A DNA stretch of 64,000 nucleotides from Pseudomonadota bacterium. GTDB taxonomy: Bacteria; Pseudomonadota; Alphaproteobacteria; Caulobacterales; Maricaulaceae. Shown here piece by piece: positions 1 to 64,000 of the stretch. Made by a program: the position numbers and the translations under genes. The notes under the pieces were generated by a model that was not told the origin of the DNA, did not search any database, and saw nothing but the letters and a program-made list of their open reading frames with translations. The stretch covers positions 26,792 to 90,791 of the forward strand of contig JAZAHA010000056.1 of assembly GCA_036231565.1 (NCBI GenBank). The letters run 5' to 3'. Positions within the stretch are counted from its first letter, which is position 1, and each line of letters begins with the position of its first letter.

Positions 1-238
1 CGGCGTCGCCGAGGAATTTCACATATCCGCCAAGGGGAAAGGCCGCGATGCGCCAGACTGTGCCGCGCTTGTCACGCCAGGAGGCGACGGTCGGGCCGAA
101 CCCCATGGAAAAGGCTTCGGCATGCACACCGCACATGCGGCCGGCCCAGTAGTGGCCGAGCTCGTGGATCACGACGACGATCGAGATCAGGAAGACGAAT
201 GAGAAAATCGTGAGAAAGCCGGTGCCGATCAGGCTCAT
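1..238 (-). CDS. rseP: RIP metalloprotease RseP (5' part; runs off window edge)
   Basis: Manual translation from ATG 238: MSLIGTGFLTIFSFVFLISIVVVIHELGHYWAGR...FSMGFGP...PLGGYVKF. HExxH and GGYV motifs; follows dxr with an ATGA overlap. Not in the ORF track because it is truncated. Confidence 0.92.
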   Translation of the reverse strand, partial: MSLIGTGFLTIFSFVFLISIVVVIHELGHYWAGRMCGVHAEAFSMGFGPTVASWRDKRGTVWRIAAFPLGGYVKFLGDA

Positions 239-1449
239 GACATCGTGTTCCGTGATCTCGTTTCCACTGACAGGCCACCAATCAAGTCGCGTGCCAGCTC
301 GCGGGCCCGCCGGTCGATGGCGAACACATCCTCGAAGGCTGCAAGCGTGCGCGGCATGTCCGCATCCGCCTGAGCGAGCGCCAGAACCTCTTCAACACTC
401 GCCGTGATGTCAAGGAAGCCGATCCGCCCCGCCAGGAACGCCTCGACTGCAATTTCATTGGCAGCGTTCAGCACGGCTGGAGCAATCCCCCCTGCCCGGA
501 TCGCATCCCGGGCCAGCCGGATGGCCGGAAACCGCACAGGATCGGGGGCTTCGAACTCCAGCCGCGCGATCTGGTCCAGTCTGAGACGCTCGACAGGCGC
601 CTCCATGCGCTCCGGCCAGGCCAGCGCGCTGGCGATCGGCGTGCGCATGTCCGGCGAGCCCAGCTGGGCCAGCAGGCTGCCGTCGGCATATTCGACAAGC
701 CCGTGCACGATGGACTGGGGATGCACCACCACCTCGACCTGTTCCGGCGGAAGATCGAACAGCCAGCAGGCCTCGATGATCTCCAGCCCCTTGTTCATCA
801 TCGACGCGCTGTCGATGGTGATCTTGGCGCCCATCGACCAGGTCGGATGGGTCAGCGCATCGGTCCGGCTGGCCGCCGCCATGCGTTCGAGCGGCCAGGT
901 GCGGAAAGGCCCGCCCGACGCCGTCAGCATGATCGAGCGGATTGCGGACCTGTGCGCCCCGTTGAACACCTGGAAAACGGCGTTGTGCTCGCTGTCCACC
1001 GGCAGCAGCGTCGCGCCGCAACGCGCCGCCTCCTGCATGAATAGCGGCCCGGCACAGACCAGGCATTCCTTGTTGGCAAAGGCCAGCGCCGCGCCCTGGC
1101 GGACAGCTTCCAGCGTGGGCCGCAAGCCGGCGGCACCGACAATGGCGGCCATGGTCCAGTCAGCGGGCACCGCAGCGGCCTCGCAGACAGCGTCTTCGCC
1201 CACGCCGATGGTGATACCGGGATGCCCGGCCAGGGCCTCGCGCAATTCCGGCACAGCAGCAGGGTCTGCGATCGCGACATGCGATGCCCGGTGCTTGATC
1301 GCCTGCCGTGCCAGCTCGACGGCATTGGTGCGCGCGGTCAGCGCGACCACCTCATACGTTCCGGGCGCGGCCCGCGCGACCAGGTCGAGCGTTGCCAGTC
1401 CGACTGAGCCGGTGGCACCGAGAACGCTGATACGGCGGGGCGCGGTCAT
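235..1449 (-). CDS. dxr: 1-deoxy-D-xylulose 5-phosphate reductoisomerase
   Basis: From MTAPRRISVLGATGSVG; motifs ANKE, LPVDSEH, LTASGGPFR, WSMGAKITIDSA. Start placed at 1449 (overlaps cdsA stop); the ORF-track extension to 1824 is upstream read-through. Confidence 0.97.
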   Translation of the reverse strand: MTAPRRISVLGATGSVGLATLDLVARAAPGTYEVVALTARTNAVELARQAIKHRASHVAIADPAAVPELREALAGHPGITIGVGEDAVCEAAAVPADWTMAAIVGAAGLRPTLEAVRQGAALAFANKECLVCAGPLFMQEAARCGATLLPVDSEHNAVFQVFNGAHRSAIRSIMLTASGGPFRTWPLERMAAASRTDALTHPTWSMGAKITIDSASMMNKGLEIIEACWLFDLPPEQVEVVVHPQSIVHGLVEYADGSLLAQLGSPDMRTPIASALAWPERMEAPVERLRLDQIARLEFEAPDPVRFPAIRLARDAIRAGGIAPAVLNAANEIAVEAFLAGRIGFLDITASVEEVLALAQADADMPRTLAAFEDVFAIDRRARELARDLIGGLSVETRSRNTMS

Positions 1450-2249
1450 GCCGCCCCCCAGCCCAGCGGGATCACACGCTGGAACAGTACGGCCGTAATC
1501 ACGGCCAGCATCAGCGCATCGACACGATCCAGCACGCCGCCATGCCCCGGAATCAGCGTTCCGGAATCCTTGACGTTGAAACTGCGCTTGAACAGGGACA
1601 TCGCCAGATCGCCCAGCACGGATGCGACGGCGACGACCGCCGCAAAGACGGCCACCACCGGCAGGTTGAGATCGAAGACCGCGCCGGCCGCCACGCCTGC
1701 AGCCGTTCCGGCAGCAAGCCCGGCAATGAAGCCGGACCAGGTCTTGTTGGGACTGGCCTGGGGTATGAGTTTCGGACCGCCCAGCCAGGTCCCGGCAATA
1801 TACGCCAGACTGTCCGCAGCCCAAACGATGGCAAACAGCAGCACCACCATCGGCAGGCCGTGTTCCGGCTCGGCGCGCATGGAGGCGAGCAGGCCCGCTG
1901 CCAGCGACACATAGAGCACGCCGAGAACCTCGATCGACCAGCCGCGCCGCCAGCGCTCGATACCGCCCGCCAGCGTACCCGCAGCCCCCCAGAACAGCGC
2001 ATCCTGGGTCGAGGTCTCACCCGCCAGCAGGACCGCGCCGGACGCCGTGGCACAGGCGATGGCATAGGCGACCGGTGGCGCCTTGGGGTCGGACATCTGG
2101 ATCCATTCCCAGGCCATGGCCGCAGCGAAGGCCGCCACCCAGGCGGTAAAGACCAGCCCGCCCGTCCACAACAGGACGAGCGCCAGCGGTCCCAGCAGCA
2201 GCGCCGAGATCAGACGGCGCCGGAAGACCGGGTCACGCCGCGCCGGCAT
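1446..2249 (-). CDS. cdsA: Phosphatidate cytidylyltransferase
   Basis: Hydrophobic protein with SPNKTWSG and KDSGTLIPGHGGVLDRVD signatures; start placed at MPARRDP (2249). Confidence 0.95.
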   Translation of the reverse strand: MPARRDPVFRRRLISALLLGPLALVLLWTGGLVFTAWVAAFAAAMAWEWIQMSDPKAPPVAYAIACATASGAVLLAGETSTQDALFWGAAGTLAGGIERWRRGWSIEVLGVLYVSLAAGLLASMRAEPEHGLPMVVLLFAIVWAADSLAYIAGTWLGGPKLIPQASPNKTWSGFIAGLAAGTAAGVAAGAVFDLNLPVVAVFAAVVAVASVLGDLAMSLFKRSFNVKDSGTLIPGHGGVLDRVDALMLAVITAVLFQRVIPLGWGAA

Positions 2250-2970
2250 CGAGCCCACCATAGCGCCGGCTGCGCTGCTTGAAGGCATCGACGGCATCGG
2301 CAAAGTGCTGTGCCGAAAAGTCCGGCCACAAGACATCCAGGAAGAGGAGTTCCGAATAGGCCAGCTGCCAGAGCAGGAAGTTCGAAATCCGCTCTTCCCC
2401 GCTGGTGCGGATAAGCAGATCGACATCGGGCAGGCCATGCGTGTCGAGCGCCTGCTCAAAGGCCGCATTGTCGATGGTGTCGGGATCGATCCCGCCCTCC
2501 CGCGCGGCACGGGCCAGCGTCCGCGCTGCGCGCACCAGCTCGTCGCGTCCGCCGTAATTGAAGGCGATGGTGAGGTGAAACCGGTCGTTTGCCGCGGTCT
2601 GCGTCTCGGCCCGCTCGATGATCGCCTTGATGTCTTCGCCCAGATTGTCGCGGCGACCGATAATGCGGACCCGCACGCCGCGCGCCGCGAGCTGTTCGAG
2701 ATCCGCCTCGACATAGGTTTTCATGAGCTGGAACAGCGCTCCGACCTCGTCGGCCGGACGGTTCCAGTTTTCCGTCGAGAAGGAGAACAGCGTCAGATAG
2801 CGCACGCCGAGATCGCCGGCGGTCTCGACCGCCCTGCGCACGGTCTCGACGCCGCGCCGGTGCCCGAAGGCCCGCGGCCGGCCGCGGGATTTTGCCCAGC
2901 GGCCATTGCCGTCCATGATGATCGCCACATGGGCGGGCCCCGGCTGGGAAGCGGAAGCGTCGTCGGTCAT
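2233..2970 (-). CDS. uppS: Isoprenyl transferase / undecaprenyl diphosphate synthase
   Basis: HVAIIMDGNGRWA, FSTENWNRP, IRTSGEERISNFLLWQ. Start 2970 (MTDD) or 2985. Confidence 0.96.
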   Translation of the reverse strand: MTDDASASQPGPAHVAIIMDGNGRWAKSRGRPRAFGHRRGVETVRRAVETAGDLGVRYLTLFSFSTENWNRPADEVGALFQLMKTYVEADLEQLAARGVRVRIIGRRDNLGEDIKAIIERAETQTAANDRFHLTIAFNYGGRDELVRAARTLARAAREGGIDPDTIDNAAFEQALDTHGLPDVDLLIRTSGEERISNFLLWQLAYSELLFLDVLWPDFSAQHFADAVDAFKQRSRRYGGLDAGAA

Positions 2971-2993
2971 GGGTTCGCTCCGCAAGCGGGGGA

Positions 2994-3560
2994 TCAGACC
3001 TGCATGATCTCTTCTTGCTTGGCCTTCAGGCTCTCATCGATCCGCTTGATCGCATCATCCGTCAGTTTCTGCACGTCATCGGCGAAGGATTTGTGCTCGT
3101 CCTCGGACAGCACGCCATCCTTTTCCATCTTCTTCAGCGCGTCCATGCCGTCGCGGCGCACATTGCGCACGGCAACGCGGGCGTGCTCGGCATAGGTGCC
3201 GGCCAGTTTGGCGATCTCGGCGCGGCGTTCCTCATTGAGCGGCGGGATCGGAATCCGCAGCAGCTGGCCTTCCATCACCGGGTTCAGGCCGATACCGGAA
3301 TTGCGGATCGCCTTGTCAACGGCGGCAACCATGGTCTTGTCCCACACCTGGACCGAGATCATGCGCGGCTCGGGCACAGAAACCGTGGCCACCTGGTTGA
3401 TCGGGGTCGGCGTGCCATAGGCCTCGACCTTGATCGGATCGAGCAGGCCGGCGCTGGCGCGGCCGGTGCGCAGACCGCCGAATTCCTTGCGCAGGGCTTC
3501 GATCGCCCCGTCCATGCGCCGCTTGAGGTCGGCTTCGTCGAAATCGATATCGTCGCTCAT
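2994..3560 (-). CDS. frr: Ribosome recycling factor
   Basis: [28 protein letters not shown]; standard pyrH-frr-uppS order. Confidence 0.97.
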
Positions 3561-3576
3561 GGCTTGCTCTTTCCTG

Positions 3577-4377
3577 TTATTTGCCAGCTGACGGAGCGGG
3601 TCGCGGCTTGCCGATCATGGTGCACACGCCCTGGCCAGCCAGGACGCGGGCCAGGCCGCCCTTCTCGTGAATGCTGAAGACGACGATCGGAATGGCGTTT
3701 TCCCGCATCAGCGTGACCGCCGAGGCGTCCATCACCTTGAGGTCGCGCGTCAGGACGTCGAGATAGTCGAGCTGATCATAGCGCTCAGCATTCGGGTTCT
3801 TGCGCGGATCGTCGGAGTAGACACCGTCGACCTGCGTGCCCTTGAGCAGCGCATCGCAGCCCATTTCGGCCGCACGCAGAGCTGCAGCCGTATCGGTCGT
3901 GAAGAAGGGATTGCCCGTGCCGGCGGCGAAGATCACCACCCGGCCCTTTTCCATATGGCGGGTGGCGCGTCGCCGGATATAGGGCTCGCACACCGTGGTC
4001 ATGGGAATGGCGGACTGGACGCGCGTCTGGACGCCGATGCGTTCCAGAGCGGTCTGCATGGCCAGCGCATTCATCACGGTCGCCAGCATGCCCATATAGT
4101 CGGCCGCGGCCCGGTCCATGCCCTTGGCGGCACCGGTGAGACCGCGAAAGATATTTCCGCCGCCGATCACCAGGCAGATTTCGGTACCGGCGCGCACGGC
4201 CTCGGCGACCTCCGACGCGATACGATCTGCCGTCGGCATATCGATCCCGTAATTCTGGTCGCCCATCAGGGCTTCGCCGGAAATCTTGAGCAGAACCCGC
4301 CGGAATTGCGGCGGGTTCTCTTGGCCTGAAACCGGCCCGGATGCAGATGAATCAGTCCCGGCGTGCAGCATATACAA
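3577..4377 (-). CDS. pyrH: UMP kinase
   Basis: [33 protein letters not shown]. The true start may be a few codons downstream. Confidence 0.96.
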
Positions 4378-4378
4378 C

Positions 4379-4404
4379 GCGGCGGCGCTTTAAAGCGCCG
4401 CCGC
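4379..4404. terminator. Perfect 26-bp palindrome just downstream of tsf
   Basis: GCGGCGGCGCTTT|AAAGCGCCGCCGC. There is no clear U-tract on the - strand, so it may be a processing or stabilising hairpin rather than a terminator. Confidence 0.45.
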
Positions 4405-4415
4405 TTTCAGTGTGA

Positions 4416-5351
4416 TCAGGACTGGCCAGTCGCAGCAGCGACCTCGGCGGCAAAGTCCTCGGACTTCTTCTCGACGCCTTCTCCCAGCGCCATGCGCGCG
4501 AAGCCGGAAATCTCGACCGGCGTGCCCAGTTCCTTGGAGGCATCGGCCAGCACCTGCTCGATGGTGCGATCCGGGTCCATGACGAAAGCCTGCTTCAGCA
4601 GCACGACTTCCTCGTAGAACTTGCGCATGCGGCCTTCCACCATCTTCTCGATGATGTTTTCCGGCTTGCCGGACTGACGCGCCTGGTCGGCGAAGACTTC
4701 GCGTTCCTTGTCCGCCAGGGCCGAGTCGACGCCATCGACATCGACGGAGACGGCCACGGCCGGGGAACCAGCCGCGACGTGCATCGCGATCTTGCGGCCC
4801 AGCTCGGCCAGCTTGGCGGCATCGCCGCCCGACTTCAGGCCGACCAGGACGCCGATGGCGCCCATGTCGTCCGCAGCCGGATTGTGCACATAGCTGGCGA
4901 CCACGCCCGGCTCGGCCGTCACGACGGCAGCACGGCGCAGCGTCATGTTCTCGCCGATCGTGGCGATCAGGTTGGTCAGCTTGTCCTCGACGGTTTCGCC
5001 GGAGGCCAGCTTGGCAGCCTTGAGGGTGTCCACATCGCCGGACGTGCCGATCGTGAGCGCGGCAATTTCCTTCACCGCAGCCTGGAACTTCTCGTTCCGG
5101 GCGACGAAGTCGGTTTCCGAGTTCACTTCGACGACGGCGCCCTGGCCGCCTTCGGTTGCCACGGCAACGAGGCCTTCGGCAGCAACGCGGTCAGCCTTCT
5201 TGGCAGCCTTGGACAGACCCTTCTTGCGCAGCCAGTCAACGGCGGCTTCGAAGTCGCCATCGGTCTCGTTCAGCGCCTTCTTGCAGTCCATCATGCCTAC
5301 GCCGGTCTTTTCGCGCAGTTCCTTGACGAGAGCAGCAGTAATCGCGGCCAT
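4416..5351 (-). CDS. tsf: Elongation factor Ts
   Basis: [33 protein letters not shown]. Confidence 0.98.
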
Positions 5352-5387
5352 CGGTATCTCCTGGATTATCGCTCGTGAAATCGAAGC

Positions 5388-6242
5388 TTACGCTTCGGTC
5401 TTGTCAGATTCAGACGACGTTTCCGTGGCAGCCTCGTCAGCCTTGGCGGCTTCGGCTTCCGTGGCAGCGGTCTCTTCGGCGGCGGTTTCCTCGACCAGCG
5501 CCTCGACCGGCGCTTCGGCTTCGCCCAGATCCATGCCCATGGCCATCTGGCTGTCGGCCATGCCGTCCAGCACAGCGTCGGCGATCAGGTCGCAGTACAG
5601 GGCGATCGCGCGCGAGGCGTCGTCATTGCCCGGGATCGGGAAGTCGATCGGGTCCGGATCGCAGTTCGTGTCGACCACGGCGATGACCGGAATGCCCAGC
5701 TTCTTGGCTTCCTGGATGGCGATGCCTTCCTTGTTCGTGTCGATCACGAACATCAGGTCCGGCGTGCCGCCCATGTCCTTGATACCGCCGAGCGAGCGAT
5801 CGAGTTTCTCGCGCTCGCGGGTCAGCATCAGCTGTTCCTTCTTGGTCAGACCGGCCAGGCCGCCCTCACCTTCGAACATGGTTTCCAGCTCGCGCAGACG
5901 GGCGATCGAGTTGGAGATGGTGCGCCAGTTGGTCAGCGTACCGCCGAGCCAGCGCTGGTTCATGTAGTACTGGGCGCAGCGCGATGCTGCCTGGGCCAGC
6001 GGTTCCTGGGCCTGGCGCTTCGTGCCGACGAACAGGACGCGACCGCCCTTGGCAGCCGTTTCGCGCACCTTCACCAGGGCCTGGTGGAGCAGCGGGACGG
6101 ACTGGGACAGGTCGATAATGTGGATGTTGGAGCGTTCGCCAAAGATGAAGTCCTTCATCTTCGGGTTCCAGCGGTGGGTCTGGTGACCGAAGTGACAGCC
6201 GGCTTCGAGCAGCTGGCGCATGCTGAATTCAGGGAGAGCCAT
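5388..6242 (-). CDS. rpsB: 30S ribosomal protein S2
   Basis: From [29 protein letters not shown]; [11 protein letters not shown]; acidic C-terminal tail. Confidence 0.98.
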
Positions 6243-6257
6243 CGATTTTTCCTTTTC

Positions 6258-6345
6258 CGGTTGGCCTCCACGGAGCGGAGCCGTCCGCACATGCGAACGG
6301 CACCGGAGCGTCAGGCCTTCGGCCGGACGATGCCCCGTGTGCGTG
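6258..6345 (-). ncRNA. Probable rpsB 5' leader (t44-like S2 autoregulatory RNA)
   Basis: The - strand reads CACGCACACGGGGC...CTCCGTGGAGGCCAACC. The CACACG...CGTGGAGGC.AACC ends resemble the t44/rpsB leader as I recall it. It lies below a TTGCCA-N18-TATAAG promoter (6384-6355). Confidence 0.55.
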
Positions 6346-6454
6346 ATGGCGCGGCTTATAGGCGCAAGACGACCGGTTTGGCAAGCGGGGCAAGGCGCAC
6401 CAGGTGCAGCGGATCACACGGGCTTGTGCCGATATCCGGCACGTCACGCCAAGG

Positions 6455-9898
<3,444 letters not shown>

Positions 9899-10104
9899 CG
9901 CCCGCTCCGTCAGCGCTTCAGAACCGCCTCGCCACGCGCATCACCGGGACAGACGCCCGGGAATCCGGGCCGGAACCGGCCGCCGCGAGTCGAGACATCA
10001 ACAAACTACGCCAGGAACGCGTCAGGCGAAATCAGGCTTGCGGGCCCGATCTCAGTAAACGCGGCCGGAAAGGACTCCGGCACATACCACCAAGCCCGCG
10101 CGCC

Positions 10105-10200
10105 TCAAGCCGCGCCGAGCACGCTTCCCCACATGGCGATCATCCAGGCGAACCCGAGCACAGCCGTGGCGGCAGAGACATCTTGAAGAACGCGGCGCAT
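10105..10200 (-). CDS. sidA: 31-aa membrane peptide, SidA-like SOS cell-division inhibitor
   Basis: MRRVLQDVSAATAVLGFAWMIAMWGSVLGAA*, with GGAGG 5 nt upstream, LexA boxes upstream, and a position directly upstream of dnaE as for Caulobacter sidA. Below the ORF-track length cutoff. Confidence 0.82.
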   Translation of the reverse strand: MRRVLQDVSAATAVLGFAWMIAMWGSVLGAA

Positions 10201-10219
10201 GACAACCTCCCGAATTCAT

Positions 10220-10234
10220 GTTCCGGTTTTGTTC
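10220..10234. promoter_or_regulatory. Alphaproteobacterial LexA box 1 (GTTC-N7-GTTC)
   Basis: GTTCcggttttGTTC; overlaps the -10 of a - strand promoter TTGACG(10259-10254)-N17-TAGAAC(10236-10231). Confidence 0.85.
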
Positions 10235-10266
10235 TATTTCGGCTCAGGCATGACGTCAAGCAGAAA

Positions 10267-10281
10267 GTTCCACAAATGTTC
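10267..10281. promoter_or_regulatory. Alphaproteobacterial LexA box 2
   Basis: GTTCcacaaatGTTC, just upstream of the same -35. Confidence 0.75.
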
Positions 10282-10304
10282 CGTCAGACGTGTTCCGGGA
10301 ATAT

Positions 10305-11000
10305 CTAGCCGATTTCCGGGCTGTAGGGCGCAAGGTGCCCGTCCTCGAACGTCACGACGCGATCCATCTTCGCGGCGAGCTCGTGATTGTGCGTCGCCAC
10401 CAGGGCCGCGGCCCCGGCGTCGCGCACGGTCTCGCGGAAAGCCTCGAACACGGTCGCCGAGGTGGTCGGGTCGAGATTGCCGGTCGGCTCATCGGCCAGC
10501 AGTGCATGCGGGGCATTGGCCAGCGCGCGGGCAATGGCCACGCGCTGCTGCTCGCCGCCGGACAATTGCGAGGGCTGGTGGGTGGCGCGATCGGACAGGC
10601 CCAGACGCTCGAGCAGGGCATCGGCCCGCGCGATGGCGGCCTTGCGCGGCACACCGCCGATCAGCTGCGGCAGCACGATATTCTCGCGCGCATCGAATTC
10701 GGGCAGCAGATGGTGGAACTGGTAGACAAAGCCGATATCCCGACGGCGGATGGCCGTGCGTTGCCGGTCGGACAGGCCGCTTGTCGCAGCACCGCAGACG
10801 ACCACTTCACCCCCGTCGGGCCGTTCCAGCAGACCCGCCGCATGCAGCAGCGACGACTTGCCGGATCCGGAGGGTCCGACCAGGCCGACAATCTCGCCGG
10901 GCATCAGGGTCAGGCTGACCCCGCGCAGCACTTCCAGCGTGTCGGCTTCGGTCACATAGGTGCGCACGATGTCGCGCAGATCGAGGACGGGATCACTCAT
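10305..11000 (-). CDS. lolD: Lipoprotein-releasing ABC transporter ATP-binding subunit
   Basis: [47 protein letters not shown]; adjacent to lolE. Confidence 0.93.
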
Positions 11001-12309
11001 AGCGCAGCGCCTCCACGGGATCGAGACGGGCGGCCCGCCAGGCCGGCGGCAACGTCACCAGCAACGAGACGATGAAGCCGAAGATGGAGATGAAGGCCAC
11101 CTCGCCCCAGTCCAGCTTGGCCGGAATGCGATAGAGGAAATAGACGCTGGGATCCCAGGGATTGGTGCCGGTCGTCCAGGTGATGAAATCCTGGATCGGG
11201 CCGATATTCACCACGAAAAGAATGCCCAGGAGGATGCCGGCCAGCGTGCCCAGAACGCCGATCGAGGCCCCGACGATCAGGAAAACCCGCATCACGGACG
11301 CCTGTGTGGCGCCCATCGTGCGCAGGATGGCGATGTCGCGCCCCTTGTTCTTAACCAGCATCACAAGGCCGGAGATGATGTTCATCGCGGCGATCGCGAC
11401 AACGATCGACAGGATGAGCCGCATCGCCGTGCGCTCGAACTCGAGCGCGTTGTAGAAGGCCGGATTGAGCTGGGTGTAGTCATAGGCTGCCGCATCGGGA
11501 CCGGCGAGCGCACCGATGCTTCCCACCATGCTGGCGGCCATGTCCGGATCGGTCAGCCGCACCTGGATCTGGTCGGTCCCCTCGCCCTTGGCAAAGAAGA
11601 CGCGTCCCTGGTCCAGCGGCATGAAGGCCGCACTCTCGTCGATGGTCGACACGCCGGCGGCCAGGACGGCGCCGACATAATAGGCTTTCTGGTTGGGCCG
11701 CGTCCCGAATGCTGTCGGCGTGCCGCGAGCGGTGGTGAAGGTCACCCGGTCGCCAACCCCGACAGCGAGACGCCGGGCAATCCCCGAGCCCAGGATGATC
11801 GTGTCACCGCCATTATGGCCCTCACCGAACCCGTCGAGACTGCCCTCGACGAGACCGGTGCGGCCGTCCGGCGCGGGATTGGCAATCACGTCCAGCGCGG
11901 CCACATCCTCGGGCTGGGTGCCGAGCACGACGATGACGCTCTGATAGCGCTCGGAGGAGGCCAGGACCTGGCCCTGGACCACCGGATCGGCGCTGACCAC
12001 GCCCGGCATCGCCTCAAGCTCGCGCACCAGCGCATCGACGCGCTCGGCGTCAAGATTGCGTGTATCGACATAGACATGCGGCTGAAAGCCGAGAAGCTGG
12101 CTGAAGAGCTCGGCCCGGAAACCGTTCATGATCGACATGACAGCGATCAGGCCGAGAACGGCCAGGGTGATCCCGCCAAAGGAGATCATGGCAATCAGTG
12201 CCACGCCGCCATGCTTCCGCCGGGCCCGCAGATAGCGGAAGGCCAGCATGAATTCATAGGGCGAGAAAGGGCGTGCGCCCCCGGCTGCACGGACTGCAGG
12301 ATCAGCCAT
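10993..12309 (-). CDS. lolE: Lipoprotein-releasing ABC transporter permease LolC/E
   Basis: [51 protein letters not shown]. Start placed at 12309. Confidence 0.92.
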
Positions 12310-13636
12310 CGGCAAACGCCCTTTCGGCGAGACGGTTGACGGCATCCTCGGGCGAGAGCTCGTGGGTTTCGCCGGTGCGGCGCACTTTCAGCTCCACCTT
12401 GCCTTCTTTCAGACCGCGCGGCCCGATCACAAGCTGGTAGGGCAAGCCGATCAGGTCGGCCGTGGCGAACTTGCCCCCCGGACGTTCCGACGTATCGTCA
12501 TAGAGCGGGTCGAGACCGGCTTCCGTGAGCTTGCCGTAGGCGTCTTCGCAGGCCGCATCGGCCTCGCCGTCGCCGGCGCGCAGATTGAGAATGCCGACAC
12601 CGAAGGGCGCGACTTCCTCGGGCCAGATACAGCCCTTCTCGTCGTGATGGGCCTCGATGATCGCACCCAGGAGGCGCGACACGCCGACGCCGTAGGAGCC
12701 CATATGCACCGCCCGCTCCTTGCCATCGGGATGCGTGACCAGGGCTTTCATCGGATCGGAATACTTGGTGCCGAAATAGAAGATATGGCCCACCTCGATG
12801 CCGCGCGCCGTCAGACGGCGATCCTCGGGCACCTGGGCGAACACGTCGGGTTCATGCATCTCGTCGGTCGCGGCATAGAGCGCGGTGCGCTGGTCGACCA
12901 GCGGCTGCAGATCGCCGTCGAAATCGACGTCCGTGCCGGGTGCGCCCATGTCGACGAGGTCGGCATGGCAGAACACCTCGCTCTCGCCGGTTTCCGCCAG
13001 CACGATGAACTCGTGCGACAGATCGCCCCCGATCGGCCCGGTATCCGCCTTCATCGGCACGGCCTTCAGACCCATCCGCGAGAAGGTGTTGAGATAGGCG
13101 ATAAACATCTTGTTGTAGGAGCGGCGCGCCGCCTCTTCGTCCAGATCGAAGGAATAGGTGTCCTTCATCAGGAATTCGCGGCCGCGCATCACGCCGAAGC
13201 GCGGGCGGATCTCGTCGCGGAACTTCCACTGGATATGGTAGAGCAGCTTGGGCAGATCCTTGTAGGACCGGCAATAGGAGCGGAAGATCTCGGTGATCAT
13301 CTCCTCATTCGTCGGCCCGAACAGCATGTCGCGCTCGTGACGATCCGTGATGCGCAGCATCTCCGCGCCGTAATCGTCATAGCGGCCGCTTTCGCGCCAC
13401 AGATCGGCCGACTGGATGGTCGGCATCAGCAGTTCCACCGCACCGGCGCGGTTCTGCTCCTCGCGCACGATCTGCTCGACCTTCTTGAGCACCTTCAGAC
13501 CCAGCGGCAGCCAGGAATAGATGCCGGCGGATTGCTGCCGGATCATGCCGGCCCGCAGCATCAGCTGGTGCGAGACGATCTGGGCGTCGGAGGGGGTTTC
13601 CTTGAGGACGGGCAGAAAGAAGCGGGACAGGCGCAT
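12302..13636 (-). CDS. proS: Proline--tRNA ligase (short form without editing insert)
   Basis: [52 protein letters not shown]. Confidence 0.97.
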
Positions 13637-13738
13637 GGGTGGGGAATTCCGCGATAAGAGGTTCAGCCCCCATTAGAACGCGTTGGGAAGCGATGACAAG
13701 GCACCTTCCCCGCCTCTGTCAGTCCTTCGCCGTGGCTC

Positions 13739-14107
13739 TCAGGCCTTCAGCGTCACACCGCTCTCGTCCGTCACCGCCTTGGCGTAACAGGCCCGGTCGA
13801 TATCGCTGACCTCGACGGTGATCGAGGCGACCGGCGTATCCAGCGCCTGCACGGCAGACAGGACGAGGTCGGCCATCGCCGCCTTCTGCGCCGGCGTGCG
13901 CCCCGGCATGATCCGGGCTTCGGCGTGGATGAAGGAATAATTGTTGCGGCCATTGCGGTAGTGGCTGACGGGCACGACGCGCACCTTGATGTCGTTCGGA
14001 TCGAAAAGCTCGCTCGCCTCCATGCCGTGAAACACCGCATCGACCAGCCGTTCGGGCGTCAGGCCCAGGGCGTCGAGATCGGAATGGTGCAGGATGACGT
14101 GCGGCAT
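13739..14107 (-). CDS. Tautomerase-superfamily protein (5-carboxymethyl-2-hydroxymuconate isomerase-like)
   Basis: N-terminal Pro (MPHVILHHS), IKVR, GRTPAQKAAMA pattern; 122 aa. Confidence 0.7.
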   Translation of the reverse strand: MPHVILHHSDLDALGLTPERLVDAVFHGMEASELFDPNDIKVRVVPVSHYRNGRNNYSFIHAEARIMPGRTPAQKAAMADLVLSAVQALDTPVASITVEVSDIDRACYAKAVTDESGVTLKA

Positions 14108-14159
14108 GGTTCGGGCTCCGGTTGAGGGTCATATCCTCCAAGACATGGCGTCAGTCCAT

Positions 14160-14196
14160 GCCGGATACAATCGCAAGGCCGGATACAATCGCAAGG
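14160..14196. repeat. Exact 18-bp tandem duplication in a divergent intergenic region
   Basis: GCCGGATACAATCGCAAG x2 followed by G. Confidence 0.9.
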
Positions 14197-14259
14197 ATCG
14201 GGTGGGCGCAGTCATCGGCCGGCGGCACAAGGTGGCCATCACACCAAGGAGTGCCCGAG

Positions 14260-14727
14260 ATGAGTTTTCGCATCACCGGCCTGTCGCCGGAACCCTTCCG
14301 CCCCCTGTTCGGTCTGCCGGACGCGGAACTCGCCGCCCGCGGCATTGTCCGCAAGACCGTCACCGCCAAGCCCGGCTTTCCCTGCCGCATCACGCTGGAC
14401 GACGCCGAACCGGGCGAAAGCGTGCTGCTGCTCCATCATGAAAGCCACAGCGCCGACACGCCCTACCGCTCGGCCTATGCGATCTATGTGCGAGAGAATG
14501 CGGCCGAGGCGGCGCAGCTGACCGACGAGATTCCGCCCGTCATGCGCGGCCGCCCGCTGGCGCTGCGCCTGTTCGACAAGCATTGCATGCTGGCCGGCGC
14601 CGACCTGGTCCTGACCGGCGATCCCCGCGCGGCCATCGAGACCGCCCTCGCCCGCAGCGAGATCGCCTATATCGACGTCCACAATGCCGCGCACGGCTGT
14701 TTTGCCGCGCGGGTCGAGCGCGCCTGA
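14260..14727 (+). CDS. DUF1203-family protein
   Basis: From MSFRITGL (AAGGAG upstream); GFPCRITLDDAEPGE, PYRSAYAIYV, YIDVHNAAHGCFAARVER. Confidence 0.8.
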   Translation: MSFRITGLSPEPFRPLFGLPDAELAARGIVRKTVTAKPGFPCRITLDDAEPGESVLLLHHESHSADTPYRSAYAIYVRENAAEAAQLTDEIPPVMRGRPLALRLFDKHCMLAGADLVLTGDPRAAIETALARSEIAYIDVHNAAHGCFAARVERA

Positions 14728-14881
14728 GGTTTGCTTGCCCACCTCGTGGGCAAGTGGGCCGATGCGCAGCATCGGGTCGCCAAAGAGTGCTGTTTGGAGG
14801 GCGGCGCCAAGCGCCGTGGAGCGCTGGAACCGGTTTCCGCCACTGACGCGGCGCCCTTCCCACTGGCGTGGGGAGAGAACC

Positions 14882-15226
14882 CTAGCCCCAGTATCCGTCC
14901 GTGGGCAGGAAACGCTCCACCACGCCGCTTTCGGTGATCACATAGTAGACGATCCAGATGCCGCTGGTGATAACCGTCGTCCACCAGGCCTTTTTCAGCA
15001 GCATGGGCGCTACAGGCGCACCCGGCTCGGTGCCCTCGACAATGTCGGCCTCTTCCTGCTGCGAGCGAACGCCGATCGGCAGCATGGTGAAGATCACCAG
15101 CCACCAGACGATCAGGAAGACGACCAGTCCGTTGACCACGCCCACCCCGTCATCGCGGATGATGAAGCGCGACAGCCAGAGTACCGCTGCGAGCCCCGGC
15201 AGGATGTATTGAGCCCAGCGCGGCAT
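14882..15226 (-). CDS. DUF1467-family membrane protein
   Basis: WWLVIFTMLPIGVRSQ...VEGTEPGAP...LLKKAWWTT; usual position after mce. Confidence 0.8.
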   Translation of the reverse strand: MPRWAQYILPGLAAVLWLSRFIIRDDGVGVVNGLVVFLIVWWLVIFTMLPIGVRSQQEEADIVEGTEPGAPVAPMLLKKAWWTTVITSGIWIVYYVITESGVVERFLPTDGYWG

Positions 15227-15642
15227 CAGGCCGGTTCCTGCATGAGTTCAATGAGTTGTCCGTGGGAGTTCTTCGGGTGAATGAAGATTACGGGCACGCC
15301 ATGAGCGCCGATATAGGGCTCGCCCGTTCCCAGAACGGTCGCGCCCTTCGCCACCATCGCATCGCGCGCAGCGACAATGTCGGGCACTTCGAAGCACAGA
15401 TGGTGCTGGCCGCCCCTGGGATTGCGTTCGAGGAATTTGTGGACCGGGCTGTCATCGCCCAGCGGCTCGAGCAGTTCGATCTCGGAATTGGCCAGATGCA
15501 CGAAGGCGACGCGAACCCCCAGATGCGGGAAGTCCTTCGTCTGCGTGGCCTCGTCCGCGCCGTAAAGCTCGGCATAGGTCGCCTTGGCCGCCTCGATATC
15601 CGGCACGGCCACGCCGACATGGTTCAGGCGTCCGATTTTCAT
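15226..15642 (-). CDS. mce: Methylmalonyl-CoA epimerase
   Basis: RLNHVGVAVPD, IELLEPLG, GQHHLCFEV, VIFIHPKNSHGQLIELMQ. Confidence 0.92.
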   Translation of the reverse strand: MKIGRLNHVGVAVPDIEAAKATYAELYGADEATQTKDFPHLGVRVAFVHLANSEIELLEPLGDDSPVHKFLERNPRGGQHHLCFEVPDIVAARDAMVAKGATVLGTGEPYIGAHGVPVIFIHPKNSHGQLIELMQEPA

Positions 15643-15643
15643 C

Positions 15644-17329
15644 TCAAACCTCCAGAATGATCACTTCGACCCAGGGCTTCTTGCCCCAGATCCGCGAGGC
15701 TTCACGGCGCACCGCGCGGCGCACTTCCTCTTCCGCCGTTTCCACATCACGGCGATCGCGATTGGACAGACGGTCAAAGGCGCGCTCGGCCTCATCGGCC
15801 AGCGCGTCGAGAAACTCTTCCAGCGAGAGCGACCGGTCCTCGGCGACACCCATGGCGCGCACATCGGGACCGGAGACCAGCTCGCCCTTCTTGCCATGCA
15901 CGGCCATTGCGACCGTGACCTGGCCGGCATAGGCCAGCTTGCGGCGCTCGCGCATCGACAGGGCATTGGCATCGGTGACGAAATTGCCGTCCAGATGCAG
16001 CCGGCCCGCCGGCGCCTCGTCGACAATCGACGCCCCGCCATCGGCACGCAGCTCCACCATGTCGCCATTGCGGACGGTGACGGCGTGCGGCACCTGCAGC
16101 TGGCGGGCGAAGGCCGCATGCTCGATCAGGTGACGGCGCTCGCCATGCACGGGAATCGCCACTTTCGGCTGGGCCCATTGATACATCTGGGCCAGCTCGT
16201 CGCGGCACGGATGGCCGGAGACGTGGATCGGACGGTTCTTCTCGGTGATGATCTCGACACCGCGCTCGGCGAGCCGGTTCTGCAGCTGGAAAATACCCAG
16301 ATCATTGCCGGGAATGACCCGGCTGGAGAAGATCACCGTATCGCCGGGGCCAAGGGTCACATTGCGGTGATTGCCTTCGGCGATGCGCGACAGTGCCGCA
16401 CGCGGCTCGCCCTGAGATCCGGTGCACAGATAGAGAATCTTCTCTGGCGGGAAGAAACCCGCCTCCTCTTCCCCGACGAAATCCTGCACATGACTCAGCA
16501 GACCGACGGATTTCGCCGCTGCCGTCATGCGGTGCATGGACCGGCCCACAAGGCAGACACGCCGGCCATTGGCCTCGGCGGCCTCGATCGCCGATTGCAG
16601 GCGCGCGACATTGGAGGCGAAAGCGGCGATGGCGACCTTGCCGGTCGTGTTCTCGCCGACGACCTTGACCAGCTCTTCCTTCACGTCCGCTTCCGACCCG
16701 CTCTCGCCGGCCGAGAAGACGTTCGTGCTGTCGCAGACCATCGCCAGCACGCCCTCCTCGCCCAGCGCCGTCAGTGCCGACACGTCGGTCGTCTCGCCGA
16801 TCAGCGGATCGGGGTCGATCTTCCAGTCGCCGGTGTGCAGCACCAGACCGGCCGGCGTACGGATCGCCAGACCGTTGGGTTCGGGAATGGAGTGGGTCAG
16901 CGTCACCAGCTGGATGTCGAACGGGCCGAGATCGAACCGGCTGTCGAGCGAGATCTCGTGCAGCTCGACTTCGTCCTCAAGGCCGAACTCGCGCAGACGG
17001 TCGCGTACCAGCCAGGCGGTAAAGGGTGTTGCCCATATCGGGCACTTAAGGCGGCGCCACAGGTGCGCAACGGCACCCATATGATCCTCGTGTGCATGCG
17101 TGAGCACCATGCCGATCAGATCGTCCCGCCGCTCCTCGATGAAGGCAGGATCGGGCATGATGATGTCGACCCCGGGGGTCGACAGATCACCGAAAGCGAC
17201 GCCGCAATCGACAATGATCCATTTCTGGTCGTCCTCCGGGCCGTAGCCATAGAGGTTGAGGTTCATCCCGATTTCGTCGGAGCCGCCGAGCGGCAGAAAA
17301 TACAAACTATCGGTCAAGGCTTCCGCCAT
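15644..17329 (-). CDS. rnj: Ribonuclease J
   Basis: [42 protein letters not shown]. Confidence 0.95.
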
Positions 17330-18089
17330 TGAGTTTCCAGACTTCCATGAGGCCGCGAATGGTCAGATCGCCATCGTAATGGTCGATGGTGCGGGAGGCC
17401 CCTTCGAACAGGGACACCACGCCCCCGGTGGCGACAACCGTCATCGGCTCGCCCCATTCCGTCTTCAGACGGTTTACCAGACCGTCGATGAGATCGATAT
17501 AGCCCCAGAACACGCCGGACTGCATCGCGGAGACCGTATCCTTGCCCATCACGCGCTGCGGCTTGGCGATGGCGACCCGCGGCAGTTTCGCGGCGGCGGC
17601 GTGCAGGGCCTGCATGGACAGGTTGATGCCCGGCGCGATGATGCCGCCCTCGAAGGCCCCGTCCTTGCCGATGACATCGAATGTCGTCGCCGTCCCGCTG
17701 TCGATGATGATCAGCGGCCCCTGATAGACCGAGCGCGCGCCGAGTGCATTGACCAGGCGGTCGGCACCGGCATCCTGCGGCCGGTCGAGACGCACCTCGA
17801 TATCCATCAGCACGCCCGGCTCGCCCACAATCACCGGCTCGGTGCTGCAATAGCGGCGCGACAGATTGCGCAGGTTGAACAGGGCCTGCGGCACCACGGT
17901 GGAGATCACACAGCCGGTGATATCGCTCAGCTTGAAGCCCTGCAGGGACATCAGTTGCGACAGCCAGACGGCGTGTTCGTCGGCCGTACGGGTCGAATCC
18001 GTGCCGGATCGCCATTGCGCGACCCAGGTCTTGCCGTCATGAACGGCGAACAGCGTATTGGTATTGCCGCAATCGATCGCGAGCAGCAT
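17307..18089 (-). CDS. coaX: Type III pantothenate kinase
   Basis: [37 protein letters not shown]. Confidence 0.95.
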
Positions 18090-18091
18090 GG

Positions 18092-18859
18092 CTAGTCTCT
18101 CCTCACCGTCGGCGCCGTCGCCCCGGCGGGGAAGAAGACGTCACCAGCGGAGATATATCGCCGCCCGCCATCATCCAAGTCCAGCCGCAGCGATCCGTCA
18201 GGGCCCAGATCGGCAAACACACCGCTCACGGTCTCGTTCTGCAGGCGCGCCTCACAGCGATCGCCCAGCCCATGAGCCCGGGCGAGCCAGCCATCGCGCA
18301 GCGGACCGAACCCGTCCTGCAGCCAGCGGCGGCGCCAGCGTTCGAACGCGTTCACGAGGGTGTCGAGGGCCTGTTCCCGGGACATGGCACCGCCTGCAGC
18401 GGCCAGCGAGGTCGCGGGCCGTTCGCTGTCATCCGGCGCGGCCGCCAGATTGATCCCGATGCCCAGGGCCAGCCACAGACCGCCGCCGGGCGCCTGGCCC
18501 GACTCAAGCAGGATGCCGGACACCTTGCGCCGGTTCACAAGCACGTCATTGGGCCATTTCACGCGCGTGGCAGCCGGATCACACAGCGCCGTGTCGCACA
18601 CTTCCGCGACAGCCAGGGCCGCCGCAAAGGAGAGTTCCGCCACCCGGCCGGGTTCGGCCTGGAAGGTGTAGAGCCCCGTGGTGAAGAGATTGCCCTCGAG
18701 CCCGGTCCAGGCCCGGCCGCGACGGCCACGGCCGGCGAGCTGCCGGCGCGCGGCGATCCACAGCGGACCGCGCGCTCCGGCCAGAGCCCGCTCACGCGCA
18801 TCCGCATTGGTCGATTGCGTCTCGTCGAGCCACTCGATCGCAGGCGAAGGGACCGACAA
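18092..18859 (-). CDS. birA: Biotin--[acetyl-CoA carboxylase] ligase (no N-terminal HTH)
   Basis: [36 protein letters not shown]. Confidence 0.94.
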
Positions 18860-18862
18860 GGT

Positions 18863-20305
18863 CTAGAGGACGGTCAGCCCGACGGACACGGCCCGGTAAA
18901 CGACCCAGCCCACCACCGGCAGCAGGGCCACTGTGGCCAGGCCAGCGAGGCGCGTCACCCAGTAGATCGACAGGGCGGCCGGAACGAATTCCACCTCGCC
19001 CTCGTCGAACCAGACCGTCTTCACCACCCGCAGATAGTAGGCCGCGCCCACCACGGAGAAGAGAACGGCCAGGACCGCCAGGATCAGCAGACCGGATTCG
19101 ACGGCTGCGTAGATCAGGAAGAACTTGCCGAAGAAGCCGACCATGAAGGGCAGACCGCCGATGGAGAACATCAGCGCGGTGATCGACCAGCCCAGGCCCG
19201 GACTGCGCTGGGCGACGCCGGCCAGATCGGAGATCTGTTCCACCATGCCTTCGCGCGTGCGCATGGACAGGATGGCGCCGAAGGAGCCGATCACCGAGAT
19301 CATGTAGAGCACCATGTAGACCAGAAGCGCCCACATGCCGGTCTGGCTCGCGGCTGCAACGGCCACCAGGGCGTATCCCATATTGGCGATCGAGGAATAG
19401 GCCATCAGGCGTTTGATATTGGTCTGGGTCAGCGCACCGAAGGCGCCGATGCCCATGGACAGCACGGCCAGGATCCAGATCACGTCGCGCCATTGCTCGA
19501 CCATGCCGCCGAAGGGTTCGACCAGCACGCGGGCCAGAAGGATCATGGCGGCAAATTTGGGAGCCGTCGCAAAGAAGGCCGTCACCGGCGTCGGTGCGCC
19601 CTCATACACGTCCGGCGTCCACATGTGGAACGGCGCGGCGGAAACCTTGAAGGCCAGACCGCAGATCACGAAGACGAGGCCGAAAATGAGGCCGACCGTC
19701 GGACCGCTTTCCACGGCGATGGCGATCTCGTTGAAGCCCGTGGCACCAGCGAAGCCATAGACCAGCGATGCGCCGTAGAGCAGCAGGCCGGACGACAGTG
19801 CGCCGAGCACGAAATACTTCAGACCGGCTTCCGAGGCGCGCAGGCTGTCGCGGTTGAAGGCCGCCAGCACGTAGAGCGCCAGGGATTGCAGCTCGATCGC
19901 CATATACATGGAGATCAGGTCATTGGCCGACACCATCATCATCATGCCCGCGGCGGCGAGCGTGACCAGGATGGCATATTCCATCTTGCCGAGCTTTTCC
20001 GCCTGCAGGTACGGCATGGCGAGCAGCATGGCGATCGCCGCGACAATGCCGATGGCCACTTTGGAGAAGCGGGCCAGGCTGTCGAAGATGAAGCCGCCGG
20101 AGAAGGCCGTCCCCTCGCCCGTCACGGCGAACAGGGCTGCCAGACCGGCAACGGCCAGCAGGCCGACGGTCAGCCATTGCACGAGTCGGTTGGCGCCCTC
20201 GCCCTTCAGGAAAACGCCCAGCATGAGCAGCGCCATGGCGCCGCAGGCCAGGAGGATTTCCGGGATGAGGAGCGTCAGATCCTGGGAAAGCATGTCCGCA
20301 GTCAT
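18863..20305 (-). CDS. nuoN: NADH-quinone oxidoreductase subunit N
   Basis: EAGLKYFVLGALSSG, FKVSAAPFHMWTPDVYEGAP, KRLMAYSSI. Confidence 0.97.
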   Translation of the reverse strand: MTADMLSQDLTLLIPEILLACGAMALLMLGVFLKGEGANRLVQWLTVGLLAVAGLAALFAVTGEGTAFSGGFIFDSLARFSKVAIGIVAAIAMLLAMPYLQAEKLGKMEYAILVTLAAAGMMMMVSANDLISMYMAIELQSLALYVLAAFNRDSLRASEAGLKYFVLGALSSGLLLYGASLVYGFAGATGFNEIAIAVESGPTVGLIFGLVFVICGLAFKVSAAPFHMWTPDVYEGAPTPVTAFFATAPKFAAMILLARVLVEPFGGMVEQWRDVIWILAVLSMGIGAFGALTQTNIKRLMAYSSIANMGYALVAVAAASQTGMWALLVYMVLYMISVIGSFGAILSMRTREGMVEQISDLAGVAQRSPGLGWSITALMFSIGGLPFMVGFFGKFFLIYAAVESGLLILAVLAVLFSVVGAAYYLRVVKTVWFDEGEVEFVPAALSIYWVTRLAGLATVALLPVVGWVVYRAVSVGLTVL

Positions 20306-20317
20306 GGCGTGCCTCTC

Positions 20318-21832
20318 CTACTGGGCCGGTGCGGGCAGCGCCGCATTGTAATTGGTGATCAGATTGTCGACCGAAGCCGCCGTGATGTCGGTCACCACGG
20401 TCGAGGACACGCCGAGCCACAGCGTCATGATGATGAGCGGGATGAAGATCGCCCATTCCATGCGGTTGAGGTCGGTGATGGTCTCGAGTTTCGGATTGGT
20501 GATCTCGCCGAACACCACATCGCGATACATGGTCAGCATGTACATTGCCGACAGGATTACGCCGGCGGCGGCACCCGTGGCGATCCACCAGCTCACCTGG
20601 AAGGCACCGACCATCGTCATGATTTCGCCGATGAAGCCGGACGTGCCCGGCAGGCCGACATTGGCCATGGTGAACAGCGCGAAGATCGCGGCATAGGCCG
20701 GCATGCGGTGTACAAGGCCGCCATAGAAGGCGATCTCGCGAGTGTGCATGCGGTCATAGATCACGCCGACGCACAGGAAGAGCGCGCCGGAGATCACGCC
20801 GTGCGAGATCATCTGGAAGATCGCGCCCTGCACGCCCGTCTCGTTCATCGCGAACAGGCCCATCGTCACGAAACCCATGTGGGCGACGGAGGAATAGGCG
20901 ATCAGCTTCTTGATGTCGGTCTGACGGAAGGCAACCAGCGAGGTGTAGATGATCGCGATGATCGACAGCGCGAAGACCAGCGGCGCGAAATAGTCGGACG
21001 CTTCGGGGAACATCGGGATGGAGAAGCGCAGGAAGCCGTAGCCGCCCAGCTTCAGCAGCACGCCCGCCAGGATGACCGAGCCCGCCGTCGGGGCCTGCAC
21101 GTGGGCGTCCGGCAGCCAGGTGTGCACCGGCCACATCGGCATCTTCACTGCGAAGGAGGCGAAGAAGGCCAGCCACATCCACATCTGGGCATTGCGGGCG
21201 AACTCATAGTCCAGCAGCGCCGTGATGTCGGTCGTTCCCGATTGCAGGAACATGTAGACCATCGCGACCAGCATCAGCACCGAGCCGAGCAGGGTGTAGA
21301 GGAAGAATTTGAAGGCCGCATAGACCCGGTTCTGCCCGCCCCACACGCCGATGATGATGAACATCGGGATCAGGCCGCCTTCGAAGAAAATGTAGAAGAC
21401 CACGAGGTCGAGCGCGCAGAACACGCCGATCACCAGGGTTTCCAGCAGCAGGAAGGCGATCATGTAGTCAGCGACGCGCTTCTCGATCGCGCCGGACGCC
21501 ATGATACACAGCGGCATCAGACCGGCGGTCAGCAGCACGAAGAGCACGGAAATACCGTCCACGCCGAGCCGGTAGCCCATGCCGATCTCGGCCAGCCACT
21601 CGATCTCGTGCACGAACTGGAAGCCCGCAGTTTCACGATCGAAATTGGCCACCAGGATGATGGACAGGACCAGCGTCACCATGGTCGCCACCCAGGCCAC
21701 CAGGCGCGAATTCCGGTCGATCAGGGCCTGATCCTCGGGCCGCGCCGTGAAGCGGAAGAGCGCGATGACCAGCGCGCCGATGGCCGGGACGAAGGTCAGG
21801 ATCGAAAGAAAGGCTTCGAACTCGCCAAACAT
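20318..21832 (-). CDS. nuoM: NADH-quinone oxidoreductase subunit M
   Basis: [43 protein letters not shown]. Confidence 0.97.
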
Positions 21833-23938
21833 CTATTGGCCTCCTGCGCCGAACTGGGCCCAGAGCAGAAGCCCCAGAACGCCGATCAGCATGACGAATG
21901 CGTAGTGATAGAGATAACCGGACTGGGCCTTGGCGAGGCGCTTGGCCGCCGCCAGGGTCGAACCGGCCACACCGTTCGGGCCGAAGCCGTCAATGATGCG
22001 GACATCGCCGACTTTCCAGAACAGGTCGCCCAGCCCCTTCGCGCCGCGCACGAAGACGAAGTGGTAGATCTCGTCCACATACCACTTGTTATAGAGGAAG
22101 CTGTGCAGCGGACCGCCGCGGGCGGCGATGCGGGCACCCATGCCCTCATTGATCAGGTAGAACCAGATCGCGCCCAGGAAACCGATCAGCGTTGCAAAGA
22201 ACGGCGAGAGCAGCACCCAGACCGGCGGATGGTGGCCGCCGCCATGATCGCCCTCTGCGCCATGATCGCCTTCGGCGGCATGATCGTCGGCCGCAGCAAC
22301 CGCGTGGTCGTCAGCAGCCGGTTCGGCATGGCTGTCGGCTGCCACGGCATGCGTATCCTCGCCGGCAACCGCCGGGCCATGGGCCGCGGCCGGCAGGGCC
22401 TCGCCCCAGAAGTGGCCGGAATTGTCGCCGATGAAGCTCGACTTGTAGAGCCCGCCGGCCAGCACGGCACCGACGGCCAGAACGACCAGCGGCAGCGCCA
22501 TCGGCCATTTCGGGTCGTGAGCGTGATCGTAGACGTCCTTGGGACCGCGATAGGTGCCGTGGAAGGTCATGAAGATCAGGCGCCAGGAGTAGAAGCTCGT
22601 CAGCAGCGCCGCGACCGTGCCGATCCAGAAGGCCGGAATACCAAAGAACACGCCCTCGCGGCCCGCCATGAAGGCGCCCTCGATGATGGCATCCTTCGAG
22701 AAGAAACCGGCAAAGCCGAGATCCGGCAGGAAGAGGCCGAGCGCGCCGAAGGAGAAACCGACACCGGTGAGCGCCAGCGTGCCGATGATCATCATCAGCC
22801 AGGTCATCGGCATCATGCGGAACAGGCCGCCCATCTTGCGCATGTCCTGCTCGTCATGGACGCCGTGGATCACCGCGCCGGAGCCGAGGAACAAGAGCGC
22901 CTTGAAGAAGGCGTGCGTGAACAGGTGGAACATGGCCGCGCCATAAAGGCCCAGGCCCGCGGCGAAGAACATGTAGCCCAGCTGCGAACAGGTCGAATAG
23001 GCGACAACCCGCTTGATGTCGTTCTGCGCCATGCCGACCGTCGCCGCGAACAGCGCCGTCACGGCACCGATCACGGTGACAATGGCCGAGGCGTTCGGCG
23101 CCATCTCGTAGATCGGGAAGGCCCGGCAGACGAGGAAGACCCCCGCCGTCACCATGGTCGCGGCGTGGATCAGGGCGGAAACCGGCGTCGGGCCTTCCAT
23201 CGCGTCCGGCAGCCAGACGTGCAGGAAGAACTGTGCCGACTTGCCCATCGCGCCGATGAACAGGAGGAAGGCGATCAGCTCGATCGCATTGAAGGACATG
23301 CCCGCGAAGGACAGGACCGCATCCGCCTGGTCGCCGACCTGGGCGAAGACATCGTCAAACGCCACCGAGCCGAAGACGAGGAAGATCGCCATGATGCCCA
23401 GGGCAAAGCCGAAATCGCCGACGCGGTTGGTCACGAAGGCCTTGATGGCCGCGTCATTGGCCGACTTCTTCTTGTACCAGAAGCCGATCAGCAGATAGGA
23501 GGCCAGCCCCACGCCTTCCCAGCCGAAGAAGAGCTGCAGGAAGTTGTCGGCGGTCACCAAGGCGAGCATCGCGAAGGTGAAGAGCGACAGGTAGGAGAAG
23601 AAGCGCGCGCGGTGCGGATCGTGGGACATGTAGCCCCAGGAATAGATGTGCACCAGCGAGGAAACCGAGTTCACCACGACCAGCATGACGGCCGACAGGC
23701 TGTCCAGCTTGATCGCCCAGGAGACGTCGAAATTGCCGACGCTCATCCAGGTCGCGAGATGGATCGTGGTCGTGTTGCCGCCCACCGTCACGTCGAAGAA
23801 GACGATCCAGGACAGCACGGCCGAAAGCAGGACCGCACCGGTGGTGACGATCTGCGCGGCGCGGTGGCCGACATAATTGCCGAAGAGACCGGCAAAGGCC
23901 GAGGCGAGGAGCGGCCCGAAGACGATAATAGGTGCCAT
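21833..23938 (-). CDS. nuoL: NADH-quinone oxidoreductase subunit L
   Basis: GWEGVGLASYLLIGFW, GKSAQFFLHVWLPDAMEGPTPVSALIHAATMV; His-rich insert. Confidence 0.97.
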   Translation of the reverse strand: MAPIIVFGPLLASAFAGLFGNYVGHRAAQIVTTGAVLLSAVLSWIVFFDVTVGGNTTTIHLATWMSVGNFDVSWAIKLDSLSAVMLVVVNSVSSLVHIYSWGYMSHDPHRARFFSYLSLFTFAMLALVTADNFLQLFFGWEGVGLASYLLIGFWYKKKSANDAAIKAFVTNRVGDFGFALGIMAIFLVFGSVAFDDVFAQVGDQADAVLSFAGMSFNAIELIAFLLFIGAMGKSAQFFLHVWLPDAMEGPTPVSALIHAATMVTAGVFLVCRAFPIYEMAPNASAIVTVIGAVTALFAATVGMAQNDIKRVVAYSTCSQLGYMFFAAGLGLYGAAMFHLFTHAFFKALLFLGSGAVIHGVHDEQDMRKMGGLFRMMPMTWLMMIIGTLALTGVGFSFGALGLFLPDLGFAGFFSKDAIIEGAFMAGREGVFFGIPAFWIGTVAALLTSFYSWRLIFMTFHGTYRGPKDVYDHAHDPKWPMALPLVVLAVGAVLAGGLYKSSFIGDNSGHFWGEALPAAAHGPAVAGEDTHAVAADSHAEPAADDHAVAAADDHAAEGDHGAEGDHGGGHHPPVWVLLSPFFATLIGFLGAIWFYLINEGMGARIAARGGPLHSFLYNKWYVDEIYHFVFVRGAKGLGDLFWKVGDVRIIDGFGPNGVAGSTLAAAKRLAKAQSGYLYHYAFVMLIGVLGLLLWAQFGAGGQ

Positions 23939-23944
23939 GATCCC

Positions 23945-24256
23945 CTAGCCCTTCATCAGGTTGACGCCCTCAACCGAGATATCGCCCCGGTTGCGGAAGA
24001 AGACGACGAGAATGGCCAGGCCCACAGCGGCTTCCGCCGCGGCCACGGTCAGAACGAACAGCGCAAACACCTGCCCGGCCAGATCGCCCAGGAAGGACGA
24101 GAAGGCGACGAGGTTGATGTTCACCGACAAGAGGATCAGCTCGATCGACATCAGCAGGATGATGACGTTCTTGCGGTTCACGAAAATGCCGAACACACCG
24201 ATGGTGAAGAGCACCGCGGCGACGGCGAGGTAATGCCCCAGCCCGATCTCCATCAT
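23945..24256 (-). CDS. nuoK: NADH-quinone oxidoreductase subunit K
   Basis: [28 protein letters not shown]. Confidence 0.97.
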
Positions 24257-24864
24257 TCTCCAATCCCCTGTCCCGGCTTGATATCCAGCATTTCAACGGC
24301 GGTCTTGCGATCGCGGCCGACCTGGGCGGTCACGCTCTGGCGCTTGACGCCTTCCTTGTGACGCAGCGTCAGCACGATGGCGCCGATCATGGCGACCAGC
24401 AGCACCAGGCCCGCAATCTGGAAGAAGTAGACATACTGGTCGTAGATCACGGTGCCGAGCGCCTCGACATTGGTCATGCCCTCCGGCATGGCCGCCGCGC
24501 GCAAGGCCTCGGCCTGCGGCGCGCTCTGCCAGCTCATACCGATCATCGCCAGTTCGATCGCCAGCACGATGGCGATCAGCCCGCCCAGCGGCAGATAGCT
24601 CAGAAAGCCCTGCTTCAGCTCGGCGAAGTCGACGTCCAGCATCATGACGACGAAGAGGAAGAGCACCGCGACCGCGCCGACATAGACGACGATCAGCAGC
24701 ATAGCCAGGAATTCGGCGCCCAACAGCACGAACAGCCCCGCGGCCGAGATGAAGGCCAGGATCAGGAACAGCACGGACCTGACCGGGTTGCGGGCGATGA
24801 CGACCATCAGGGCCGACGCGATCGCCACTCCGGAAAAGGCCCAGAAGGCCAGTGATGCGAGCAT
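24253..24864 (-). CDS. nuoJ: NADH-quinone oxidoreductase subunit J
   Basis: [37 protein letters not shown]. Confidence 0.96.
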
Positions 24865-24905
24865 GATGCCCTCTTCCGTCTAATGTTCAGCCAACGCGCC
24901 GCCAA

Positions 24906-25394
24906 TCAGCGGTACGGCGCGTCGAGTTCCAGGTTTCTGGCAATTTCCCGTTCCCAGCGATCGCCGTTCTCGAGCAGTTTTGCCTTGTCGTAGAAAAGTT
25001 CCTCGCGGGTCTCGGCGGCGAACTCGAAGTTCGGGCCTTCCACGATTGCATCGACCGGGCATGCCTCCTGGCAGTAACCGCAATAGATGCACTTGGTCAT
25101 GTCGATGTCGTAGCGCGTGGTGCGGCGCGAGCCGTCGGCGCGCGGTTCCGCCTCGATCGTGATCGCCAGCGCCGGACAGATCGCCTCGCACAGCTTGCAG
25201 GCGATGCAGCGCTCTTCGCCGTTGGGATAGCGGCGCAGCGCATGCTGACCGCGGAAGCGCGGGCTGAGCGGCCCCTTCTCGAAGGGATAGTTCAGCGTCG
25301 CCTTCTTCTTGAAGAAGTAGCGCATGCCCAGGCCGAAGGCGGACCAGAAGTCCATCAGCAGGGCGCCGCGAATGGTTTGTTGCAATCGGCTCAT
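24906..25394 (-). CDS. nuoI: NADH-quinone oxidoreductase subunit I
   Basis: [12 protein letters not shown] and [12 protein letters not shown] 4Fe-4S motifs. Confidence 0.98.
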
Positions 25395-25399
25395 GGGAG

Positions 25400-26473
25400 T
25401 TATCCTTGCGGGCCGTAGACGACGGCAGCACCCACCAGGGCCACCGCAACCAGCGAGGTCGGCAGGAAGATCTTCCAGCCCAGGCGCATCAGCTGGTCGT
25501 AGCGGTAACGCGGGACCAGGGCCTTCACCATCGCAAACATGAAGAAGAAGAACACGACCTTGGCGGCGAACCAGAAGAAGTGCCAGGCGTGCGAAGCCAG
25601 ATAGGGCCAGTCACTGACGAATCCGTCCGGGAAAGGCGCATGCCAGCCGCCGAAGAACAGGATGGTCGTCATCGCGCACATCAGCACGATGTTGAGATAC
25701 TCGCCCACCATGAAGAGGAGGTAGGGCGTAGAGGAGTATTCCACCTGATAGCCGGCGACGAGTTCGGATTCGGCTTCGGGAAGGTCGAAGGGCGGACGGT
25801 TGGTTTCCGCCAGCGCCGAGATGAAGAACATCACCGCCATCGGCACCATCACCAGGAACATCGGCAGCGGGAAAGCGTGGAACGCCAGCAGGTTCCAGTT
25901 CCAGAAACCGCCGGCCTGGATGTCGACGATGTCGGACAGGCGCATCGAGCCGGCGAACAGCAGCACGGTGACGATGATGAAGCCGATCGAGACTTCATAG
26001 GACACCATCTGCGCCGCCGAGCGCAGCGCGCCCAGGAAGGGATATTTCGAGTTCGAGGCCCAGCCGCCGATGATGATGCCGTAGACACCCAGCGACGACA
26101 TGGCGAACAGGTAGAGGATGCCGACATTGAGGTCGGCGATCACCCAGCCCGGCGCCACAGGCACAACGGCCCAGGTGATGAAGGCGAGGATCAGCGTGAT
26201 CAGCGGCGCCAGCAGGTAGAGCGAGCGGTCCGCGCCGGCCGGCACGACGATTTCCTTGAACACGAACTTGAAGAAGTCCGCGAAGGATTGCAGCAGGCCG
26301 AAGGCGCCGACCACGTTCGGGCCCTTGCGCATCTGCACCGCCGCCCAGACCTTGCGGTCCATCAGCAGCAGGAAGGCCAGCGAGATCAGCAGCACGATCA
26401 TGAAGGCCAGGATCTGGCCGATCACGGCAAGCGTGCCCCAGAGCGGGCCGAATTGGGAGACGAACTCGCTCAT
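25400..26473 (-). CDS. nuoH: NADH-quinone oxidoreductase subunit H
   Basis: [39 protein letters not shown]. Confidence 0.97.
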
Positions 26474-26476
26474 CGC

Positions 26477-28570
26477 TTACTCCGCCGCTACTGCCGCCGG
26501 GGCGTCCTTGAGCGCGGCGCATTCGGCCAGCGTCTTGGAAGCCCGGGCAACCGGGTTGGTGAAATAGAAATTGCGCACCGCCGGCGTGAAGGCCGCATCG
26601 GCGACATCCCCGTCGGCACCGATCGACTTGGCGTCGAACGCCGCCGCGCCTTCGGCACCCGGGGCATGATCGATTCCGCCGAGCACGGGAACGTCCTCGA
26701 ACAGTTTCAGGCGCAGCTGGGTGAGATTGTCATAGGGCAGCGTCTTGCCGACACGCTCGGACAGCGCGCGGAAGATGGCCCAGTTTTCCTTGGCCTCGCC
26801 CTTCGGGAAGACCGAGCGGAAAGCCAGCTGTACGCGGCCTTCGGTGTTGGCGAACAGGCCGTCCTGTTCGGTCCAGGCTGCACCCGGCAGCACGAGATCG
26901 GCGCGGTGGGCACCGGCATCGCCATGGCTGCCGACATAGATGACAAAGGCATCGCCGAACTTCGACATGTCCAGCTCGTCGGCGCCCATGAGGACAACCG
27001 TCTCCATGCCGCCCGACTGCATGCCGGCCACATCCTGACCGCCCTCACCCGGCACGAAGCCGAGATCGAGACCGGCCACGCGGCTGGCCGCCGTGTGCAG
27101 CACCGAGAACCCGTTCCAGTCTTCGCTGACAGCGCCGACCGCGGCGGCCAGATCGCCGGCCGCGCGCAGCACCTGGGCGCCGTCCTCGCGGGCCAGCGCA
27201 CCGGCACCGACCAGGATGAGCGGACGCTTGGCGTCCTTCAGTGTCTTGATGAAGCCCGAACGCTTCTTCTTCAGGCCGGCCAGATCCTTGGCGCCCGTTC
27301 CGACATGCTCGTACTCGTAGGTCAGGTCGACCGGCTCGCCGATCACGCCGACCTTGGTGTCATTGTGCAGCCAGGTCTTGCGGATCCGCGCATTGACGAT
27401 GGCCGCCTCGACGCGTGGATTGGCGCCGACGATGAGGATGGCGTCTGCCTCCTCGATGCCCGCGATCGTCGCGTTGAACAGATATTCCTGACGCGGACCG
27501 GTGCCCAGCTTGGCACCGTCCTGGCGGCAGTCGATCGAGGCGATGCCCAGGGCATCGGCCAGATCCTTGGCCGCTTTCATCTCTTCTGCCGAGCACAGAT
27601 CGCCGGCGATCATGCCGATCTTCGAGGCATCGCCGGACAGACGCTTGGCCGCCACGTCCAGCGCCTCGCTCCAGCTTGCGGCGCGCAGCTTGCCGTTCTC
27701 GCGGATATAGGGCTTGTCCAGACGGCGCTTGCCCAGGCCTTCCCAGGCGTAGCGCGTCTTGTCGGAGATCCATTCCTCGTTCACGCCCTCATGGACGCGC
27801 GGCAGGATGCGCAGCACGGCGCCGCCGCGGGCATCCACGCGGATGTTCGAGCCGACCGCGTCCATCACATCGACGGTCTCGGTCTTCTTCAGCTCCCAGG
27901 GACGGGCGTTGAAGGCGTAGGGCTTGGAGGTCAGCGCACCGACCGGGCACAGGTCGATGACATTGCCGGACAGTTCCGACGTCACCGCGTTTTCCAGATA
28001 GGTCGTGATCTCGGCATCCTCGCCGCGGCCGATCATGCCGATCTCCGGCACGCCGGCGACCTCGGTGACGAAGCGGACGCAGCGCGTGCACTGGATGCAG
28101 CGCGTCATCTCCGTCTTGATGATCGGACCCATTTCCTTGTCTTCGACGGCGCGCTTGTTTTCCGGGAAGCGCGAGCCGGTACGGCCATAGACCAGCGACT
28201 GGTCCTGCAGGTCGCACTCGCCGCCCTGGTCGCAGATCGGGCAGTCCAGCGGGTGGTTGATGAGCAGGAACTCCATCACCCCTTCGCGCGCCTTCTTCAC
28301 CATCGGCGACAGCGTGTTCATGGCCGGCGGTTCGCCATTCGGCCCGCCGCGCATGTCGCGCACCTGCATCGCACAGGACGCGGCCGGCTTCGGCGCGCCG
28401 ACGAGTTCCACCAGACACATCCGGCAATTGCCGGCGACCGACAGGCGCTCGTGATAGCAAAAGCGCGGGATTTCCCGGCCGGCAGCCTCGGCAGCCTGCA
28501 ACAGCGTGAAGGAATTCGGTACTTCGACTTCCTCGCCGTCGATAACGATTTTGCGGAGATCTTCGCTCAT
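26477..28570 (-). CDS. nuoG: NADH-quinone oxidoreductase subunit G
   Basis: IPRFCYHERLSVAGNCRMCLVE, NHPLDCPICDQGGECDLQ, RCIQCTRC. Confidence 0.98.
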   Translation of the reverse strand: MSEDLRKIVIDGEEVEVPNSFTLLQAAEAAGREIPRFCYHERLSVAGNCRMCLVELVGAPKPAASCAMQVRDMRGGPNGEPPAMNTLSPMVKKAREGVMEFLLINHPLDCPICDQGGECDLQDQSLVYGRTGSRFPENKRAVEDKEMGPIIKTEMTRCIQCTRCVRFVTEVAGVPEIGMIGRGEDAEITTYLENAVTSELSGNVIDLCPVGALTSKPYAFNARPWELKKTETVDVMDAVGSNIRVDARGGAVLRILPRVHEGVNEEWISDKTRYAWEGLGKRRLDKPYIRENGKLRAASWSEALDVAAKRLSGDASKIGMIAGDLCSAEEMKAAKDLADALGIASIDCRQDGAKLGTGPRQEYLFNATIAGIEEADAILIVGANPRVEAAIVNARIRKTWLHNDTKVGVIGEPVDLTYEYEHVGTGAKDLAGLKKKRSGFIKTLKDAKRPLILVGAGALAREDGAQVLRAAGDLAAAVGAVSEDWNGFSVLHTAASRVAGLDLGFVPGEGGQDVAGMQSGGMETVVLMGADELDMSKFGDAFVIYVGSHGDAGAHRADLVLPGAAWTEQDGLFANTEGRVQLAFRSVFPKGEAKENWAIFRALSERVGKTLPYDNLTQLRLKLFEDVPVLGGIDHAPGAEGAAAFDAKSIGADGDVADAAFTPAVRNFYFTNPVARASKTLAECAALKDAPAAVAAE

Positions 28571-28582
28571 TGGATGAAGTCC

Positions 28583-29896
28583 CTACTCTGCCGCAACGGC
28601 CTGGCTGACAAACACGGGTTTGCCGGCGCGATAATTGTTGATGCGTTCCTCGATCTCGCCCCGGAAGTGGCGTATCAGGCCCTGGACGGGCCAGGCGGCC
28701 GCGTCACCGAGCGCACAGATCGTGTGGCCTTCCACCTGGCCGGCGACGTCGAGCAGCATGTCGATCTCCTCGATCGAGCTCTCGCCGCGTGCCATGCGCT
28801 CCAGCACGCGCCACATCCAGCCCGTGCCTTCACGGCACGGCGTGCACTGGCCGCAGCTTTCGTGGCGGTAGAAGTAGGAGATGCGCGCGATCGCCTTCAC
28901 CACATCGGTGGACTTGTCCATGACGATGACGGCGGCGGTGCCCAGACCGGACTTGTGCGCCTGCAGCGCATCGAAATCCATCAGCACATCGTCGCAGATA
29001 TCTTTCGGCAGTAGCGACACCGAAGAGCCGCCCGGAATGACGGCCTTCAGATTGTCCCAGCCGCCGCGCACGCCGCCGGCATGCGTCTCGATGAGCGTCT
29101 TCATCGGGATCGACATGGCTTCTTCGACATTGCACGGCTTGTTCACATGGCCGGAGATAGAGAAGATCTTTGTGCCGACATTCCGCTCGCGGCCGAAAGA
29201 GGCAAACCATTGCGCCCCGCGGCGCAGGATCGTGCCCGCAACCGCGATGGATTCAACATTGTTCACCGTGGTCGGGCAGCCATACAGACCGGCATTGGCC
29301 GGGAAAGGCGGTTTCAGGCGCGGCTGGCCCTTCTTGCCTTCCAGGCTTTCCAGCAGGGCCGTTTCCTCGCCGCAGATATAGGCGCCGGCACCGTGATGGA
29401 TATAGACGTGGAACGGCCAGCCATGCACGTTCTTCTCGCCGATCAGCTTGGCCTCATAGGCCTCCTTGACGGCTTTCTCCATCGCCAGGCGCTCGGTGAC
29501 ATACTCACCGCGCAGATAGATGTAGCAGGCGTGCGCCTGCATCGAGAATGACGCGATCAGGCAGCCTTCGATGAGAAGGTGCGGATCGTGGCGCATGATC
29601 TCGCGGTCCTTGCACGTGCCCGGCTCGGATTCGTCGGCATTGACGACAAGATAGTGCGGACGTGCGCCCACTTCCTTGGGCATGAAGGACCATTTCAGAC
29701 CGGTCGGGAAACCGGCGCCGCCGCGGCCGCGCAGGCCCGACGCCTTCATCTGGTCGATGATCCAATCGCGGCCCTGTTCGAGGATTTCCTTGGTCCCGTT
29801 CCATGCACCGCGCTGTTTGGCGCCGTCCAGACCGGGGTCGTGGTGGCCGAACAGATTGGTGAAGATACGGTCCTTGTCCTGGAGAAGCTGGGTCAT
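28583..29896 (-). CDS. nuoF: NADH-quinone oxidoreductase subunit F
   Basis: [43 protein letters not shown]. Confidence 0.98.
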
Positions 29897-29899
29897 GAC

Positions 29900-30574
29900 T
29901 TAGCCCTCCGCCTTTTCGGACTTGCCGGTATTGGGAAGCGTGACCGGCTTGGCGCGCGAGCCGTCATAGAGGCTTTCATCGGTCAGCACCTTGGTGCCAT
30001 GCGGCTCGGAGGCGTTACGCTCGGATTGCGGGCCGTATTTGACCTTCTTGCCGGCGGCGAGGTCGTCGAGCAGTTTCTCGAAGCTCTCCGCGTCGAGATC
30101 CTCGATGTAGTGGTCGCCATCCTTGTTCGCGAGCTGGATCATAGGGGCATTGGCGCAGGCGCCCATGCACTCCACCTCGACCCAGGTGAACTTGCCGTCT
30201 TCGGAGATCTCGTGCTGCTTGCCGATGCGGTTCTTGCACACCGAAATCAGCTCGTCCGACCCGCGCAGCATGCACGGCGTGGTGCCGCAGACCTGGATCA
30301 GATGCTCACCGACCGGGGCCAGGTTGAACATGGTGTAGAAGGTCGCGACCTCGTAGACGCGGATGTAGGGCATCTCCAGCCGGTCGGCGATCTCGCGGAT
30401 GGCGGGCTCGCAGACCCAGCCGTCCTGCTTCTGCGCGATCCACAACATGGGGATGACGGCCGAGGCTTTCTTTTCCTCGGGATATTTCGCCAGCCAGAAC
30501 TTGATCTCGTCCTCGCTCTTCTTGTTGAAGACGAAGCTTTCCGGCTGTTCTTTCGCGAGACGACGAACGCTCAT
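29900..30574 (-). CDS. nuoE: NADH-quinone oxidoreductase subunit E
   Basis: [29 protein letters not shown]. Confidence 0.97.
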
Positions 30575-31776
30575 CGGTCGATCTCCCCGAACACGATGTC
30601 CAGCGAGCCCAGGATGGCGGAGACGTCCGCCAGCATGTGGCCGCGATTCATGAAATCCATGGCTGCCAGGTGCGGGAAGCCGGGCGCCCGGATCTTCACG
30701 CGGTACGGCTTGTTCGAGCCGTCGGAGACCAGATAGACGCCGAACTCGCCCTTCGGGGCCTCGACGGCGGCATAGACCTCGCCAGCCTCGACATGGACGC
30801 CTTCAGTGTAGAGTTTAAAGTGCTGGATGAGCGCTTCCATCGAGCGCTTCATCTCGGCGCGGCGCGGCGGCGAGAATTTCGAGTCGGTGGCCAGCACCTC
30901 GCCCGCATTCTCCTCCTTCATGAGCCAGTCGCAGCACTGGATCATGATCTTCACGCTCTCGCGCATCTCTTCCATGCGGCACAGATAGCGATCATAGCAA
31001 TCGCCGTGCTTGCCGACCGGAATGTTGAACTCCAGCTCGTCATAGACTTCGTAGGGCTGCGAGCGGCGCAGATCCCAGGCCAGGCCCGAACCGCGCACCA
31101 TCACACCGGAGAAGCCCCAGGCGAGCACATCTTCCTTGGTCACCACGCCGATATCGACATTGCGCTGCTTGAAGATGCGATTCTCGGTCAGGAGGCTGTC
31201 GATATCGTCCAGCTTTTCCGGGAACTGGTCGCACCAGGCCCGGATGTCCTCGACCAGTTTAGGCGGCAGGTCCTGGTGGACACCGCCGGGACGGAAATAG
31301 TGAGCATGCATGCGGCTGCCCGAAGCGCGCTCGTAGAACACCATCAGCTTTTCGCGCTCCTCGAAGCCCCAGAGCGGCGGCGTCAGGGCGCCGACATCCA
31401 TGGCCTGGGTCGTCACGTTGAGCAGATGGTTCAGGATACGGCCGATCTCGCAGTACAGCACGCGCACATACTGGCCGCGCTTCGGCACGGTGATACCGGC
31501 CAGACGCTCGGCCGCCATGCAGAAGGCGTGCTCCTGATTCATCGGCGCGACATAGTCGAGACGGTCGAAATAGCCGATGCCCTGGAGATAGGTCTTGTGC
31601 TCCAGCAGCTTCTCGGTGCCGCGGTGCAGAAGGCCGATATGCGGATCGACGCGTTCGACCACCTCACCGTCCAGCTCCAGCACGAGACGCAGCACGCCGT
31701 GGGCGGCCGGGTGCTGGGGACCGAAATTGAGGGTGAACTTGCGTTCGCCGGATTGCGTCATGTCGTCGGCAGCCAT
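30571..31776 (-). CDS. nuoD: NADH-quinone oxidoreductase subunit D
   Basis: [43 protein letters not shown]. Confidence 0.98.
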
Positions 31777-31780
31777 GGCT

Positions 31781-32413
31781 CTAGCCCTCCGCCTTCTCGT
31801 CGCCCGGGATGACGTATTTGGCGCCTTCCCACGGGCTCATGAAATCGAAGTCACGGTATTCCTGGACCAGTTCGACCGGTTCGTAGACCACGCGTTTCTG
31901 CTCCTCGTCCCAGCGGACTTCGACATAGCCGGTGAGCGGGAAGTCCTTGCGCAGCGGATAGCCCTCGAAACCGTAATCGGTCAGCAGGCGGCGCAGATCC
32001 GGATGGCCGGAGAAGACGATGCCGTACATGTCGAACGCCTCGCGCTCGAACCAGTCGGCAACGGGGTAGACATGATGGATCGAGGGAACCGGGTTCTCCT
32101 CATCGGTCGACAGCTTCACGCGCACCCGGTGATTCTGGTGCATGGAGAGCAGATGGTAGACCACTTCGAACCGCTCGGCGCGCTGCGGATAGTCGACACC
32201 GCAGATGTCGACCAGCGTCGTGAACTTGCAGGCCGGCTCGTCGCGCAGCCAGGTGATCACATCCTCGACCTGGTCGCGATGGATCGTCACGGTCAGCTCG
32301 CCCTGGGTCACAGTCCAGCCGGTAACAGCCGTGGGCTGACCCGCCTGGATGTGCTCGCCGAGAACCTTGAGAGCTTCGCTCATCGCCTTGTCACTCCTCG
32401 CGCCTGCCATCAC
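31781..32413 (-). CDS. nuoC: NADH-quinone oxidoreductase subunit C
   Basis: [25 protein letters not shown]. Start is 32413 (ATGA-coupled to nuoB) or 32383. Confidence 0.96.
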
Positions 32414-32976
32414 CGTTCGATCGAGCCTTCACGGCGGATCTTCTTCTGCAGTTGAAGAATGCCGTAGACCAGCGCCTCTGCGGTGGGCGGGCAGCCCGGC
32501 ACATAGACGTCGACCGGTACGATGCGGTCACAACCGCGCACGACCGAATAGGAATAATGGTAGTAGCCGCCGCCATTGGCGCACGAACCCATCGAGATGA
32601 CGTAGCGCGGCTCGGGCATCTGGTCGTAGACCTTGCGCAGGGCCGGCGCCATCTTGTTGGTGAGCGTACCCGCAACGATCATCACGTCCGACTGGCGCGG
32701 GGAGGCCCGCGGCGCAAAGCCGAAGCGCTCGACGTCGTAACGCGGCATCGAGGCCTGCATCATTTCCACGGCGCAGCAGGCCAGGCCGAACGTCATCCAC
32801 ATCAGCGAGCCGGTGCGGGCCCAGGTGACGAGATCGTCGGCAGCGGCGACCACGAATCCCTTGTCGGCCAGCGCATCGCTGACGCCGTCAAAGAACGGGT
32901 CGTGTTTCTTCGGGTCATAGCCGGGAACGGTCGCGCGTCCGGCCATGCCGGCATGAGGGGTCAGATCAGATGCCAT
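32410..32976 (-). CDS. nuoB: NADH-quinone oxidoreductase subunit B
   Basis: [32 protein letters not shown]. Confidence 0.98.
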
Positions 32977-32982
32977 GGTGGA

Positions 32983-33351
32983 CTACTCCCAATCCAGCGC
33001 GCCTTTTTTCAGCTCGTAAATGAAGCCGATGGTGAGAACTCCCAGGAACACCATCATCGACCAGAACTCGAACTCGCCCAGATGCTCCCGCAGGGTCACG
33101 GCCCAGGGGAAGAGGAAGGCGACTTCCAGGTCGAAGATGATGAACAGGATGGCGACGAGATAGAATCGCACGTCGAATTTCATGCGGGCGTCGTCGAAGG
33201 CGTTGAAGCCGCATTCATAGGTCGAGACCTTTTCCGGGTCCGGTTTCGACGGCGCGATCACAAAGGCGGCCAGCATGAAGCCGAGGCCGATCGCAGTCGC
33301 CAGACCGAAAAAGATCAGGATGGGCAGGTAATCGAGAAGCAGCGCGTCCAT
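32983..33351 (-). CDS. nuoA: NADH-quinone oxidoreductase subunit A
   Basis: From [10 protein letters not shown]; [27 protein letters not shown]. Confidence 0.96.
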
Positions 33352-33471
33352 CGCCAAGCCTCGCCTTCTAGCGTCGGTTTTGCGGTGCGGGAGGCCGTTG
33401 TTTTCAAGGTGTGATCCGCCTCGGGACGAATCAACCACCGGCAACGGGACCCCCTGCCCGATTTGGCGCGG

Positions 33472-33500
33472 AAGCTAGAGCGCAGCGGCGCTGCGGGCAA
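33472..33500 (-). promoter_or_regulatory. Putative sigma70 promoter of the nuo operon
   Basis: TTGCCC(33500-33495)-N17-TAGCTT(33477-33472), about 120 bp above the nuoA start. Confidence 0.5.
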
Positions 33501-33560
33501 GGCCTAAAGGCCGCCCTCTGTCAGTTCTGGCGAATATAGCGACACACAGCGAACAATAAA

Positions 33561-33575
33561 TGCAAATGATTTGCA
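33561..33575. promoter_or_regulatory. Fur-like 7-1-7 palindrome upstream of nuoA
   Basis: TGCAAAT-G-ATTTGCA, a perfect inverted repeat in an AT-rich patch. Confidence 0.6.
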
Positions 33576-33584
33576 ATATCGAAA

Positions 33585-34058
33585 TCAGCCGGGATGTCGC
33601 TGCCCGCGCGGTTCCAGCCCGACGACCGAACGCCAGAAGGCGAACCGGAGGAAGGGAGAGCGACGGCTGAAGGTGCCATCAGGAAATATATGCCAGGGTC
33701 GATATCCCCACCGGCAGACGAGCGCCCGGGCCTCGTGGCCGAAACCCTCGGCGTGCGCAGCTGCCAGCGCAGCCCGGCGTGTGCACCAGCTTCCCCGGGC
33801 GCGCCGGAAGAGCCGCTGGGCCCGTCCGGTCACACCATTGGCCTGCCGCAGCGCGACGCGGAGCACACGATATTGGCGGTAGCGCGCCGCCGTATCCAGC
33901 ACCAGCACACCGCATCCCAATATCGCCAGCCCGTCGAGCCACCAGAACGGCGAGACCGCGAATGCAAAAAGAAGGCAACACGCCGCCAGCAGCAGCGGCG
34001 GCCAGACCGGGTCGATCAGGCGGAGAATCGGGAGGGTTCGGACGGATCGTGCGTTCAT
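33585..34058 (-). CDS. Hypothetical membrane protein (~157 aa)
   Basis: From MNARSVRTLPIL; two N-terminal hydrophobic segments followed by an Arg-rich region. Family not recognised. Confidence 0.55.
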   Translation of the reverse strand: MNARSVRTLPILRLIDPVWPPLLLAACCLLFAFAVSPFWWLDGLAILGCGVLVLDTAARYRQYRVLRVALRQANGVTGRAQRLFRRARGSWCTRRAALAAAHAEGFGHEARALVCRWGYRPWHIFPDGTFSRRSPFLRFAFWRSVVGLEPRGQRHPG

Positions 34059-34198
34059 ATGACGCAATCTGCCCGCCCGGCCGAAACCCGCCAGCGGGAT
34101 CGCCTGCCCGTCTGTCCCCCCTGGTGAATCGGGCCGGGGGCGGACAAATCGCCCCATTCGCCCTATATTGAGGTGTGTAGCCACGAAAGAGGTACGGA

Positions 34199-34324
34199 AT
34201 GTCTGTTCTGAACTCCCAAGAGGCTCGCCAGGGTGAAAAGGGACATGGCGTGCGTTGGGTCCTAGCGATCTCCACCGCCGCAGCCGCGATTGCGCTCCTG
34301 CTTTTCCTGGTCGCGAACGCCTGA
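34199..34324 (+). CDS. 41-aa single-pass membrane peptide
   Basis: MSVLNSQEARQGEKGHGVRWVLAISTAAAAIALLLFLVANA*; AGAGGT SD 5 nt upstream of the ATG; C-terminal hydrophobic helix. Confidence 0.7.
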   Translation: MSVLNSQEARQGEKGHGVRWVLAISTAAAAIALLLFLVANA

Positions 34325-34428
34325 CGGGCGGCACTTCCTCAACGGGCTCTGCACCATCGGCCGCTGCGGCTTTCCCGCGGCGCGAATATGCCTAGACTGA
34401 TCGTCCACGGCGGACGAACGGGCAGACC

Positions 34429-35121
34429 ATGTCGGATTATTACGGGGTTATCGGCTTCCTGCTGATTGCAGGCGGGTTTTCCTGGCTGGTCGATCACAGC
34501 CCGTTCTCGAAACACACGCTGTCGCGCGCGATGGATGTGCACCGGCGCCGCTGGATGGAAGGCATGGCCAACCGCCAGGTGCGGATCATGGACAGCCAGA
34601 TCATCGCCGGCCTGCAGAACGGCATCGCCTTCTTCGCCTCGACCGCCCTTCTGGGCATCGGCGCGGCCTTCACGCTCATCACCGCGCTTGATCCGGTGAT
34701 GAGCGCCGTGCAGGACGTGCCCTTCCTGGACGCCTCCTCGCGCCTGCAATGGGAGGTGATGTCGCTGGGCCTCCTGGTGATCTACGCCTATGCCTTCTTC
34801 AAGTTCGGCTGGGCCTACCGGCTGGTGAACTATTCCGCCATGCTGCTGGGCGCGACGCCGGACACCGGCCGCGACGAGGCGGCTTCAGAGGAAATCCTGG
34901 CGGCGGCCCGCCGCGCCGGCGCGATGAATGTCGTCGCAGGACGCCAGTTCAATCGCGGCCTGCGCACGCTCTTCATGTCGATCGGCTATCTGGCCTGGAT
35001 CGGCGGGCCGGCCGCCCAGATTCTGGTGACGCTGGCCGTCGCGGCCATCCTGGTCTACCGGCAGTTTGCCAGCCCCGCCCTTGCCGCGCTGAAGGCCGGC
35101 GACATGCCCGCGCAAGGCTAG
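34429..35121 (+). CDS. DUF599-family membrane protein
   Basis: RRRWMEGM, IAFFASTALL, FFKFGWAYRL, FNRGLR. Confidence 0.8.
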   Translation: MSDYYGVIGFLLIAGGFSWLVDHSPFSKHTLSRAMDVHRRRWMEGMANRQVRIMDSQIIAGLQNGIAFFASTALLGIGAAFTLITALDPVMSAVQDVPFLDASSRLQWEVMSLGLLVIYAYAFFKFGWAYRLVNYSAMLLGATPDTGRDEAASEEILAAARRAGAMNVVAGRQFNRGLRTLFMSIGYLAWIGGPAAQILVTLAVAAILVYRQFASPALAALKAGDMPAQG

Positions 35122-35214
35122 ATCGCGCCAGGACGGCCCCGCCCCCCGGAAAATATTGCACTTTGTTCCCGAACGCGTCCATTTTGCCCGGACAACAAGT
35201 CTGGGGGAGATGTC

Positions 35215-36753
35215 ATGAGCCTGGGGAATTCGATACTCAACGCCGTCGAGCGTGCCGGCAACCGCCTGCCCGATCCGGTAACGATCTTCTTCATCCTGAT
35301 CGGTGTGGTGATGGGCGCCTCGGTAATCGCAGCCCTGACAGGGCTGTCGGCGGAACATCCGCTCACCGGCGAAACGGTGACCGCGCAGAACCTGCTCTCC
35401 CCGGACTATATCCGCCGCCTGCTGGTCGAGATGCCGGCCACGCTCACCAGCTTCCACCCGCTCGGCATGGTGCTGGTCGTCATGATCGGCGCCGGAGTCG
35501 CCGAGCGTGCCGGCCTGTTCGGCGCCGGACTTCGCAGCCTGGTCAAGGGCATTCCCGACTTCCTGCTCACGCCGACGCTGGTCTTTGCCGGCATTATGAG
35601 CAATCTCGCCGTGGACGCGGGCTATGTCGTGCTGATCCCCCTGGGTGGTATCGTCTTTGCGGCTGCCGGCCGCAATCCCGTCGCCGGGATGACCGCCACC
35701 TTCGCCGGTGTTTCCGCCGGCTTTTCGGCCAACCTCGTTGTCGGGGCCCTGGAAGCCCTCCTGTTCGGCATCACCCAGAGCTCGGCGCAATTCCTGGTGC
35801 CCGACTGGCAGCTCAATCTTCTCGGCAACTGGTATTTCACCCTCGCCCTGACCCCGGTCCTGGTGATCGTCGTGACCCTGATCAACGACCTGATCGTCGA
35901 ACCCCGGCTGGGCGAATGGGTACCTCCGGCCGACTTCAAACAGCCCGACCAGGAAACCGGCCTGTCGCCGGAAGAACGCAAGGGACTGGGCGCCGCCGGT
36001 ATCGCGCTTCTGGTCGTGATCGGTCTCGCGCTGTTCCTGATCTTCGGTCCGGGCCAGACATTGCAGGATCCGACCAACGAGCTGAATGTCTACACGCCCT
36101 TCTTCAACTCGATCGTCGCCCTGACCTTTGTCGCCTTCCTGGCCATGGGCCTGGCTTATGGCGCCCGGGCCGGCACGATCAAATCGGACCGCGATGCGGT
36201 CGGCCTGGCAGCAAAATCCATGGGCGATATGGGACTCTACATCATCCTGGCCTTTGCCATGGCTCACTTCATCGCGCTGTTCAACTGGTCAAACCTGGGC
36301 ATTCTGACCGCCATTGGCGGTGGTGACCTGCTCGGCCGGCTCGACCTGCCTGCGCCGCTCCTCCTGCTCGCCATGATCCTGCTTGTCGCGGTGCTGAACC
36401 TCTTCATCGGCTCGGCCTCGGCAAAGTGGGCACTGATCGGCCCCGTCCTCGTGCCCATGCTCATGCTGCAGGGGATTTCGCCGGAAGCTGCAACCCTGGC
36501 CTACCGGATGGGCGACCAGGCCACCAACATCATCACACCGCTGATGCCCTACCTGCCGCTCGTTCTGGTGTTCGCCCAGCGCTATGTGCCTGAATTCGGT
36601 CTTGGCAGCCTGATCGCAACCATGCTGCCCTACTCGCTCGCCATTCTGGTGACGTCGATCCTGATGATGGCGGTCTGGTTCATGCTGGGTCTGCCGCTGG
36701 GGCCCGGCGGGGCGGAGTTCTTCTACGAACTTCCCGCCGGGTCCGCGGGTTAG
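35215..36753 (+). CDS. AbgT-family transporter
   Basis: VERAGNRLPDPVTIF, FHPLG, IGVAER-like segment, SASAKWA, YRMGDQATNIITPLMPY. Confidence 0.9.
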   Translation: MSLGNSILNAVERAGNRLPDPVTIFFILIGVVMGASVIAALTGLSAEHPLTGETVTAQNLLSPDYIRRLLVEMPATLTSFHPLGMVLVVMIGAGVAERAGLFGAGLRSLVKGIPDFLLTPTLVFAGIMSNLAVDAGYVVLIPLGGIVFAAAGRNPVAGMTATFAGVSAGFSANLVVGALEALLFGITQSSAQFLVPDWQLNLLGNWYFTLALTPVLVIVVTLINDLIVEPRLGEWVPPADFKQPDQETGLSPEERKGLGAAGIALLVVIGLALFLIFGPGQTLQDPTNELNVYTPFFNSIVALTFVAFLAMGLAYGARAGTIKSDRDAVGLAAKSMGDMGLYIILAFAMAHFIALFNWSNLGILTAIGGGDLLGRLDLPAPLLLLAMILLVAVLNLFIGSASAKWALIGPVLVPMLMLQGISPEAATLAYRMGDQATNIITPLMPYLPLVLVFAQRYVPEFGLGSLIATMLPYSLAILVTSILMMAVWFMLGLPLGPGGAEFFYELPAGSAG

Positions 36754-36819
36754 CGCCCGGGACACCGTATCTTAAGATGGCCCTGCTTTCCTGCCGCGCA
36801 GAAACAGGAGAGCCGGGCT

Positions 36820-37647
36820 ATGAAATCTGGAACGTCGGCCTGCGACCTATGCCGCAGTCGCGGAAAAGCGCGCTTCCCGCAAGCCATCCGCATGGCCTAC
36901 CAGCCCATCGTCGACATCGCCGCAGGCCGGGTCTTCGCCCACGAAGCCCTGGTCCGCGGCGAAAACGGTGAAGGCGCCGGCCACGTGCTGGCGCAGATCA
37001 CGGACGAGAACCGCTACAATTTCGACCAGACCTGCCGCGTGCAGGCAATCGAGACCGCAAGCCGGATCGGCATGCCGACGGCCATCAGCATCAACTTCAT
37101 GCCGAATGCGGTCTATGAACCGGCCAATTGCATCCGCACCACGCTGAACACCGCGGAGCGGACCGGGATGCCGCTGGACCGCATCATATTCGAATTCACC
37201 GAGAACGAGGATATGACCGCCCCTTCGATGCTGAACGACATCATCGAGGAATATGCCCGCCACGGCCTGCGGACGGCGATCGACGATTTCGGTGCCGGAT
37301 ATTCCGGCCTCAACAAACTCGCCCATCTGCAGCCCGACTACGTCAAGCTGGACATGGATCTGACCCGCGCTCTCGACACTGACCGGCGCCGCCAGATCAT
37401 CGTGCGCCAGACCGCCCGGCTGTGCGAGGAACTGGGTATTGCCGTCATCGCCGAAGGGATCGAGACGGTCGGCGAGATGACCGCCGCCCGGGATGCCGGA
37501 ATCAACCTCATCCAGGGCTACCTGTTCAGCCAGCCCCGGCTGGAAGACTTCTATCGCGACAGCGAGATACTCAAGGCCTTCCTGCCGGAGGAGCGCAGAA
37601 CCGTCGCCGGCTCAGAACCCGGCGACCGGATACTGGCGGCCAGCTAG
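36820..37647 (+). CDS. Stand-alone EAL-domain c-di-GMP phosphodiesterase
   Basis: YQPIVD, HEALVRG, SINF, FEFTE, DDFGAGYS, VKLD, AEGIE, QGYLF. Confidence 0.9.
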   Translation: MKSGTSACDLCRSRGKARFPQAIRMAYQPIVDIAAGRVFAHEALVRGENGEGAGHVLAQITDENRYNFDQTCRVQAIETASRIGMPTAISINFMPNAVYEPANCIRTTLNTAERTGMPLDRIIFEFTENEDMTAPSMLNDIIEEYARHGLRTAIDDFGAGYSGLNKLAHLQPDYVKLDMDLTRALDTDRRRQIIVRQTARLCEELGIAVIAEGIETVGEMTAARDAGINLIQGYLFSQPRLEDFYRDSEILKAFLPEERRTVAGSEPGDRILAAS

Positions 37648-37764
37648 AGCGTGATCAGGTGAAGTGGGTACCGGTTCACCGGTTCGATCACGCGACCACT
37701 CAAGTCGAGCGTGATCAGGTGAAGCGGGTAGCGGTTCACCGGTTCGATCACGCGACCATTCAGG
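37645..37764. repeat. Two tandem 60-bp palindromic intergenic repeat units
   Basis: 37645-37704 and 37705-37764 differ at 5 of 60 positions; each unit contains GCGTGATC...GATCACGC and GGTGAA...TTCACC inverted repeats. Confidence 0.9.
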
Positions 37765-37831
37765 ATTCCGGAACAGGGGCATTCCGCAGGAAACCACCCT
37801 GCTCCGGACCGGCACCCGCACTGTGACGGCA

Positions 37832-38593
37832 TTATTTCGTGATCGAAACGCCGCCGTCGGCGAGATGGGCGGTGCCGGTCACAAAGCTCGACAGATCGCT
37901 GGCCAGGTATAGCGCTGCGCCAGCGATCTCGTCGGGATCGGCGATCCGTCCGAGCGCGTGAATACCCTCGACATAGGTCCGGATTTCATCGGTCGTGGCG
38001 AACTGGGCCGCCATCGCAGTGTCGGTGCCGCCCGGCAGCAATGCGTTGACGCGCACGCCGCGCGGTCCGGCCTCAGCGGCCAGCGCCTGTACCAGTCCGA
38101 TCAGACCGGCCTTGCCGGCAGAATAGACGCTCATGCCCGGCATGCCGGCCGTATGGCCGACAAAGGAGCCGGTGAAGATCAGCGAACCGCCACCGCGGGC
38201 ATAGAGCGCCGGCAGCTGGAAACGGGCGGCATGGAAAGCACTTGTCAGATTGGCGTCCAGGGTGGCGTGCCAGTTCTGCGCGGTCTGCTGTTCGATCGGT
38301 GCGAGATCGCCCAGCCCGCCGGCATTGTTGAAAGCAATATCCAGCCCGCCGAAATGCTGCGTGGCCGTCTCGACCAGGTGTTCGGCGAGCGCCGGATCCG
38401 CGGCATCGCCGGCGATTGCCAGAACCTCGCCGCCGGCCGCGCGGATTTCGCCGGCGACGCGGTCCAGCGCCTCAGGCCCGCGGGCATTGATCACCAGGCG
38501 GGCACCCTCACGGGCAAAGCGCAGGGCGGCCGACCGGCCGATCCCTGCGCTGGCACCTGTGATGATGGCGGTCTTGTTCGTCAGAAGTGACAT
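37832..38593 (-). CDS. Short-chain dehydrogenase/reductase
   Basis: TGASAGIG, NNAG, YSAGK (YxxxK), VRVNALLPG. Confidence 0.92.
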   Translation of the reverse strand: MSLLTNKTAIITGASAGIGRSAALRFAREGARLVINARGPEALDRVAGEIRAAGGEVLAIAGDAADPALAEHLVETATQHFGGLDIAFNNAGGLGDLAPIEQQTAQNWHATLDANLTSAFHAARFQLPALYARGGGSLIFTGSFVGHTAGMPGMSVYSAGKAGLIGLVQALAAEAGPRGVRVNALLPGGTDTAMAAQFATTDEIRTYVEGIHALGRIADPDEIAGAALYLASDLSSFVTGTAHLADGGVSITK

Positions 38594-38631
38594 GATGCGT
38601 CCTCGTCAGTTGGAAACGAGGCGCACCCTGA

Positions 38632-40209
38632 TCACGCCGGGACGTGGGCTCCACCCGATCCTTGCGGCGCATTGCCGGTGCGGCGCTTGCGCGGGCGCCG
38701 CGGCTTGCCGCCGGCCTCGCCGCGCGCCTGCTGGCGGTCACCGGAACGCTCCTGCGACCGGCCCGGCTTGCGCTCGCCGCGTGCGGCCTGGTCGGGACGC
38801 TCGCCGCGCGGGGCGCGATCGCCGCGGAACGGTTTGCCCTCGGCCTTCTGGCCGTCGGCCTGATGGCGCTCACCGCGTTGCCCCTCACCGCGTTGACCCT
38901 GGGACTTGGGACCCTGCGATTTGGGACCGCGCGGTTTTTGACCACGGGACTTGTGATCCTGGGCATTCTGGCCCTGGGCCCGCTGACCCTGGCCCTGATT
39001 ATTGCGGCTGCGCGAGCGCTTCTTCTTCACCGGCTTGGTGTTGCGGGCTTCAGCGAAGAAATCGGCTTCCTCGCCGACAATCGCCCGCTCGATCTCGACA
39101 CCGGTGAGCTTTTCGATATCGCACAGATATTCATACTCGGACGGATCGCACAGCGAGACGGCGACACCGGTCTTGCCCGCACGGGCCGTACGGCCGATCC
39201 GGTGAACATAGCTTTCCGGAATATTCGGCAGCTCGTAGTTCACGACGTGGGAGACGTCGTCGACATCGATACCGCGCGCGGCAATGTCGGTGGCGACGAG
39301 GATTTTCACATGGCCGGACTTGAAGCCGTCCAGCGCCTTCACGCGCTGGCCCTGGGTCTTGTCGCCGTGGATGGCGGCCGATTTGAGACCGTACTGGACG
39401 AGGCTCTTGTTGACCCGGTCGGCACCGCGCTTGGTGCGGGTGAAGACGATCGAGCGCTCCACGGAGCGGTCCGACAGCAATTCCAGCAGCAGGTCGCGCT
39501 TGGAATCGCGCGGCGTCAGCACCACCGACTGCTCGATACGCTCGATCGGGCGCGAGGCCGGAGCGACCGAGATCTGCTTGGGATCGGTCAGGAGATCATG
39601 CGCCAGCGCCTTGATCGGCTTGGGCATCGTCGCCGAGAGCAGCGCCGTCTGGCGGTCTTCGGGCAGGCGGGACACGATATCGCGGATCGCCGGAATGAAG
39701 CCGAGATCCAGCATCTGGTCAGCCTCGTCCAGCACCAGGGTGCGCACCTGCGACAGGCTCACCGCGCCGGAGCGCACGAGGTCGAGCAGACGGCCCGGCG
39801 TGGCCACGACCACGTCGACGCCGCGCGCCAGCATCTTCACCTGCGGACCGATTTTCAGCCCGCCCACGACCAGCGCCGAGGAGACGCGCATGTGCTGGGC
39901 ATAGCCGCGCAGGTTTTCGAGAATCTGTGCCGAGAGTTCGCGCGTCGGCGACAGGATCAGCGCCCGGCAGGTCTTCGGCGCCGGACGCTTGTTGTCGGCG
40001 CTGATGGAATGGAGGATGGGCAGCACGAAGGCCGCCGTCTTGCCGGTGCCCGTCTGGGCAATACCGAGCACGTCGCGCCCTTCGATAAGGGCGGGAATCG
40101 CTTCGCGCTGGATCGGGGTCGGCTCGTTATAGCCGGCATCTTCAAGCGCGCGGAGAATGGGCTCGGCCAGGCCGAGTTCATTGAACTGGGTCAAAAATAT
40201 ATCTTTCAT
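38632..40209 (-). CDS. DEAD-box RNA helicase (RhlE-like) with low-complexity C-terminal tail
   Basis: From MKDIFLTQF; Q motif PTPIQ, AQTGTGKT, PTRELS, DEAD, SAT, HRIGRTARAG. Confidence 0.94.
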   Translation of the reverse strand: MKDIFLTQFNELGLAEPILRALEDAGYNEPTPIQREAIPALIEGRDVLGIAQTGTGKTAAFVLPILHSISADNKRPAPKTCRALILSPTRELSAQILENLRGYAQHMRVSSALVVGGLKIGPQVKMLARGVDVVVATPGRLLDLVRSGAVSLSQVRTLVLDEADQMLDLGFIPAIRDIVSRLPEDRQTALLSATMPKPIKALAHDLLTDPKQISVAPASRPIERIEQSVVLTPRDSKRDLLLELLSDRSVERSIVFTRTKRGADRVNKSLVQYGLKSAAIHGDKTQGQRVKALDGFKSGHVKILVATDIAARGIDVDDVSHVVNYELPNIPESYVHRIGRTARAGKTGVAVSLCDPSEYEYLCDIEKLTGVEIERAIVGEEADFFAEARNTKPVKKKRSRSRNNQGQGQRAQGQNAQDHKSRGQKPRGPKSQGPKSQGQRGEGQRGERHQADGQKAEGKPFRGDRAPRGERPDQAARGERKPGRSQERSGDRQQARGEAGGKPRRPRKRRTGNAPQGSGGAHVPA

Positions 40210-40463
40210 GGGTCCGGAGCGCCGCCAGGGGCCGCGCGCACGAACGAACGGGTTTTCAGTGTGGAAGCCTGCGTAGATCAGCCGCCGTCTAGTCGGCGCC
40301 GGCCTGGCGCCAGGGTGGCAATGATCAATACGCGCCCGGCCCGGAACCGGGCCTTTCAAAGGGCGGAAAGTCTCGCCAACGTCTGCAATGCAGCCTCAAG
40401 GGACTGACTACTCACCGCAGAACGTGGCCGCTCTTTTTCATGCTTCGGGCTGTTTGGCAAACG

Positions 40464-40496
40464 AAAACGGCCGCTCCTGGCAGGAGCGGCCGTTTT
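40464..40496. terminator. Intrinsic terminator beyond the duplicated tRNA 3' end
   Basis: AAAACGGCCGCTCCT-GGC-AGGAGCGGCCGTTTT, a 15-bp stem with T-tracts on both strands. Confidence 0.85.
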
Positions 40497-40531
40497 TCGA
40501 TCCGTGCACCACACCCTCCAACAGAGGGAAA

Positions 40532-40577
40532 TGGCGCGAGTGACGGGACTCGAACCCGCGACCTCCGGCGTGACAGG
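40532..40577 (-). repeat. att-type duplicate of the tRNA-Asp 3' portion (tRNA nt 32-77)
   Basis: 46 bp identical to 42278-42323 (49 bp with the flanking AAA); identity stops within the anticodon arm. Confidence 0.95.
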
Positions 40578-40703
40578 TTCGAAAAATATCTAATTAAATC
40601 AGTAGCATTTTCAACTTCGGGCCGTGCCGTGTGAGCGCGTTCTAGCTAGTTCAGAAGTAGAAAGTAGAAACGAAGGTGGCTCAGGAAACCGTATTTTTGA
40701 AGG

Positions 40704-40731
40704 GAAGAGAGCCCCTACTGGGACTCTCTTC
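40704..40731. terminator. Hairpin downstream of the islet cargo gene
   Basis: GAAGAGAG...CTCTCTTC 8-bp stem with inner CCC/GGG, 14 bp past the stop; weak U-tract. Confidence 0.45.
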
Positions 40732-40744
40732 GTATTCAAAGCAT

Positions 40745-41932
40745 CTACAATCCGGCACGACGCTCAAGATCGCGCTTCGCGACGATATTGTGCAAGTTCG
40801 CCCAATGAGGTCGGCTCTTTCCGACCGATTGGGGATTCCTCCCCAAGCTATCGCTCATCTCTTTGGTGGCGCGAAGGAGATGGTATCCGTCTTCTCGCCA
40901 GAACTTCAGAACGTTATTGAAGGACCCGCGCCACCGATATTCACCGGTCATTGGATCAGCTTCCACATACCAACGGAGCGACGCCAAAATAGCGTACAGT
41001 GGACCACTCACCATCCGATACTCCGAGTTCTTCTGGATGAACGGAAAGCTCCACACACCCTTTTGCCGTTTTTCGGTGAAACTGAGCGCGCCTGCAGCCC
41101 CCCTCTGTCCGGCGGACGCTGCCGTACCGTTCCACAGCTCGTAGTACTCGTACCTGATGGTGTCGTAGAGCTGCAGAATATCCTTCAGGAGCGGACGCGC
41201 ATTCTCGAAGGTCTTCGCCCTGTTTTCGAACTCCGTGAGCACCTTGGACTTCTTCTCGTACGCATGAACGGGATGCTCAGGCCCGTCATTCGGGTACAGA
41301 CCGATATTGAAACACGCCAACATGCTCAGAATGTCGCGAGCGTCGAAACTGCCATAGTCGTTCTCCGACCAGGCGATTTCATCGAAGTAGGGCTCGGCTT
41401 TGAGATCGGCTTTGATCCAGTCGAAAAGACCACCCAGATTATCGAGGCTCATGTCCTGAACCTGAACGGACGTGTTCAGTCCGCCCGCGATATCAGTGAT
41501 CAGATCATCCGGCACTCCAACCCGAACCTCGATTGTGACGAACTGGTTCGCAGGCAGGATACCAAGTTTCAAATTTCGGCAAATGAGGTCGTAGGTGTGC
41601 CCACCATCGACGATCCCGTCTCGCCCAGACAGCATCTCGACCTGGTATCGATCGTTGGCCATTTGCTTGACCGACTTGGCAACAATCGTGATGCCCTTGT
41701 TTTTCAGATGGAAAGTATTCGGATAGTCGACATCCTCGTTCAGAAGGCTTTGTTCAACTTTCCGATAAACTCGCTTGTTGGTTTTTGGCCTGCGCGCATT
41801 CGGGTCAAGCGAAATACCCAAAGGCATTCCAGAAACTGGCGCCAAAAAAATATGCCGCTCCAAGCCTTCAATGACTGGATCGGCAATCCGCCGCGCCACA
41901 CGCACGGGAAATTCGACGGTAACAACCGACAT
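40745..41932 (-). CDS. AIPR-family-like protein (short form, about 395 aa)
   Basis: PNARR, FHLKNKGITIV, GIVDGGHTY and LNTSVQV match the AIPR core pattern (N.R / NNGIT / I.DGG.T / N.Q..V). Start MSVVTVEF at 41932 has GGAG upstream; the ORF-track TTG at 42040 is an alternative. Confidence 0.75.
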   Translation of the reverse strand: MSVVTVEFPVRVARRIADPVIEGLERHIFLAPVSGMPLGISLDPNARRPKTNKRVYRKVEQSLLNEDVDYPNTFHLKNKGITIVAKSVKQMANDRYQVEMLSGRDGIVDGGHTYDLICRNLKLGILPANQFVTIEVRVGVPDDLITDIAGGLNTSVQVQDMSLDNLGGLFDWIKADLKAEPYFDEIAWSENDYGSFDARDILSMLACFNIGLYPNDGPEHPVHAYEKKSKVLTEFENRAKTFENARPLLKDILQLYDTIRYEYYELWNGTAASAGQRGAAGALSFTEKRQKGVWSFPFIQKNSEYRMVSGPLYAILASLRWYVEADPMTGEYRWRGSFNNVLKFWREDGYHLLRATKEMSDSLGRNPQSVGKSRPHWANLHNIVAKRDLERRAGL

Positions 41933-42007
41933 ATTCTTCTCCGTAACTATCGCGATCTCGCGATGCTGATGAACGGTGTGCAGCGATCTCGCCGCCACCG
42001 ATTCGAT

Positions 42008-42036
42008 AATATACCGCGCACTGCGCTTCGGCACAA
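42008..42036 (-). promoter_or_regulatory. Putative sigma70 promoter of the islet cargo gene
   Basis: TTGTGC(42036-42031)-N17-TATATT(42013-42008); supports the 41932 start. Confidence 0.55.
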
Positions 42037-42277
42037 CCAAGACTTGATAAACCTCCGTCTTGCTATGCCGGAGGTCGCAAGACGTCGCCTCACGGCGAAC
42101 CGAGGCGGCGCTTTCAAAAAAAACTAGGCAGGAAAGGAAAAAAACCGGCAGAGGCTCTCAAACAAACCGCTGCGCGTTTCAACGCAAGTTGAACCTCGCT
42201 GGCTCAAAAAGTTGAAACCAGTGTCGAAATTAGTTGAAACTTTCGGGAACAGAAAATCGCTAAGCCATTGAAAAAAA

Positions 42278-42354
<77 letters not shown>

Positions 42355-42452
42355 TTGAGCGGCTCGCCGAAGCGAGGTGCGTTGTTTATGAGCAGACCGC
42401 GGTCCGGTCAAGCGGCCAATGCAAGCGATCTGCACATAATGCAGCACCTTGT

Positions 42453-43757
42453 TCAGCTGACCGCAAAATGACCTTCCGCCCAGGCGCGTGTCACCGCGAC
42501 AGTCGTGCGGATCAGATGCTCCAGATCTTCCTGAGAAATCACGTAAGGCGGCATGAGATAGACGATATTTCCAAACGGCCGCACCCAGACACCCGCCTCG
42601 ACAAAGGCCGATTTCAGCGCATCGAGCTCCGGCAGTCCGGGCATTTCTATGACGCCGATCGCGCCCTGCCAGCGCACATCCACGACACCGGGAATTTCGC
42701 GCGCCTGCGGCAGGAGCGCCGCATAGGCCGCTTCGATCGCAGCCACCTGTTCCAGCCGCGGCTCGCGCTCGAACAGGTCGAGCGAGGCATTCGCTGCCGC
42801 ACAGGCCGCCGGATTGCCCATATAGGTCGGCCCGTGCATCAGCGCGGCAGAGGCTTCGTCGCGCCAGAAGTGTTCGAACATGCCGCGCGAGGCGATCGCC
42901 GCCGCCAGGGGCAGTGTGCCGCCGGTCAGCGCCTTGGACACCGTCATCACATCCGGAACGATTCCCGCCTTCTCGCAGGCGAACATCGTACCCAGACGGC
43001 CAAAACCGGTCATGATCTCGTCAACGATCAGCGGCAGGCCGCGGACATCGCAGGCCGCGCGGATCGTGCGCAGGGTTTCTGGCGAAAAGAATCGCATCCC
43101 GCCCGCACCCTGCACCAGCGGCTCGGTCACCACGCCGGCGATCTCGTGCGCATGCGCGTCGAGCAGCGCTTCGAATCGCGCCGTGCTTTCAGGCTCCTGC
43201 GGCAGGTCGGCAACGATCTGCTGCGGCAGGGAGCCCGCAAACAGGCTGTGCATCCCCTCCTCCGGATCGCAGACCGACATGGTGGCGATGGTGTCGCCAT
43301 GATAGCCGCCGCGGAAGCACACAAAGCGTGTCCGGCCGTGAATGCCGCGATTGATCCAGGACTGCACCGCCATCTTCATCGCGATCTCGACCGAGACCGA
43401 GCCCGACTCGCAGAAGAAGACATGATCGAGATCGCCCGGCGCCAGTGCCGCCAGGCGCGCAGCAAGGCGCTCGGCCGGTTCATGGGTCAGCCCGCCCAGC
43501 ATGACATGGGACAAGCGCTCGACCTGATCGCAAATCGCGCCGACAATATGCGGGTGGCTGTAGCCGTGAACGGTGGTCCACCAGGAGGAGACACCGTCGA
43601 TCAGGCTGCGGCCATCGGCGAGTTTCAGCCGCACGCCCTCGGCCGACACGACCGGCAGGGCCGGCTGTGCGGTCTTCATCTGGGTATAGGGCCGCCAGAG
43701 ATGTCGCCCTTCGGGCTTGAACCCGCCGGGCAACGCAGTTTTCAATGTGTTGGACAT
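42453..43757 (-). CDS. bioA: Adenosylmethionine-8-amino-7-oxononanoate transaminase
   Basis: LWRPYTQM, SSWWTTVHG, SGSVSVEIAMK, YHGDT, DEIMTGFGR, VSKALTGG. Confidence 0.95.
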   Translation of the reverse strand: MSNTLKTALPGGFKPEGRHLWRPYTQMKTAQPALPVVSAEGVRLKLADGRSLIDGVSSWWTTVHGYSHPHIVGAICDQVERLSHVMLGGLTHEPAERLAARLAALAPGDLDHVFFCESGSVSVEIAMKMAVQSWINRGIHGRTRFVCFRGGYHGDTIATMSVCDPEEGMHSLFAGSLPQQIVADLPQEPESTARFEALLDAHAHEIAGVVTEPLVQGAGGMRFFSPETLRTIRAACDVRGLPLIVDEIMTGFGRLGTMFACEKAGIVPDVMTVSKALTGGTLPLAAAIASRGMFEHFWRDEASAALMHGPTYMGNPAACAAANASLDLFEREPRLEQVAAIEAAYAALLPQAREIPGVVDVRWQGAIGVIEMPGLPELDALKSAFVEAGVWVRPFGNIVYLMPPYVISQEDLEHLIRTTVAVTRAWAEGHFAVS

Positions 43758-43803
43758 GACGGGCGGGCTTTAGCAGGCCTCTCACCCGAACGACAGGCTT
43801 GAT

Positions 43804-44982
43804 ATGACTTCCGCAGCCGCCTCACTCGAGCGCTTTGCCGCCGACAAGCTTTCCGCGCTGGACCGCAAATCCCTCCGCCGGCGGACGGTCGAGACGCGCC
43901 ACCGCGACGCGGTCCATGTCGAGCGCGACGGGCGGTCGCTGATCAATGTCTGCTCGAACGATTATCTGGGCCTGGCCCATCACCCGCAGGTGGTCGAGGC
44001 CGCCCGCGCCGCGACCGCTGAATGGGGGGCCGGATCCGGGGCCTCGCGCCTGGTGACCGGCGGCCATCCACTCCTCTTCCAGCTGGAACGCCGCCTGGCA
44101 GCCTTCAAGGGCACCGAGGACTGCATCGTCTTCGGTTCGGGCTATCTGGCCAATCTGGCCATCACGCCGGCGCTGGCGGGACCGGACGACCTCGTCCTGA
44201 TCGACAGCCTCGCCCATGCCTGCCTGCACGCCGGTGCACGCCTGTCCCGGGCTCGCGTCAAGGTCTTCCGCCACAATGACATGGACCAGCTGCGCAGCCT
44301 GCTGACCGAACATCGCGGCGAAGCCCGCCACGCCATGATCCTCACCGATGGCGTGTTTTCCATGGACGGCGATTTCGCTCCCCTGCCGGAGATCCTGGCA
44401 CTCGGCGAGGCGTTCGACGCCTGGACCCTGGTCGACGATGCACACGGGATCGGCGTGGTCGGCGGCGGACGCGGTGCGGCCCATGCCTTCGCGCCGCCCG
44501 CCGCCGCACCGCTGCAGATGGGCACGCTGTCCAAGGCGCTGGGAAGCTATGGCGGCTATCTGTGCGCGTCGGAACGCGTGTGCGAACTCCTGCGCTCGCG
44601 CGCCCGGCCGCTGGTCTTCACCACCGCCCTGCCCCCGGCCAGCGCCGCTGCCGCGCTTGCCGCGCTCGATCTCATCGCGGCCGACCCGGGCCTGTGCGAA
44701 CGCCCGCTTGAACTGGCACAGCGCTTTGCAGGCAAGCTGGGCCTCTCCAGCCCCGTCTCGCCGGTCGTGCCCGTCATCCTGGGCAGCGAGACCGCCGCGC
44801 TCGCCGCCTCGGCCGCCCTGGAATCCGAAGGCTTTCTGGTGACCGCGATCCGTCCGCCCACCGTGCCGCCGGGAACGGCGCGCCTGCGCTTTACTTTCTC
44901 CGCCGCACACGAGACCGCCGATATCGACCGGCTCGCCGCCGCGCTGAAATCCATCCTGCAACAGACGGAGGCCGCCGAGTAA
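43804..44982 (+). CDS. bioF: 8-amino-7-oxononanoate synthase
   Basis: SNDYLGL, GSGASRL, DGVFSMDG, DDAHG, GTLSKALG, IRPPTVP. Confidence 0.93.
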   Translation: MTSAAASLERFAADKLSALDRKSLRRRTVETRHRDAVHVERDGRSLINVCSNDYLGLAHHPQVVEAARAATAEWGAGSGASRLVTGGHPLLFQLERRLAAFKGTEDCIVFGSGYLANLAITPALAGPDDLVLIDSLAHACLHAGARLSRARVKVFRHNDMDQLRSLLTEHRGEARHAMILTDGVFSMDGDFAPLPEILALGEAFDAWTLVDDAHGIGVVGGGRGAAHAFAPPAAAPLQMGTLSKALGSYGGYLCASERVCELLRSRARPLVFTTALPPASAAAALAALDLIAADPGLCERPLELAQRFAGKLGLSSPVSPVVPVILGSETAALAASAALESEGFLVTAIRPPTVPPGTARLRFTFSAAHETADIDRLAAALKSILQQTEAAE

Positions 44983-45641
44983 TGCGCCCCATTTTCGTGA
45001 CGGGGACCGGCACCGACGTCGGCAAGACCCACATCCTCTGCGCCATGCTGGAAGCCCATCGCCGGGCTGGCGGGAAGGCGCGCGTGCTCAAGCCGGTGAT
45101 CTCCGGCTTCGATCCGGCGCAACTCAACGCCACAGATACGATACGCCTGATGCGCGCCAACGGGGCCGAATTGACGGGCGAAGGAGTGCAGTCCGTATCA
45201 CCCTGGCGCTTCAGGGCCCCGCTCTCACCCGACATGGCCGCCCGGCAGGAAAACCGCGAACTCGCGATCGACGCCGTGCTGCACTGGTGCCTCGACCAGA
45301 TCGATCCCGGCATGCCGACAATCGTGGAAGGCGCCGGCGGCGTTATGTCTCCGCTGGCAATGGACGGGCTCAATCTCGACCTGATCCGCGATCTCGACGC
45401 CCGGCCGATCCTCGTCGCCGGCGCCTATCTCGGCGCAATCTCGCACACGCTGACAGCGCTGCGTGTCCTGGACGCCCGTTGCACCGTTATCGTCAATGAT
45501 TTCAATGCCGAACCCGTCCCGGCCCGCGAGGTTGCCCGGACCATCCAGCGCTTTGCACCGCGGGCCGATGTGCGTGTCTTCTCCGGCGATGCCAGCGGTC
45601 TCATCGACCTCTTCGCCCAGCCGGAACCCGCCGCGACCTGA
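44982..45641 (+). CDS. bioD: Dethiobiotin synthase
   Basis: FVTGTGTDVGKT, KPVISG, VEGAGG, YLGAISHT. Confidence 0.93.
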   Translation: MRPIFVTGTGTDVGKTHILCAMLEAHRRAGGKARVLKPVISGFDPAQLNATDTIRLMRANGAELTGEGVQSVSPWRFRAPLSPDMAARQENRELAIDAVLHWCLDQIDPGMPTIVEGAGGVMSPLAMDGLNLDLIRDLDARPILVAGAYLGAISHTLTALRVLDARCTVIVNDFNAEPVPAREVARTIQRFAPRADVRVFSGDASGLIDLFAQPEPAAT

Positions 45642-45644
45642 TCC

Positions 45645-46637
45645 TCAGCGCCCCCAACGGGCCCGCCAGCCGCGCTCGTCCACATGGACGAAGGCGCCAT
45701 GCCAGGCATTCGGTCCGTATTCGCCCAGACCGCCGGCCAGCCAGGCCTCCCCGGCTTCCTCGGACAGGCTCTCCACCAGATCATAGAGCAGCGCCGCATC
45801 CTGACGATCCAGCACGCCATCCCGGTTGAGATCGTCCATGACGCCGTCGCCATCCGTGTCGATGAAGATATCGGCCGCACCACCATAGATGTGGCGTGAG
45901 TTCTCGCCATTGCCGAGCGACGCATTATAGGCCGGCGTGCGATAGCCGCTCATCACCGTGAAACCATCCGTCCGCCAGCCCCGAGCATTGGCCGCTTCGA
46001 GAATGACCTCCAGCTTCACGACCAGTCTTTCAGAGAGAACGAGATAGCGCGGTGCCGTCTCGTCACCTTCCTGCTTGCACAGGAACTGGCCGAGCCGGAA
46101 ATGCGGCGACAGGGCCACATCCTCCATCCCGGGCAGGATTTCGATGAAAGCCTGCGGTGCCAGATAGCTGGCCTCGCCGCGATAGGGTTCCGCCGGATAG
46201 GCCCCGAGGATGAAGCCATTGATGCCGTCAGCATCCGCGATTTCACGTGCGCGCATGACGACCCGGTTGAGGGTCATCTCATGCCCATCCGTATCGATCA
46301 GGCGCAACGGGTAGACACCCGGCGCAGACGGCGCGGTCCATTGGTAGTCCAGGCTGGATACGGCTGTGCCCACACCCTCGCGCCATTCGAGAACCGTGTC
46401 GGCGATCAGGCCGATACGCTCGCCGGGCTCGAGAAACAGCGCAAAAACGGAAAAATCGAAAACCAGCCCATCCGCCGTACTGACGGTGAAAGGGACGCGC
46501 CCCGGATCGAAGTCCGGAGCCGGAAGCAGCAAGCCCGCATCGTGGCGCTCAGGCACCACGGGGGCGACGACCGCCGCGCGGGGGTCGGTCGTCAACAGGA
46601 GCCCGGCCAGTGCGGGTCCCAGGACAAGTGCGCTCAA
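45645..46637 (-). CDS. Peptidase M15A-type (MepK/YcbK-like) Zn metallopeptidase with N-terminal extension
   Basis: SPHF, SGYRTPAYN, SRHIYGGAAD, FVHVD; signal-like N-terminus. Confidence 0.8.
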   Translation of the reverse strand: MSALVLGPALAGLLLTTDPRAAVVAPVVPERHDAGLLLPAPDFDPGRVPFTVSTADGLVFDFSVFALFLEPGERIGLIADTVLEWREGVGTAVSSLDYQWTAPSAPGVYPLRLIDTDGHEMTLNRVVMRAREIADADGINGFILGAYPAEPYRGEASYLAPQAFIEILPGMEDVALSPHFRLGQFLCKQEGDETAPRYLVLSERLVVKLEVILEAANARGWRTDGFTVMSGYRTPAYNASLGNGENSRHIYGGAADIFIDTDGDGVMDDLNRDGVLDRQDAALLYDLVESLSEEAGEAWLAGGLGEYGPNAWHGAFVHVDERGWRARWGR

Positions 46638-48199
46638 TCACGCGACTCCAGAGGCGGCGGGGCCAGGCCCAGCGCCGCGATGAGATTCTGATCGCGATCA
46701 TATAAATCGTCCACGAACCGCACGCCAGTGGTGTCATCGGGTATGACGGTCCAGTAGAGAATATGGACCGGCACCCCGCGCGACAGCTGGACCCGGGTCT
46801 CGTCATTGTTGGCCGCGACAGCCTGTACGCGCGCGGCCTCCCAGCCCGGCGTTTCAGCCGTTACCCATTCCGCCAGCGCCAGCGGATCACGGACGCGCAC
46901 ACAGCCCGAAGAGAAATCCCGCCGGGTCTGCGCGAACAGGCCACGGGTCGGCGTGTCATGCAGATAGACATTGTGCGGATTGGGGAACATGAACTTCACC
47001 TCCCCGAGCGCGTTTTGCGGCCCTGGCGCCTGGCGAAGCCGGTAGGGAAAATTCCGGGCCGGCACATTGGCCCAGTCAATCGTTTCCGGATCGACCAGCG
47101 TCCCGTCCCGGTCGATCACCTGAAAGCCCAGTCGCCGAACCGCACCAGGGTCGGAACGGAAGGCCGGCAGCTTGTCTCTTACCGCAAGGCTTGGCGGCGT
47201 TTCCCACCAGGGATTGAGAACCAGGTAGGTCATATTGCCCGAGAAGACGGGCGTGCGACGATAGAGCCGGCCCACGATCACGTCATGACGCCGCTCGACA
47301 ACAACGTCCTGGCGCGCCTCAAGACTGAAATCGGCGATATTCACGCGGATATGCCGGCGCCCCATATCCTCCGGCAGCCAGCGCCAGCGCTCCAGATTGG
47401 CGGTGATCTGCGCCACGCGCTCTGCGGCACTTGTGTTGAGCTGGATCAGCGTGCGCGGACCGATCACACCGTCAGGGTCCAGACTGGCGCGGCGCTGAAA
47501 AGTCTCGACCGCTACGCGAAGCGCGTCGTCATAGAGTTCCCGATCGCCGCCCTCTTCCATCGGTGCAATATCGCCTGTGGCTTCCAGGCGGGCACGGACC
47601 TCGGCGACCCTCGGCCCGCGTTCACCCGGGCGCAGCACACCACCTCCGGATACCTGCGGCCATGGCCCTGCTTCCGCAAGGCTGCGATAGCGCAGCAACG
47701 ACGCCTGCAGGGCCGCATAACCGGGCTGTGCAGGCGCCAGCGCATCGAGACTCTCAGCAATCGCACCATTTGCCAGCGCGCCCTGCAGATAGGCTGCCAG
47801 ATCCCGCCCCCGGCGCGCGGCCGTCCAGTCCGGCTCGATCGAGACGGGATCAAGCCGTCCGGCGAGCAGATGCGCGGCCAGCGTCAGATAGGCATCCGTT
47901 GCCAGCTCGTCGGCATAGCGATCCGGTTCGGCGGGATCGATCAGAGCCAGGGCGTCGGCATGATAATCGGCCGGATCGAGACCGTGCGCAGCCGCGCCGG
48001 CCACCGCAGTCCGCAAATCCTCGAAGAGCGCGGCATTGGCCGGACCCGTCCAGGCAAAACTGCCCTCGCGCTGCTCGTAAAATCGCGCCGATGTCTCGCA
48101 GGCCCGGCAGTCGGCCAGCACAGCGGCCTGTACCGCTGGTGAAGGCGCCAGACCCAGCGCGGCAACGGACAGGAGCAGGGACGGCAGAATCGGGCGCAT
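46634..48199 (-). CDS. Murein L,D-transpeptidase (LdtD/YcbB family)
   Basis: Signal peptide, PG-binding segment (DGVIGPRT), NLERWRW, PGPQNALG, YLHDTP...SSGCVRV. Confidence 0.9.
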   Translation of the reverse strand: MRPILPSLLLSVAALGLAPSPAVQAAVLADCRACETSARFYEQREGSFAWTGPANAALFEDLRTAVAGAAAHGLDPADYHADALALIDPAEPDRYADELATDAYLTLAAHLLAGRLDPVSIEPDWTAARRGRDLAAYLQGALANGAIAESLDALAPAQPGYAALQASLLRYRSLAEAGPWPQVSGGGVLRPGERGPRVAEVRARLEATGDIAPMEEGGDRELYDDALRVAVETFQRRASLDPDGVIGPRTLIQLNTSAAERVAQITANLERWRWLPEDMGRRHIRVNIADFSLEARQDVVVERRHDVIVGRLYRRTPVFSGNMTYLVLNPWWETPPSLAVRDKLPAFRSDPGAVRRLGFQVIDRDGTLVDPETIDWANVPARNFPYRLRQAPGPQNALGEVKFMFPNPHNVYLHDTPTRGLFAQTRRDFSSGCVRVRDPLALAEWVTAETPGWEAARVQAVAANNDETRVQLSRGVPVHILYWTVIPDDTTGVRFVDDLYDRDQNLIAALGLAPPPLESRD

Positions 48200-48298
48200 G
48201 TGATGTATTCCGGATAACCTGAGAGGTCTCCGACATATGCCCGGATTTGCTCCGTTACGGAAGGATGAGTCTCCTCACCTGGTTGGCCAGGCGAAGGA

Positions 48299-48374
48299 TG
48301 GTGGGCGGTGAGGGGTTCGAACCCCCGACCTACTGGGTGTAAACCAGTCGCTCTCCCAGCTGAGCTAACCGCCC
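48299..48374 (-). tRNA. tRNA-Val(TAC)
   Basis: GGGCGGTTAGCTCAGCTGGGAGAGCGACTGGTTTACACCCAGTAGGTCGGGGGTTCGAACCCCTCACCGCCCACCA; 76 nt. Confidence 0.97.
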
Positions 48375-48429
48375 GATCCAAGCTGAGCCGCGCTTTTAGT
48401 CCGCCGCCCCCCTTCGAGGCAAGCGTGCG

Positions 48430-49086
48430 CTACTTCTGCGCCGCAGCATCGCGGATGAGTGCGCCGATCATCATCGAAGCCTGCTCCAGGGCTTCGGCAG
48501 CCGGATCCTCAAGCGCAGCATTGGGCAGCGTCATGGTGACAATACCATGTACCGATGCCCACAATGTCCGCGCTGCCCGCCGGCGAAAGTCCGGATCCTC
48601 GAACCCCTTGCCAGCCTCCAGCACGCCTTCAACGATCCCGAACAACGCATCCTCGGTTTCGGTATAGGCTTTCGGCGCCGCGCCGGACTGGCGGCGGTTG
48701 AAGGACAAAAGTGCCCTCCAGCGCGCATTCTGGGTGACGACAAACTCGATATAGGCGCGTGCCAGGACAAGCGCCCGTTCGAACACCGCTTCCGGCGGCA
48801 GTCCGGACGCCTCAAGGGCCGAGCTGTGATGGATCTCGATATCGCGATAGGTGCGCAGATTGAGCTCACGGATCAGATCGTCGATATCGCCGAAGAGCTT
48901 GTAGATCGAACCGACAGACAGGCCGGCGCGGGCCGCGATCGTGCGGGCCTGCATGCCCTTGAGTCCCTGCTCGGCAAGCAGTTCGCCGGCAGCCAGCAAG
49001 GCTTGCTCGCGCACCTCCGGTGTCAGGCCGGGCCGGCCCCGGGGACGCGGCCGCGTCGGTGTCGGCTGTGGTGTATCCATGCGCAC
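48430..49086 (-). CDS. TetR/AcrR-family regulator (WHG-type C-terminus)
   Basis: HTH segment ARTIAARAGLSVGSIYKLF; LWASVHGIV. Confidence 0.85.
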   Translation of the reverse strand: MRMDTPQPTPTRPRPRGRPGLTPEVREQALLAAGELLAEQGLKGMQARTIAARAGLSVGSIYKLFGDIDDLIRELNLRTYRDIEIHHSSALEASGLPPEAVFERALVLARAYIEFVVTQNARWRALLSFNRRQSGAAPKAYTETEDALFGIVEGVLEAGKGFEDPDFRRRAARTLWASVHGIVTMTLPNAALEDPAAEALEQASMMIGALIRDAAAQK

Positions 49087-49263
49087 TTCCCGCCCGCACT
49101 CTCAGCCGGCCGTGCCGCGCGGGCGCCTGGCACGGGCCGACATCATCCGGTCCATGATGGAGGTCATTCGTCTGCAGACCATTGAATTCAGCCTGGTAGC
49201 AAAATTCAACCGGTTTTGCCGCTGCCGCGCATCCGGCAGCAGCGGCATTCATGACCCGTGTCG

Positions 49264-50418
49264 CTATTCGGCAACGGTAACGCGGTCGATCCCGTCCGCC
49301 GCATAGCAGCCGAGCAGCTTGATCTCGCGAGTATGCTCCTCGATGACGCTCATCGCCTGGCGGACCCGCTCGTCCTCGACATGCCCCTCGACGTCCATGA
49401 TGAACATCTCCTCCCAGGGATTACCGGCGATCGGGCGGCTTTCCAGCTTGACGATATTCACGCCCTGGTCGCGGAACCCGGTCAGCGCGTCGACGAGGCA
49501 GCCCGGCGTGTCGCGCGTGGTGAACATCATCGACGTCTTGCACTCCACCTCTCGGGTCGGCAGCTTGGCCTTGCGGGCAATCACGATGAAACGGGTGATG
49601 TTCTGCTCGTGATCGCCGATACCGCGGGCCAGGATATCCATGCCGAATAGGCGCGCCGCGTCTTCACCGGCGACCGCAGCCGCCGTGTCGTCATCCTCCA
49701 GCAGCCGCTCCAGCGCCCGGGTGGTCGAGGCCGCCATGTGCGTTTCCAGCTCCGGATGGGAGGCGATATAGCGGCGGCATTGGGCCAGTGCCTGCGGGTG
49801 ACCGAAGACCCGGCTGATCCGCCCCTGCCCGCTGGCCTTGCCGACCAGGCAGTGATCCACGCGCAGCAGGAATTCGCCGATGATCTGGGTGCGCGAATTG
49901 ATCAGGATATCATAGACTTCGTTGATCGAGCCCGTCGTCGTGTTCTCGATCGGCACCACGCCGTAATCGACCTCGGCATTCTCGACCGACCGGAAGATCG
50001 AGACGAAATCGCGCTTGGGGGACGGCACGACGGTGGCGTTGCGGCGTTCGAACACCTTCTGGGCGGCGATATGGCTGTAACTGCCCGGCCCGCCGAGATA
50101 GGCGACGGTGGCCTCGTTGAGGTCTTCGTTGCGCATGGAATCGAAGCGCTCGCGCTGACGGCGGATCGAAACCTCGAACAGGGCGTGGAACAGGCTCTCG
50201 ACCAGTTCGGGCGGCACACCCTGCGCCTTGCCGCGTGCCAGCGCGTCACGCAGGACGGCCTGCTCGCGTTCGCGGTCGCGCACCGGCTGACCGCTGGCGG
50301 CCTTGGCGGCCTGGATCTCGTCGACCAGCTCCTGGCGCCGGGCAATGGCGTCGATCAACTGTCCGTCGATCTGTGAAATCTCCGCCCGGATCTCGTCCCG
50401 GCTCTTTATCGTCGTCAC
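49264..50418 (-). CDS. pheA: Bifunctional chorismate mutase / prephenate dehydratase (P-protein)
   Basis: AroQ-type N-domain (R..I..ID..L, DREREQAVL), YLGGPGSYSH, VPIENTTTGSINEVYD, TRFIV, ACT domain KLESRP. GTG start at 50418. Confidence 0.93.
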   Translation of the reverse strand: MTTIKSRDEIRAEISQIDGQLIDAIARRQELVDEIQAAKAASGQPVRDREREQAVLRDALARGKAQGVPPELVESLFHALFEVSIRRQRERFDSMRNEDLNEATVAYLGGPGSYSHIAAQKVFERRNATVVPSPKRDFVSIFRSVENAEVDYGVVPIENTTTGSINEVYDILINSRTQIIGEFLLRVDHCLVGKASGQGRISRVFGHPQALAQCRRYIASHPELETHMAASTTRALERLLEDDDTAAAVAGEDAARLFGMDILARGIGDHEQNITRFIVIARKAKLPTREVECKTSMMFTTRDTPGCLVDALTGFRDQGVNIVKLESRPIAGNPWEEMFIMDVEGHVEDERVRQAMSVIEEHTREIKLLGCYAADGIDRVTVAE

Positions 50419-50441
50419 GGTCTCACCCTTTCTTTTCACAC

Positions 50442-50474
50442 AAAAGAAAAGGGCCTCCCCGAGGGGGAGGCCCT
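50442..50474 (-). terminator. Attenuator terminator upstream of pheA
   Basis: AGGGCCTCCCC-CTC-GGGGAGGCCCT followed by TTTCTTTT on the - strand. Confidence 0.9.
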
Positions 50475-50498
50475 GCAAATCCGGTGCTTTCACACACG

Positions 50499-50570
50499 TC
50501 AGCCGGCCACCGCCCCCTCACGGGTTGCGTTGGTAAAGTAGCCGAAAAAATAGAACGTCGCGAAAGTCAT
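50499..50570 (-). CDS. pheL: Phe/Tyr-rich leader peptide (PheL-like), 23 aa
   Basis: MTFATFYFFGYFTNATREGAVAG*; 5 Phe and 2 Tyr in the first 12 residues, directly above the terminator. Confidence 0.88.
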   Translation of the reverse strand: MTFATFYFFGYFTNATREGAVAG

Positions 50571-50660
50571 GAGACGAGAGTGGCGGCGGTTTTGCGCAAG
50601 GTCAATGCTCAATTTCTGCATCTGCGTCGTGCGTGTGCAAAAAAATGGCAGCGCGCACGA

Positions 50661-50686
50661 AAAAGGGCGGCTGAAGCCGCCCTTTT
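50661..50686. terminator. Terminator downstream of lon
   Basis: AAAAGGGCGGC-TGAA-GCCGCCCTTTT. Confidence 0.85.
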
Positions 50687-50728
50687 CCTGTCACGTAACG
50701 GCACCATGCGTGCCCGACAAGGGCAACA

Positions 50729-53134
<2,406 letters not shown>

Positions 53135-53252
53135 GCTTACTCCATGCGCGCCCGATACAGGGGCGCGTGCAGATCTCGTCGGATCTTTCTATCGATACGG
53201 GACGGCCGGCAAGCGCTCTGGGTCTTGCCCGACGCGTCCCACCTGGATCATG

Positions 53253-53281
53253 AAGTGGCGATCGCGATCGCCGAATTCAAG
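53253..53281 (-). promoter_or_regulatory. Possible RpoH (sigma32) promoter of lon
   Basis: CTTGAA(53281-53276)-N17-CCACTT; the -35 matches RpoH consensus, the -10 only partly. Confidence 0.4.
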
Positions 53282-53286
53282 CGTCC

Positions 53287-54558
53287 TCAAGCACCCGTCC
53301 GCTTGTCGTCCTTGCGCTCGGCATAGATGAAGAGCGGTTTGGCATTGCCCTCGACGACTTCCGCGTTGACGACAATCTCTTCCACGCCTTCCAGGCCCGG
53401 CAGGTCGAACATCGTTTCGAGCAGGATGCCTTCCATGATCGAACGCAGGCCGCGCGCACCGGTCTTGCGGGCAATGGCCTTGGCAGCCACGGCCTTGAGC
53501 GCATCCTCGGTGAAGGTCAGGCCGACGCCTTCCATCTCGAACAGGCGCTGATACTGCTTCACGAGCGCATTCTTCGGCTCGGTCAGGATCTGCACCAGGG
53601 CGTCCTCGTCCAGGTCTTCCAGGGTCGCGATGACCGGCAGACGGCCGACGAATTCCGGGATCAGGCCGAAACGCAGGAGATCGTCCGGCTCCACTTCGCG
53701 CAGGATGTCACCCGTGCGGCGGTCGTCGGTCTCGCGCACATCGGCACCGAAGCCGATGGCAGACCCCTTGCCGCGCTGGGAGATCACCTTGTCGAGACCG
53801 GCAAAGGCGCCGCCGACGACGAAGAGGATATTGGTCGTGTCCACCTGCAGGAATTCCTGCTGGGGATGCTTGCGGCCGCCCTGCGGCGGCACGGAGGCGA
53901 CCGTGCCTTCCATGATCTTCAGCAGGGCCTGCTGCACGCCCTCACCCGACACGTCACGCGTGATGGACGGGTTGTCGGACTTGCGGGAAATCTTGTCGAT
54001 CTCGTCGATATAGACGATGCCGCGCTGGGCCCGCTCGACATTGTAGTCGGCCGACTGCAGCAGTTTCAGCACGATGTTCTCGACGTCCTCACCGACATAG
54101 CCCGCTTCGGTCAGCGTCGTCGCATCGGCCATGGTGAAGGGCACATCGAGGATGCGCGCCAGCGTCTGGGCCAGCAGCGTCTTGCCGCAACCGGTCGGGC
54201 CGATCAGCAGGATGTTCGACTTGGCCAGTTCCACGTCGGAATTGGCCGAGGCGTGGTTCAGGCGCTTGTAGTGGTTGTGCACGGCCACCGCGAGCACGCG
54301 CTTGGCATGCGCCTGGCCGATCACGTAATCGTTCAGGACGTTGAAGATTTCCTGCGGCGTGGGCACGCCTTCCTTGGACTTCACCAGCGAAGACTTGTTC
54401 TCCTCGCGGATGATATCCATGCAGAGCTCGACGCATTCATCGCAGATGAACACGGTGGGCCCGGCAATCAGCTTGCGCACCTCATGCTGGCTCTTTCCGC
54501 AGAAAGAACAGTAGAGGGTGTTCTTCGACTCGCCGTCTCCGCCCGTCGTCTTACTCAT
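53287..54558 (-). CDS. clpX: ATP-dependent Clp protease ATP-binding subunit
   Basis: CSFCGKSQ zinc domain, [24 protein letters not shown] loop, TGARGLR. Confidence 0.98.
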
Positions 54559-54752
54559 GACCGCTCCAATTCAACCCGCAGGTCCCGGCATCTGAATGGT
54601 ATCATTACAATACCATACCGGCATTTGTCCCGCCTCGCATCCAGTCCTGAGCAAAATCAGGGCCGAACTTTAGCGAAAGGTTTCCGTCACTGTGCATTCG
54701 ATCACATGGGCGCGGCATGGATCAAGCTCCAACCGCGCCCGGCGATCATGCC

Positions 54753-55388
54753 CTAGTCGGACTTGCCTTCGCCTTCATCCTCGCTGCGACGCGTAAAGAC
54801 CTCGTCAATGAGGCCGAATTCCTTGGCTTCGTCCGCAGACATGAAGTTGTCGCGGTCGAGAGCCTGTTCAATCTCGTCATAGGTGCGGCCGGTGTGGTGC
54901 ACATAGATCTCGTTCAGCCGGCGCTTGATCTTCTGGATGTCCGCCGCATGCCGCTCGATGTCCGAGGCTTGGCCGCGGAAACCGCCGGAGGGCTGGTGCA
55001 CCATGATCCGCGCATTCGGCGTGGCATAGCGCCGCTTGTCCTCACCCGCCGTCAGCAGCAGTGAGCCCATCGAGGCCGCCATGCCGATACACATGGTGGA
55101 GACCGGGCAGCGGATGTGCTGCATCGTGTCGTAGATCGCCAGGCCGGCCGAGACCACGCCGCCGGGCGAGTTGATGTACATCGAGATTTCCTTCTTCGGA
55201 TTTTCCGATTCAAGGAAAAGCAGCTGGGCGACGATCAGGCTCGCCATATGGTCCTCGATCGGACCGGTGACGAAGATGATGCGCTCCTTGAGAAGCCGCG
55301 AATAGATGTCGAAGGAGCGTTCGCCCCGGCTGGTTTGCTCGACGACGATCGGAACCAGATTCATCGTCCTGTCCTGGGGATCATGCAT
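54753..55388 (-). CDS. clpP: ATP-dependent Clp protease proteolytic subunit
   Basis: [37 protein letters not shown]. Confidence 0.98.
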
Positions 55389-55545
55389 GTCGCGCTCCTT
55401 GGGGTTCGGGCAGCCGGTCGGCGCCGATTCTCGTCAGACGGGATTGTTCAAATATTGCGGCGCTCGCTCCGGCGTGCAAGGCGGACGCTGCACACGCCTG
55501 TGCGAATTCCCGCAACGGCACACAAAACAGCAGCCGGAAACGAAA

Positions 55546-55573
55546 AGCGCCGGCGTCCTGGGACGCCGGCGCT
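55546..55573 (-). terminator. Terminator downstream of tig
   Basis: AGCGCCGGCGTCC/GGACGCCGGCGCT stem followed by TTTCGTTT on the - strand. Confidence 0.8.
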
Positions 55574-55598
55574 GATCGTGTGCGAAAGAGCCCGGTGA

Positions 55599-57137
55599 TC
55601 AGGCGTCCTTCTTGGCCGCAGCCTTTTTCTTCGGTGCGGCTTTCTTGGCCGCCGGCTTCTTGGCCTCGGCCTTGTCGCCGTCCTTGGCTGCCGCTTTCTT
55701 GGCCGGAGCCTTCTTCTTCGCGGCCGGCTTGTCGTCGTCCTTCTTGGCAGCCGCCTTCTTCTTCGGCGCAGCCTTCTTCTTGGCCGGAGCCGGCGCTTCG
55801 TCTTCCTCGGCGTAGAGCGCGTCCTTGGACACGGTCACCTCGGTGACGTCGGCGAGCTCGAGGATGTAGTCGACGACTTTTTCCTCATAGATCGGCGCGC
55901 GCAGCTGGGCGATGGCCTGCGGATTCTTCTGGTAGAACTCGACAACCTGGCGCTCCTGGCCCGGATAGCGCACGGCTTCCTGGTTGATGGCGCGGGAGAG
56001 TTCTTCCTGGGTCACGTCGACATTGTTGCGACGGCCGATCTCGGCGAGCACCAGGCCCAGGCGCACACGGCGCTCGGCAATGCCGCGATACTCGGTCTTC
56101 AGCTCGTCTTCCGACTTGCCCTTGTCCTCTTCCTCGAGGTGGTCGTGCTCGATGGCGTGCTGGACTTCGCGCCAGATATTGTCGAACTCGGCATCCACCA
56201 TCTGCGGCGGCAGGTCGAAGCTGTGCGCGGCATCGAGCTGGTCGAGCAGCGCCCGCTTCACCTTCATGCGCGACTGCTGGGCGTGCTCCTGGGCGAAGCG
56301 CTTCTTCAGCGCGTCCTTCAGGCCGTCCAGGCCATCGAGACCCAGGCGCTTGGCCAGTTCGTCGTCGACCTTGGCTTCGCCCGGTGCTTCCACCGACTTC
56401 ACCGTGACGTCGAATTCGGCGTCCTTGCCGGCCAGATGAGCGGCCTGGTACTGCGCCGGGAAGGTCACTTTCAGAACGCGCTCTTCGCCCGGCTTGGCGC
56501 CGACCAGCTGTTCCTCGAAGCCCGGAATGAAGGCACCGTCGCCGATGGCCACGCGCGCGTCTTCCGCAGCGCCACCCTCGAAGGGTTCGCCATCCAGCTT
56601 GCCGACGAAATCGATGACGACGACATCGCCCTCTTCCGCCTTGGCATTCTTGCCACCCTTCTTGGCGGAGAATTCGCGGTTTTCCTCGGCCAGCTTCTGC
56701 AGCGCCTCGTCGATCTCGGCCTCATCGACCTCGGCGACCGGGCGCTCGACCTTCAGCTTGGACGGATCGGCCGGTTCGAATTCCGGCATCACTTCCAGCG
56801 AGATCTCGAAAGAGAAATCGGCCTTGCCGGACAGCACGTCCTGCGCCTCGCTGGTGACCTTGATGTCCGGCTGGGTGGCCGGGCGGATATTCTTCTCGTC
56901 GAGCGTCTTCTGCGTGGTCTGCGGGACCAGCTCGTTCAGCAGATCGCCCATGATCGACTCGCCGAACATCTTGCGGATGTGGCTCGTGGGAACCTTGCCC
57001 GGGCGGAAGCCCTTCAGGCGGACTTCCGGACGGATCTCTTCGATCTTCGCTGCGAGGCGAGCTTGCAGATCGTCGGCCGGGAAGACGATCTCGAAAGTGC
57101 GGCTCAAGCCTTCGGAAGATTTCTCGGTGACGTTCAT
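55599..57137 (-). CDS. tig: Trigger factor with Lys/Ala-rich C-terminal tail
   Basis: From MNVTEKS; GFRPGKVP, FKBP segment IDFVG...FIPGFEEQL, RRVRLGLVL. Confidence 0.96.
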   Translation of the reverse strand: MNVTEKSSEGLSRTFEIVFPADDLQARLAAKIEEIRPEVRLKGFRPGKVPTSHIRKMFGESIMGDLLNELVPQTTQKTLDEKNIRPATQPDIKVTSEAQDVLSGKADFSFEISLEVMPEFEPADPSKLKVERPVAEVDEAEIDEALQKLAEENREFSAKKGGKNAKAEEGDVVVIDFVGKLDGEPFEGGAAEDARVAIGDGAFIPGFEEQLVGAKPGEERVLKVTFPAQYQAAHLAGKDAEFDVTVKSVEAPGEAKVDDELAKRLGLDGLDGLKDALKKRFAQEHAQQSRMKVKRALLDQLDAAHSFDLPPQMVDAEFDNIWREVQHAIEHDHLEEEDKGKSEDELKTEYRGIAERRVRLGLVLAEIGRRNNVDVTQEELSRAINQEAVRYPGQERQVVEFYQKNPQAIAQLRAPIYEEKVVDYILELADVTEVTVSKDALYAEEDEAPAPAKKKAAPKKKAAAKKDDDKPAAKKKAPAKKAAAKDGDKAEAKKPAAKKAAPKKKAAAKKDA

Positions 57138-57327
57138 GGGTTGGCCTTGGTGTTCTAAGTAAGGGTGCGCAGATACGCGCGTGCAAAATCGAGCGCGCGT
57201 TATGTCATGCGGTTTACGCCTGTGCAACGCCGGGAAGCGGCTGGCGGGTGCAGATGAGGCGAATGCAGCCTGTTCGCACGCCGGGACTGGGGATCGGGGG
57301 GCTGTGGTGCGTGGCGCCGCCAGTCCG

Positions 57328-57421
57328 CCTTCGCCAAAGGCTTCGGCGAGACAGCCGACGCTTGAGGGTAGAGTGGAGGCTTGCTTGCCCTCGACGGCCC
57401 TCCTTCGCCAAGGCTTCGGCG
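57328..57421. repeat. Two copies of a REP-like palindrome between tRNA-Leu and tig
   Basis: CCTTCGCCAAAGGCTTCGGCG (57328-57348) and CCTTCGCCAAGGCTTCGGCG (57402-57421). Confidence 0.7.
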
Positions 57422-57561
57422 GGGCACCGCTTCGCCCCAAGTGCGCGCTGCGGGTGGCTCGCCACCCGAAGCCCGCAGGGCGAAGGCCCCTGCCGGGGCA
57501 TTCTCCGCCTAAAATCGATTCACTGGATCGATTTTTCTGCCTCCGGCAGACCGGCTCCGAA

Positions 57562-57646
57562 TGGTGCGGATGAGAGGACTCGAACCTCCACGCCTTGCGG
57601 CACTGGAACCTAAATCCAGCGCGTCTACCAGTTCCGCCACATCCGC
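57562..57646 (-). tRNA. tRNA-Leu(TAG)
   Basis: GCGGATGTGGCGGAACTGGTAGACGCGCTGGATTTAGGTTCCAGTGCCGCAAGGCGTGGAGGTTCGAGTCCTCTCATCCGCACCA; 85 nt, long variable arm; usual position upstream of tig. Confidence 0.97.
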
Positions 57647-57733
57647 ACGTCTGGTGGCGATCTCTTGGCACGGGGCGGCGCGGATAGGCAAGCGGCCATT
57701 GCCGGGCGGGCTGCGGCGGTTCTATATCGCGCC

Positions 57734-58345
57734 ATGTCAGGGATATCCGAAGAGCGCACCCCGTTCGACTGGGAGACGCGTTTCCGCGATGGCGACACGC
57801 CGTGGGAGCGCCGCCAGCTGCATCCGGCCGCGTCGCACTGGCTCGCCGAGGGCGTGCTGGCGCCAGGGCTGAGCGTGATCGTGCCGGGCTGCGGCCGGGC
57901 GCCGGAAGTCGTCGCCTTTGCCCGGGCCGGTCTGCATGTCACCGCCGGCGATGTCGCGCCGACCGCCCTCGCCTGGCAGCGCGACCGGCTGGACGCCGCC
58001 GGGCTGGACGCCAGCCTGGTCGAGGCCGACCTGACACAATGGCGCCCCGAAACACCGGCCGATCTGGTCTATGAGCAGACCTTCCTGTGCGCCATCCCGC
58101 CCCGCCTGCGCGAGGACTATGAGCGTGCGATCCATGCCTGGCTGAAGCCCGGCGGCCGCCTGCTTGCCCTCTTCATGCAGAAGGCCGAGCGCGGCGGGCC
58201 GCCCTATGGCTGTTCGCTCGAAGCAATGCATGCGCTGTTCCCGGCCGAACGCTGGGCGTGGCCGGACGATAACGCCTTCACCGCCTGGCCTCACCCGTCC
58301 CTGAGCGGCAAGCCGGAACTGGCCGGGGTGCTGGTACGGCGGTAA
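57734..58345 (+). CDS. TPMT-family SAM-dependent methyltransferase
   Basis: From MSGISEER; W..RF..GDTPW, VPGCGR, YEQTFLCAI, GGPPY. Confidence 0.85.
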   Translation: MSGISEERTPFDWETRFRDGDTPWERRQLHPAASHWLAEGVLAPGLSVIVPGCGRAPEVVAFARAGLHVTAGDVAPTALAWQRDRLDAAGLDASLVEADLTQWRPETPADLVYEQTFLCAIPPRLREDYERAIHAWLKPGGRLLALFMQKAERGGPPYGCSLEAMHALFPAERWAWPDDNAFTAWPHPSLSGKPELAGVLVRR

Positions 58346-58363
58346 GCCGGACGGGGCCCGCCG

Positions 58364-58738
58364 TCAGGCGATGGCCAGAACCCGCACGCCGTGTGTGCGG
58401 CCCTCGCGATCCTGCCAGCGGAAGACCGGCCCGACCGGCAGACCGATCAGCGCGGCGCCGACCGGCGAGAGGACCGAGACCAGGCCCCGGTCGATATCCG
58501 CCTCGCGCGGCAGGACCAGGCGCACCTCACGCTGGCGGCCGGTCTTCTCGTCCTCATAGGTCAGCGTCGAACCGAGGCGCACGAAGCGCCGGCGCGAACC
58601 GGCGCCGACGACATTGGCGCGGTCGAGCTCATGGCTGAGGAGCGCGGGGCCGGTCCCGGCGATTTCATGATGGGGAACGATGTCTGACAGACAGTCATAA
58701 TCGGCAGCGGTGATGTAGATAGCGGGTTGATGTGACAT
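58364..58738 (-). CDS. rnk: Rnk / GreA-GreB C-terminal-domain family protein
   Basis: ELDRANVV, LGSTLTY, LVLPREAD, SVLSPVGAALIGL. Confidence 0.8.
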   Translation of the reverse strand: MSHQPAIYITAADYDCLSDIVPHHEIAGTGPALLSHELDRANVVGAGSRRRFVRLGSTLTYEDEKTGRQREVRLVLPREADIDRGLVSVLSPVGAALIGLPVGPVFRWQDREGRTHGVRVLAIA

Positions 58739-58864
58739 GTCATTTCTCGAAAGGCGGCCGCATCCGCTGCGGCGCTTCGCCGGCGGTCTGCGGTGAAATT
58801 CAACTGGAAAACGGAACGGTATCGATCCCCCGGCACCCGGCCGGCGGCAGCGGCGGGCCCGGGG

Positions 58865-58939
58865 CTACGGGCTTGCGAGCAGCAGGCCCCAATCGTGGCG
58901 GCTCAGGCCGCGCAGCCGGATATGGATACGGTTCGTCAT
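58865..58939 (-). CDS. Putative leaderless 24-aa leader peptide upstream of rnk
   Basis: MTNRIHIRLRGLSRHDWGLLLASP*; the ATG falls at the expected +1 of TTGACA(58975-58970)-N17-GATCAT(58952-58947). Confidence 0.5.
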   Translation of the reverse strand: MTNRIHIRLRGLSRHDWGLLLASP

Positions 58940-58971
58940 GACAGTGATGATCTGCCCGGGCGGCGAAGCTG

Positions 58972-60414
58972 TCAATCGGATCCGGCCGGGCCGGCATCCT
59001 CTGCCACAGCAGCCGTCTCCGCCGGCTTGCGCTTGCGGGCCTTGCCGTGCTTGGCGGTCATCGGGGCGCGGGTCATCACGAACAGCGCGGTGGCGAGACC
59101 GGACAGGACATTCGCCGCGGCAATGCCGCCGATCACGCCGACCGGAGCGTTGACGAGGAAACTGCCCGCCAGCACGAAGGGCACCATCAGGCCCAGCGCG
59201 CGGCCGGCCGTGATCATCATGCCATAGCTGGGACGGCCCAGCCCGTTGAACCCGGCACTGCCGGCGATCGTGATGCCATAGCCGGCAATGGTCAGCGCCG
59301 CGATCCGCCAATAGGCCACGGCCGCCGCCTGCCCGGCTTCGGACGGCAGAAAGATCGCCGCGAGGACATCGGCAGAAATCCACAGCACCGCGGCCACGCC
59401 CAGCCCCCAGGCCAGGGCGAAGAGGAAGGAGGTGCGGAAGGCCTCGCGCACCCGGTCGATCCGTTCGGCGCCGCCATTCTGGCCGGTCACCGCGCCGATA
59501 CAGGCCGACAGCGCGAACAGCGGCACGATGGCGAAGGCCTCCACACGCCCGGCCACGCCCAGACCGCCGACCGCGGCATCGCCGAAGCGCGCCATCGCCA
59601 GGCCCGACATGGCGACGGTCATCGCGACGGGGTTGAAGATGTTGGAGATGCAGGCAGGGATGCCGACGCGGGCGATGTCGGACCAGTGATGCCAGACCTC
59701 GCCGAGATCCTCCCAGTTGAAGTCGAGCAGTTTCTCGCGGAAGACCAGATACCACAGCACCATCAGGAAGGTGCAGGCATTCGCCGCGACGGTTGCCAGA
59801 GCTGCACCGGAGACGCCCCAGCCCAGGCCGGGGAAAAGACCGAAGACATCGTCGAGGATGAAGATCGGGTCGAGCACGAGATTGATCGCCGCGGCGGCCA
59901 TCATCATGACCGAGGGGATCACCGCATTGCCCAGCGCCCGCAGGATATTGCCGGCCACCATCGGGCCGACGATCAGCACGATACCGCCGAACCACACGCG
60001 CATATAGTCGACCACGTGCGGCAGCATGGTGTCACTGGCGCCCAGCGCCCGGAAGATGTCCTCGACGGTCAGGACGCCGATGAAGGACACGATGCCGACC
60101 AGCAGCAGGGCCAGGGTCATGGCGTCGGTGGAAATGCGCGGAATGGAGGAGCCGTCCTTGCGACCTGCCGCGCGAGAGACGGCCGAGACGGCACCGGCGC
60201 CCAAGCCGATCGAGATGCTCATCACCAGCATGGTGACCGGGAAACTCATCTGCACGGCGGCCTGCTGGGCGGTACCCAGCGTGCCGACCCAGTAGGTATC
60301 GACAATACCGACGAGCATCATGGCGAGAATGCCGAAACTCATCGGCATCATCATCCGCACGATATGCCCGAAGACCGGACCTTGCGTCATGTCATGTGCA
60401 GACCGTCCGGCCAT
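58972..60414 (-). CDS. MATE-family efflux transporter
   Basis: DMTQGPV, D..WVG.LG, NILRALG, NLVLDPIFI, GVAGRVE; about 12 hydrophobic segments. Start placed at 60414. Confidence 0.9.
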   Translation of the reverse strand: MAGRSAHDMTQGPVFGHIVRMMMPMSFGILAMMLVGIVDTYWVGTLGTAQQAAVQMSFPVTMLVMSISIGLGAGAVSAVSRAAGRKDGSSIPRISTDAMTLALLLVGIVSFIGVLTVEDIFRALGASDTMLPHVVDYMRVWFGGIVLIVGPMVAGNILRALGNAVIPSVMMMAAAAINLVLDPIFILDDVFGLFPGLGWGVSGAALATVAANACTFLMVLWYLVFREKLLDFNWEDLGEVWHHWSDIARVGIPACISNIFNPVAMTVAMSGLAMARFGDAAVGGLGVAGRVEAFAIVPLFALSACIGAVTGQNGGAERIDRVREAFRTSFLFALAWGLGVAAVLWISADVLAAIFLPSEAGQAAAVAYWRIAALTIAGYGITIAGSAGFNGLGRPSYGMMITAGRALGLMVPFVLAGSFLVNAPVGVIGGIAAANVLSGLATALFVMTRAPMTAKHGKARKRKPAETAAVAEDAGPAGSD

Positions 60415-60697
60415 GGCGTACCCCTCCTGTTCGCCGCCGAGCATAGATAGGAATCCCCGCCCCTGTCTGCAGCACGCAACGGTCAAATTGGTGTGAAAAC
60501 ATCGCGATGCGCGTCCGGCCCCGACGCCGCCGGTCGCGCGCACACCCCGTCAAGAGGGATTGGAAACACCGCCAATCCCGCCCTCCGGCCACCCGGACAC
60601 CGCGCAATCCCCCTTGCCCGGGCGGCACGCCACGCCCAGAACGGGACGGCCGGCCCGCGCCGGAATCTCCCCCGCCCCGCTGACAGGGATACGCCCG

Positions 60698-61666
60698 ATG
60701 CTCCAGGATACCGGTTTCATCGTCGCAGGCTTCGTCCTGCTCTTCTTCGGCGGGGAAGGCCTGGTCCGCGGCAGTGTGGCCGTCGCCGAGAAGCTGGGCC
60801 TGTCCAAACTCCTGATCGGCCTGACCGTGGTCGCCTTCGGCACCTCGACACCGGAACTGCTCGTCTCGGTGAATGCGGCCCTGGGCGGCGCACCGGACAT
60901 CGCGCTGGGCAATGTCGTCGGCTCGAATATCGCCAATGTCCTCTTGATCCTGGGCGTCGCGGCCGTGATCACCCCGATTGTGGGCTGGCAGCGAACGGCG
61001 ATGCGCGATGCAGTGGTGATGAGTGTCGCGGCAGTCGCCCTGTTCGGACTGACCTTCGGCCGTGTCATCGGGCTGATCGAGGGCGCGGCGCTCTTCACCG
61101 CGCTGCTGGCCTATCTGGCTGTCTCCTACTGGCTGGAACGGCGCGGCCGCCCGTCCCGCCAGCACGAGCACGAGACCGAAGAGTTCGAAGGCGTTGCCAC
61201 ACAGTCCGCCTGGGTCGCGGCAGCTTTTGTGATCGGCGGGATTCTCGGCCTGATGCTGGGCGCCGATCTGCTGGTGCGCGGCGCCGTCTCCATCGCACGG
61301 ACCTTCGGCGTGTCGGATGCGGTGATCGGGCTGACCCTGGTGGCGATCGGCACCTCCCTGCCAGAACTGGCCACCTCGATCGTGGCGGCCTGGAAACGTC
61401 ATTCCGATGTGGTGCTGGGTAATGTGATCGGCTCGAACATCTTCAACATTCTTGCCATCCTGGGCATCACGGCCCTGGTGACGCCGATCCCGGTCGGGCC
61501 GCAATTCCGCGTCCTCGACGTGCCCCTGATGCTGGGCGTGTCGGTACTGGTCGTGCTGCTGCTGGTGGCAACCAAACGGATCGGCCGCGGCGTCGGCCTG
61601 GCCATGCTGGCCGCCTATGCCGCCTATCTCGCCTGGCAATTCACCACCGGCGGCATTGCGGGCTGA
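60698..61666 (+). CDS. Calcium/sodium antiporter (YrbG family)
   Basis: From MLQDTG; duplicated alpha-repeats AFGTSTPE...GNVVGSN and AIGTSLPE...GNVIGSN. Confidence 0.92.
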   Translation: MLQDTGFIVAGFVLLFFGGEGLVRGSVAVAEKLGLSKLLIGLTVVAFGTSTPELLVSVNAALGGAPDIALGNVVGSNIANVLLILGVAAVITPIVGWQRTAMRDAVVMSVAAVALFGLTFGRVIGLIEGAALFTALLAYLAVSYWLERRGRPSRQHEHETEEFEGVATQSAWVAAAFVIGGILGLMLGADLLVRGAVSIARTFGVSDAVIGLTLVAIGTSLPELATSIVAAWKRHSDVVLGNVIGSNIFNILAILGITALVTPIPVGPQFRVLDVPLMLGVSVLVVLLLVATKRIGRGVGLAMLAAYAAYLAWQFTTGGIAG

Positions 61667-61686
61667 GCTCAGCGCCGGCGCGATCC

Positions 61687-63975
61687 CTATCCGGCCGCAA
61701 CAGCCGGCTGGTTGAGGTCGTAGGCCGCGATGCCGGCGAGGTTCACGATATCGCTGACCGAGGCCCCCAGACGCGCGATCTGGACCGGCTTTTCCAGACC
61801 GACCAGCATCGGACCGATCACCGTTGCCCCGCCGGCCGCCTTGAGCAGGCGCACGGCGATCGAGGCGGAGTGTACGGCCGGCATGATCAGCACATTGGCC
61901 GGCTGGGTCAGGCGCGAGAAGGGATAGAGCTGGTGATGGTCGGGATCGAGCGCGACATCGGCCGCCATCTCGCCTTCGTATTCAAAGTCGACACCCTGTT
62001 CATCGAGCAGGCTGACGGCGTGCTGGATCTTGGTCGAGCGCTCGCCCGGCGGATTGCCGAAGGAGGAGTAGGACAGGAAGGCGACATGCGGCGTCAGGCC
62101 CAGGCGCTTGGCGGCATTGGCCGTGGCGATCGCGATCTCGGCCAGGGCCCGGGCTTCGGGGAATTCCGTCACCGAGACATCACCGATAATCAGCGTGCGG
62201 CCACGGGTCACCGCTGCTGTCACGCCGACCGTGCGGCTGCCGGCAACCGGATCGAGCACGAGTTCGACATCATTCATCACCACATTCGAGTGGCGGGTGA
62301 CGCCGGTGACCATGCCGTCGGCATGACCCATTTTCAGCATGCAGGCGGAGAAGACATTCCGGTCATTGTTGACCCGGCGCTGTACGTCGCGGCGCAGATA
62401 GCCCTGACGCTGCAGACGCTCATAGAGATAGTCGGCATACTCCGAATTATGCTCGGACAGGCGGGCATTGCACACTTCCAGCGAGCCCGCCGGAATGCCC
62501 AGCTCCTTCATGTTCTCGGCCACGACATTCTCGCGCGCCACCAGGATCGCCTTGCCCAGACCCTGGGTCTGGAAAGCGTGGGCGGCGCGGATCACCGCCG
62601 GCTCCTCGCCTTCAGCAAAGACGATGGTCTTCTGCTCGGCCCGGATCGAGGCGGAGATGCGCTGCTGCAGCGCGGCGGTCGGATCGAGACGGCGCGCCAG
62701 CACCTGCTTGTAGCTGTCGGCATGCTCGATCGGACGGCGGGCGACACCCGTGTCGATCGCGGCCTGGGCCACGAAGGGCGGCACCCAGGCGATGAGGCGC
62801 GGATCGAAGGGTGTCGGGATGATGTAGTCGCGCCCGAATTGCAGACGATCGACCTTGTAGGCCTTGGCCACCTCGTCAGGCACATCCTCGCGCGCCAGCG
62901 CGGCGAGCGCCTTGGCGGCGGCGATCTTCATCTCTTCATTGATCGTACGGGCGCGCACATCGAGCGCACCGCGGAAGATATAGGGGAAGCCCAGGACGTT
63001 ATTGACCTGGTTGGGATAGTCCGAGCGGCCCGTCGCCATGATGACGTCGCTGCGCACCTCGGCCACTTCCTCCGGCGTGATCTCCGGCGTCGGATTGGCC
63101 ATGGCGAAAATGATGGGGTCCGGGGCCAGGGAGGCGACGATGTCCTTGGTGAACACGCCGGCCGCGGACAGGCCCAGCAGGACATCGGCGCCCTCGGCGG
63201 CTTCGGCCAGCGTGCGCTTGTCGGTCTCCACGGCATGCTTCATCAGCCGCTCGTGACCGCCGGGGCGGCCCTTGTAGACCACGCCATCAATGTCCACGAC
63301 GGTGGTGTTCTTCGACTGCACGCCCAGCGACTCGATGAGTTCGAGCACGGAGAGGCCGGCGGCACCGGCGCCGCACAGGACAACCTTGAGGTCTTCCATC
63401 TTCTTGCCGGTCAGGTCACAGGCATTGATCAGACCCGCCGCCGCGATAATCGCCGTGCCGTGCTGGTCGTCATGGAAGACCGGGATATCCAGTTCCTCGC
63501 GCAGGCGCCGCTCGATCTCGAAGCATTCCGGCGCCTTGATGTCTTCCAGATTGATGCCGCCGAACGTATTGCCGAAGCCGCGCACGCATTCGATGAACTG
63601 GTCGGGATCGGTGTAGTCGACCTCGATGTCGACCGCGTCGAGATCGGCAAAGCGCTTGAACAGCACCGCCTTGCCTTCCATCACCGGTTTCGAGGCGGCA
63701 GCGCCCAGATTGCCCAGGCCGAGGATTGCCGTGCCGTTCGACACGACGGCGACCATATTGCCCTTGGAGGTGTAGTCGTAGACCGTTTCCGGATCCGCCG
63801 CGATCGCCCGGACCGGCGCCGCCACGCCCGGCGAATAGGCCAGCGCCAGATCGCGCTGGGTCGCCATCGGCTTGGTCGGCGCGACCCCCAGCTTGCCCGG
63901 CACAGGCTTCATGTGGAAGGCCAGGGCATCGGCATCGAGCTGCTGGTCGGGACGGACGGTGGATTCGGAAGCCAT
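61687..63975 (-). CDS. maeB: NADP-dependent malic enzyme fused to a PTA-like domain
   Basis: [53 protein letters not shown]-terminal IVFAEGE / EGEMAAD. Confidence 0.95.
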
Positions 63976-64000
63976 GGTGCGAAGACTCGTCGGTGGAAGA

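Follow-up and report, generated by a model that had tools for sequence, protein, structure and literature searches.

Inhibitors of cell division that belong to the SOS response are known from several groups of bacteria, e.g., SulA in gamma-proteobacteria, YneA in Bacillus, SosA in Staphylococcus, and ChiZ and DivS in actinobacteria. They follow a common logic, in which a LexA-repressed product delays division after DNA damage. SidA, which was reportedly described in Caulobacter crescentus by Modell et al. in 2011, serves as the model of SOS-controlled division in alphaproteobacteria. As stated in one source (PMC4211646), SidA (CCNA_02004) acts in trans and blocks constriction via FtsW (with FtsI and FtsN), while the Z-ring is not disassembled. 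Our background on SidA was taken from this source and from PMC12700426. The locus tags of sidA (ccna_02004) and dnaE (ccna_02003) are adjacent in C. crescentus, and dnaE is listed among the SOS genes of this bacterium, with a log2 fold change of 1.18-1.45. The same organism possesses DidA, an SOS-independent division inhibitor that is activated by DriD and binds FtsN (PMC4211646). Furthermore, YneA reportedly acts on FtsW (PMC13396833).

Here we analyze a 31-codon open reading frame (ORF) located upstream of dnaE in a 64,000-nucleotide stretch of Maricaulaceae DNA (the window, i.e., the whole stretch analyzed). Like YneA and SosA, its product is predicted to be a single-pass membrane protein. 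The other SOS inhibitors are unrelated to it in sequence, and they are larger and carry extracellular domains (LysM in YneA); SulA is a cytoplasmic protein with FtsZ as its target. With DidA the peptide would share, by analogy, the role of a small, DNA-damage-induced inner-membrane inhibitor of the late divisome (FtsW/FtsI/FtsN). However, DidA is controlled by DriD and encoded at another locus, whereas the window gene has predicted LexA boxes and a SidA-type sequence, and no sequence relation between the two peptides was found. The size class and hydrophobicity also recall TisB and DinQ, LexA-regulated hydrophobic inner-membrane peptides of 27-29 aa, to which the window peptide has no sequence relation.

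The 31-codon gene and its predicted operators

The gene order in the window is glyoxalase-DUF1467-...-proS-lolE-lolD-ORF-dnaE-rpsB-tsf. The features of the region are listed below from upstream to downstream.

10305..11000, minus strand: lolD-like ABC ATPase (Pfam ABC_tran), the upstream neighbor that fixes the synteny
10267..10281, minus strand: predicted LexA operator 1, a perfect GTTC-N7-GTTC match (GAACATTTGTGGAAC on the gene strand)
10254..10259, minus strand: -35 element TTGACG (direct reading)
10231..10236, minus strand: -10 element TAGAAC, with a 17-nt spacer to the -35 element (direct reading)
10220..10234, minus strand: predicted LexA operator 2, a perfect match (GAACAAAACCGGAAC on the gene strand)
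10211-10206, minus strand: Shine-Dalgarno sequence GGGAGG, 5 nt 5' of the peptide ATG (direct reading)
10200 (ATG) to 10107-10105 (TGA), minus strand: SidA-like peptide ORF, 31 codons and a stop (ORF list and direct reading)
9899..10104, minus strand: spacer between the peptide gene and dnaE, 206 nt
10008..9987, minus strand: conserved spacer element TAGTTTG...GACTC, followed by a GC-rich hairpin
6455..9898, minus strand: dnaE, DNA polymerase III alpha subunit (ORF and translation)

Translation of the minus-strand ORF (10200..10105) gives MRRVLQDVSAATAVLGFAWMIAMWGSVLGAA. Several spurious ORFs overlap this region of GC-rich DNA in the ORF list.

Judged by its upstream sequence, the gene is apparently under a LexA (DNA-damage) switch. 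Both predicted operators read GAAC-N7-GAAC on the gene strand, and both contain the extended TGTTC half-site of the published C. crescentus boxes. Operator 1 ends 7 nt upstream of the -35 element. The last four bases of the -10 element are at the same time the first half-site of operator 2, which spans the region from -10 to about +5 (the expected start site) and ends 19 nt before the ATG. The arrangement TTGACG-N17-TAGAAC fits the Caulobacter-type housekeeping promoter consensus; a scan with the E. coli-type consensus called no promoter at the peptide gene, because the -10 element ends in C. The two boxes, 47 nt apart on one strand, are the only perfect GTTC-N7-GTTC matches in the window (shuffled sequence contains 1.5 per window), and boxes with one mismatch occur at chance level (39 vs 42 expected). 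Two such one-mismatch boxes at 42180-42250, located at an island/tRNA junction, were dismissed.

The operators and the promoter geometry are conserved across loci. In 30 related loci, 44 perfect boxes lie within 120 nt upstream of the peptide ATG vs 6 in the other 196 kb, an enrichment of ~400-fold, and the phylogenetic footprint has the order box, -35, -10 with box, Shine-Dalgarno. Operator 1 keeps its position in Maricaulis loci though the surrounding bases vary, cTTGACG is kept in nearly all of them at 17-18 nt from the -10 element, and taGAAC or aaGAAC is conserved at -10 across loci. All loci of Maricaulis, Hyphobacterium, Glycocaulis and Marinicauda keep the operator 2 sequence GAACAAAnnnnGAAC, and GGGAG or GGAGG is found at an equal distance from the ATG in 27 loci. 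A previous sequence-only reading had described this ORF with a GGAGG Shine-Dalgarno sequence, a TTGACG-N17-TAGAAC promoter and two perfect GTTC-N7-GTTC boxes, one of them over -10/+1; each of these elements was found, at the positions listed above.

The 31-codon ORF is a genuine coding gene under purifying selection. It is retained in at least 30 related loci of Maricaulis, Hyphobacterium, Glycocaulis, Marinicauda and uncultured relatives, across which its length, Shine-Dalgarno sequence and ATG are constant and the spacers vary. The 18 distinct Maricaulis alleles all have 31 codons, and their variable columns (16, 8 and 26 of 30 at the first, second and third codon positions, respectively) are mainly third positions; pN/pS of the ORF is 0.23, and the codon for serine 26 alternates between AGC and TCG. 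Between the ORF and dnaE lie 62 to 1268 nt, depending on the locus (mostly 62-332 nt in the clade). At one locus (L005), the peptide is 100% conserved together with its boxes, while a convergent beta-lactamase-like gene and an inverted repeat precede dnaE; tblastn located the ORF there, displaced from dnaE by the insertion.

The family comprises about 56 distinct peptides of 30-34 aa. Protein searches used an alignment led by a 40-aa mis-started family member and a separate tandem SidA query. A phmmer search against 1.84 billion representatives returned 6 close relatives only, and SidA was absent from its results. Scanning metagenomes for a DNA pattern (LexA box, ATG, 14 codons, GF.W) yielded 97 family-like ORFs in 120 loci, most with dnaE detected directly downstream (the others are mostly on short contigs). 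Of the 120 loci, about 23 have no family-like ORF; most of these are chance matches, and in one of them a contig end truncates a family ORF. ORFs of 44 aa upstream of dnaE in Parvibaculum (L024-L026), with LexA-like boxes and a similar core, were not counted as members, because their HMM scores (5.8-7.2 bits) are indistinguishable from noise; the best unrelated ORF scored 7.9.

The ORF had been thought to be uncalled and missed by gene callers. This does not hold in general, as several public records call it: a public protein collection contains the exact peptide from 67 contigs, with NCBI, JGI and ENA as sources, and almost identical members bear the names 'hypothetical protein C7435_0674 [Maricaulis maris]' or 'twin-arginine translocation signal domain-containing protein'. 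Neither Pfam nor NCBIfam assigns the peptide or its relatives to a family.

A sister clade of SidA

Sequence, position and regulatory layout all mark the peptide as a distant relative of SidA. Profile-profile comparison (hhalign) with SidA gave a probability of 94.7% (P 6e-8), which larger sets raised to 96.3% (P 1.5e-9); the alignment is gapless from M1 and covers columns 1-23/24. Its score of 30.7 compares with a mean of 8.6-9.7 and a maximum of 21.3 in column-shuffled controls (600 shuffles). Furthermore, the HMMs of the peptide clade and of SidA are reciprocal best matches among 1435 natural small ORFs. On our own SidA HMMs the window peptide scores 10.3 bits (75 sequences) and 9.9 bits (139 sequences), and the nearest SidA has ~34% gapless identity to it. 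Bridging forms are present among the metagenomic pattern-scan ORFs, and the two clades meet at 40-45% gapless identity.

Neither the window peptide nor three relatives matched NF033228, the NCBIfam model for SidA (equivalog cut-off 35 bits), at E<=10, and the family is for this reason regarded as a sister clade of SidA rather than as SidA itself. The proposal of a diverged SidA orthologue made in the sequence-only reading is thus supported by hhalign, reciprocal HMM matches, position and operator layout; as to the alignment, the profile-profile and reciprocal comparisons bear it out, and the NCBIfam cut-off does not. The SidA sequence given in that reading is SidA-like, with 70.8 bits over its full length on NF033228, and its exact string is absent among the database sequences listed.

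The position is shared as well: the window gene and sidA occupy the same place in proS-lolE-lolD-X-dnaE-rpsB. Two Caulobacter-type contigs (L032, L033) have the order lolE-lolD-(one gene)-sidA-dnaE, with sidA 23-32 nt upstream of dnaE in contrast to the 206 nt of the window, and lolD is a neighbor not only at these SidA loci but also at L034 and L035. The C. crescentus sidA promoter carries two LexA boxes with near-identical sequence and spacing to the window pair. Predicted operator 1 resembles the published sidA box 1, GTTCACAAGATGTTC, and operator 2 is nearly identical to box 2 (reverse complement GAACAAAACAAGAAA). The distances from the box ends to the coding sequence are 66 and 19 nt in the window vs 49 and 15 nt in published C. 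crescentus sidA; operator 1 of the window lies upstream of the -35 element, whereas the sidA boxes form a tight tandem.

The product is predicted to be a one-helix membrane peptide: the AlphaFold2 model is a single helix of residues 2-29 (pLDDT 91.3), and a head of 7 basic/acidic residues (MRRVLQD) is followed by 24 uncharged residues (GRAVY 1.61). SidA, which has 29 aa compared to 31 aa here, is built in the same way, as one helix whose N-terminal head is short and charged. In register, the two share M1, R3, acidic 7, A10, G16, F17, W19 and M20. In an alignment of about 200 distinct peptides, M1, R3, acidic 7 and G16-F17-x-W19-M20 stand out as the likely functional core. The C-terminal third is different: W24-G25 is invariant in the Maricaulis-type clade, whereas SidA has C22 and V24-A25, and Maricaulis-type peptides exceed SidA by 2-5 residues at this end. 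Target specificity could therefore differ.

Our data thus show a sister clade of SidA with the same locus and operator layout in marine stalked bacteria (Maricaulis, Hyphobacterium, Glycocaulis, Marinicauda).

Transcription and the connection to dnaE

No intrinsic terminator was predicted in the 206-nt spacer with an E. coli-type promoter/terminator scan, and the folding of the spacer is no better than that of shuffled sequences (z = -0.64). A TAG-N-CTG...GANTC element is located 49-134 nt upstream of dnaE in most Maricaulis, Hyphobacterium and Glycocaulis loci and in L034. The corresponding distance in L008 is 326 nt, and in L005 the element remained beside dnaE after the insertion. To judge from this conservation, the element and the hairpin following it are probably the promoter or leader of dnaE itself. 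The first 300 residues of the window DnaE are 99% identical to those of a Maricaulis MAG.

In three marine metatranscriptomes, contigs cover the ORF region only (10101-10273), and a contig of a fourth runs from 10283 into dnaE; these contigs are assembled, of low depth and from strains with 90-95% similarity, and DNA carry-over is possible. One metatranscriptomic contig reaches upstream of the predicted -35 element. Runs X5, X6 and X21 were rejected as evidence of expression, being DNA-like with a flat low depth. It is possible that dnaE receives SOS read-through from the peptide promoter; such read-through has a precedent in C. crescentus, where dnaE is among the listed SOS genes.

Proposed function of the peptide and alternative explanations

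We conclude, with a probability of roughly 70%, that the minus-strand region 10105-10281 is a LexA-repressed, autonomous gene whose product, a peptide of 31 residues, passes once through the inner membrane and is the Maricaulis-clade counterpart of SidA. LexA binding, damage induction, membrane topology, target and division block are what we infer in this scheme. In undamaged cells, LexA dimers would occupy the two GAAC-N7-GAAC operators, one abutting the -35 element and the other covering the -10 element and start site of the TTGACG-N17-TAGAAC promoter. DNA damage would lead to RecA-stimulated cleavage of LexA and would free the promoter. Rapid synthesis of the peptide may then follow from a short leader (about 24 nt) and its strong Shine-Dalgarno sequence. 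The latter would insert with its N-terminus (the MRR..D head) in the cytoplasm, and its uncharged helix would carry the conserved G16-F17-x-W19-M20 face across the membrane. Like SidA, it may bind FtsW, together with FtsI and FtsN, in the late divisome and halt constriction until repair is completed. Unterminated transcripts might give a modest SOS boost to dnaE, which seems to own a separate promoter.

Other explanations of the same locus can be envisaged. The peptide could be an SOS-induced type I toxin similar to E. coli TisB or DinQ that depolarizes or damages the inner membrane and leads to dormancy; it belongs to the same size class, forms one hydrophobic helix and is preceded by predicted LexA operators. 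However, TisB-type pores use charged or strongly polar residues of the helix. TisB and DinQ, which are pore-forming or depolarizing, have such residues and a cis or trans antisense RNA, and neither feature is seen at the window locus: the 24-residue helix has no charged or strongly polar residue, and no promoter-like sites on either strand and no Rfam families were found, i.e., these insensitive scans detected no antisense promoter or known sRNA. As sequence, position and promoter layout are moreover related to those of SidA, a divisome-targeting peptide, we regard a toxin as unlikely. The constant location of the ORF upstream of dnaE on the same strand, the lack of a predicted terminator, the RNA-derived contig covering both genes and the modest SOS induction of C. 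crescentus dnaE would suit a regulatory leader (uORF) as well, whose translation rather than product tunes SOS-dependent dnaE expression, the peptide being without a function in trans. Here, it is the amino acid sequence that is under purifying selection across genera (see the pN/pS value above), the distance to dnaE is far from fixed, the peptide of L005 is unchanged despite the convergent gene and inverted repeat before dnaE, and dnaE keeps its own conserved upstream element. Besides, C. crescentus SidA acts in trans (PMC4211646), and a uORF appears quite unlikely.

An orphan Tat signal peptide, or what is left of a truncated exported protein, is suggested by the start MRRFLQ or MRRVLQ, which mimics a Tat signal together with the hydrophobic stretch and GAA behind it, by a TIGR01409 score of 14 bits (yet under the 16.7-bit cut-off) and by the twin-arginine name that NCBI gives to one member. 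But the RR pair is not conserved (RQ, RE and LD occur in family members), a stop codon directly follows the helix in every locus, no relative has a mature domain, and the family is related to SidA; this origin is highly improbable. GC-rich genomes abound in spurious ORFs, several of which overlap the region, so a chance ORF within a LexA-regulated promoter/leader region of dnaE has to be considered too. Evidence against it comes from the pattern of variation over codon positions, the serine switch between synonymous codons, the constant length, and conservation of the Shine-Dalgarno sequence and of the ORF as far as other genera, and loss of the frame in close relatives was looked for and not observed, which leaves it with a very small probability.

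Returning to the SidA counterpart, a wider proposal is put forward tentatively and at rather below even odds: SidA may be no speciality of Caulobacteraceae but one branch of an older LexA-switched module of 29-34-aa peptides before dnaE in Caulobacterales and Maricaulales, perhaps also in Parvibaculum, in which the linkage to dnaE would be functional and the shared G-F-x-W-M helix face would be the determinant of divisome binding. If this is true, a single SOS promoter brakes division and tops up the alpha subunit of the replicative polymerase, and the clade-specific C-terminal W-G could reflect a target shift inside the FtsW/FtsI/FtsN complex.

The family assignment corrects the labels 'Tat signal domain protein' and 'hypothetical', and a simple DNA pattern recovers the family regardless of gene calling. 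The natural alignment of some 200 distinct peptides can also guide mutagenesis and modeling against FtsW. NF033228 recognizes only sequences of the Caulobacter and Phenylobacterium type; the sister clade, as deduced from its sequences, would carry the checkpoint beyond one family.

Predicted promoter and LexA boxes upstream of the small ORF

The window derives from a Maricaulis species: DnaE residues 1-300 share 99% identity with a Maricaulis MAG and 97% with M. virginensis. The gene order on the minus strand is glyoxalase, DUF1467, (DUF1203, CHMI), proS, lolE, lolD, small ORF, dnaE, rpsB, tsf, pyrH. The sequence-only reading had described this ORF together with a Shine-Dalgarno sequence, a promoter and two LexA boxes (GTTC-N7-GTTC), and direct reading of the minus strand located all of them:

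10281-10267, minus strand: LexA box 1, reads GAACATTTGTGGAAC
10259-10254, minus strand: -35 element TTGACG, 7 bases after box 1
10236-10231, minus strand: -10 element TAGAAC, 17 bases after the -35
10234-10220, minus strand: LexA box 2, reads GAACAAAACCGGAAC, overlaps the -10
10211-10206, minus strand: Shine-Dalgarno sequence GGGAGG
10200 (ATG) to 10107-10105 (TGA), minus strand: small ORF, product MRRVLQDVSAATAVLGFAWMIAMWGSVLGAA
9898, minus strand: dnaE start, 206 nt beyond the small ORF

These are the only two perfect LexA boxes in the 64-kb window (vs 1.5 in shuffled sequences); they lie on the same strand, 47 nt apart, and one-mismatch boxes are at background level (39 vs 42 expected). Across 30 related loci, the 120-nt segments before the peptide ATG contain 44 perfect boxes and the other 196 kb only 6, a ~400-fold enrichment. 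The ATG-anchored alignment provides a phylogenetic footprint, in which box 1, cTTGACG, taGAAC fused to box 2, and GGGAG are conserved and the intervening bases drift. Both window boxes have the extended TGTTC half-site, as do published LexA boxes of C. crescentus. A scan of the locus with an E. coli-type consensus called no promoter, because the window -10 ends in C; the promoter fits the Caulobacter housekeeping consensus, TTGACgS-N10-14-GCtANAWC.

Elsewhere, the window contains a 1.75-kb low-GC islet (40529-42354; 51-56% vs ~65%) bordered by two identical 49-nt direct repeats, one at 40529-40577 and the other at 42275-42323; the latter is the 3' part of tRNA-Asp(GTC) (42278-42354, minus strand). 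The islet's one gene (40745..42040, minus strand) belongs to the AIPR family (abortive-infection type); an integrase was not found within the islet. At 18863-33444 (minus strand), ORFs of very high GC3 follow one another in the same orientation, a long series that looks like one large operon.

Coding character of the ORF and rival readings

A genome scan with DnaE gathered 31 related loci. The 31-codon ORF with the same start context is present upstream of dnaE in 18 Maricaulis loci, and Hyphobacterium, Glycocaulis and Marinicauda have versions of 30-34 codons. Among the 18 distinct Maricaulis alleles, 16, 8 and 26 of 30 columns vary at codon positions 1, 2 and 3, respectively, mean pS is 0.53 and mean pN 0.12 (ratio 0.23), and serine 26 has the codon AGC in some alleles and TCG in others. 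Judged by this comparative record, the small ORF is genuinely a gene, and its coding signature excludes a chance origin. The selection at the amino acid level also contradicts a pure dnaE leader ORF, as does the distance to dnaE, which varies from 62 to 332 nt at constant ORF length. The exception in spacing is the locus L005 (Maricaulis MAG BWSM_1, 1733-3000), where a convergent class A beta-lactamase-like gene of ~1.27 kb lies between the ORF and dnaE, again at odds with a leader function. The L005 peptide is 100% identical and both LexA boxes are kept despite the insertion, and thus the peptide unit stands on its own. The inserted gene has STFK, SDN and KTG motifs, and a long inverted repeat directly follows the peptide's stop codon.

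AlphaFold2 (33-sequence alignment) predicts a single helix of residues 2-29 with a mean pLDDT of 91.3; the window peptide consists of the head MRRVLQD and 24 residues without charge. A TisB/DinQ-like SOS toxin would agree with this peptide in size and LexA control but not with its uncharged helix or its relationship to SidA. A remnant of a Tat signal is contradicted by the RR pair, which is not conserved in the family, and by the universal stop codon directly after the helix. MRRFLQ followed by hydrophobic residues looks like a Tat signal, which accounts for the NCBI name 'twin-arginine translocation signal domain-containing protein' of some near-identical members; others are titled 'hypothetical protein C7435_0674 [Maricaulis maris]'. 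By this name (P0001, P0046-P0056, L001-L004), the NCBI pipeline systematically mis-annotates a 31-aa peptide that stands alone. When 5.8 billion public proteins were searched with a profile, 39 clusters of the family were returned, none named SidA. The exact window peptide is present there on 67 contigs from NCBI, JGI and ENA sources, and the description of the ORF as uncalled is therefore not true in general.

There is thin evidence for expression. Among contigs from three marine metatranscriptomes, the only ones specific to a 900-nt stretch cover 10101-10273, i.e., the ORF and its leader; two end at 10215-10224, near the predicted start site, and one extends to 10273, upstream of the predicted -35. 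These contigs are low-depth assemblies from related strains, with DNA carry-over possible.

Relation to SidA

SidA, the SOS cell division inhibitor of C. crescentus, has its own equivalog model, NCBIfam NF033228 (29 positions, cut-off 35 bits). The SidA sequence given in the sequence-only reading reaches 70.8 bits with this model; neither the window peptide nor any of three relatives gave a match at E<=10, and they thus fall outside its formal membership. Alignment with SidA, proposed in that reading as a check, bore out the relationship. With hhalign, columns 1-23 of the Maricaulis-type alignment match SidA columns 1-23 without gaps (94.7% probability, P 6e-8, score 30.7), and larger sets (56 vs 139 sequences) gave 96.3%, P 1.5e-9 and score 37.3. 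When the SidA columns were shuffled 300 times, separately for the polar head and the hydrophobic tail, the maximum score was 21.3 (mean 9.7, SD 2.8), below the observed 30.7. When a SidA HMM was run on 1435 natural ORFs (M-start, 25-45 aa) collected from the window and the loci, true SidA ORFs came top and the next ~35 matches were all syntenic peptides (L034 17.0 bits, window 10.3, unrelated ORFs from 4.8 downward); in the reverse search, SidA ORFs were the best matches outside the Maricaulis-type family (9.8-10.0 bits). Both clades share M1, R3, an acidic residue at 7, A10, G16, F17, W19 and M20, whereas W24-G25 characterizes the window clade and C22 and V24-A25 SidA. Parvibaculum (L024-L026) has a 44-aa ORF (MRGLMKTVSNSGDGWLQDVAALLSVGAFIYVAATWVTIAEALVG) at the equivalent position, ~130-230 nt upstream of dnaE, and TTGACA and two GAAC-N7-xAAC boxes precede it; its core (LQDV.A...G.F....W) resembles the family, with HMM scores of 5.8-7.2 bits that are inseparable from noise.

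Two contigs with genuine SidA-type ORFs have the order (proS)-lolE-lolD-(one variable gene)-sidA-dnaE, with 23-32 nt between sidA and dnaE and rpsB-tsf next on the longer contig; L034 and L035, more divergent members of the window's clade, have proS-lolE-lolD-peptide-dnaE-rpsB. The LexA boxes of C. crescentus sidA (ccna_02004), GTTCACAAGATGTTC and TTTCTTGTTTTGTTC, stop 49 and 15 nt short of the CDS (PMC12700426 supplement), a spacing exactly repeated in the Caulobacter-type locus L033; those of the window, GTTCCACAAATGTTC and GTTCCGGTTTTGTTC, stop 66 and 19 nt short of it. A metagenome scan with the DNA pattern GAACAAA-N4-GAA, 12-42 nt, ATG, 14 codons, GGN-TTY-NNN-TGG found at least 120 loci. 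Among the matches listed, 97 of 120 loci encode a 28-36-aa hydrophobic ORF of the family kind, and bridging forms mix the hallmarks of both clades (e.g., MTLLARESLALASIVGFAWMVCQLASFAG, MKTLVHDCIAVLTVGGFVWTCLLWLQILERGMLS); dnaE was detected directly downstream in most cases, the exceptions being chiefly short contigs. In single-linkage clustering by gapless identity, the clades are separate at >=45% and joined at 40%. Four independent lines (position, sequence, regulatory layout and continuity) thus support the proposed diverged SidA orthologue, yet without an NF033228 match: the window family is a sister clade of SidA missed by the curated model.

Read-through into dnaE and proposed function

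Read-through from the peptide gene into dnaE, also suggested from the sequence alone, is plausible: no terminator was predicted in the ORF-dnaE spacer, which folds like shuffled sequence (z = -0.64), and one 1660-nt metatranscriptome contig, from a strain of ~90% similarity, covers the sequence from 10283 across the ORF and into dnaE. It is not required, since in L005 a convergent gene intervenes and dnaE keeps a conserved upstream element of its own. This element (9987-10008, minus strand; same place in L001-L022, L028 and L034) consists of TAG-N-CTG, a GANTC (CcrM methylation) site 4-20 nt later and a GC-rich hairpin of variable sequence; its distance to the dnaE ATG downstream is 49-134 nt in most loci and 326 nt in L008. 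As it remained beside dnaE after the 1.27-kb insertion in L005, it belongs with dnaE and not with the small ORF, and may be a promoter or leader of dnaE itself, perhaps under cell-cycle control. Maricaulis-clade loci have the GANTC site in the spacer, not in the peptide CDS. In the two Caulobacter-type loci read (L032, L033), the conserved Glu-Ser of sidA codons 7-8 is written GAATC or GAGTC, which places a GANTC site within the CDS.

From the geometry, LexA on box 2 would block the -10 and the start site, and LexA on box 1 would abut the -35; LexA cleavage upon DNA damage would then allow synthesis of an mRNA whose short leader has a strong Shine-Dalgarno sequence. SidA binds FtsW and, more weakly, FtsN, with suppressors in ftsW and ftsI (PMC4211646). 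By homology, the N-terminus of the inserted window peptide would face the cytoplasm, and the peptide may bind the late divisome as SidA does.

Follow-up and report, generated by a model that had tools for sequence, protein, structure and literature searches.

The window, that is the whole 64-kb stretch of DNA analysed here, contains a low-GC insertion of 1,746 bp, hereafter the islet, which lies between bioA and a DEAD-box helicase gene and is bounded by an exact 49-nt repeat of the 3' half of a tRNA-Asp gene. Its GC content is 0.51-0.56, against 0.62-0.73 in the flanks, and it is the sole such dip within the window. The features of the islet and its borders are the following, with positions counted along the window:

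40529..40577, no strand: attR, the displaced repeat copy, 49 nt from the 3' half of the tRNA-Asp (exact repeat; the flank beyond it continues as at the empty sites)
40609..40616, plus strand: 8-mer copy TTTTCAAC, 7 of 8 bases matching, about 30 nt inside attR (read from sequence)
40704..40731, minus strand: terminator-like hairpin 13 nt past the stop codon, with a 12-bp stem, a tetraloop and no U-tract (-25.5 kcal/mol, z = -5.8)
40745..41932, minus strand: core-only AIPR gene, 395 aa, ATG at 41932 (Pfam PF10592; start conserved in homologues)
41933..42004, minus strand: structured 5' leader, hairpin 1 at about 42004-41971 and hairpin 2 at about 41967-41945 (MFE -30.6 kcal/mol, z = -3.6)
42008..42036, minus strand: promoter-like element, TTGTGC (42036-42031), 17-nt spacer, TATATT (42013-42008) (read from sequence)
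42176..42240, no strand: array of 8-mers resembling arm-type sites, spacing 22-23 nt
42275..42323, no strand: attL, the 49-nt repeat copy that completes the tRNA (exact repeat; one copy at the empty sites L087, L088, L089, L093 and L094)
42278..42354, minus strand: tRNA-Asp (GTC), intact, the integration target (ARAGORN; Rfam tRNA 74 bits)

The two copies of the direct repeat (40529-40577 and 42275-42323, spacing 1746 nt) begin at position 32 of the tRNA-Asp, in the anticodon loop, and extend to 3 nt past its 3' end. An att layout whose identity block begins in the anticodon loop is classic for tyrosine integrases. The empty site was found in 5 metagenome contigs with flanks 92-96% identical to those of the window, in which position 40577 is joined straight to 42324 through one repeat copy; therefore, the islet is a precise insertion, and its presence is variable among close relatives. 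Read coverage also falls across the islet in runs X3 and X5. Between the repeats no second credible gene was found beside the AIPR ORF, so that the original prediction of a sole-cargo gene in a tRNA islet of about 1.7 kb holds, with exact 49-nt borders and five empty sites. Three things had been missed by the original prediction, namely the conserved leader RNA, the repeats of arm type and the variable presence of the islet in close relatives.

We also looked for the means by which the islet could move. No integrase gene was found within it, and the AIPR ORF, its sole credible gene, matches no Pfam family except AIPR. The locus shows the direct repeat of a tRNA 3' end and the empty site in relatives that are expected of a tRNA island, while an integrase of its own is missing. 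No circular junction was present in the contigs covering the region, and the skip and go-back joints of those contigs come from other tRNA-Asp genes. The same tRNA-Asp half, over 46 nt, is present in two IMG/VR contigs (L098 and L099), of which L099 also shares the flank of the att core; the flank adjoining the att core reads TTTCAATGGNTTAGC. Of the ORFs tested, which came from the part of L098 that was available and from the 6.5-kb L099 contig, none had an integrase domain that could act as helper.

Close to attL lies a phased array in which GTTTCAAC occurs on the minus strand at 42233-42240 and 42211-42218, followed by a copy with 7 of 8 bases matching at 42188-42195 and by an inverted copy at 42176-42183. 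Three of the four exact 8-mer matches in the 64-kb window fall in this 42176..42240 array (0.73 expected). The islet of the relative L081, inserted at the same tRNA, carries GTTCCAAC three times at the same position with exactly 22-nt spacing, and the copy near attR has its counterpart there as well, GTTGGAAA, at the matching relative position and with the same T/C switch as the other copies. The 8-mers have thus switched in concert between the window and L081. An orthologous islet at the same tRNA in L086 is fossilised: its distal att copy and the phased 8-mers are gone, while the gene and the leader are kept under selection. The distal repeat of L081 is still perfect despite saturated synonymous sites, and L081 also bears a trace of tandem accretion at the same tRNA site. 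Comparison of the window and L081 genes (pN = 0.033 against pS = 0.75, with synonymous sites saturated) showed that the gene is under very strong purifying selection; the two proteins are 94% identical, though the 8-mer differs.

Elements known as CIMEs are defined by attL and attR sites kept without integration or transfer genes, and presumably derive from larger elements that decayed (PMC5704250). The islet has both att copies and none of these genes, and its candidate arm-type repeats are kept too. From this arrangement, it resembles a cis-mobilizable element that would need an integrase in trans. The variable presence of the islet and the perfect distal repeat of L081 are indirect signs that it may be mobilised. 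It differs from CIMEs in being only 1.7 kb long, with one cargo gene, in a genome of marine alphaproteobacterial type and with no conjugative element in view.

The ORF at 40745-42040 on the minus strand that had originally been predicted does exist and gives 431 aa when read from a TTG start. Its 5' extension contains the promoter and the leader, and the start had to be corrected: as 34 of 34 homologues begin at the position of ATG 41932, and a GGAG lies 8 nt upstream, this codon is the likely start, for a protein of 395 aa. The promoter that had been proposed, TTGTGC-N17-TATATT, is present and lines up with TTGACA/TATAAT-like boxes that precede the leader at homologous loci, and GGTTGTGC of this element is kept in L081. 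A consensus scan had missed it because its -35 box matches 3 of 6 bases only. The downstream hairpin was also found where expected, and a hairpin-forming sequence occupies the same position in L081 and L086, with changes on both arms in L081.

The protein belongs to the AIPR family, as had been suggested, with a match to Pfam PF10592 of 70.3 bits (gathering cutoff 25, E = 2.8e-19) over model positions 1-205 of 308. The core begins at residue 42 of 395, in line with the idea of a core close to the start, and the motifs that had suggested the family (PNARR, FHLKNKGITIV, GIVDGGHTY and LNTSVQV) occupy columns that are invariant, or nearly so, when 34 family sequences are aligned. The C-terminal half of about 200 aa had been regarded as an unrecognised region and a possible effector. 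This claim does not stand, because plasmid homologues of the same length cover PF10592 positions 1-300 of 308, and the window protein aligns over residues 22-378 with one of the kind, the pML21 AIPR protein; the C-terminal half is therefore the AIPR domain's own. Homology over the whole domain is also seen in P0044 and P0118, which cover positions 1-275.

We found 733 homologues, the best 120 of which are about 395 aa long, and 496 clusters (50% identity, E <= 1e-30), nearly all of 380-430 aa, with members of the subfamily spread over many phyla. Some of them are carried by small Firmicutes plasmids, which have their own Rep protein, and adjoin an HTH gene; on very small plasmids, the gene sits beside toxin-antitoxin genes such as those of the epsilon antitoxin or Fst. 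A PHROGs search returned nothing and NCBIfam only noise. Viral contigs hardly ever carry the family, with 2 loci seen in IMG/VR and 3 phage records, therefore a phage origin of the gene is unsupported.

The AlphaFold2 model of the 395-aa protein has a mean pLDDT of 88.5. When the full-length model and, separately, its N-terminal domain were compared with PDB structures by Foldseek, no hit had an E-value under 0.08, the first rank being a weak match to the ParB-like protein PadC (E 0.08-0.12, TM 0.45), and a PDB sequence search with the family profile gave no match. To our knowledge, no structure of an AIPR/AbiU protein has been solved. In a library of viral structures, the top match was an AIPR protein (E 2.5e-9), followed by a consistent series of DndB-like, GmrSD N-terminal and ParB/Srx proteins (E 1e-3 to 5e-2, probabilities reaching 0.99). 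By our reading, the glycine-rich DGGHT loop of the window protein sits where DndB, DUF262 (GmrSD N-terminal) and ParB/sulfiredoxin-fold proteins have DGQHR, DGQQR or GxxR. Compared with these structural neighbours, the window protein lacks a DUF1524/HNH partner domain, and its helical C-terminal half is AIPR-specific.

The AIPR/AbiU family is already annotated, and the short form is a variant of it. The prototype of Pfam AIPR is AbiU (AbiUi/AbiU1) of Lactococcus lactis, a plasmid-borne protein that is sufficient alone for modest phage resistance, with delayed phage transcription, and that has been called nuclease-like in a review citing its superposition on FokI (PMC13064643). The family ranks among the common defence genes, being present in about 4% of RefSeq bacterial genomes (a cited figure) and in 21% of dark-ocean single-cell genomes (bioRxiv 10.64898/2026.09.15.751803). 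We compared the window protein with the PADLOC v2 AbiU profile and obtained a weak, sub-threshold match (E = 0.007, 13 bits) restricted to positions 253-331 of 537; 17 of the 34 family members matched at E <= 0.01, the best at 3e-4. The AIPR domain is common to both, the shared core starting at position 253 of the profile, and the N-terminal region of about 250 residues that precedes it in AbiU is missing from the window protein, whose core begins at residue 42 and whose start is kept in the 34 homologues. Consequently, the function of AbiU, the only relative with a tested function, may not transfer to the short form, and any effector activity must sit in the AIPR core or in a host factor.

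Longer AIPR proteins linked to restriction-modification (R-M) genes (AbiU1/AIPR/COG1479) share the ParB-superfamily core, as the domain has been described, and carry fusions to HEPN or other nucleases (PMC3632139, PMC3506569). Unlike them, the window protein has neither a HEPN nor a nuclease fusion, and its flanks, bioA and the helicase gene, hold no adjacent R-M or nuclease gene. As this absence of partners had been part of the original prediction, we examined the neighbourhoods of the homologues at 80 loci. Results showed that R-M families are not enriched among the 149 nearest neighbours and that none of the protein clusters in the neighbourhoods is seen at more than 5 of the 80 loci; the gene is truly stand-alone, with no conserved partner and no R-M linkage. 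The recurrent neighbour clusters c1 and c2, considered as partners, consist of Ser/Thr kinases and short-chain dehydrogenases of the ordinary kind. Since most of the directly adjacent genes have housekeeping functions, an association with defence islands is weak. Being a bare AIPR core, free of nuclease or HEPN fusions and of partner genes, and conserved across phyla, the short form is the simplest object for probing the AIPR domain.

Between the promoter and the start codon, a leader of about 70 nt is predicted to fold into two hairpins. The consensus structure of the leader has 18 pairs, every one with compensatory changes; paired cells make up 89% of the leader alignment compared with 55% in shuffles, and none of 500 shuffles was as high. 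A covariance model (R1) matches the window at 41927-42018 with 53.5 bits, and the leader precedes 50 or more of the 80 homologues. In a Firmicutes branch, a divergent HTH regulator gene takes its place. Rfam 15 gave no match at gathering score in six loci; the window region and five others likewise had none at E <= 1. Among RNA sequencing runs, none contained the window sequence, which derives from a seawater metagenome, or that of the Bacillus homologue L064. This conserved two-hairpin leader RNA, without an Rfam family, is new here and provides a concrete handle on regulation. In the window, both loops read GAGAUC and a GGAG at 41943-41940 serves as Shine-Dalgarno. Among the 56 matched leaders, most have NGGAN in both loops and an AAGGAG Shine-Dalgarno 5-15 nt past hairpin 2. 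In the window, L081 and L086, both loops have changed jointly to GAGAUC, with stems and gene still conserved. By eye, no pseudoknot and no pairing sequestering the Shine-Dalgarno was common to the leaders.

A two-motif structured RNA just upstream of an Abi gene is also found in type III toxin-antitoxin (TA) systems and in the RCd22-AbiF system of Clostridioides difficile (abiF RNA motif), where the AbiF toxin is neutralised through direct binding by the RNA (bioRxiv 10.1101/2025.04.15.648962). The window locus has two hairpins with the same loop upstream of the gene. On the other hand, AbiF is a HEPN-type Abi_2 protein and not an AIPR, its RNA is unrelated, and the terminator between RNA and gene is absent here.

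Taken together, we lean towards a reading in which the locus is an integrase-less miniature islet with a self-contained cassette (sigma-70-like promoter, two-hairpin leader of about 70 nt, 395-aa core-only AIPR protein and terminator-like hairpin) encoding a factor of the AbiU1/AIPR family that acts as a single gene in abortive infection or against phages and is restrained by its leader. The N-terminal ParB/Srx-like domain, with its DGGHT loop, would bind or hydrolyse a nucleotide; jointly with the helical C-terminal half of the AIPR domain, it may act on nucleic acid. The leader, or the HTH repressor in Firmicutes, would hold expression or activity low, presumably because the product is harmful when unrestrained. 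We infer the anti-phage role solely from family membership, and a one-gene phage-defence cassette is a plausible description of the islet. If so, a tiny att-flanked islet with natural empty sites offers a clean case in which a gene of defence type moves although it brings no integrase.

The tight control of the gene, which takes two forms, the leader in most clades or a divergent HTH gene in Firmicutes, is also what a selfish addiction module would display, with AIPR as toxin and the leader RNA or the Firmicutes HTH protein as antidote or repressor, stabilising the islet or plasmid, and any effect on phages being secondary. The gene's place beside epsilon antitoxin or Fst on very small plasmids, its persistence as sole cargo of a mobile islet at one site in three lineages, and the AbiF precedent speak for it. 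However, toxicity of AIPR is hypothetical, and the empty sites in close relatives indicate that loss or absence of the islet carries no obvious penalty. We consider addiction as the principal function rather unlikely; the two explanations overlap, as toxin-antitoxin and abortive-infection functions are not mutually exclusive. A further proposal, tentative and in our view unlikely, is that the AIPR protein may have its cognate RNA partner in the two-hairpin leader, which would hold it inactive or repressed until phage infection. The ParB-fold protein could bind the two identical leader loops, in cis or in trans, and be released by infection, and the cassette could ride here on a 1.7-kb satellite islet borrowing a phage or island integrase. 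If true, short AIPR would be a widespread Abi system of one gene plus RNA, like AbiF/RCd22 or type III TA, on a ParB/Srx fold. Another role for the leader would be that of an ordinary CsrA/RsmA translational site, tying AIPR expression to host physiology with no contact between RNA and AIPR. CsrA recognises GGA in loops, and the NGGAN loops and nearby AAGGAG of most of the 56 leaders have GGA in the hairpin loops and at the Shine-Dalgarno as such a site should. Nevertheless, the GAGAUC loops of the window lack it, the joint loop change in the window, L081 and L086 is unexplained by a conserved global regulator, and the leader motif is present in phyla and classes that often lack CsrA, making this role quite unlikely.

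The other readings to be weighed against the defence cassette concern the islet itself. The AIPR protein is the only one encoded between attL and attR and has ParB/Srx-type structural neighbours; it might therefore serve the islet by binding the phased GTTTCAAC copies as a directionality, maintenance or recombinase factor, which would define a new autonomous element. The concerted change of the 8-mers between the window and L081 would fit, as would the 4.6-fold enrichment of tRNA genes within 1.2 kb of family members (P about 4e-5), two observations that also speak for a mobile islet under the defence reading. But the tRNA-derived flanking repeat occurs only in the window, L081, L053, L055 and L066, and most of the 80 loci have neither a nearby tRNA nor flanking repeats, which led us to reject AIPR as the islet's own integrase as a general rule. 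Moreover, family members live on plasmids that have their own Rep protein, L086 keeps the gene and leader under selection after losing both the 8-mers and its distal att copy, the proteins of the window and L081 are nearly the same despite different 8-mers, and the att layout is of the classic tyrosine-integrase type. Such a role is very improbable. An inert remnant of a larger genomic island or prophage, in which the gene survives by chance, would account for the very small size and the missing integrase, and decay is the presumed origin of CIMEs (PMC5704250). On the contrary, the low pN at saturated synonymous divergence, the recurrence of the promoter-leader-gene cassette in many phyla, the perfect att copies with arm-type repeats conserved in position in L081, and the variable presence of the islet among near-identical relatives make this hardly credible, and for the gene it is already largely refuted.

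The open reading frame at 40745-42040 (minus strand), 431 aa from a TTG start, is present as the original prediction had it, and the four motifs quoted there (N45 A46 R47, T73-T82, G106-Y114 and L152-V158) occupy columns that are invariant, or nearly so, when 34 family sequences are aligned. Its assignment to AIPR was confirmed by the Pfam profile (PF10592; 70.3 bits against a cutoff of 25). All 34 aligned homologues begin at the position of the ATG at 41932, with M-x(8-12)-ARRIPDP, and a GGAG lies 8 nt upstream of this codon; therefore, the protein has 395 aa. A word-indexed search returned 733 relatives, the best 120 of which have about 395 aa and full-length identities of 50-94%, and an exhaustive profile search gave 496 clusters (50% identity, E <= 1e-30), nearly all of 380-430 aa and matching end to end. 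Genomic matches come from Alpha-, Gamma- and Deltaproteobacteria, Chloroflexota, Acidobacteriota, Planctomycetota, Actinomycetota, Gemmatimonadota, Omnitrophota and Bacillota; small Firmicutes plasmids carry diverged relatives (28-31% identity, full length), and the family is nearly absent from phage collections. NCBI records already label members of the family "AIPR family protein"; the large core-only AIPR subfamily is newly recognised here. Purifying selection is directly visible between the gene and its counterpart in L081, a relative with an orthologous islet (pN 0.033, pS 0.75), so the gene is functional and has long been maintained.

An effector had been proposed in the C-terminal half, and the alignments speak against it. 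Same-length homologues cover positions 1-300 of the 308 of Pfam AIPR, and the window protein aligns with the AIPR protein of plasmid pML21 over residues 22-378, including a common NPQS-GKS-W motif, so that the C-terminal half is no added effector. In the AF2 model, which is confident (mean pLDDT 88.5), the N-terminal domain is rich in beta structure and the C-terminal half mostly helical. A PDB sequence search with the family profile gave no match, and no similar solved structure was found by Foldseek (best PDB match the ParB-like PadC, E 0.08-0.12). An AIPR protein ranked first in a viral predicted-structure library (E 2.5e-9), and DndB-like, GmrSD-N (DUF262) and ParB/Srx proteins came next as a consistent series, in agreement with the placement of AbiU1/AIPR in the ParB superfamily (PMC3632139). 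For long AIPR proteins, HEPN or nuclease fusions have been described (PMC3506569), and AbiUi has been termed nuclease-like (PMC13064643). AbiU carries an N-terminal region ahead of the common core, whose first position in the PADLOC AbiU profile is 253 of 537; the window protein lacks that region and is a bare AIPR core.

The gene lies in an islet inserted into the following target:

42278-42354, minus strand: tRNA-Asp(GTC), integration target

An exact 49-nt direct repeat (40529-40577 and 42275-42323), spanning tRNA position 32 in the anticodon loop to 3 nt beyond the tRNA 3' end, delimits an insertion of 1,746 bp. GC content is 0.62-0.73 in the flanks versus 0.51-0.56 within the islet, the sole dip of its kind across the 64-kb window. 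Between these att repeats the AIPR gene is the only credible gene, as originally described, and no integrase gene was found there. We ran the predicted empty junction (the chromosomal terminator, then an intact tRNA-Asp) against metagenome contigs and recovered eight contigs. Five of them (L087, L088, L089, L093 and L094) match both flanks of the window islet at 92-96% identity and fuse window position 40577 directly to 42324 via a single 49-nt copy. Consistent with these empty sites, two public sequencing runs (X3 and X5) showed depths of 16-23 over close-relative flanks versus 0-3.5 over the islet. The islet is a precise insertion, variable among close relatives; such a minimal att-flanked islet with natural empty sites is also new.

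In the more distant relatives L081 and L086 (flank identity to the window about 76% and 83%), the same tRNA carries an orthologous islet, with bioA on one side and the DEAD-box helicase gene on the other. The distal repeat of L081 is perfect over 48 nt despite saturated synonymous sites between the genes; in L086 it is lost. The findings jointly indicate either that site-specific integration was repeated or recent, or that selection or gene conversion acted on the att sites. A single ancient insertion followed by neutral decay does not fit the empty sites, the coverage and the L081 and L086 islets taken together. The chromosomal flank that separates the helicase gene from the displaced tRNA half holds, at 40464-40496, an inverted repeat whose 16-bp arms match perfectly around a 1-nt gap; it is probably the terminator that helicase gene and tRNA share when the islet is absent. 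The C-terminal tail of the helicase (38632-39000, minus strand) is long, basic and of low complexity, rich in Q, G, R and K, and its DNA reaches 73% GC, the regional maximum.

Copies of the 8-mer GTTTCAAC form an array in the stretch from attL to the promoter: two are exact and a third matches at 7/8, these three being spaced 22-23 nt apart, and one more is inverted. The array holds three of the four exact matches of the entire window (0.73 expected), and a further 7/8 copy sits some 30 nt inside attR. L081 carries GTTCCAAC three times at the same positions, spaced exactly 22 nt, and GTTGGAAA near attR as the counterpart of the window copy there. All copies differ alike in L081, so that the 8-mers have undergone concerted change; L086, which lost the distal repeat, is also without them. 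The arrangement resembles the layout of attP arm-type sites, and the islet qualifies as a cis-mobilizable element as defined in PMC5704250.

A second left-end flank in L081, together with a tRNA half bearing a similar flank in L099, suggests a family of elements using the same tRNA-Asp site that could supply the integrase. In L081, whose AIPR protein is 94% identical to that of the window, the distal att copy measures 69 nt (7357-7425) and takes in a second left-end islet flank directly after attR. Between this copy and the helicase gene lies an 872-aa TPR/EAL-domain gene (7556-10174; also in L082) that is absent from the window. The duplicated flank, also found in L082, suggests past tandem accretion at this site. 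The IMG/VR contig L099 (UViG_3300020120_000023) carries at 3812-3880 the same 46-nt tRNA-Asp 3' half, with the tRNA 5' part missing, followed by ATTTCAATGAGTTAGC, which resembles the islet left end TTTTCAATGGCTTAGC. The arrangement is a candidate attP for a phage family using the site, and such phages could be an integrase source; none of the ORFs tested from this 6.5-kb contig showed an integrase domain. Among 80 homologous loci, tRNA genes show 4.6-fold enrichment at distances up to 1.2 kb from the AIPR gene (P about 4e-5), and tRNA-derived repeats occur in only three further loci. In Lysinibacillus odysseyi (L077), two exact direct repeats of 21 and 23 nt, together spanning about 65 nt (9437-9501 and 11237-11303) and not tRNA-derived, flank the HTH-AIPR pair, which suggests another means of moving the cassette.

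In most family members, the ~70-90 nt upstream of the start codon fold as two hairpins followed by an AAGGAG Shine-Dalgarno:

41933-42004, minus strand: two-hairpin leader, also directly upstream of the AIPR genes in loci L001-L070

This conserved leader RNA of short-AIPR genes, on which the original prediction was silent, is new, and no family of Rfam 15 matches it. It stands upstream of at least 50 of the 80 genes, across phyla, and covaries strongly. RNAalifold gave 18 pairs, all 18 with compensatory changes; 89.2% of alignment cells are paired versus 55.3% after shuffling and 28-38% with partners slid, and the covariation score of 0.817 (versus 0.227) was reached by none of 500 shuffles. 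By our tally, G-U cells exceed A-C cells about 51 to 23, which favours a sense-strand RNA. When both strands of 1.44 Mb were searched with a covariance model (R1), there were 56 matches, all sense-strand and directly upstream of an AIPR gene bar one weak off-target match, with at least a dozen matched loci absent from the seed alignment. For the window leader, the folding energy is -30.6 kcal/mol (z = -3.6). Many loci have sigma-70-like -35/-10 boxes directly upstream of the leader, with which the window's TTGTGC-N17-TATATT aligns. Some loci (L054, L048 and L066) have two tandem leader copies.

Most leaders present NGGAN in both loops, and GGA in loops is reminiscent of CsrA sites. In the window, L081 and L086, both loops have switched jointly to GAGAUC; this concerted change argues for a partner that would co-evolve with the cassette, rather than CsrA. 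A precedent for an upstream RNA partner is C. difficile AbiF, neutralised by an upstream RNA with two abiF motifs (bioRxiv 10.1101/2025.04.15.648962). The Firmicutes branch of 28-31% identity (L069, L071, L076, L077, L079 and plasmids L095, which is pML21, and L097) has, in place of the leader, a divergently transcribed ~95-aa HTH_3 regulator gene. Besides the HTH-AIPR pair, the annotation of pML21 (E. faecalis, 5.6 kb) lists only genes for RepB, an epsilon antitoxin and a hypothetical protein. The subfamily appears to have two alternative control devices, leader or HTH gene, and this is the main indirect argument that its product needs restraint.

The data show how cassette and islet are built, the variable presence of the islet, purifying selection, the stand-alone status of the gene and the structure of the leader. 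Beyond this, we propose that the short AIPR protein would be a one-gene abortive-infection or defence factor, whose ParB/Srx-like domain would use nucleotide and whose activity on nucleic acid would reside in the AIPR core. The leader would keep the protein in check, and the cassette would spread as cargo of an islet borrowing an integrase. Taken jointly, from islet to defence role, we put this explanation slightly above even chances, the defence role being its least certain part. AbiUi alone lowers plating efficiency modestly, 10- to 100-fold, and delays transcription of the phage (PMC13064643). PADLOC v2 would not call the AIPR gene as a defence system.

The predicted stand-alone status was supported. 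When all ORFs within 6 kb of the gene were clustered, no neighbour cluster occurred in more than 5 of the 80 loci; the commonest were generic kinases and dehydrogenases, and the sole recurrent neighbour was the divergent HTH_3 gene of the Firmicutes branch. Scanned with Pfam and PADLOC, the 149 nearest neighbours gave housekeeping families and no more than scattered defence matches; restriction-modification genes were not enriched, and the defence-island context is weak. MADS-system genes (mad3, mad6 and mad8), the only recurring dedicated-defence match among these neighbours, adjoin the AIPR gene in two or three loci, too rarely to imply a functional link.

Follow-up and report, generated by a model that had tools for sequence, protein, structure and literature searches.

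A predicted, probably leaderless attenuator with phenylalanine and tyrosine codons upstream of pheA in Maricaulis and other Maricaulaceae

Introduction

Is pheA in Maricaulis controlled through translation of a short ORF lying just in front of it, and if so, how does translation of that leader begin and which amino acids does it sense? The question arises from one 64,000-nucleotide stretch of DNA, here called the window, in which an initial annotation had proposed a complete ribosome-mediated attenuator ahead of pheA. In published surveys, Gurvich et al. described 53 pheL genes in the gamma subdivision, with possible cases in Bacteroides/Desulfobacterium and none in alphaproteobacteria (PMC3082878). 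Amino-acid attenuator motifs were considered probably gammaproteobacterial in origin (Sun et al., 2013; PMC3766115).

The pheA locus and its leader ORF

The window is from a Maricaulis genome. Its PheA has 99% identity to that of a Maricaulis MAG and 98% to that of M. virginensis, and the best 120 PheA homologues are all Maricaulaceae-like. Gene order on the minus strand is lon, the lon terminator, TTGACC-N17-CACTCT, the leader ATG (50570), a 23-codon ORF, an intrinsic terminator, and pheA. The features of the locus are as follows.

53134 to 50729, minus strand: lon ORF
50660 to 50682, minus strand: lon intrinsic terminator, GGGCGGC-TTCA-GCCGCCC followed by TTTTT, from reading of the sequence
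50600 to 50605, minus strand: predicted -35 box TTGACC, with a conserved distance from TTGAC to the leader ATG
50577 to 50582, minus strand: -10-like hexamer CACTCT, of the family pattern CAnnnT, separated from the -35 box by 17 nt
50499 to 50570, minus strand: leader ORF (pheL-like), MTFATFYFFGYFTNATREGAVAG, 23 codons, TGA stop at 50501-50499
50564 to 50562, minus strand: extra Phe codon, codon 3 of the leader
50535 to 50555, minus strand: control codons 6-12, UUC UAU UUU UUC GGC UAC UUU (F Y F F G Y F)
49264 to 50430, minus strand: pheA, with SD-like AAGGGTGAG at 50430-50422 and GTG start at 50418, 384 aa

The lon terminator lies between lon and the leader promoter; a sub-threshold Rfam match to PrrB_RsmZ covers only this hairpin. 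The pheA product is a bifunctional chorismate mutase/prephenate dehydratase (P-protein). Its best NCBIfam model is the enteric-type PRK10622, which it matches over the full length at 312.7 bits (below the cut-off of 577), and it scores above the cut-off of PRK11898. Homologues carry the Pfam domains CM_2, PDT, and ACT. Alignment to the enteric P-protein profile begins at residue 9 counted from GTG 50418. The automatic longest-ORF call starts pheA at GTG 50493 and crosses the terminator; that start is very probably wrong. The gap between the terminator and pheA is about 30 nt, and no conserved promoter was seen in it.

The 23-codon leader ORF carries no annotation. It had been proposed as a Phe/Tyr leader, and both its position and its control codons are correct, like every other coordinate in the initial annotation. 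Phe and Tyr account for 7 of 22 leader sense codons, compared to a background of 4.6% in four neighboring genes (P ~4e-5), so that a short ORF enriched in end-product codons lies directly upstream of a biosynthetic gene. Across all 40 leaders identified in this study, each has two to five Phe codons and one to three Tyr codons. Almost all of these codons fall in a cluster at codons 6-14, which is present in 40 of 40 leaders; the Glycocaulis leader and that of locus L041 have one more downstream Phe each (codons 17 and 22). UUU makes up 72% of Phe codons in the leaders versus 12% in neighboring genes, where it is rare, and UAU is also favored among leader Tyr codons. The preference for UUU and UAU may tune the sensitivity of the leader or the strength of its helices.

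Conservation in Maricaulis and other Maricaulaceae

Upstream regions of pheA were compared across Maricaulaceae, a check that the initial annotation had suggested, and the leader arrangement was found in 40 of the 42 loci examined. All 31 other Maricaulis loci carry the leader, with PheA identity ranging down to 72%. Maricaulis leaders have 23 codons and the same distance from pheA, and they share the core [FY]F-x-x-YF...GAVAG. The leader at locus L026 has 20 codons; there, a 1-nt deletion rewrites the peptide tail and moves the stop while keeping all of the RNA helices.

Ten loci were sampled from other Maricaulaceae, with P-proteins of 44-61% identity. In eight of the ten, an F/Y-rich ATG ORF of 19-25 codons, a GC hairpin, and a U-tract stand in that order immediately before pheA. 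They are listed here with their handles.

L034: Oceanicaulis, leader MMTANLFFFGGYFYRPHGAG
L035: Marinicauda, leader MITRNAFYLGFYFTPPRGG
L037: Glycocaulis, leader MSTCSTIYVYGFAYRLFTGGG
L038: Alkalicaulis, leader MMTRTAFYRLFSYFGGPGGTG
L039 to L042: four Maricaulaceae or alphaproteobacterial MAGs, F/Y-rich leaders of 20-25 codons

The remaining two loci (L036 and L043), from two Hyphobacterium species, encode the P-protein and have no leader upstream of it. Across genera, conservation is confined to the F/Y cluster, the promoter spacing, the terminator, and a G-rich 3' end, and does not extend to the peptide sequence. The Gly-rich tail of the peptide reflects the G-rich RNA segment that encodes it (region 2, described below). 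The divergence of the peptides and the intact helices of L026 indicate that the constraint is on the RNA and the control codons rather than on the peptide product. Even where flanking genes differ, the element is always directly upstream of pheA.

A covariance model (R1) was built from the Maricaulis sequences alone, and it finds all eight leaders from other genera at full length and in register. Four of them score 33-56 bits, clearly above noise, and four score 22-26 bits, which is at noise level; for these four, the evidence is their position and reading frame, not the score. The noise level of about 26 bits follows from a second full-length match of R1 in the window (40458-40614, 25.9 bits), a false positive made up of the 3' part of a tRNA and a terminator; its "ORF" reads M-L-L-I-stop.

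Promoter and leader start

Leaderless mRNAs are common in Caulobacter, where 375 of them are translated as well as leadered ones (PMC4117421), and leaderless initiation there prefers AUG and is inhibited even by short leaders (bioRxiv 10.1101/2020.05.06.081141). The initial annotation had placed a promoter at TTGACC (50605-50600)-N17-CACTCT, with +1 at about the leader ATG and no Shine-Dalgarno (SD) sequence. The boxes are where it put them, with six nucleotides (CGTCTC) between CACTCT and the ATG at 50570, and the spacing is conserved in 40 of 40 loci. The interval from TTGAC to the leader ATG is 35-36 nt in 31 of 31 other Maricaulis loci and 35-37 nt in the eight loci of other genera, while the sequence in between has fully diverged. 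A fixed distance despite a diverged spacer can be understood only if the position of the ATG is bound to +1, and it is what would be predicted from the requirement of leaderless initiation for AUG and no leader.

The CAnnnT box lies 6-7 nt before the ATG, and its A2 and T6 are kept in nearly all loci. These are the two most important positions of a -10 element. A generic sigma-70 scan of the window did not call the leader promoter; the -10 box is a weak sigma-70 match, and the predicted promoter is called from conservation only.

The leader start codon is ATG in 40 of 40 loci, and pheA in the window uses GTG. An SD (taken as absent where the anti-SD duplex was weaker than -6 kcal/mol) is lacking in 35 of 40 leaders. 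The median anti-SD duplex is -1.65 kcal/mol for leaders versus -5.95 kcal/mol for pheA, and in the window the values are +1.0 kcal/mol for the leader and -6.9 kcal/mol for pheA. The leader thus has the AUG start without SD that marks a leaderless mRNA. From these features, the attenuator transcript is very probably leaderless, with a predicted +1 at A50570.

Terminator and competing RNA structures

In attenuators of the pheL type, alternative helices (1:2, 2:3, and 3:4) compete within the leader transcript. The corresponding features in the window are as follows.

50522 to 50545, minus strand: region 1, the 5' strands of the anti-antiterminator (nt 26-34 with 60-68, and 39-49 with 54-63)
50502 to 50519, minus strand: region 2, GAGGGGGCGGUGGCCGGC, the antiterminator 5' strand, formed by leader sense codons 18-23 (the last six)
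50461 to 50476, minus strand: region 3, the antiterminator 3' strand, formed by the terminator 5' arm and loop
50441 to 50474, minus strand: intrinsic terminator (regions 3:4), stem 50474-50450 of 11 bp (nine G-C)

An 11-bp terminator with a U-tract had been noted initially, and it is present as described, between the leader ORF and pheA. Its loop is CUC (3 nt), its U-tract is UUUCUUUUG (50449-50441), TTTCTTTTG lies directly 3' of the stem, and its energy is -23.9 kcal/mol. In the 32 Maricaulis sequences the terminator is 97.4% paired, with compensatory G-C to A-U changes at two pairs (in seven and three sequences), and a terminator with U-tract is conserved in all 40 loci.

The antiterminator core GAGGGGG (50519-50513) is complementary to CCCCCTC (50467-50461), as had been recognized, and the true pairing is longer. 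The full helix, GAGGGGG.GGU..CC.GC, joins 50519-50502 to 50476-50461 and encloses a small hairpin. This 2:3 structure has an energy of -28.5 kcal/mol versus -23.9 kcal/mol for the terminator, and the two, which share the terminator 5' arm, are mutually exclusive. Region 2 includes GAGGGGGCGG, and GGGGCGGUG is invariant in 32 species. The antiterminator helix (52-69/99-117) is 87% paired, and 31-32 of the 32 sequences retain the core pairs. Pair 53:114 of the antiterminator is A-U in nine sequences and U-A in 12, and it uses a base of the terminator loop that the terminator does not constrain. A G104>A change in the terminator 5' arm is accommodated whichever structure forms, turning U62-G into U62-A in the antiterminator and being matched by a C125 to U change in the terminator. 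When the 3' partners were slid by 1-3 columns as a control, pairing fell from 84-86% to 42-52%. Compensatory changes in the aligned loci thus support both predicted conformers.

The hairpin proposed to compete with the antiterminator, CGC..CCC-GUGA-GGG.GCG, is present at 50529-50511 and extendable to 50532-50508; it is also the RNAalifold consensus across the 32 species. RNAalifold on the 32 Maricaulis sequences gives two conserved hairpins, this apical stem (columns 39-63) and the terminator. In the apical stem, the T-N-A-T codons sequester GGGGGCGGUG. In a second layer of region 1, the G-Y-F codons (nt 26-34) pair with GGUGGCCGG, and this helix (26-34/60-68) is 92.7% paired in the 32 sequences. 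The fold of the leader RNA has a z-score of -3.67 and beats all 200 shuffles.

Ribosome position and the proposed switch

Equilibrium folding with a masked ribosome gave a terminator probability of ~0.99 in every state and did not discriminate between ribosome positions. The terminator wins at equilibrium, and the structural choice must therefore be kinetic. Classic attenuators, such as E. coli trp, also rest on a kinetic argument. We used a co-transcriptional model in which the RNA 3' of the ribosome (from the first base of the A site plus 13 nt) was folded as far as the terminator loop, which represents the state just before the terminator 3' arm emerges.

With this model, region 2 of the window is retained in the 1:2 hairpin when there is no ribosome or when the A site is at codon 3. 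Without a ribosome, 22 of the 32 Maricaulis sequences stay closed in this way, and the other ten already favor the antiterminator, as do truncated transcripts from other genera. Superattenuation is therefore not uniformly predicted. With A-site codons 6-14, the antiterminator forms in the window at a modelled -26 to -28 kcal/mol, and 6-10 nt of the terminator 5' arm are paired with region 2 in 32 of 32 sequences. In the window, a ribosome at the stop or with its A site at codon 18 or beyond covers region 2. Across the 32 sequences, no 5'-arm nucleotide is paired when the ribosome is at the stop (32 of 32) or at A-site codon 18 (31 of 32, with 3 nt left in L024). The permissive window of A-site positions coincides with the F-Y-F-F-G-Y-F codons. 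In five other genera, upstream pairing is likewise lost in the model once the ribosome passes the F/Y codons. Ribosome position thus decides the structure in this in silico footprint model.

The proposal of a complete ribosome-mediated attenuator ahead of pheA is borne out by the conserved loci and by a modelled switch in every Maricaulis sequence. The sequence elements and their conservation were observed, as were the alternative pairings and the covariation, and the element is very likely a ribosome-mediated (leader-peptide) transcription attenuator controlling pheA. The transcription start site, leader translation, in vivo termination, and the amino-acid response are predicted parts of the mechanism proposed here. 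Transcription would start at the A of the leader ATG or no more than one or two bases from it, and a 70S ribosome would load on the 5'-terminal AUG and trail RNA polymerase. Given an ample supply of Phe-tRNA, and possibly of Tyr-tRNA, the ribosome would reach the UGA at 50501-50499 and cover GAGGGGGCGGUGGCC in region 2; the 11-bp terminator would then form, and transcription would stop at the U-tract near 50445. When charged tRNA is scarce, the ribosome would stall on the F-Y-F-F-G-Y-F codons, leaving region 1 melted and region 2 free. The free region 2 would capture the terminator 5' arm (-26 to -28 kcal/mol) before the 3' arm is made, and with the antiterminator formed, polymerase would read into pheA. 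If the leader is not translated at all, region 1 would hold region 2 and the terminator would form (superattenuation).

Comparison with known systems

By the gathering-score test, the element is not a member of the Rfam family Phe_leader (RF01859). In a 3-kb scan, the match scored 28.0 bits versus a gathering score of 55 (E = 0.077), and the model aligned end to end (1-125) over 50571-50444. There was no Phe_leader match at the gathering threshold in the window and none at E ≤ 1 in ten related loci. A search for other catalogued cis-regulatory RNAs, including T-box and riboswitch families, returned only sub-threshold Rfam matches. One of these, to ctRNA_p42d (29 bits versus a GA of 50), is driven by the terminator hairpin, and matches to whalefall-1, suhB, and similar families are terminator look-alikes.

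The E. coli pheL-pheA system controls the same enzyme, a bifunctional CM/PDT P-protein. It shares with the Maricaulis element a short ORF with clustered Phe codons, the 1:2, 2:3, and 3:4 helices, a terminator, and a similar overall length. However, no sequence or structure homology is detectable between the two. The Maricaulis leader mixes Tyr with Phe codons, has 23 rather than 15 codons, has 11 codons after the last control codon, and is without an SD and predicted to be leaderless.

The S. meliloti trpL leader (rnTrpL), upstream of trpE(G), is also an alphaproteobacterial ribosome-mediated attenuator with a leaderless leader peptide, and its transcript begins with the leader ATG (PMC7298713; PMC6614838). 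By this precedent, a leaderless start is not unusual for attenuators in Alphaproteobacteria. The trpL leader differs in that it senses Trp and controls anthranilate synthase, and its RNA and peptide have demonstrated trans functions. Attenuator leaders of C. glutamicum are generally leaderless transcripts. The C. glutamicum aroR leader upstream of aroF has a mixed Phe-Tyr-Phe leader and acts in attenuation of the aromatic pathway, but it is actinobacterial, controls DAHP synthase, and has only three control codons (PMC11802643).

The ilvBN leader of Caulobacter crescentus belongs to the same order-level lineage as the Maricaulis element. Caulobacter PheA is monofunctional. Ribosome-profiling-verified leader peptides co-exist in Caulobacter with abundant leaderless mRNAs; however, the ilvBN leader is branched-chain specific, and no pheA attenuator was reported there (PMC4117421).

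Alternative explanations

The attenuator could be real and yet not leaderless, if transcription starts farther upstream (by read-through from lon or from another promoter) and the leader has an SD or a short 5' UTR. One assembled metatranscriptome contig (from the Logan collection) with 94.5% identity runs unbroken from lon through pheA. Five loci have a -10-like box (CAAGGT or CAGGGT) that is also SD-like (AAGGTG or AGGGTG), 7-12 nt before the ATG, and the window has an in-frame ATG at 50621 from which the ORF would extend to 40 aa. Against such a start, lon ends in a terminator, in-frame upstream extensions are not conserved and are missing in several species, most leaders lack an SD, and the TTGAC-to-ATG distance is fixed across genera in spite of spacer divergence; a start of this kind is therefore unlikely. 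Control might also be mainly translational, with the U-tract or terminator 3' arm pairing with the pheA ribosome binding site (RBS) in read-through transcripts and gating ribosome access, either in place of termination or in addition to it. The initial annotation had pointed to U-tract pairing in the RBS region, and in the window the U-tract does pair with AAAAGAAAGG over 7 nt (-7.1 kcal/mol), with similar pairing in Marinicauda and L042. The pairing is, however, no better than in composition-preserving shuffles (44% of which reach the observed value), averages 3.97 paired nt over 37 loci versus 3.10 in shuffles, and reaches at least 5 nt in only 14 of the 37; it is not conserved. All 40 loci keep a canonical intrinsic terminator and its U-tract, and we consider mainly translational control very unlikely. 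It is more improbable still, to the point of being almost negligible, that the product of the ORF is a small hydrophobic protein that has a separate function and a terminator belonging to its own gene, with pheA expressed independently and the pairings incidental. The peptide is highly conserved within Maricaulis (YFTNAT..GAVAG), and leader peptides can act in trans, as peTrpL does (PMC7298713). Against this, only the F/Y cluster and the Gly-rich tail survive beyond the genus, the conserved codons coincide with RNA helices, and L026 tolerates a frameshifted tail. The short gap between terminator and pheA, in which no conserved promoter was seen, and the constant position of the element next to pheA among different flanking genes also argue against an independent protein.

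The ribosome-mediated attenuator could sense Phe alone or Phe and Tyr. An attenuator sensing only Phe, with Tyr codons kept since UAU/UAC-UUU is part of region 1 and not as a readout of Tyr-tRNA charging, has a chance falling just short of even. Region 1 pairs U31-G63, A32-U62, U33-G61, and U34-G60 involve these codons, and the invariant UAY-UUU (codons 11-12) is base-paired in helix 26-34/60-68. In E. coli, the pheM leader has one Tyr among its Phe codons. Read-through at C. glutamicum aroR went up on Phe limitation and Tyr had no effect, according to a secondary account of the experiments (PMC11802643, citing Neshat 2014). On the other side, 39 of 40 leaders have two or more Tyr codons, also in genera where the codon positions and pairing partners differ, and Tyr makes up 9.5% of leader residues versus about 2% in neighboring genes. 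Phe and Tyr both derive from prephenate, the product of the CM domain; since this domain feeds both branches of the textbook pathway, a response to Tyr would be physiologically sensible. Judged from the codons and from the role of the CM domain, dual Phe and Tyr sensing is plausible, and the aroR precedent is a reason for caution. The fuller proposal, in which a stall at either Phe or Tyr opens pheA and the terminated 125-130-nt RNA and/or the peptide might act in trans, is tentative and on balance rather doubtful. If true, one leaderless attenuator would read two charged-tRNA pools together where the pathway branches, and the cell may have no source of prephenate for Phe and Tyr other than the chorismate mutase domain of PheA. 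The terminated RNA and the peptide, both constitutively made, would then parallel S. meliloti rnTrpL and peTrpL.

Significance

The mechanism described here is a textbook one, and its leaderless start and mixed Phe-Tyr codons both have precedents; the advance is therefore incremental. The element is a textbook-type attenuator that is uncatalogued for Maricaulaceae and absent from Rfam Phe_leader and from published pheL surveys. It is worth annotating and convenient as an experimental system, and would be no surprise to a specialist. Represented by about 40 examples and described by a covariance model that works, it constitutes a new RNA family that Rfam and annotation pipelines have missed. 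It extends Phe leader-peptide attenuation, which has been catalogued almost only in gammaproteobacteria, to a marine stalked alphaproteobacterial family. The family also offers a natural test of whether initiation at a 5'-terminal AUG can link the ribosome closely enough to polymerase for attenuation to work, and of whether mixed Phe/Tyr codons make a branch-point enzyme answer to two amino acids.

Leader Sequence and Translation Start

The leaders in alignment A1 carry 74 UUU and 29 UUC codons for Phe, the corresponding counts in four neighboring genes being 7 and 50, and for Tyr they favor UAU over UAC (57 to 11, and 26 to 16 in the same four genes). Overall, the preference of the leaders (that of the window, 50499-50570, and those of A1) for UUU and UAU, codons that are rare in the genome, is strong. 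One related locus, L026 (2853-2984), has a 1-nt deletion at alignment column 45 that shifts the leader frame. The shifted frame encodes a 20-aa peptide with C-terminal VRGR, and its stop lies within region 2, the 5' strand of the antiterminator. Despite the frameshift, every RNA helix and the modeled switch are retained.

In five Maricaulis loci (L005, L006, L007, L009, and L033), the -10-like box is CAAGGT or CAGGGT and sits at -12 to -7 relative to the leader ATG. This box is also Shine-Dalgarno-like and at a workable distance from the ATG, with a predicted anti-SD duplex of -6.2 to -8.9 kcal/mol. The leaders of these five loci may be SD-led from an upstream transcription start, or the box might have both roles.

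The longest-ORF start of pheA is GTG at 50493, from which translation would cross the terminator hairpin (window 50418-50493). Because the database PheA homologue P0001, which is 99% identical, is 409 aa long, annotation of an over-long start in public data is suggested.

Metatranscriptome Contig

A single contig from leaf-litter metatranscriptome run X25 is 94.5% identical to window 49234-50990 and is unbroken from the end of lon through the whole leader and pheA. It represents either read-through RNA or DNA carry-over.

Genomic Context

The order lon-(leader)-pheA-tRNA is common to Maricaulaceae genera (the window and loci L034-L042), with small variable insertions. In the window the insertion is a TetR-family gene on the tRNA-Val side of pheA; at other loci lon and pheA are separated by a gene for a TetR or MarR regulator or for a cyclophilin. 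Features of the window are listed below.

Features downstream of pheA
40529-40577 and 42275-42323, 49-nt perfect direct repeat, copies of the tRNA-gene 3' half
40745-42040, minus strand, 431-aa ORF, AIPR family (Pfam PF10592, 70 bits)
42281-42354, tRNA gene whose 3' half is the repeated unit
48299-49086, region with a TetR-family gene between pheA and tRNA-Val

The two repeat copies enclose a 1.7-kb insert with an AT-rich edge. Its sole ORF matches the abortive-infection phage resistance (AIPR) family, and no integrase was found within it. The insert looks like a mini-island integrated into the tRNA gene.

Two Hyphobacterium species (L036 and L043) encode an orthologous P-protein with 44-46% identity. 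In both, the 300 nt upstream of pheA lack a Phe/Tyr leader ORF as well as the attenuator terminator and give no match to the covariance model, which was built from Maricaulis leaders alone. The attenuator was either lost in Hyphobacterium or never gained by that genus.
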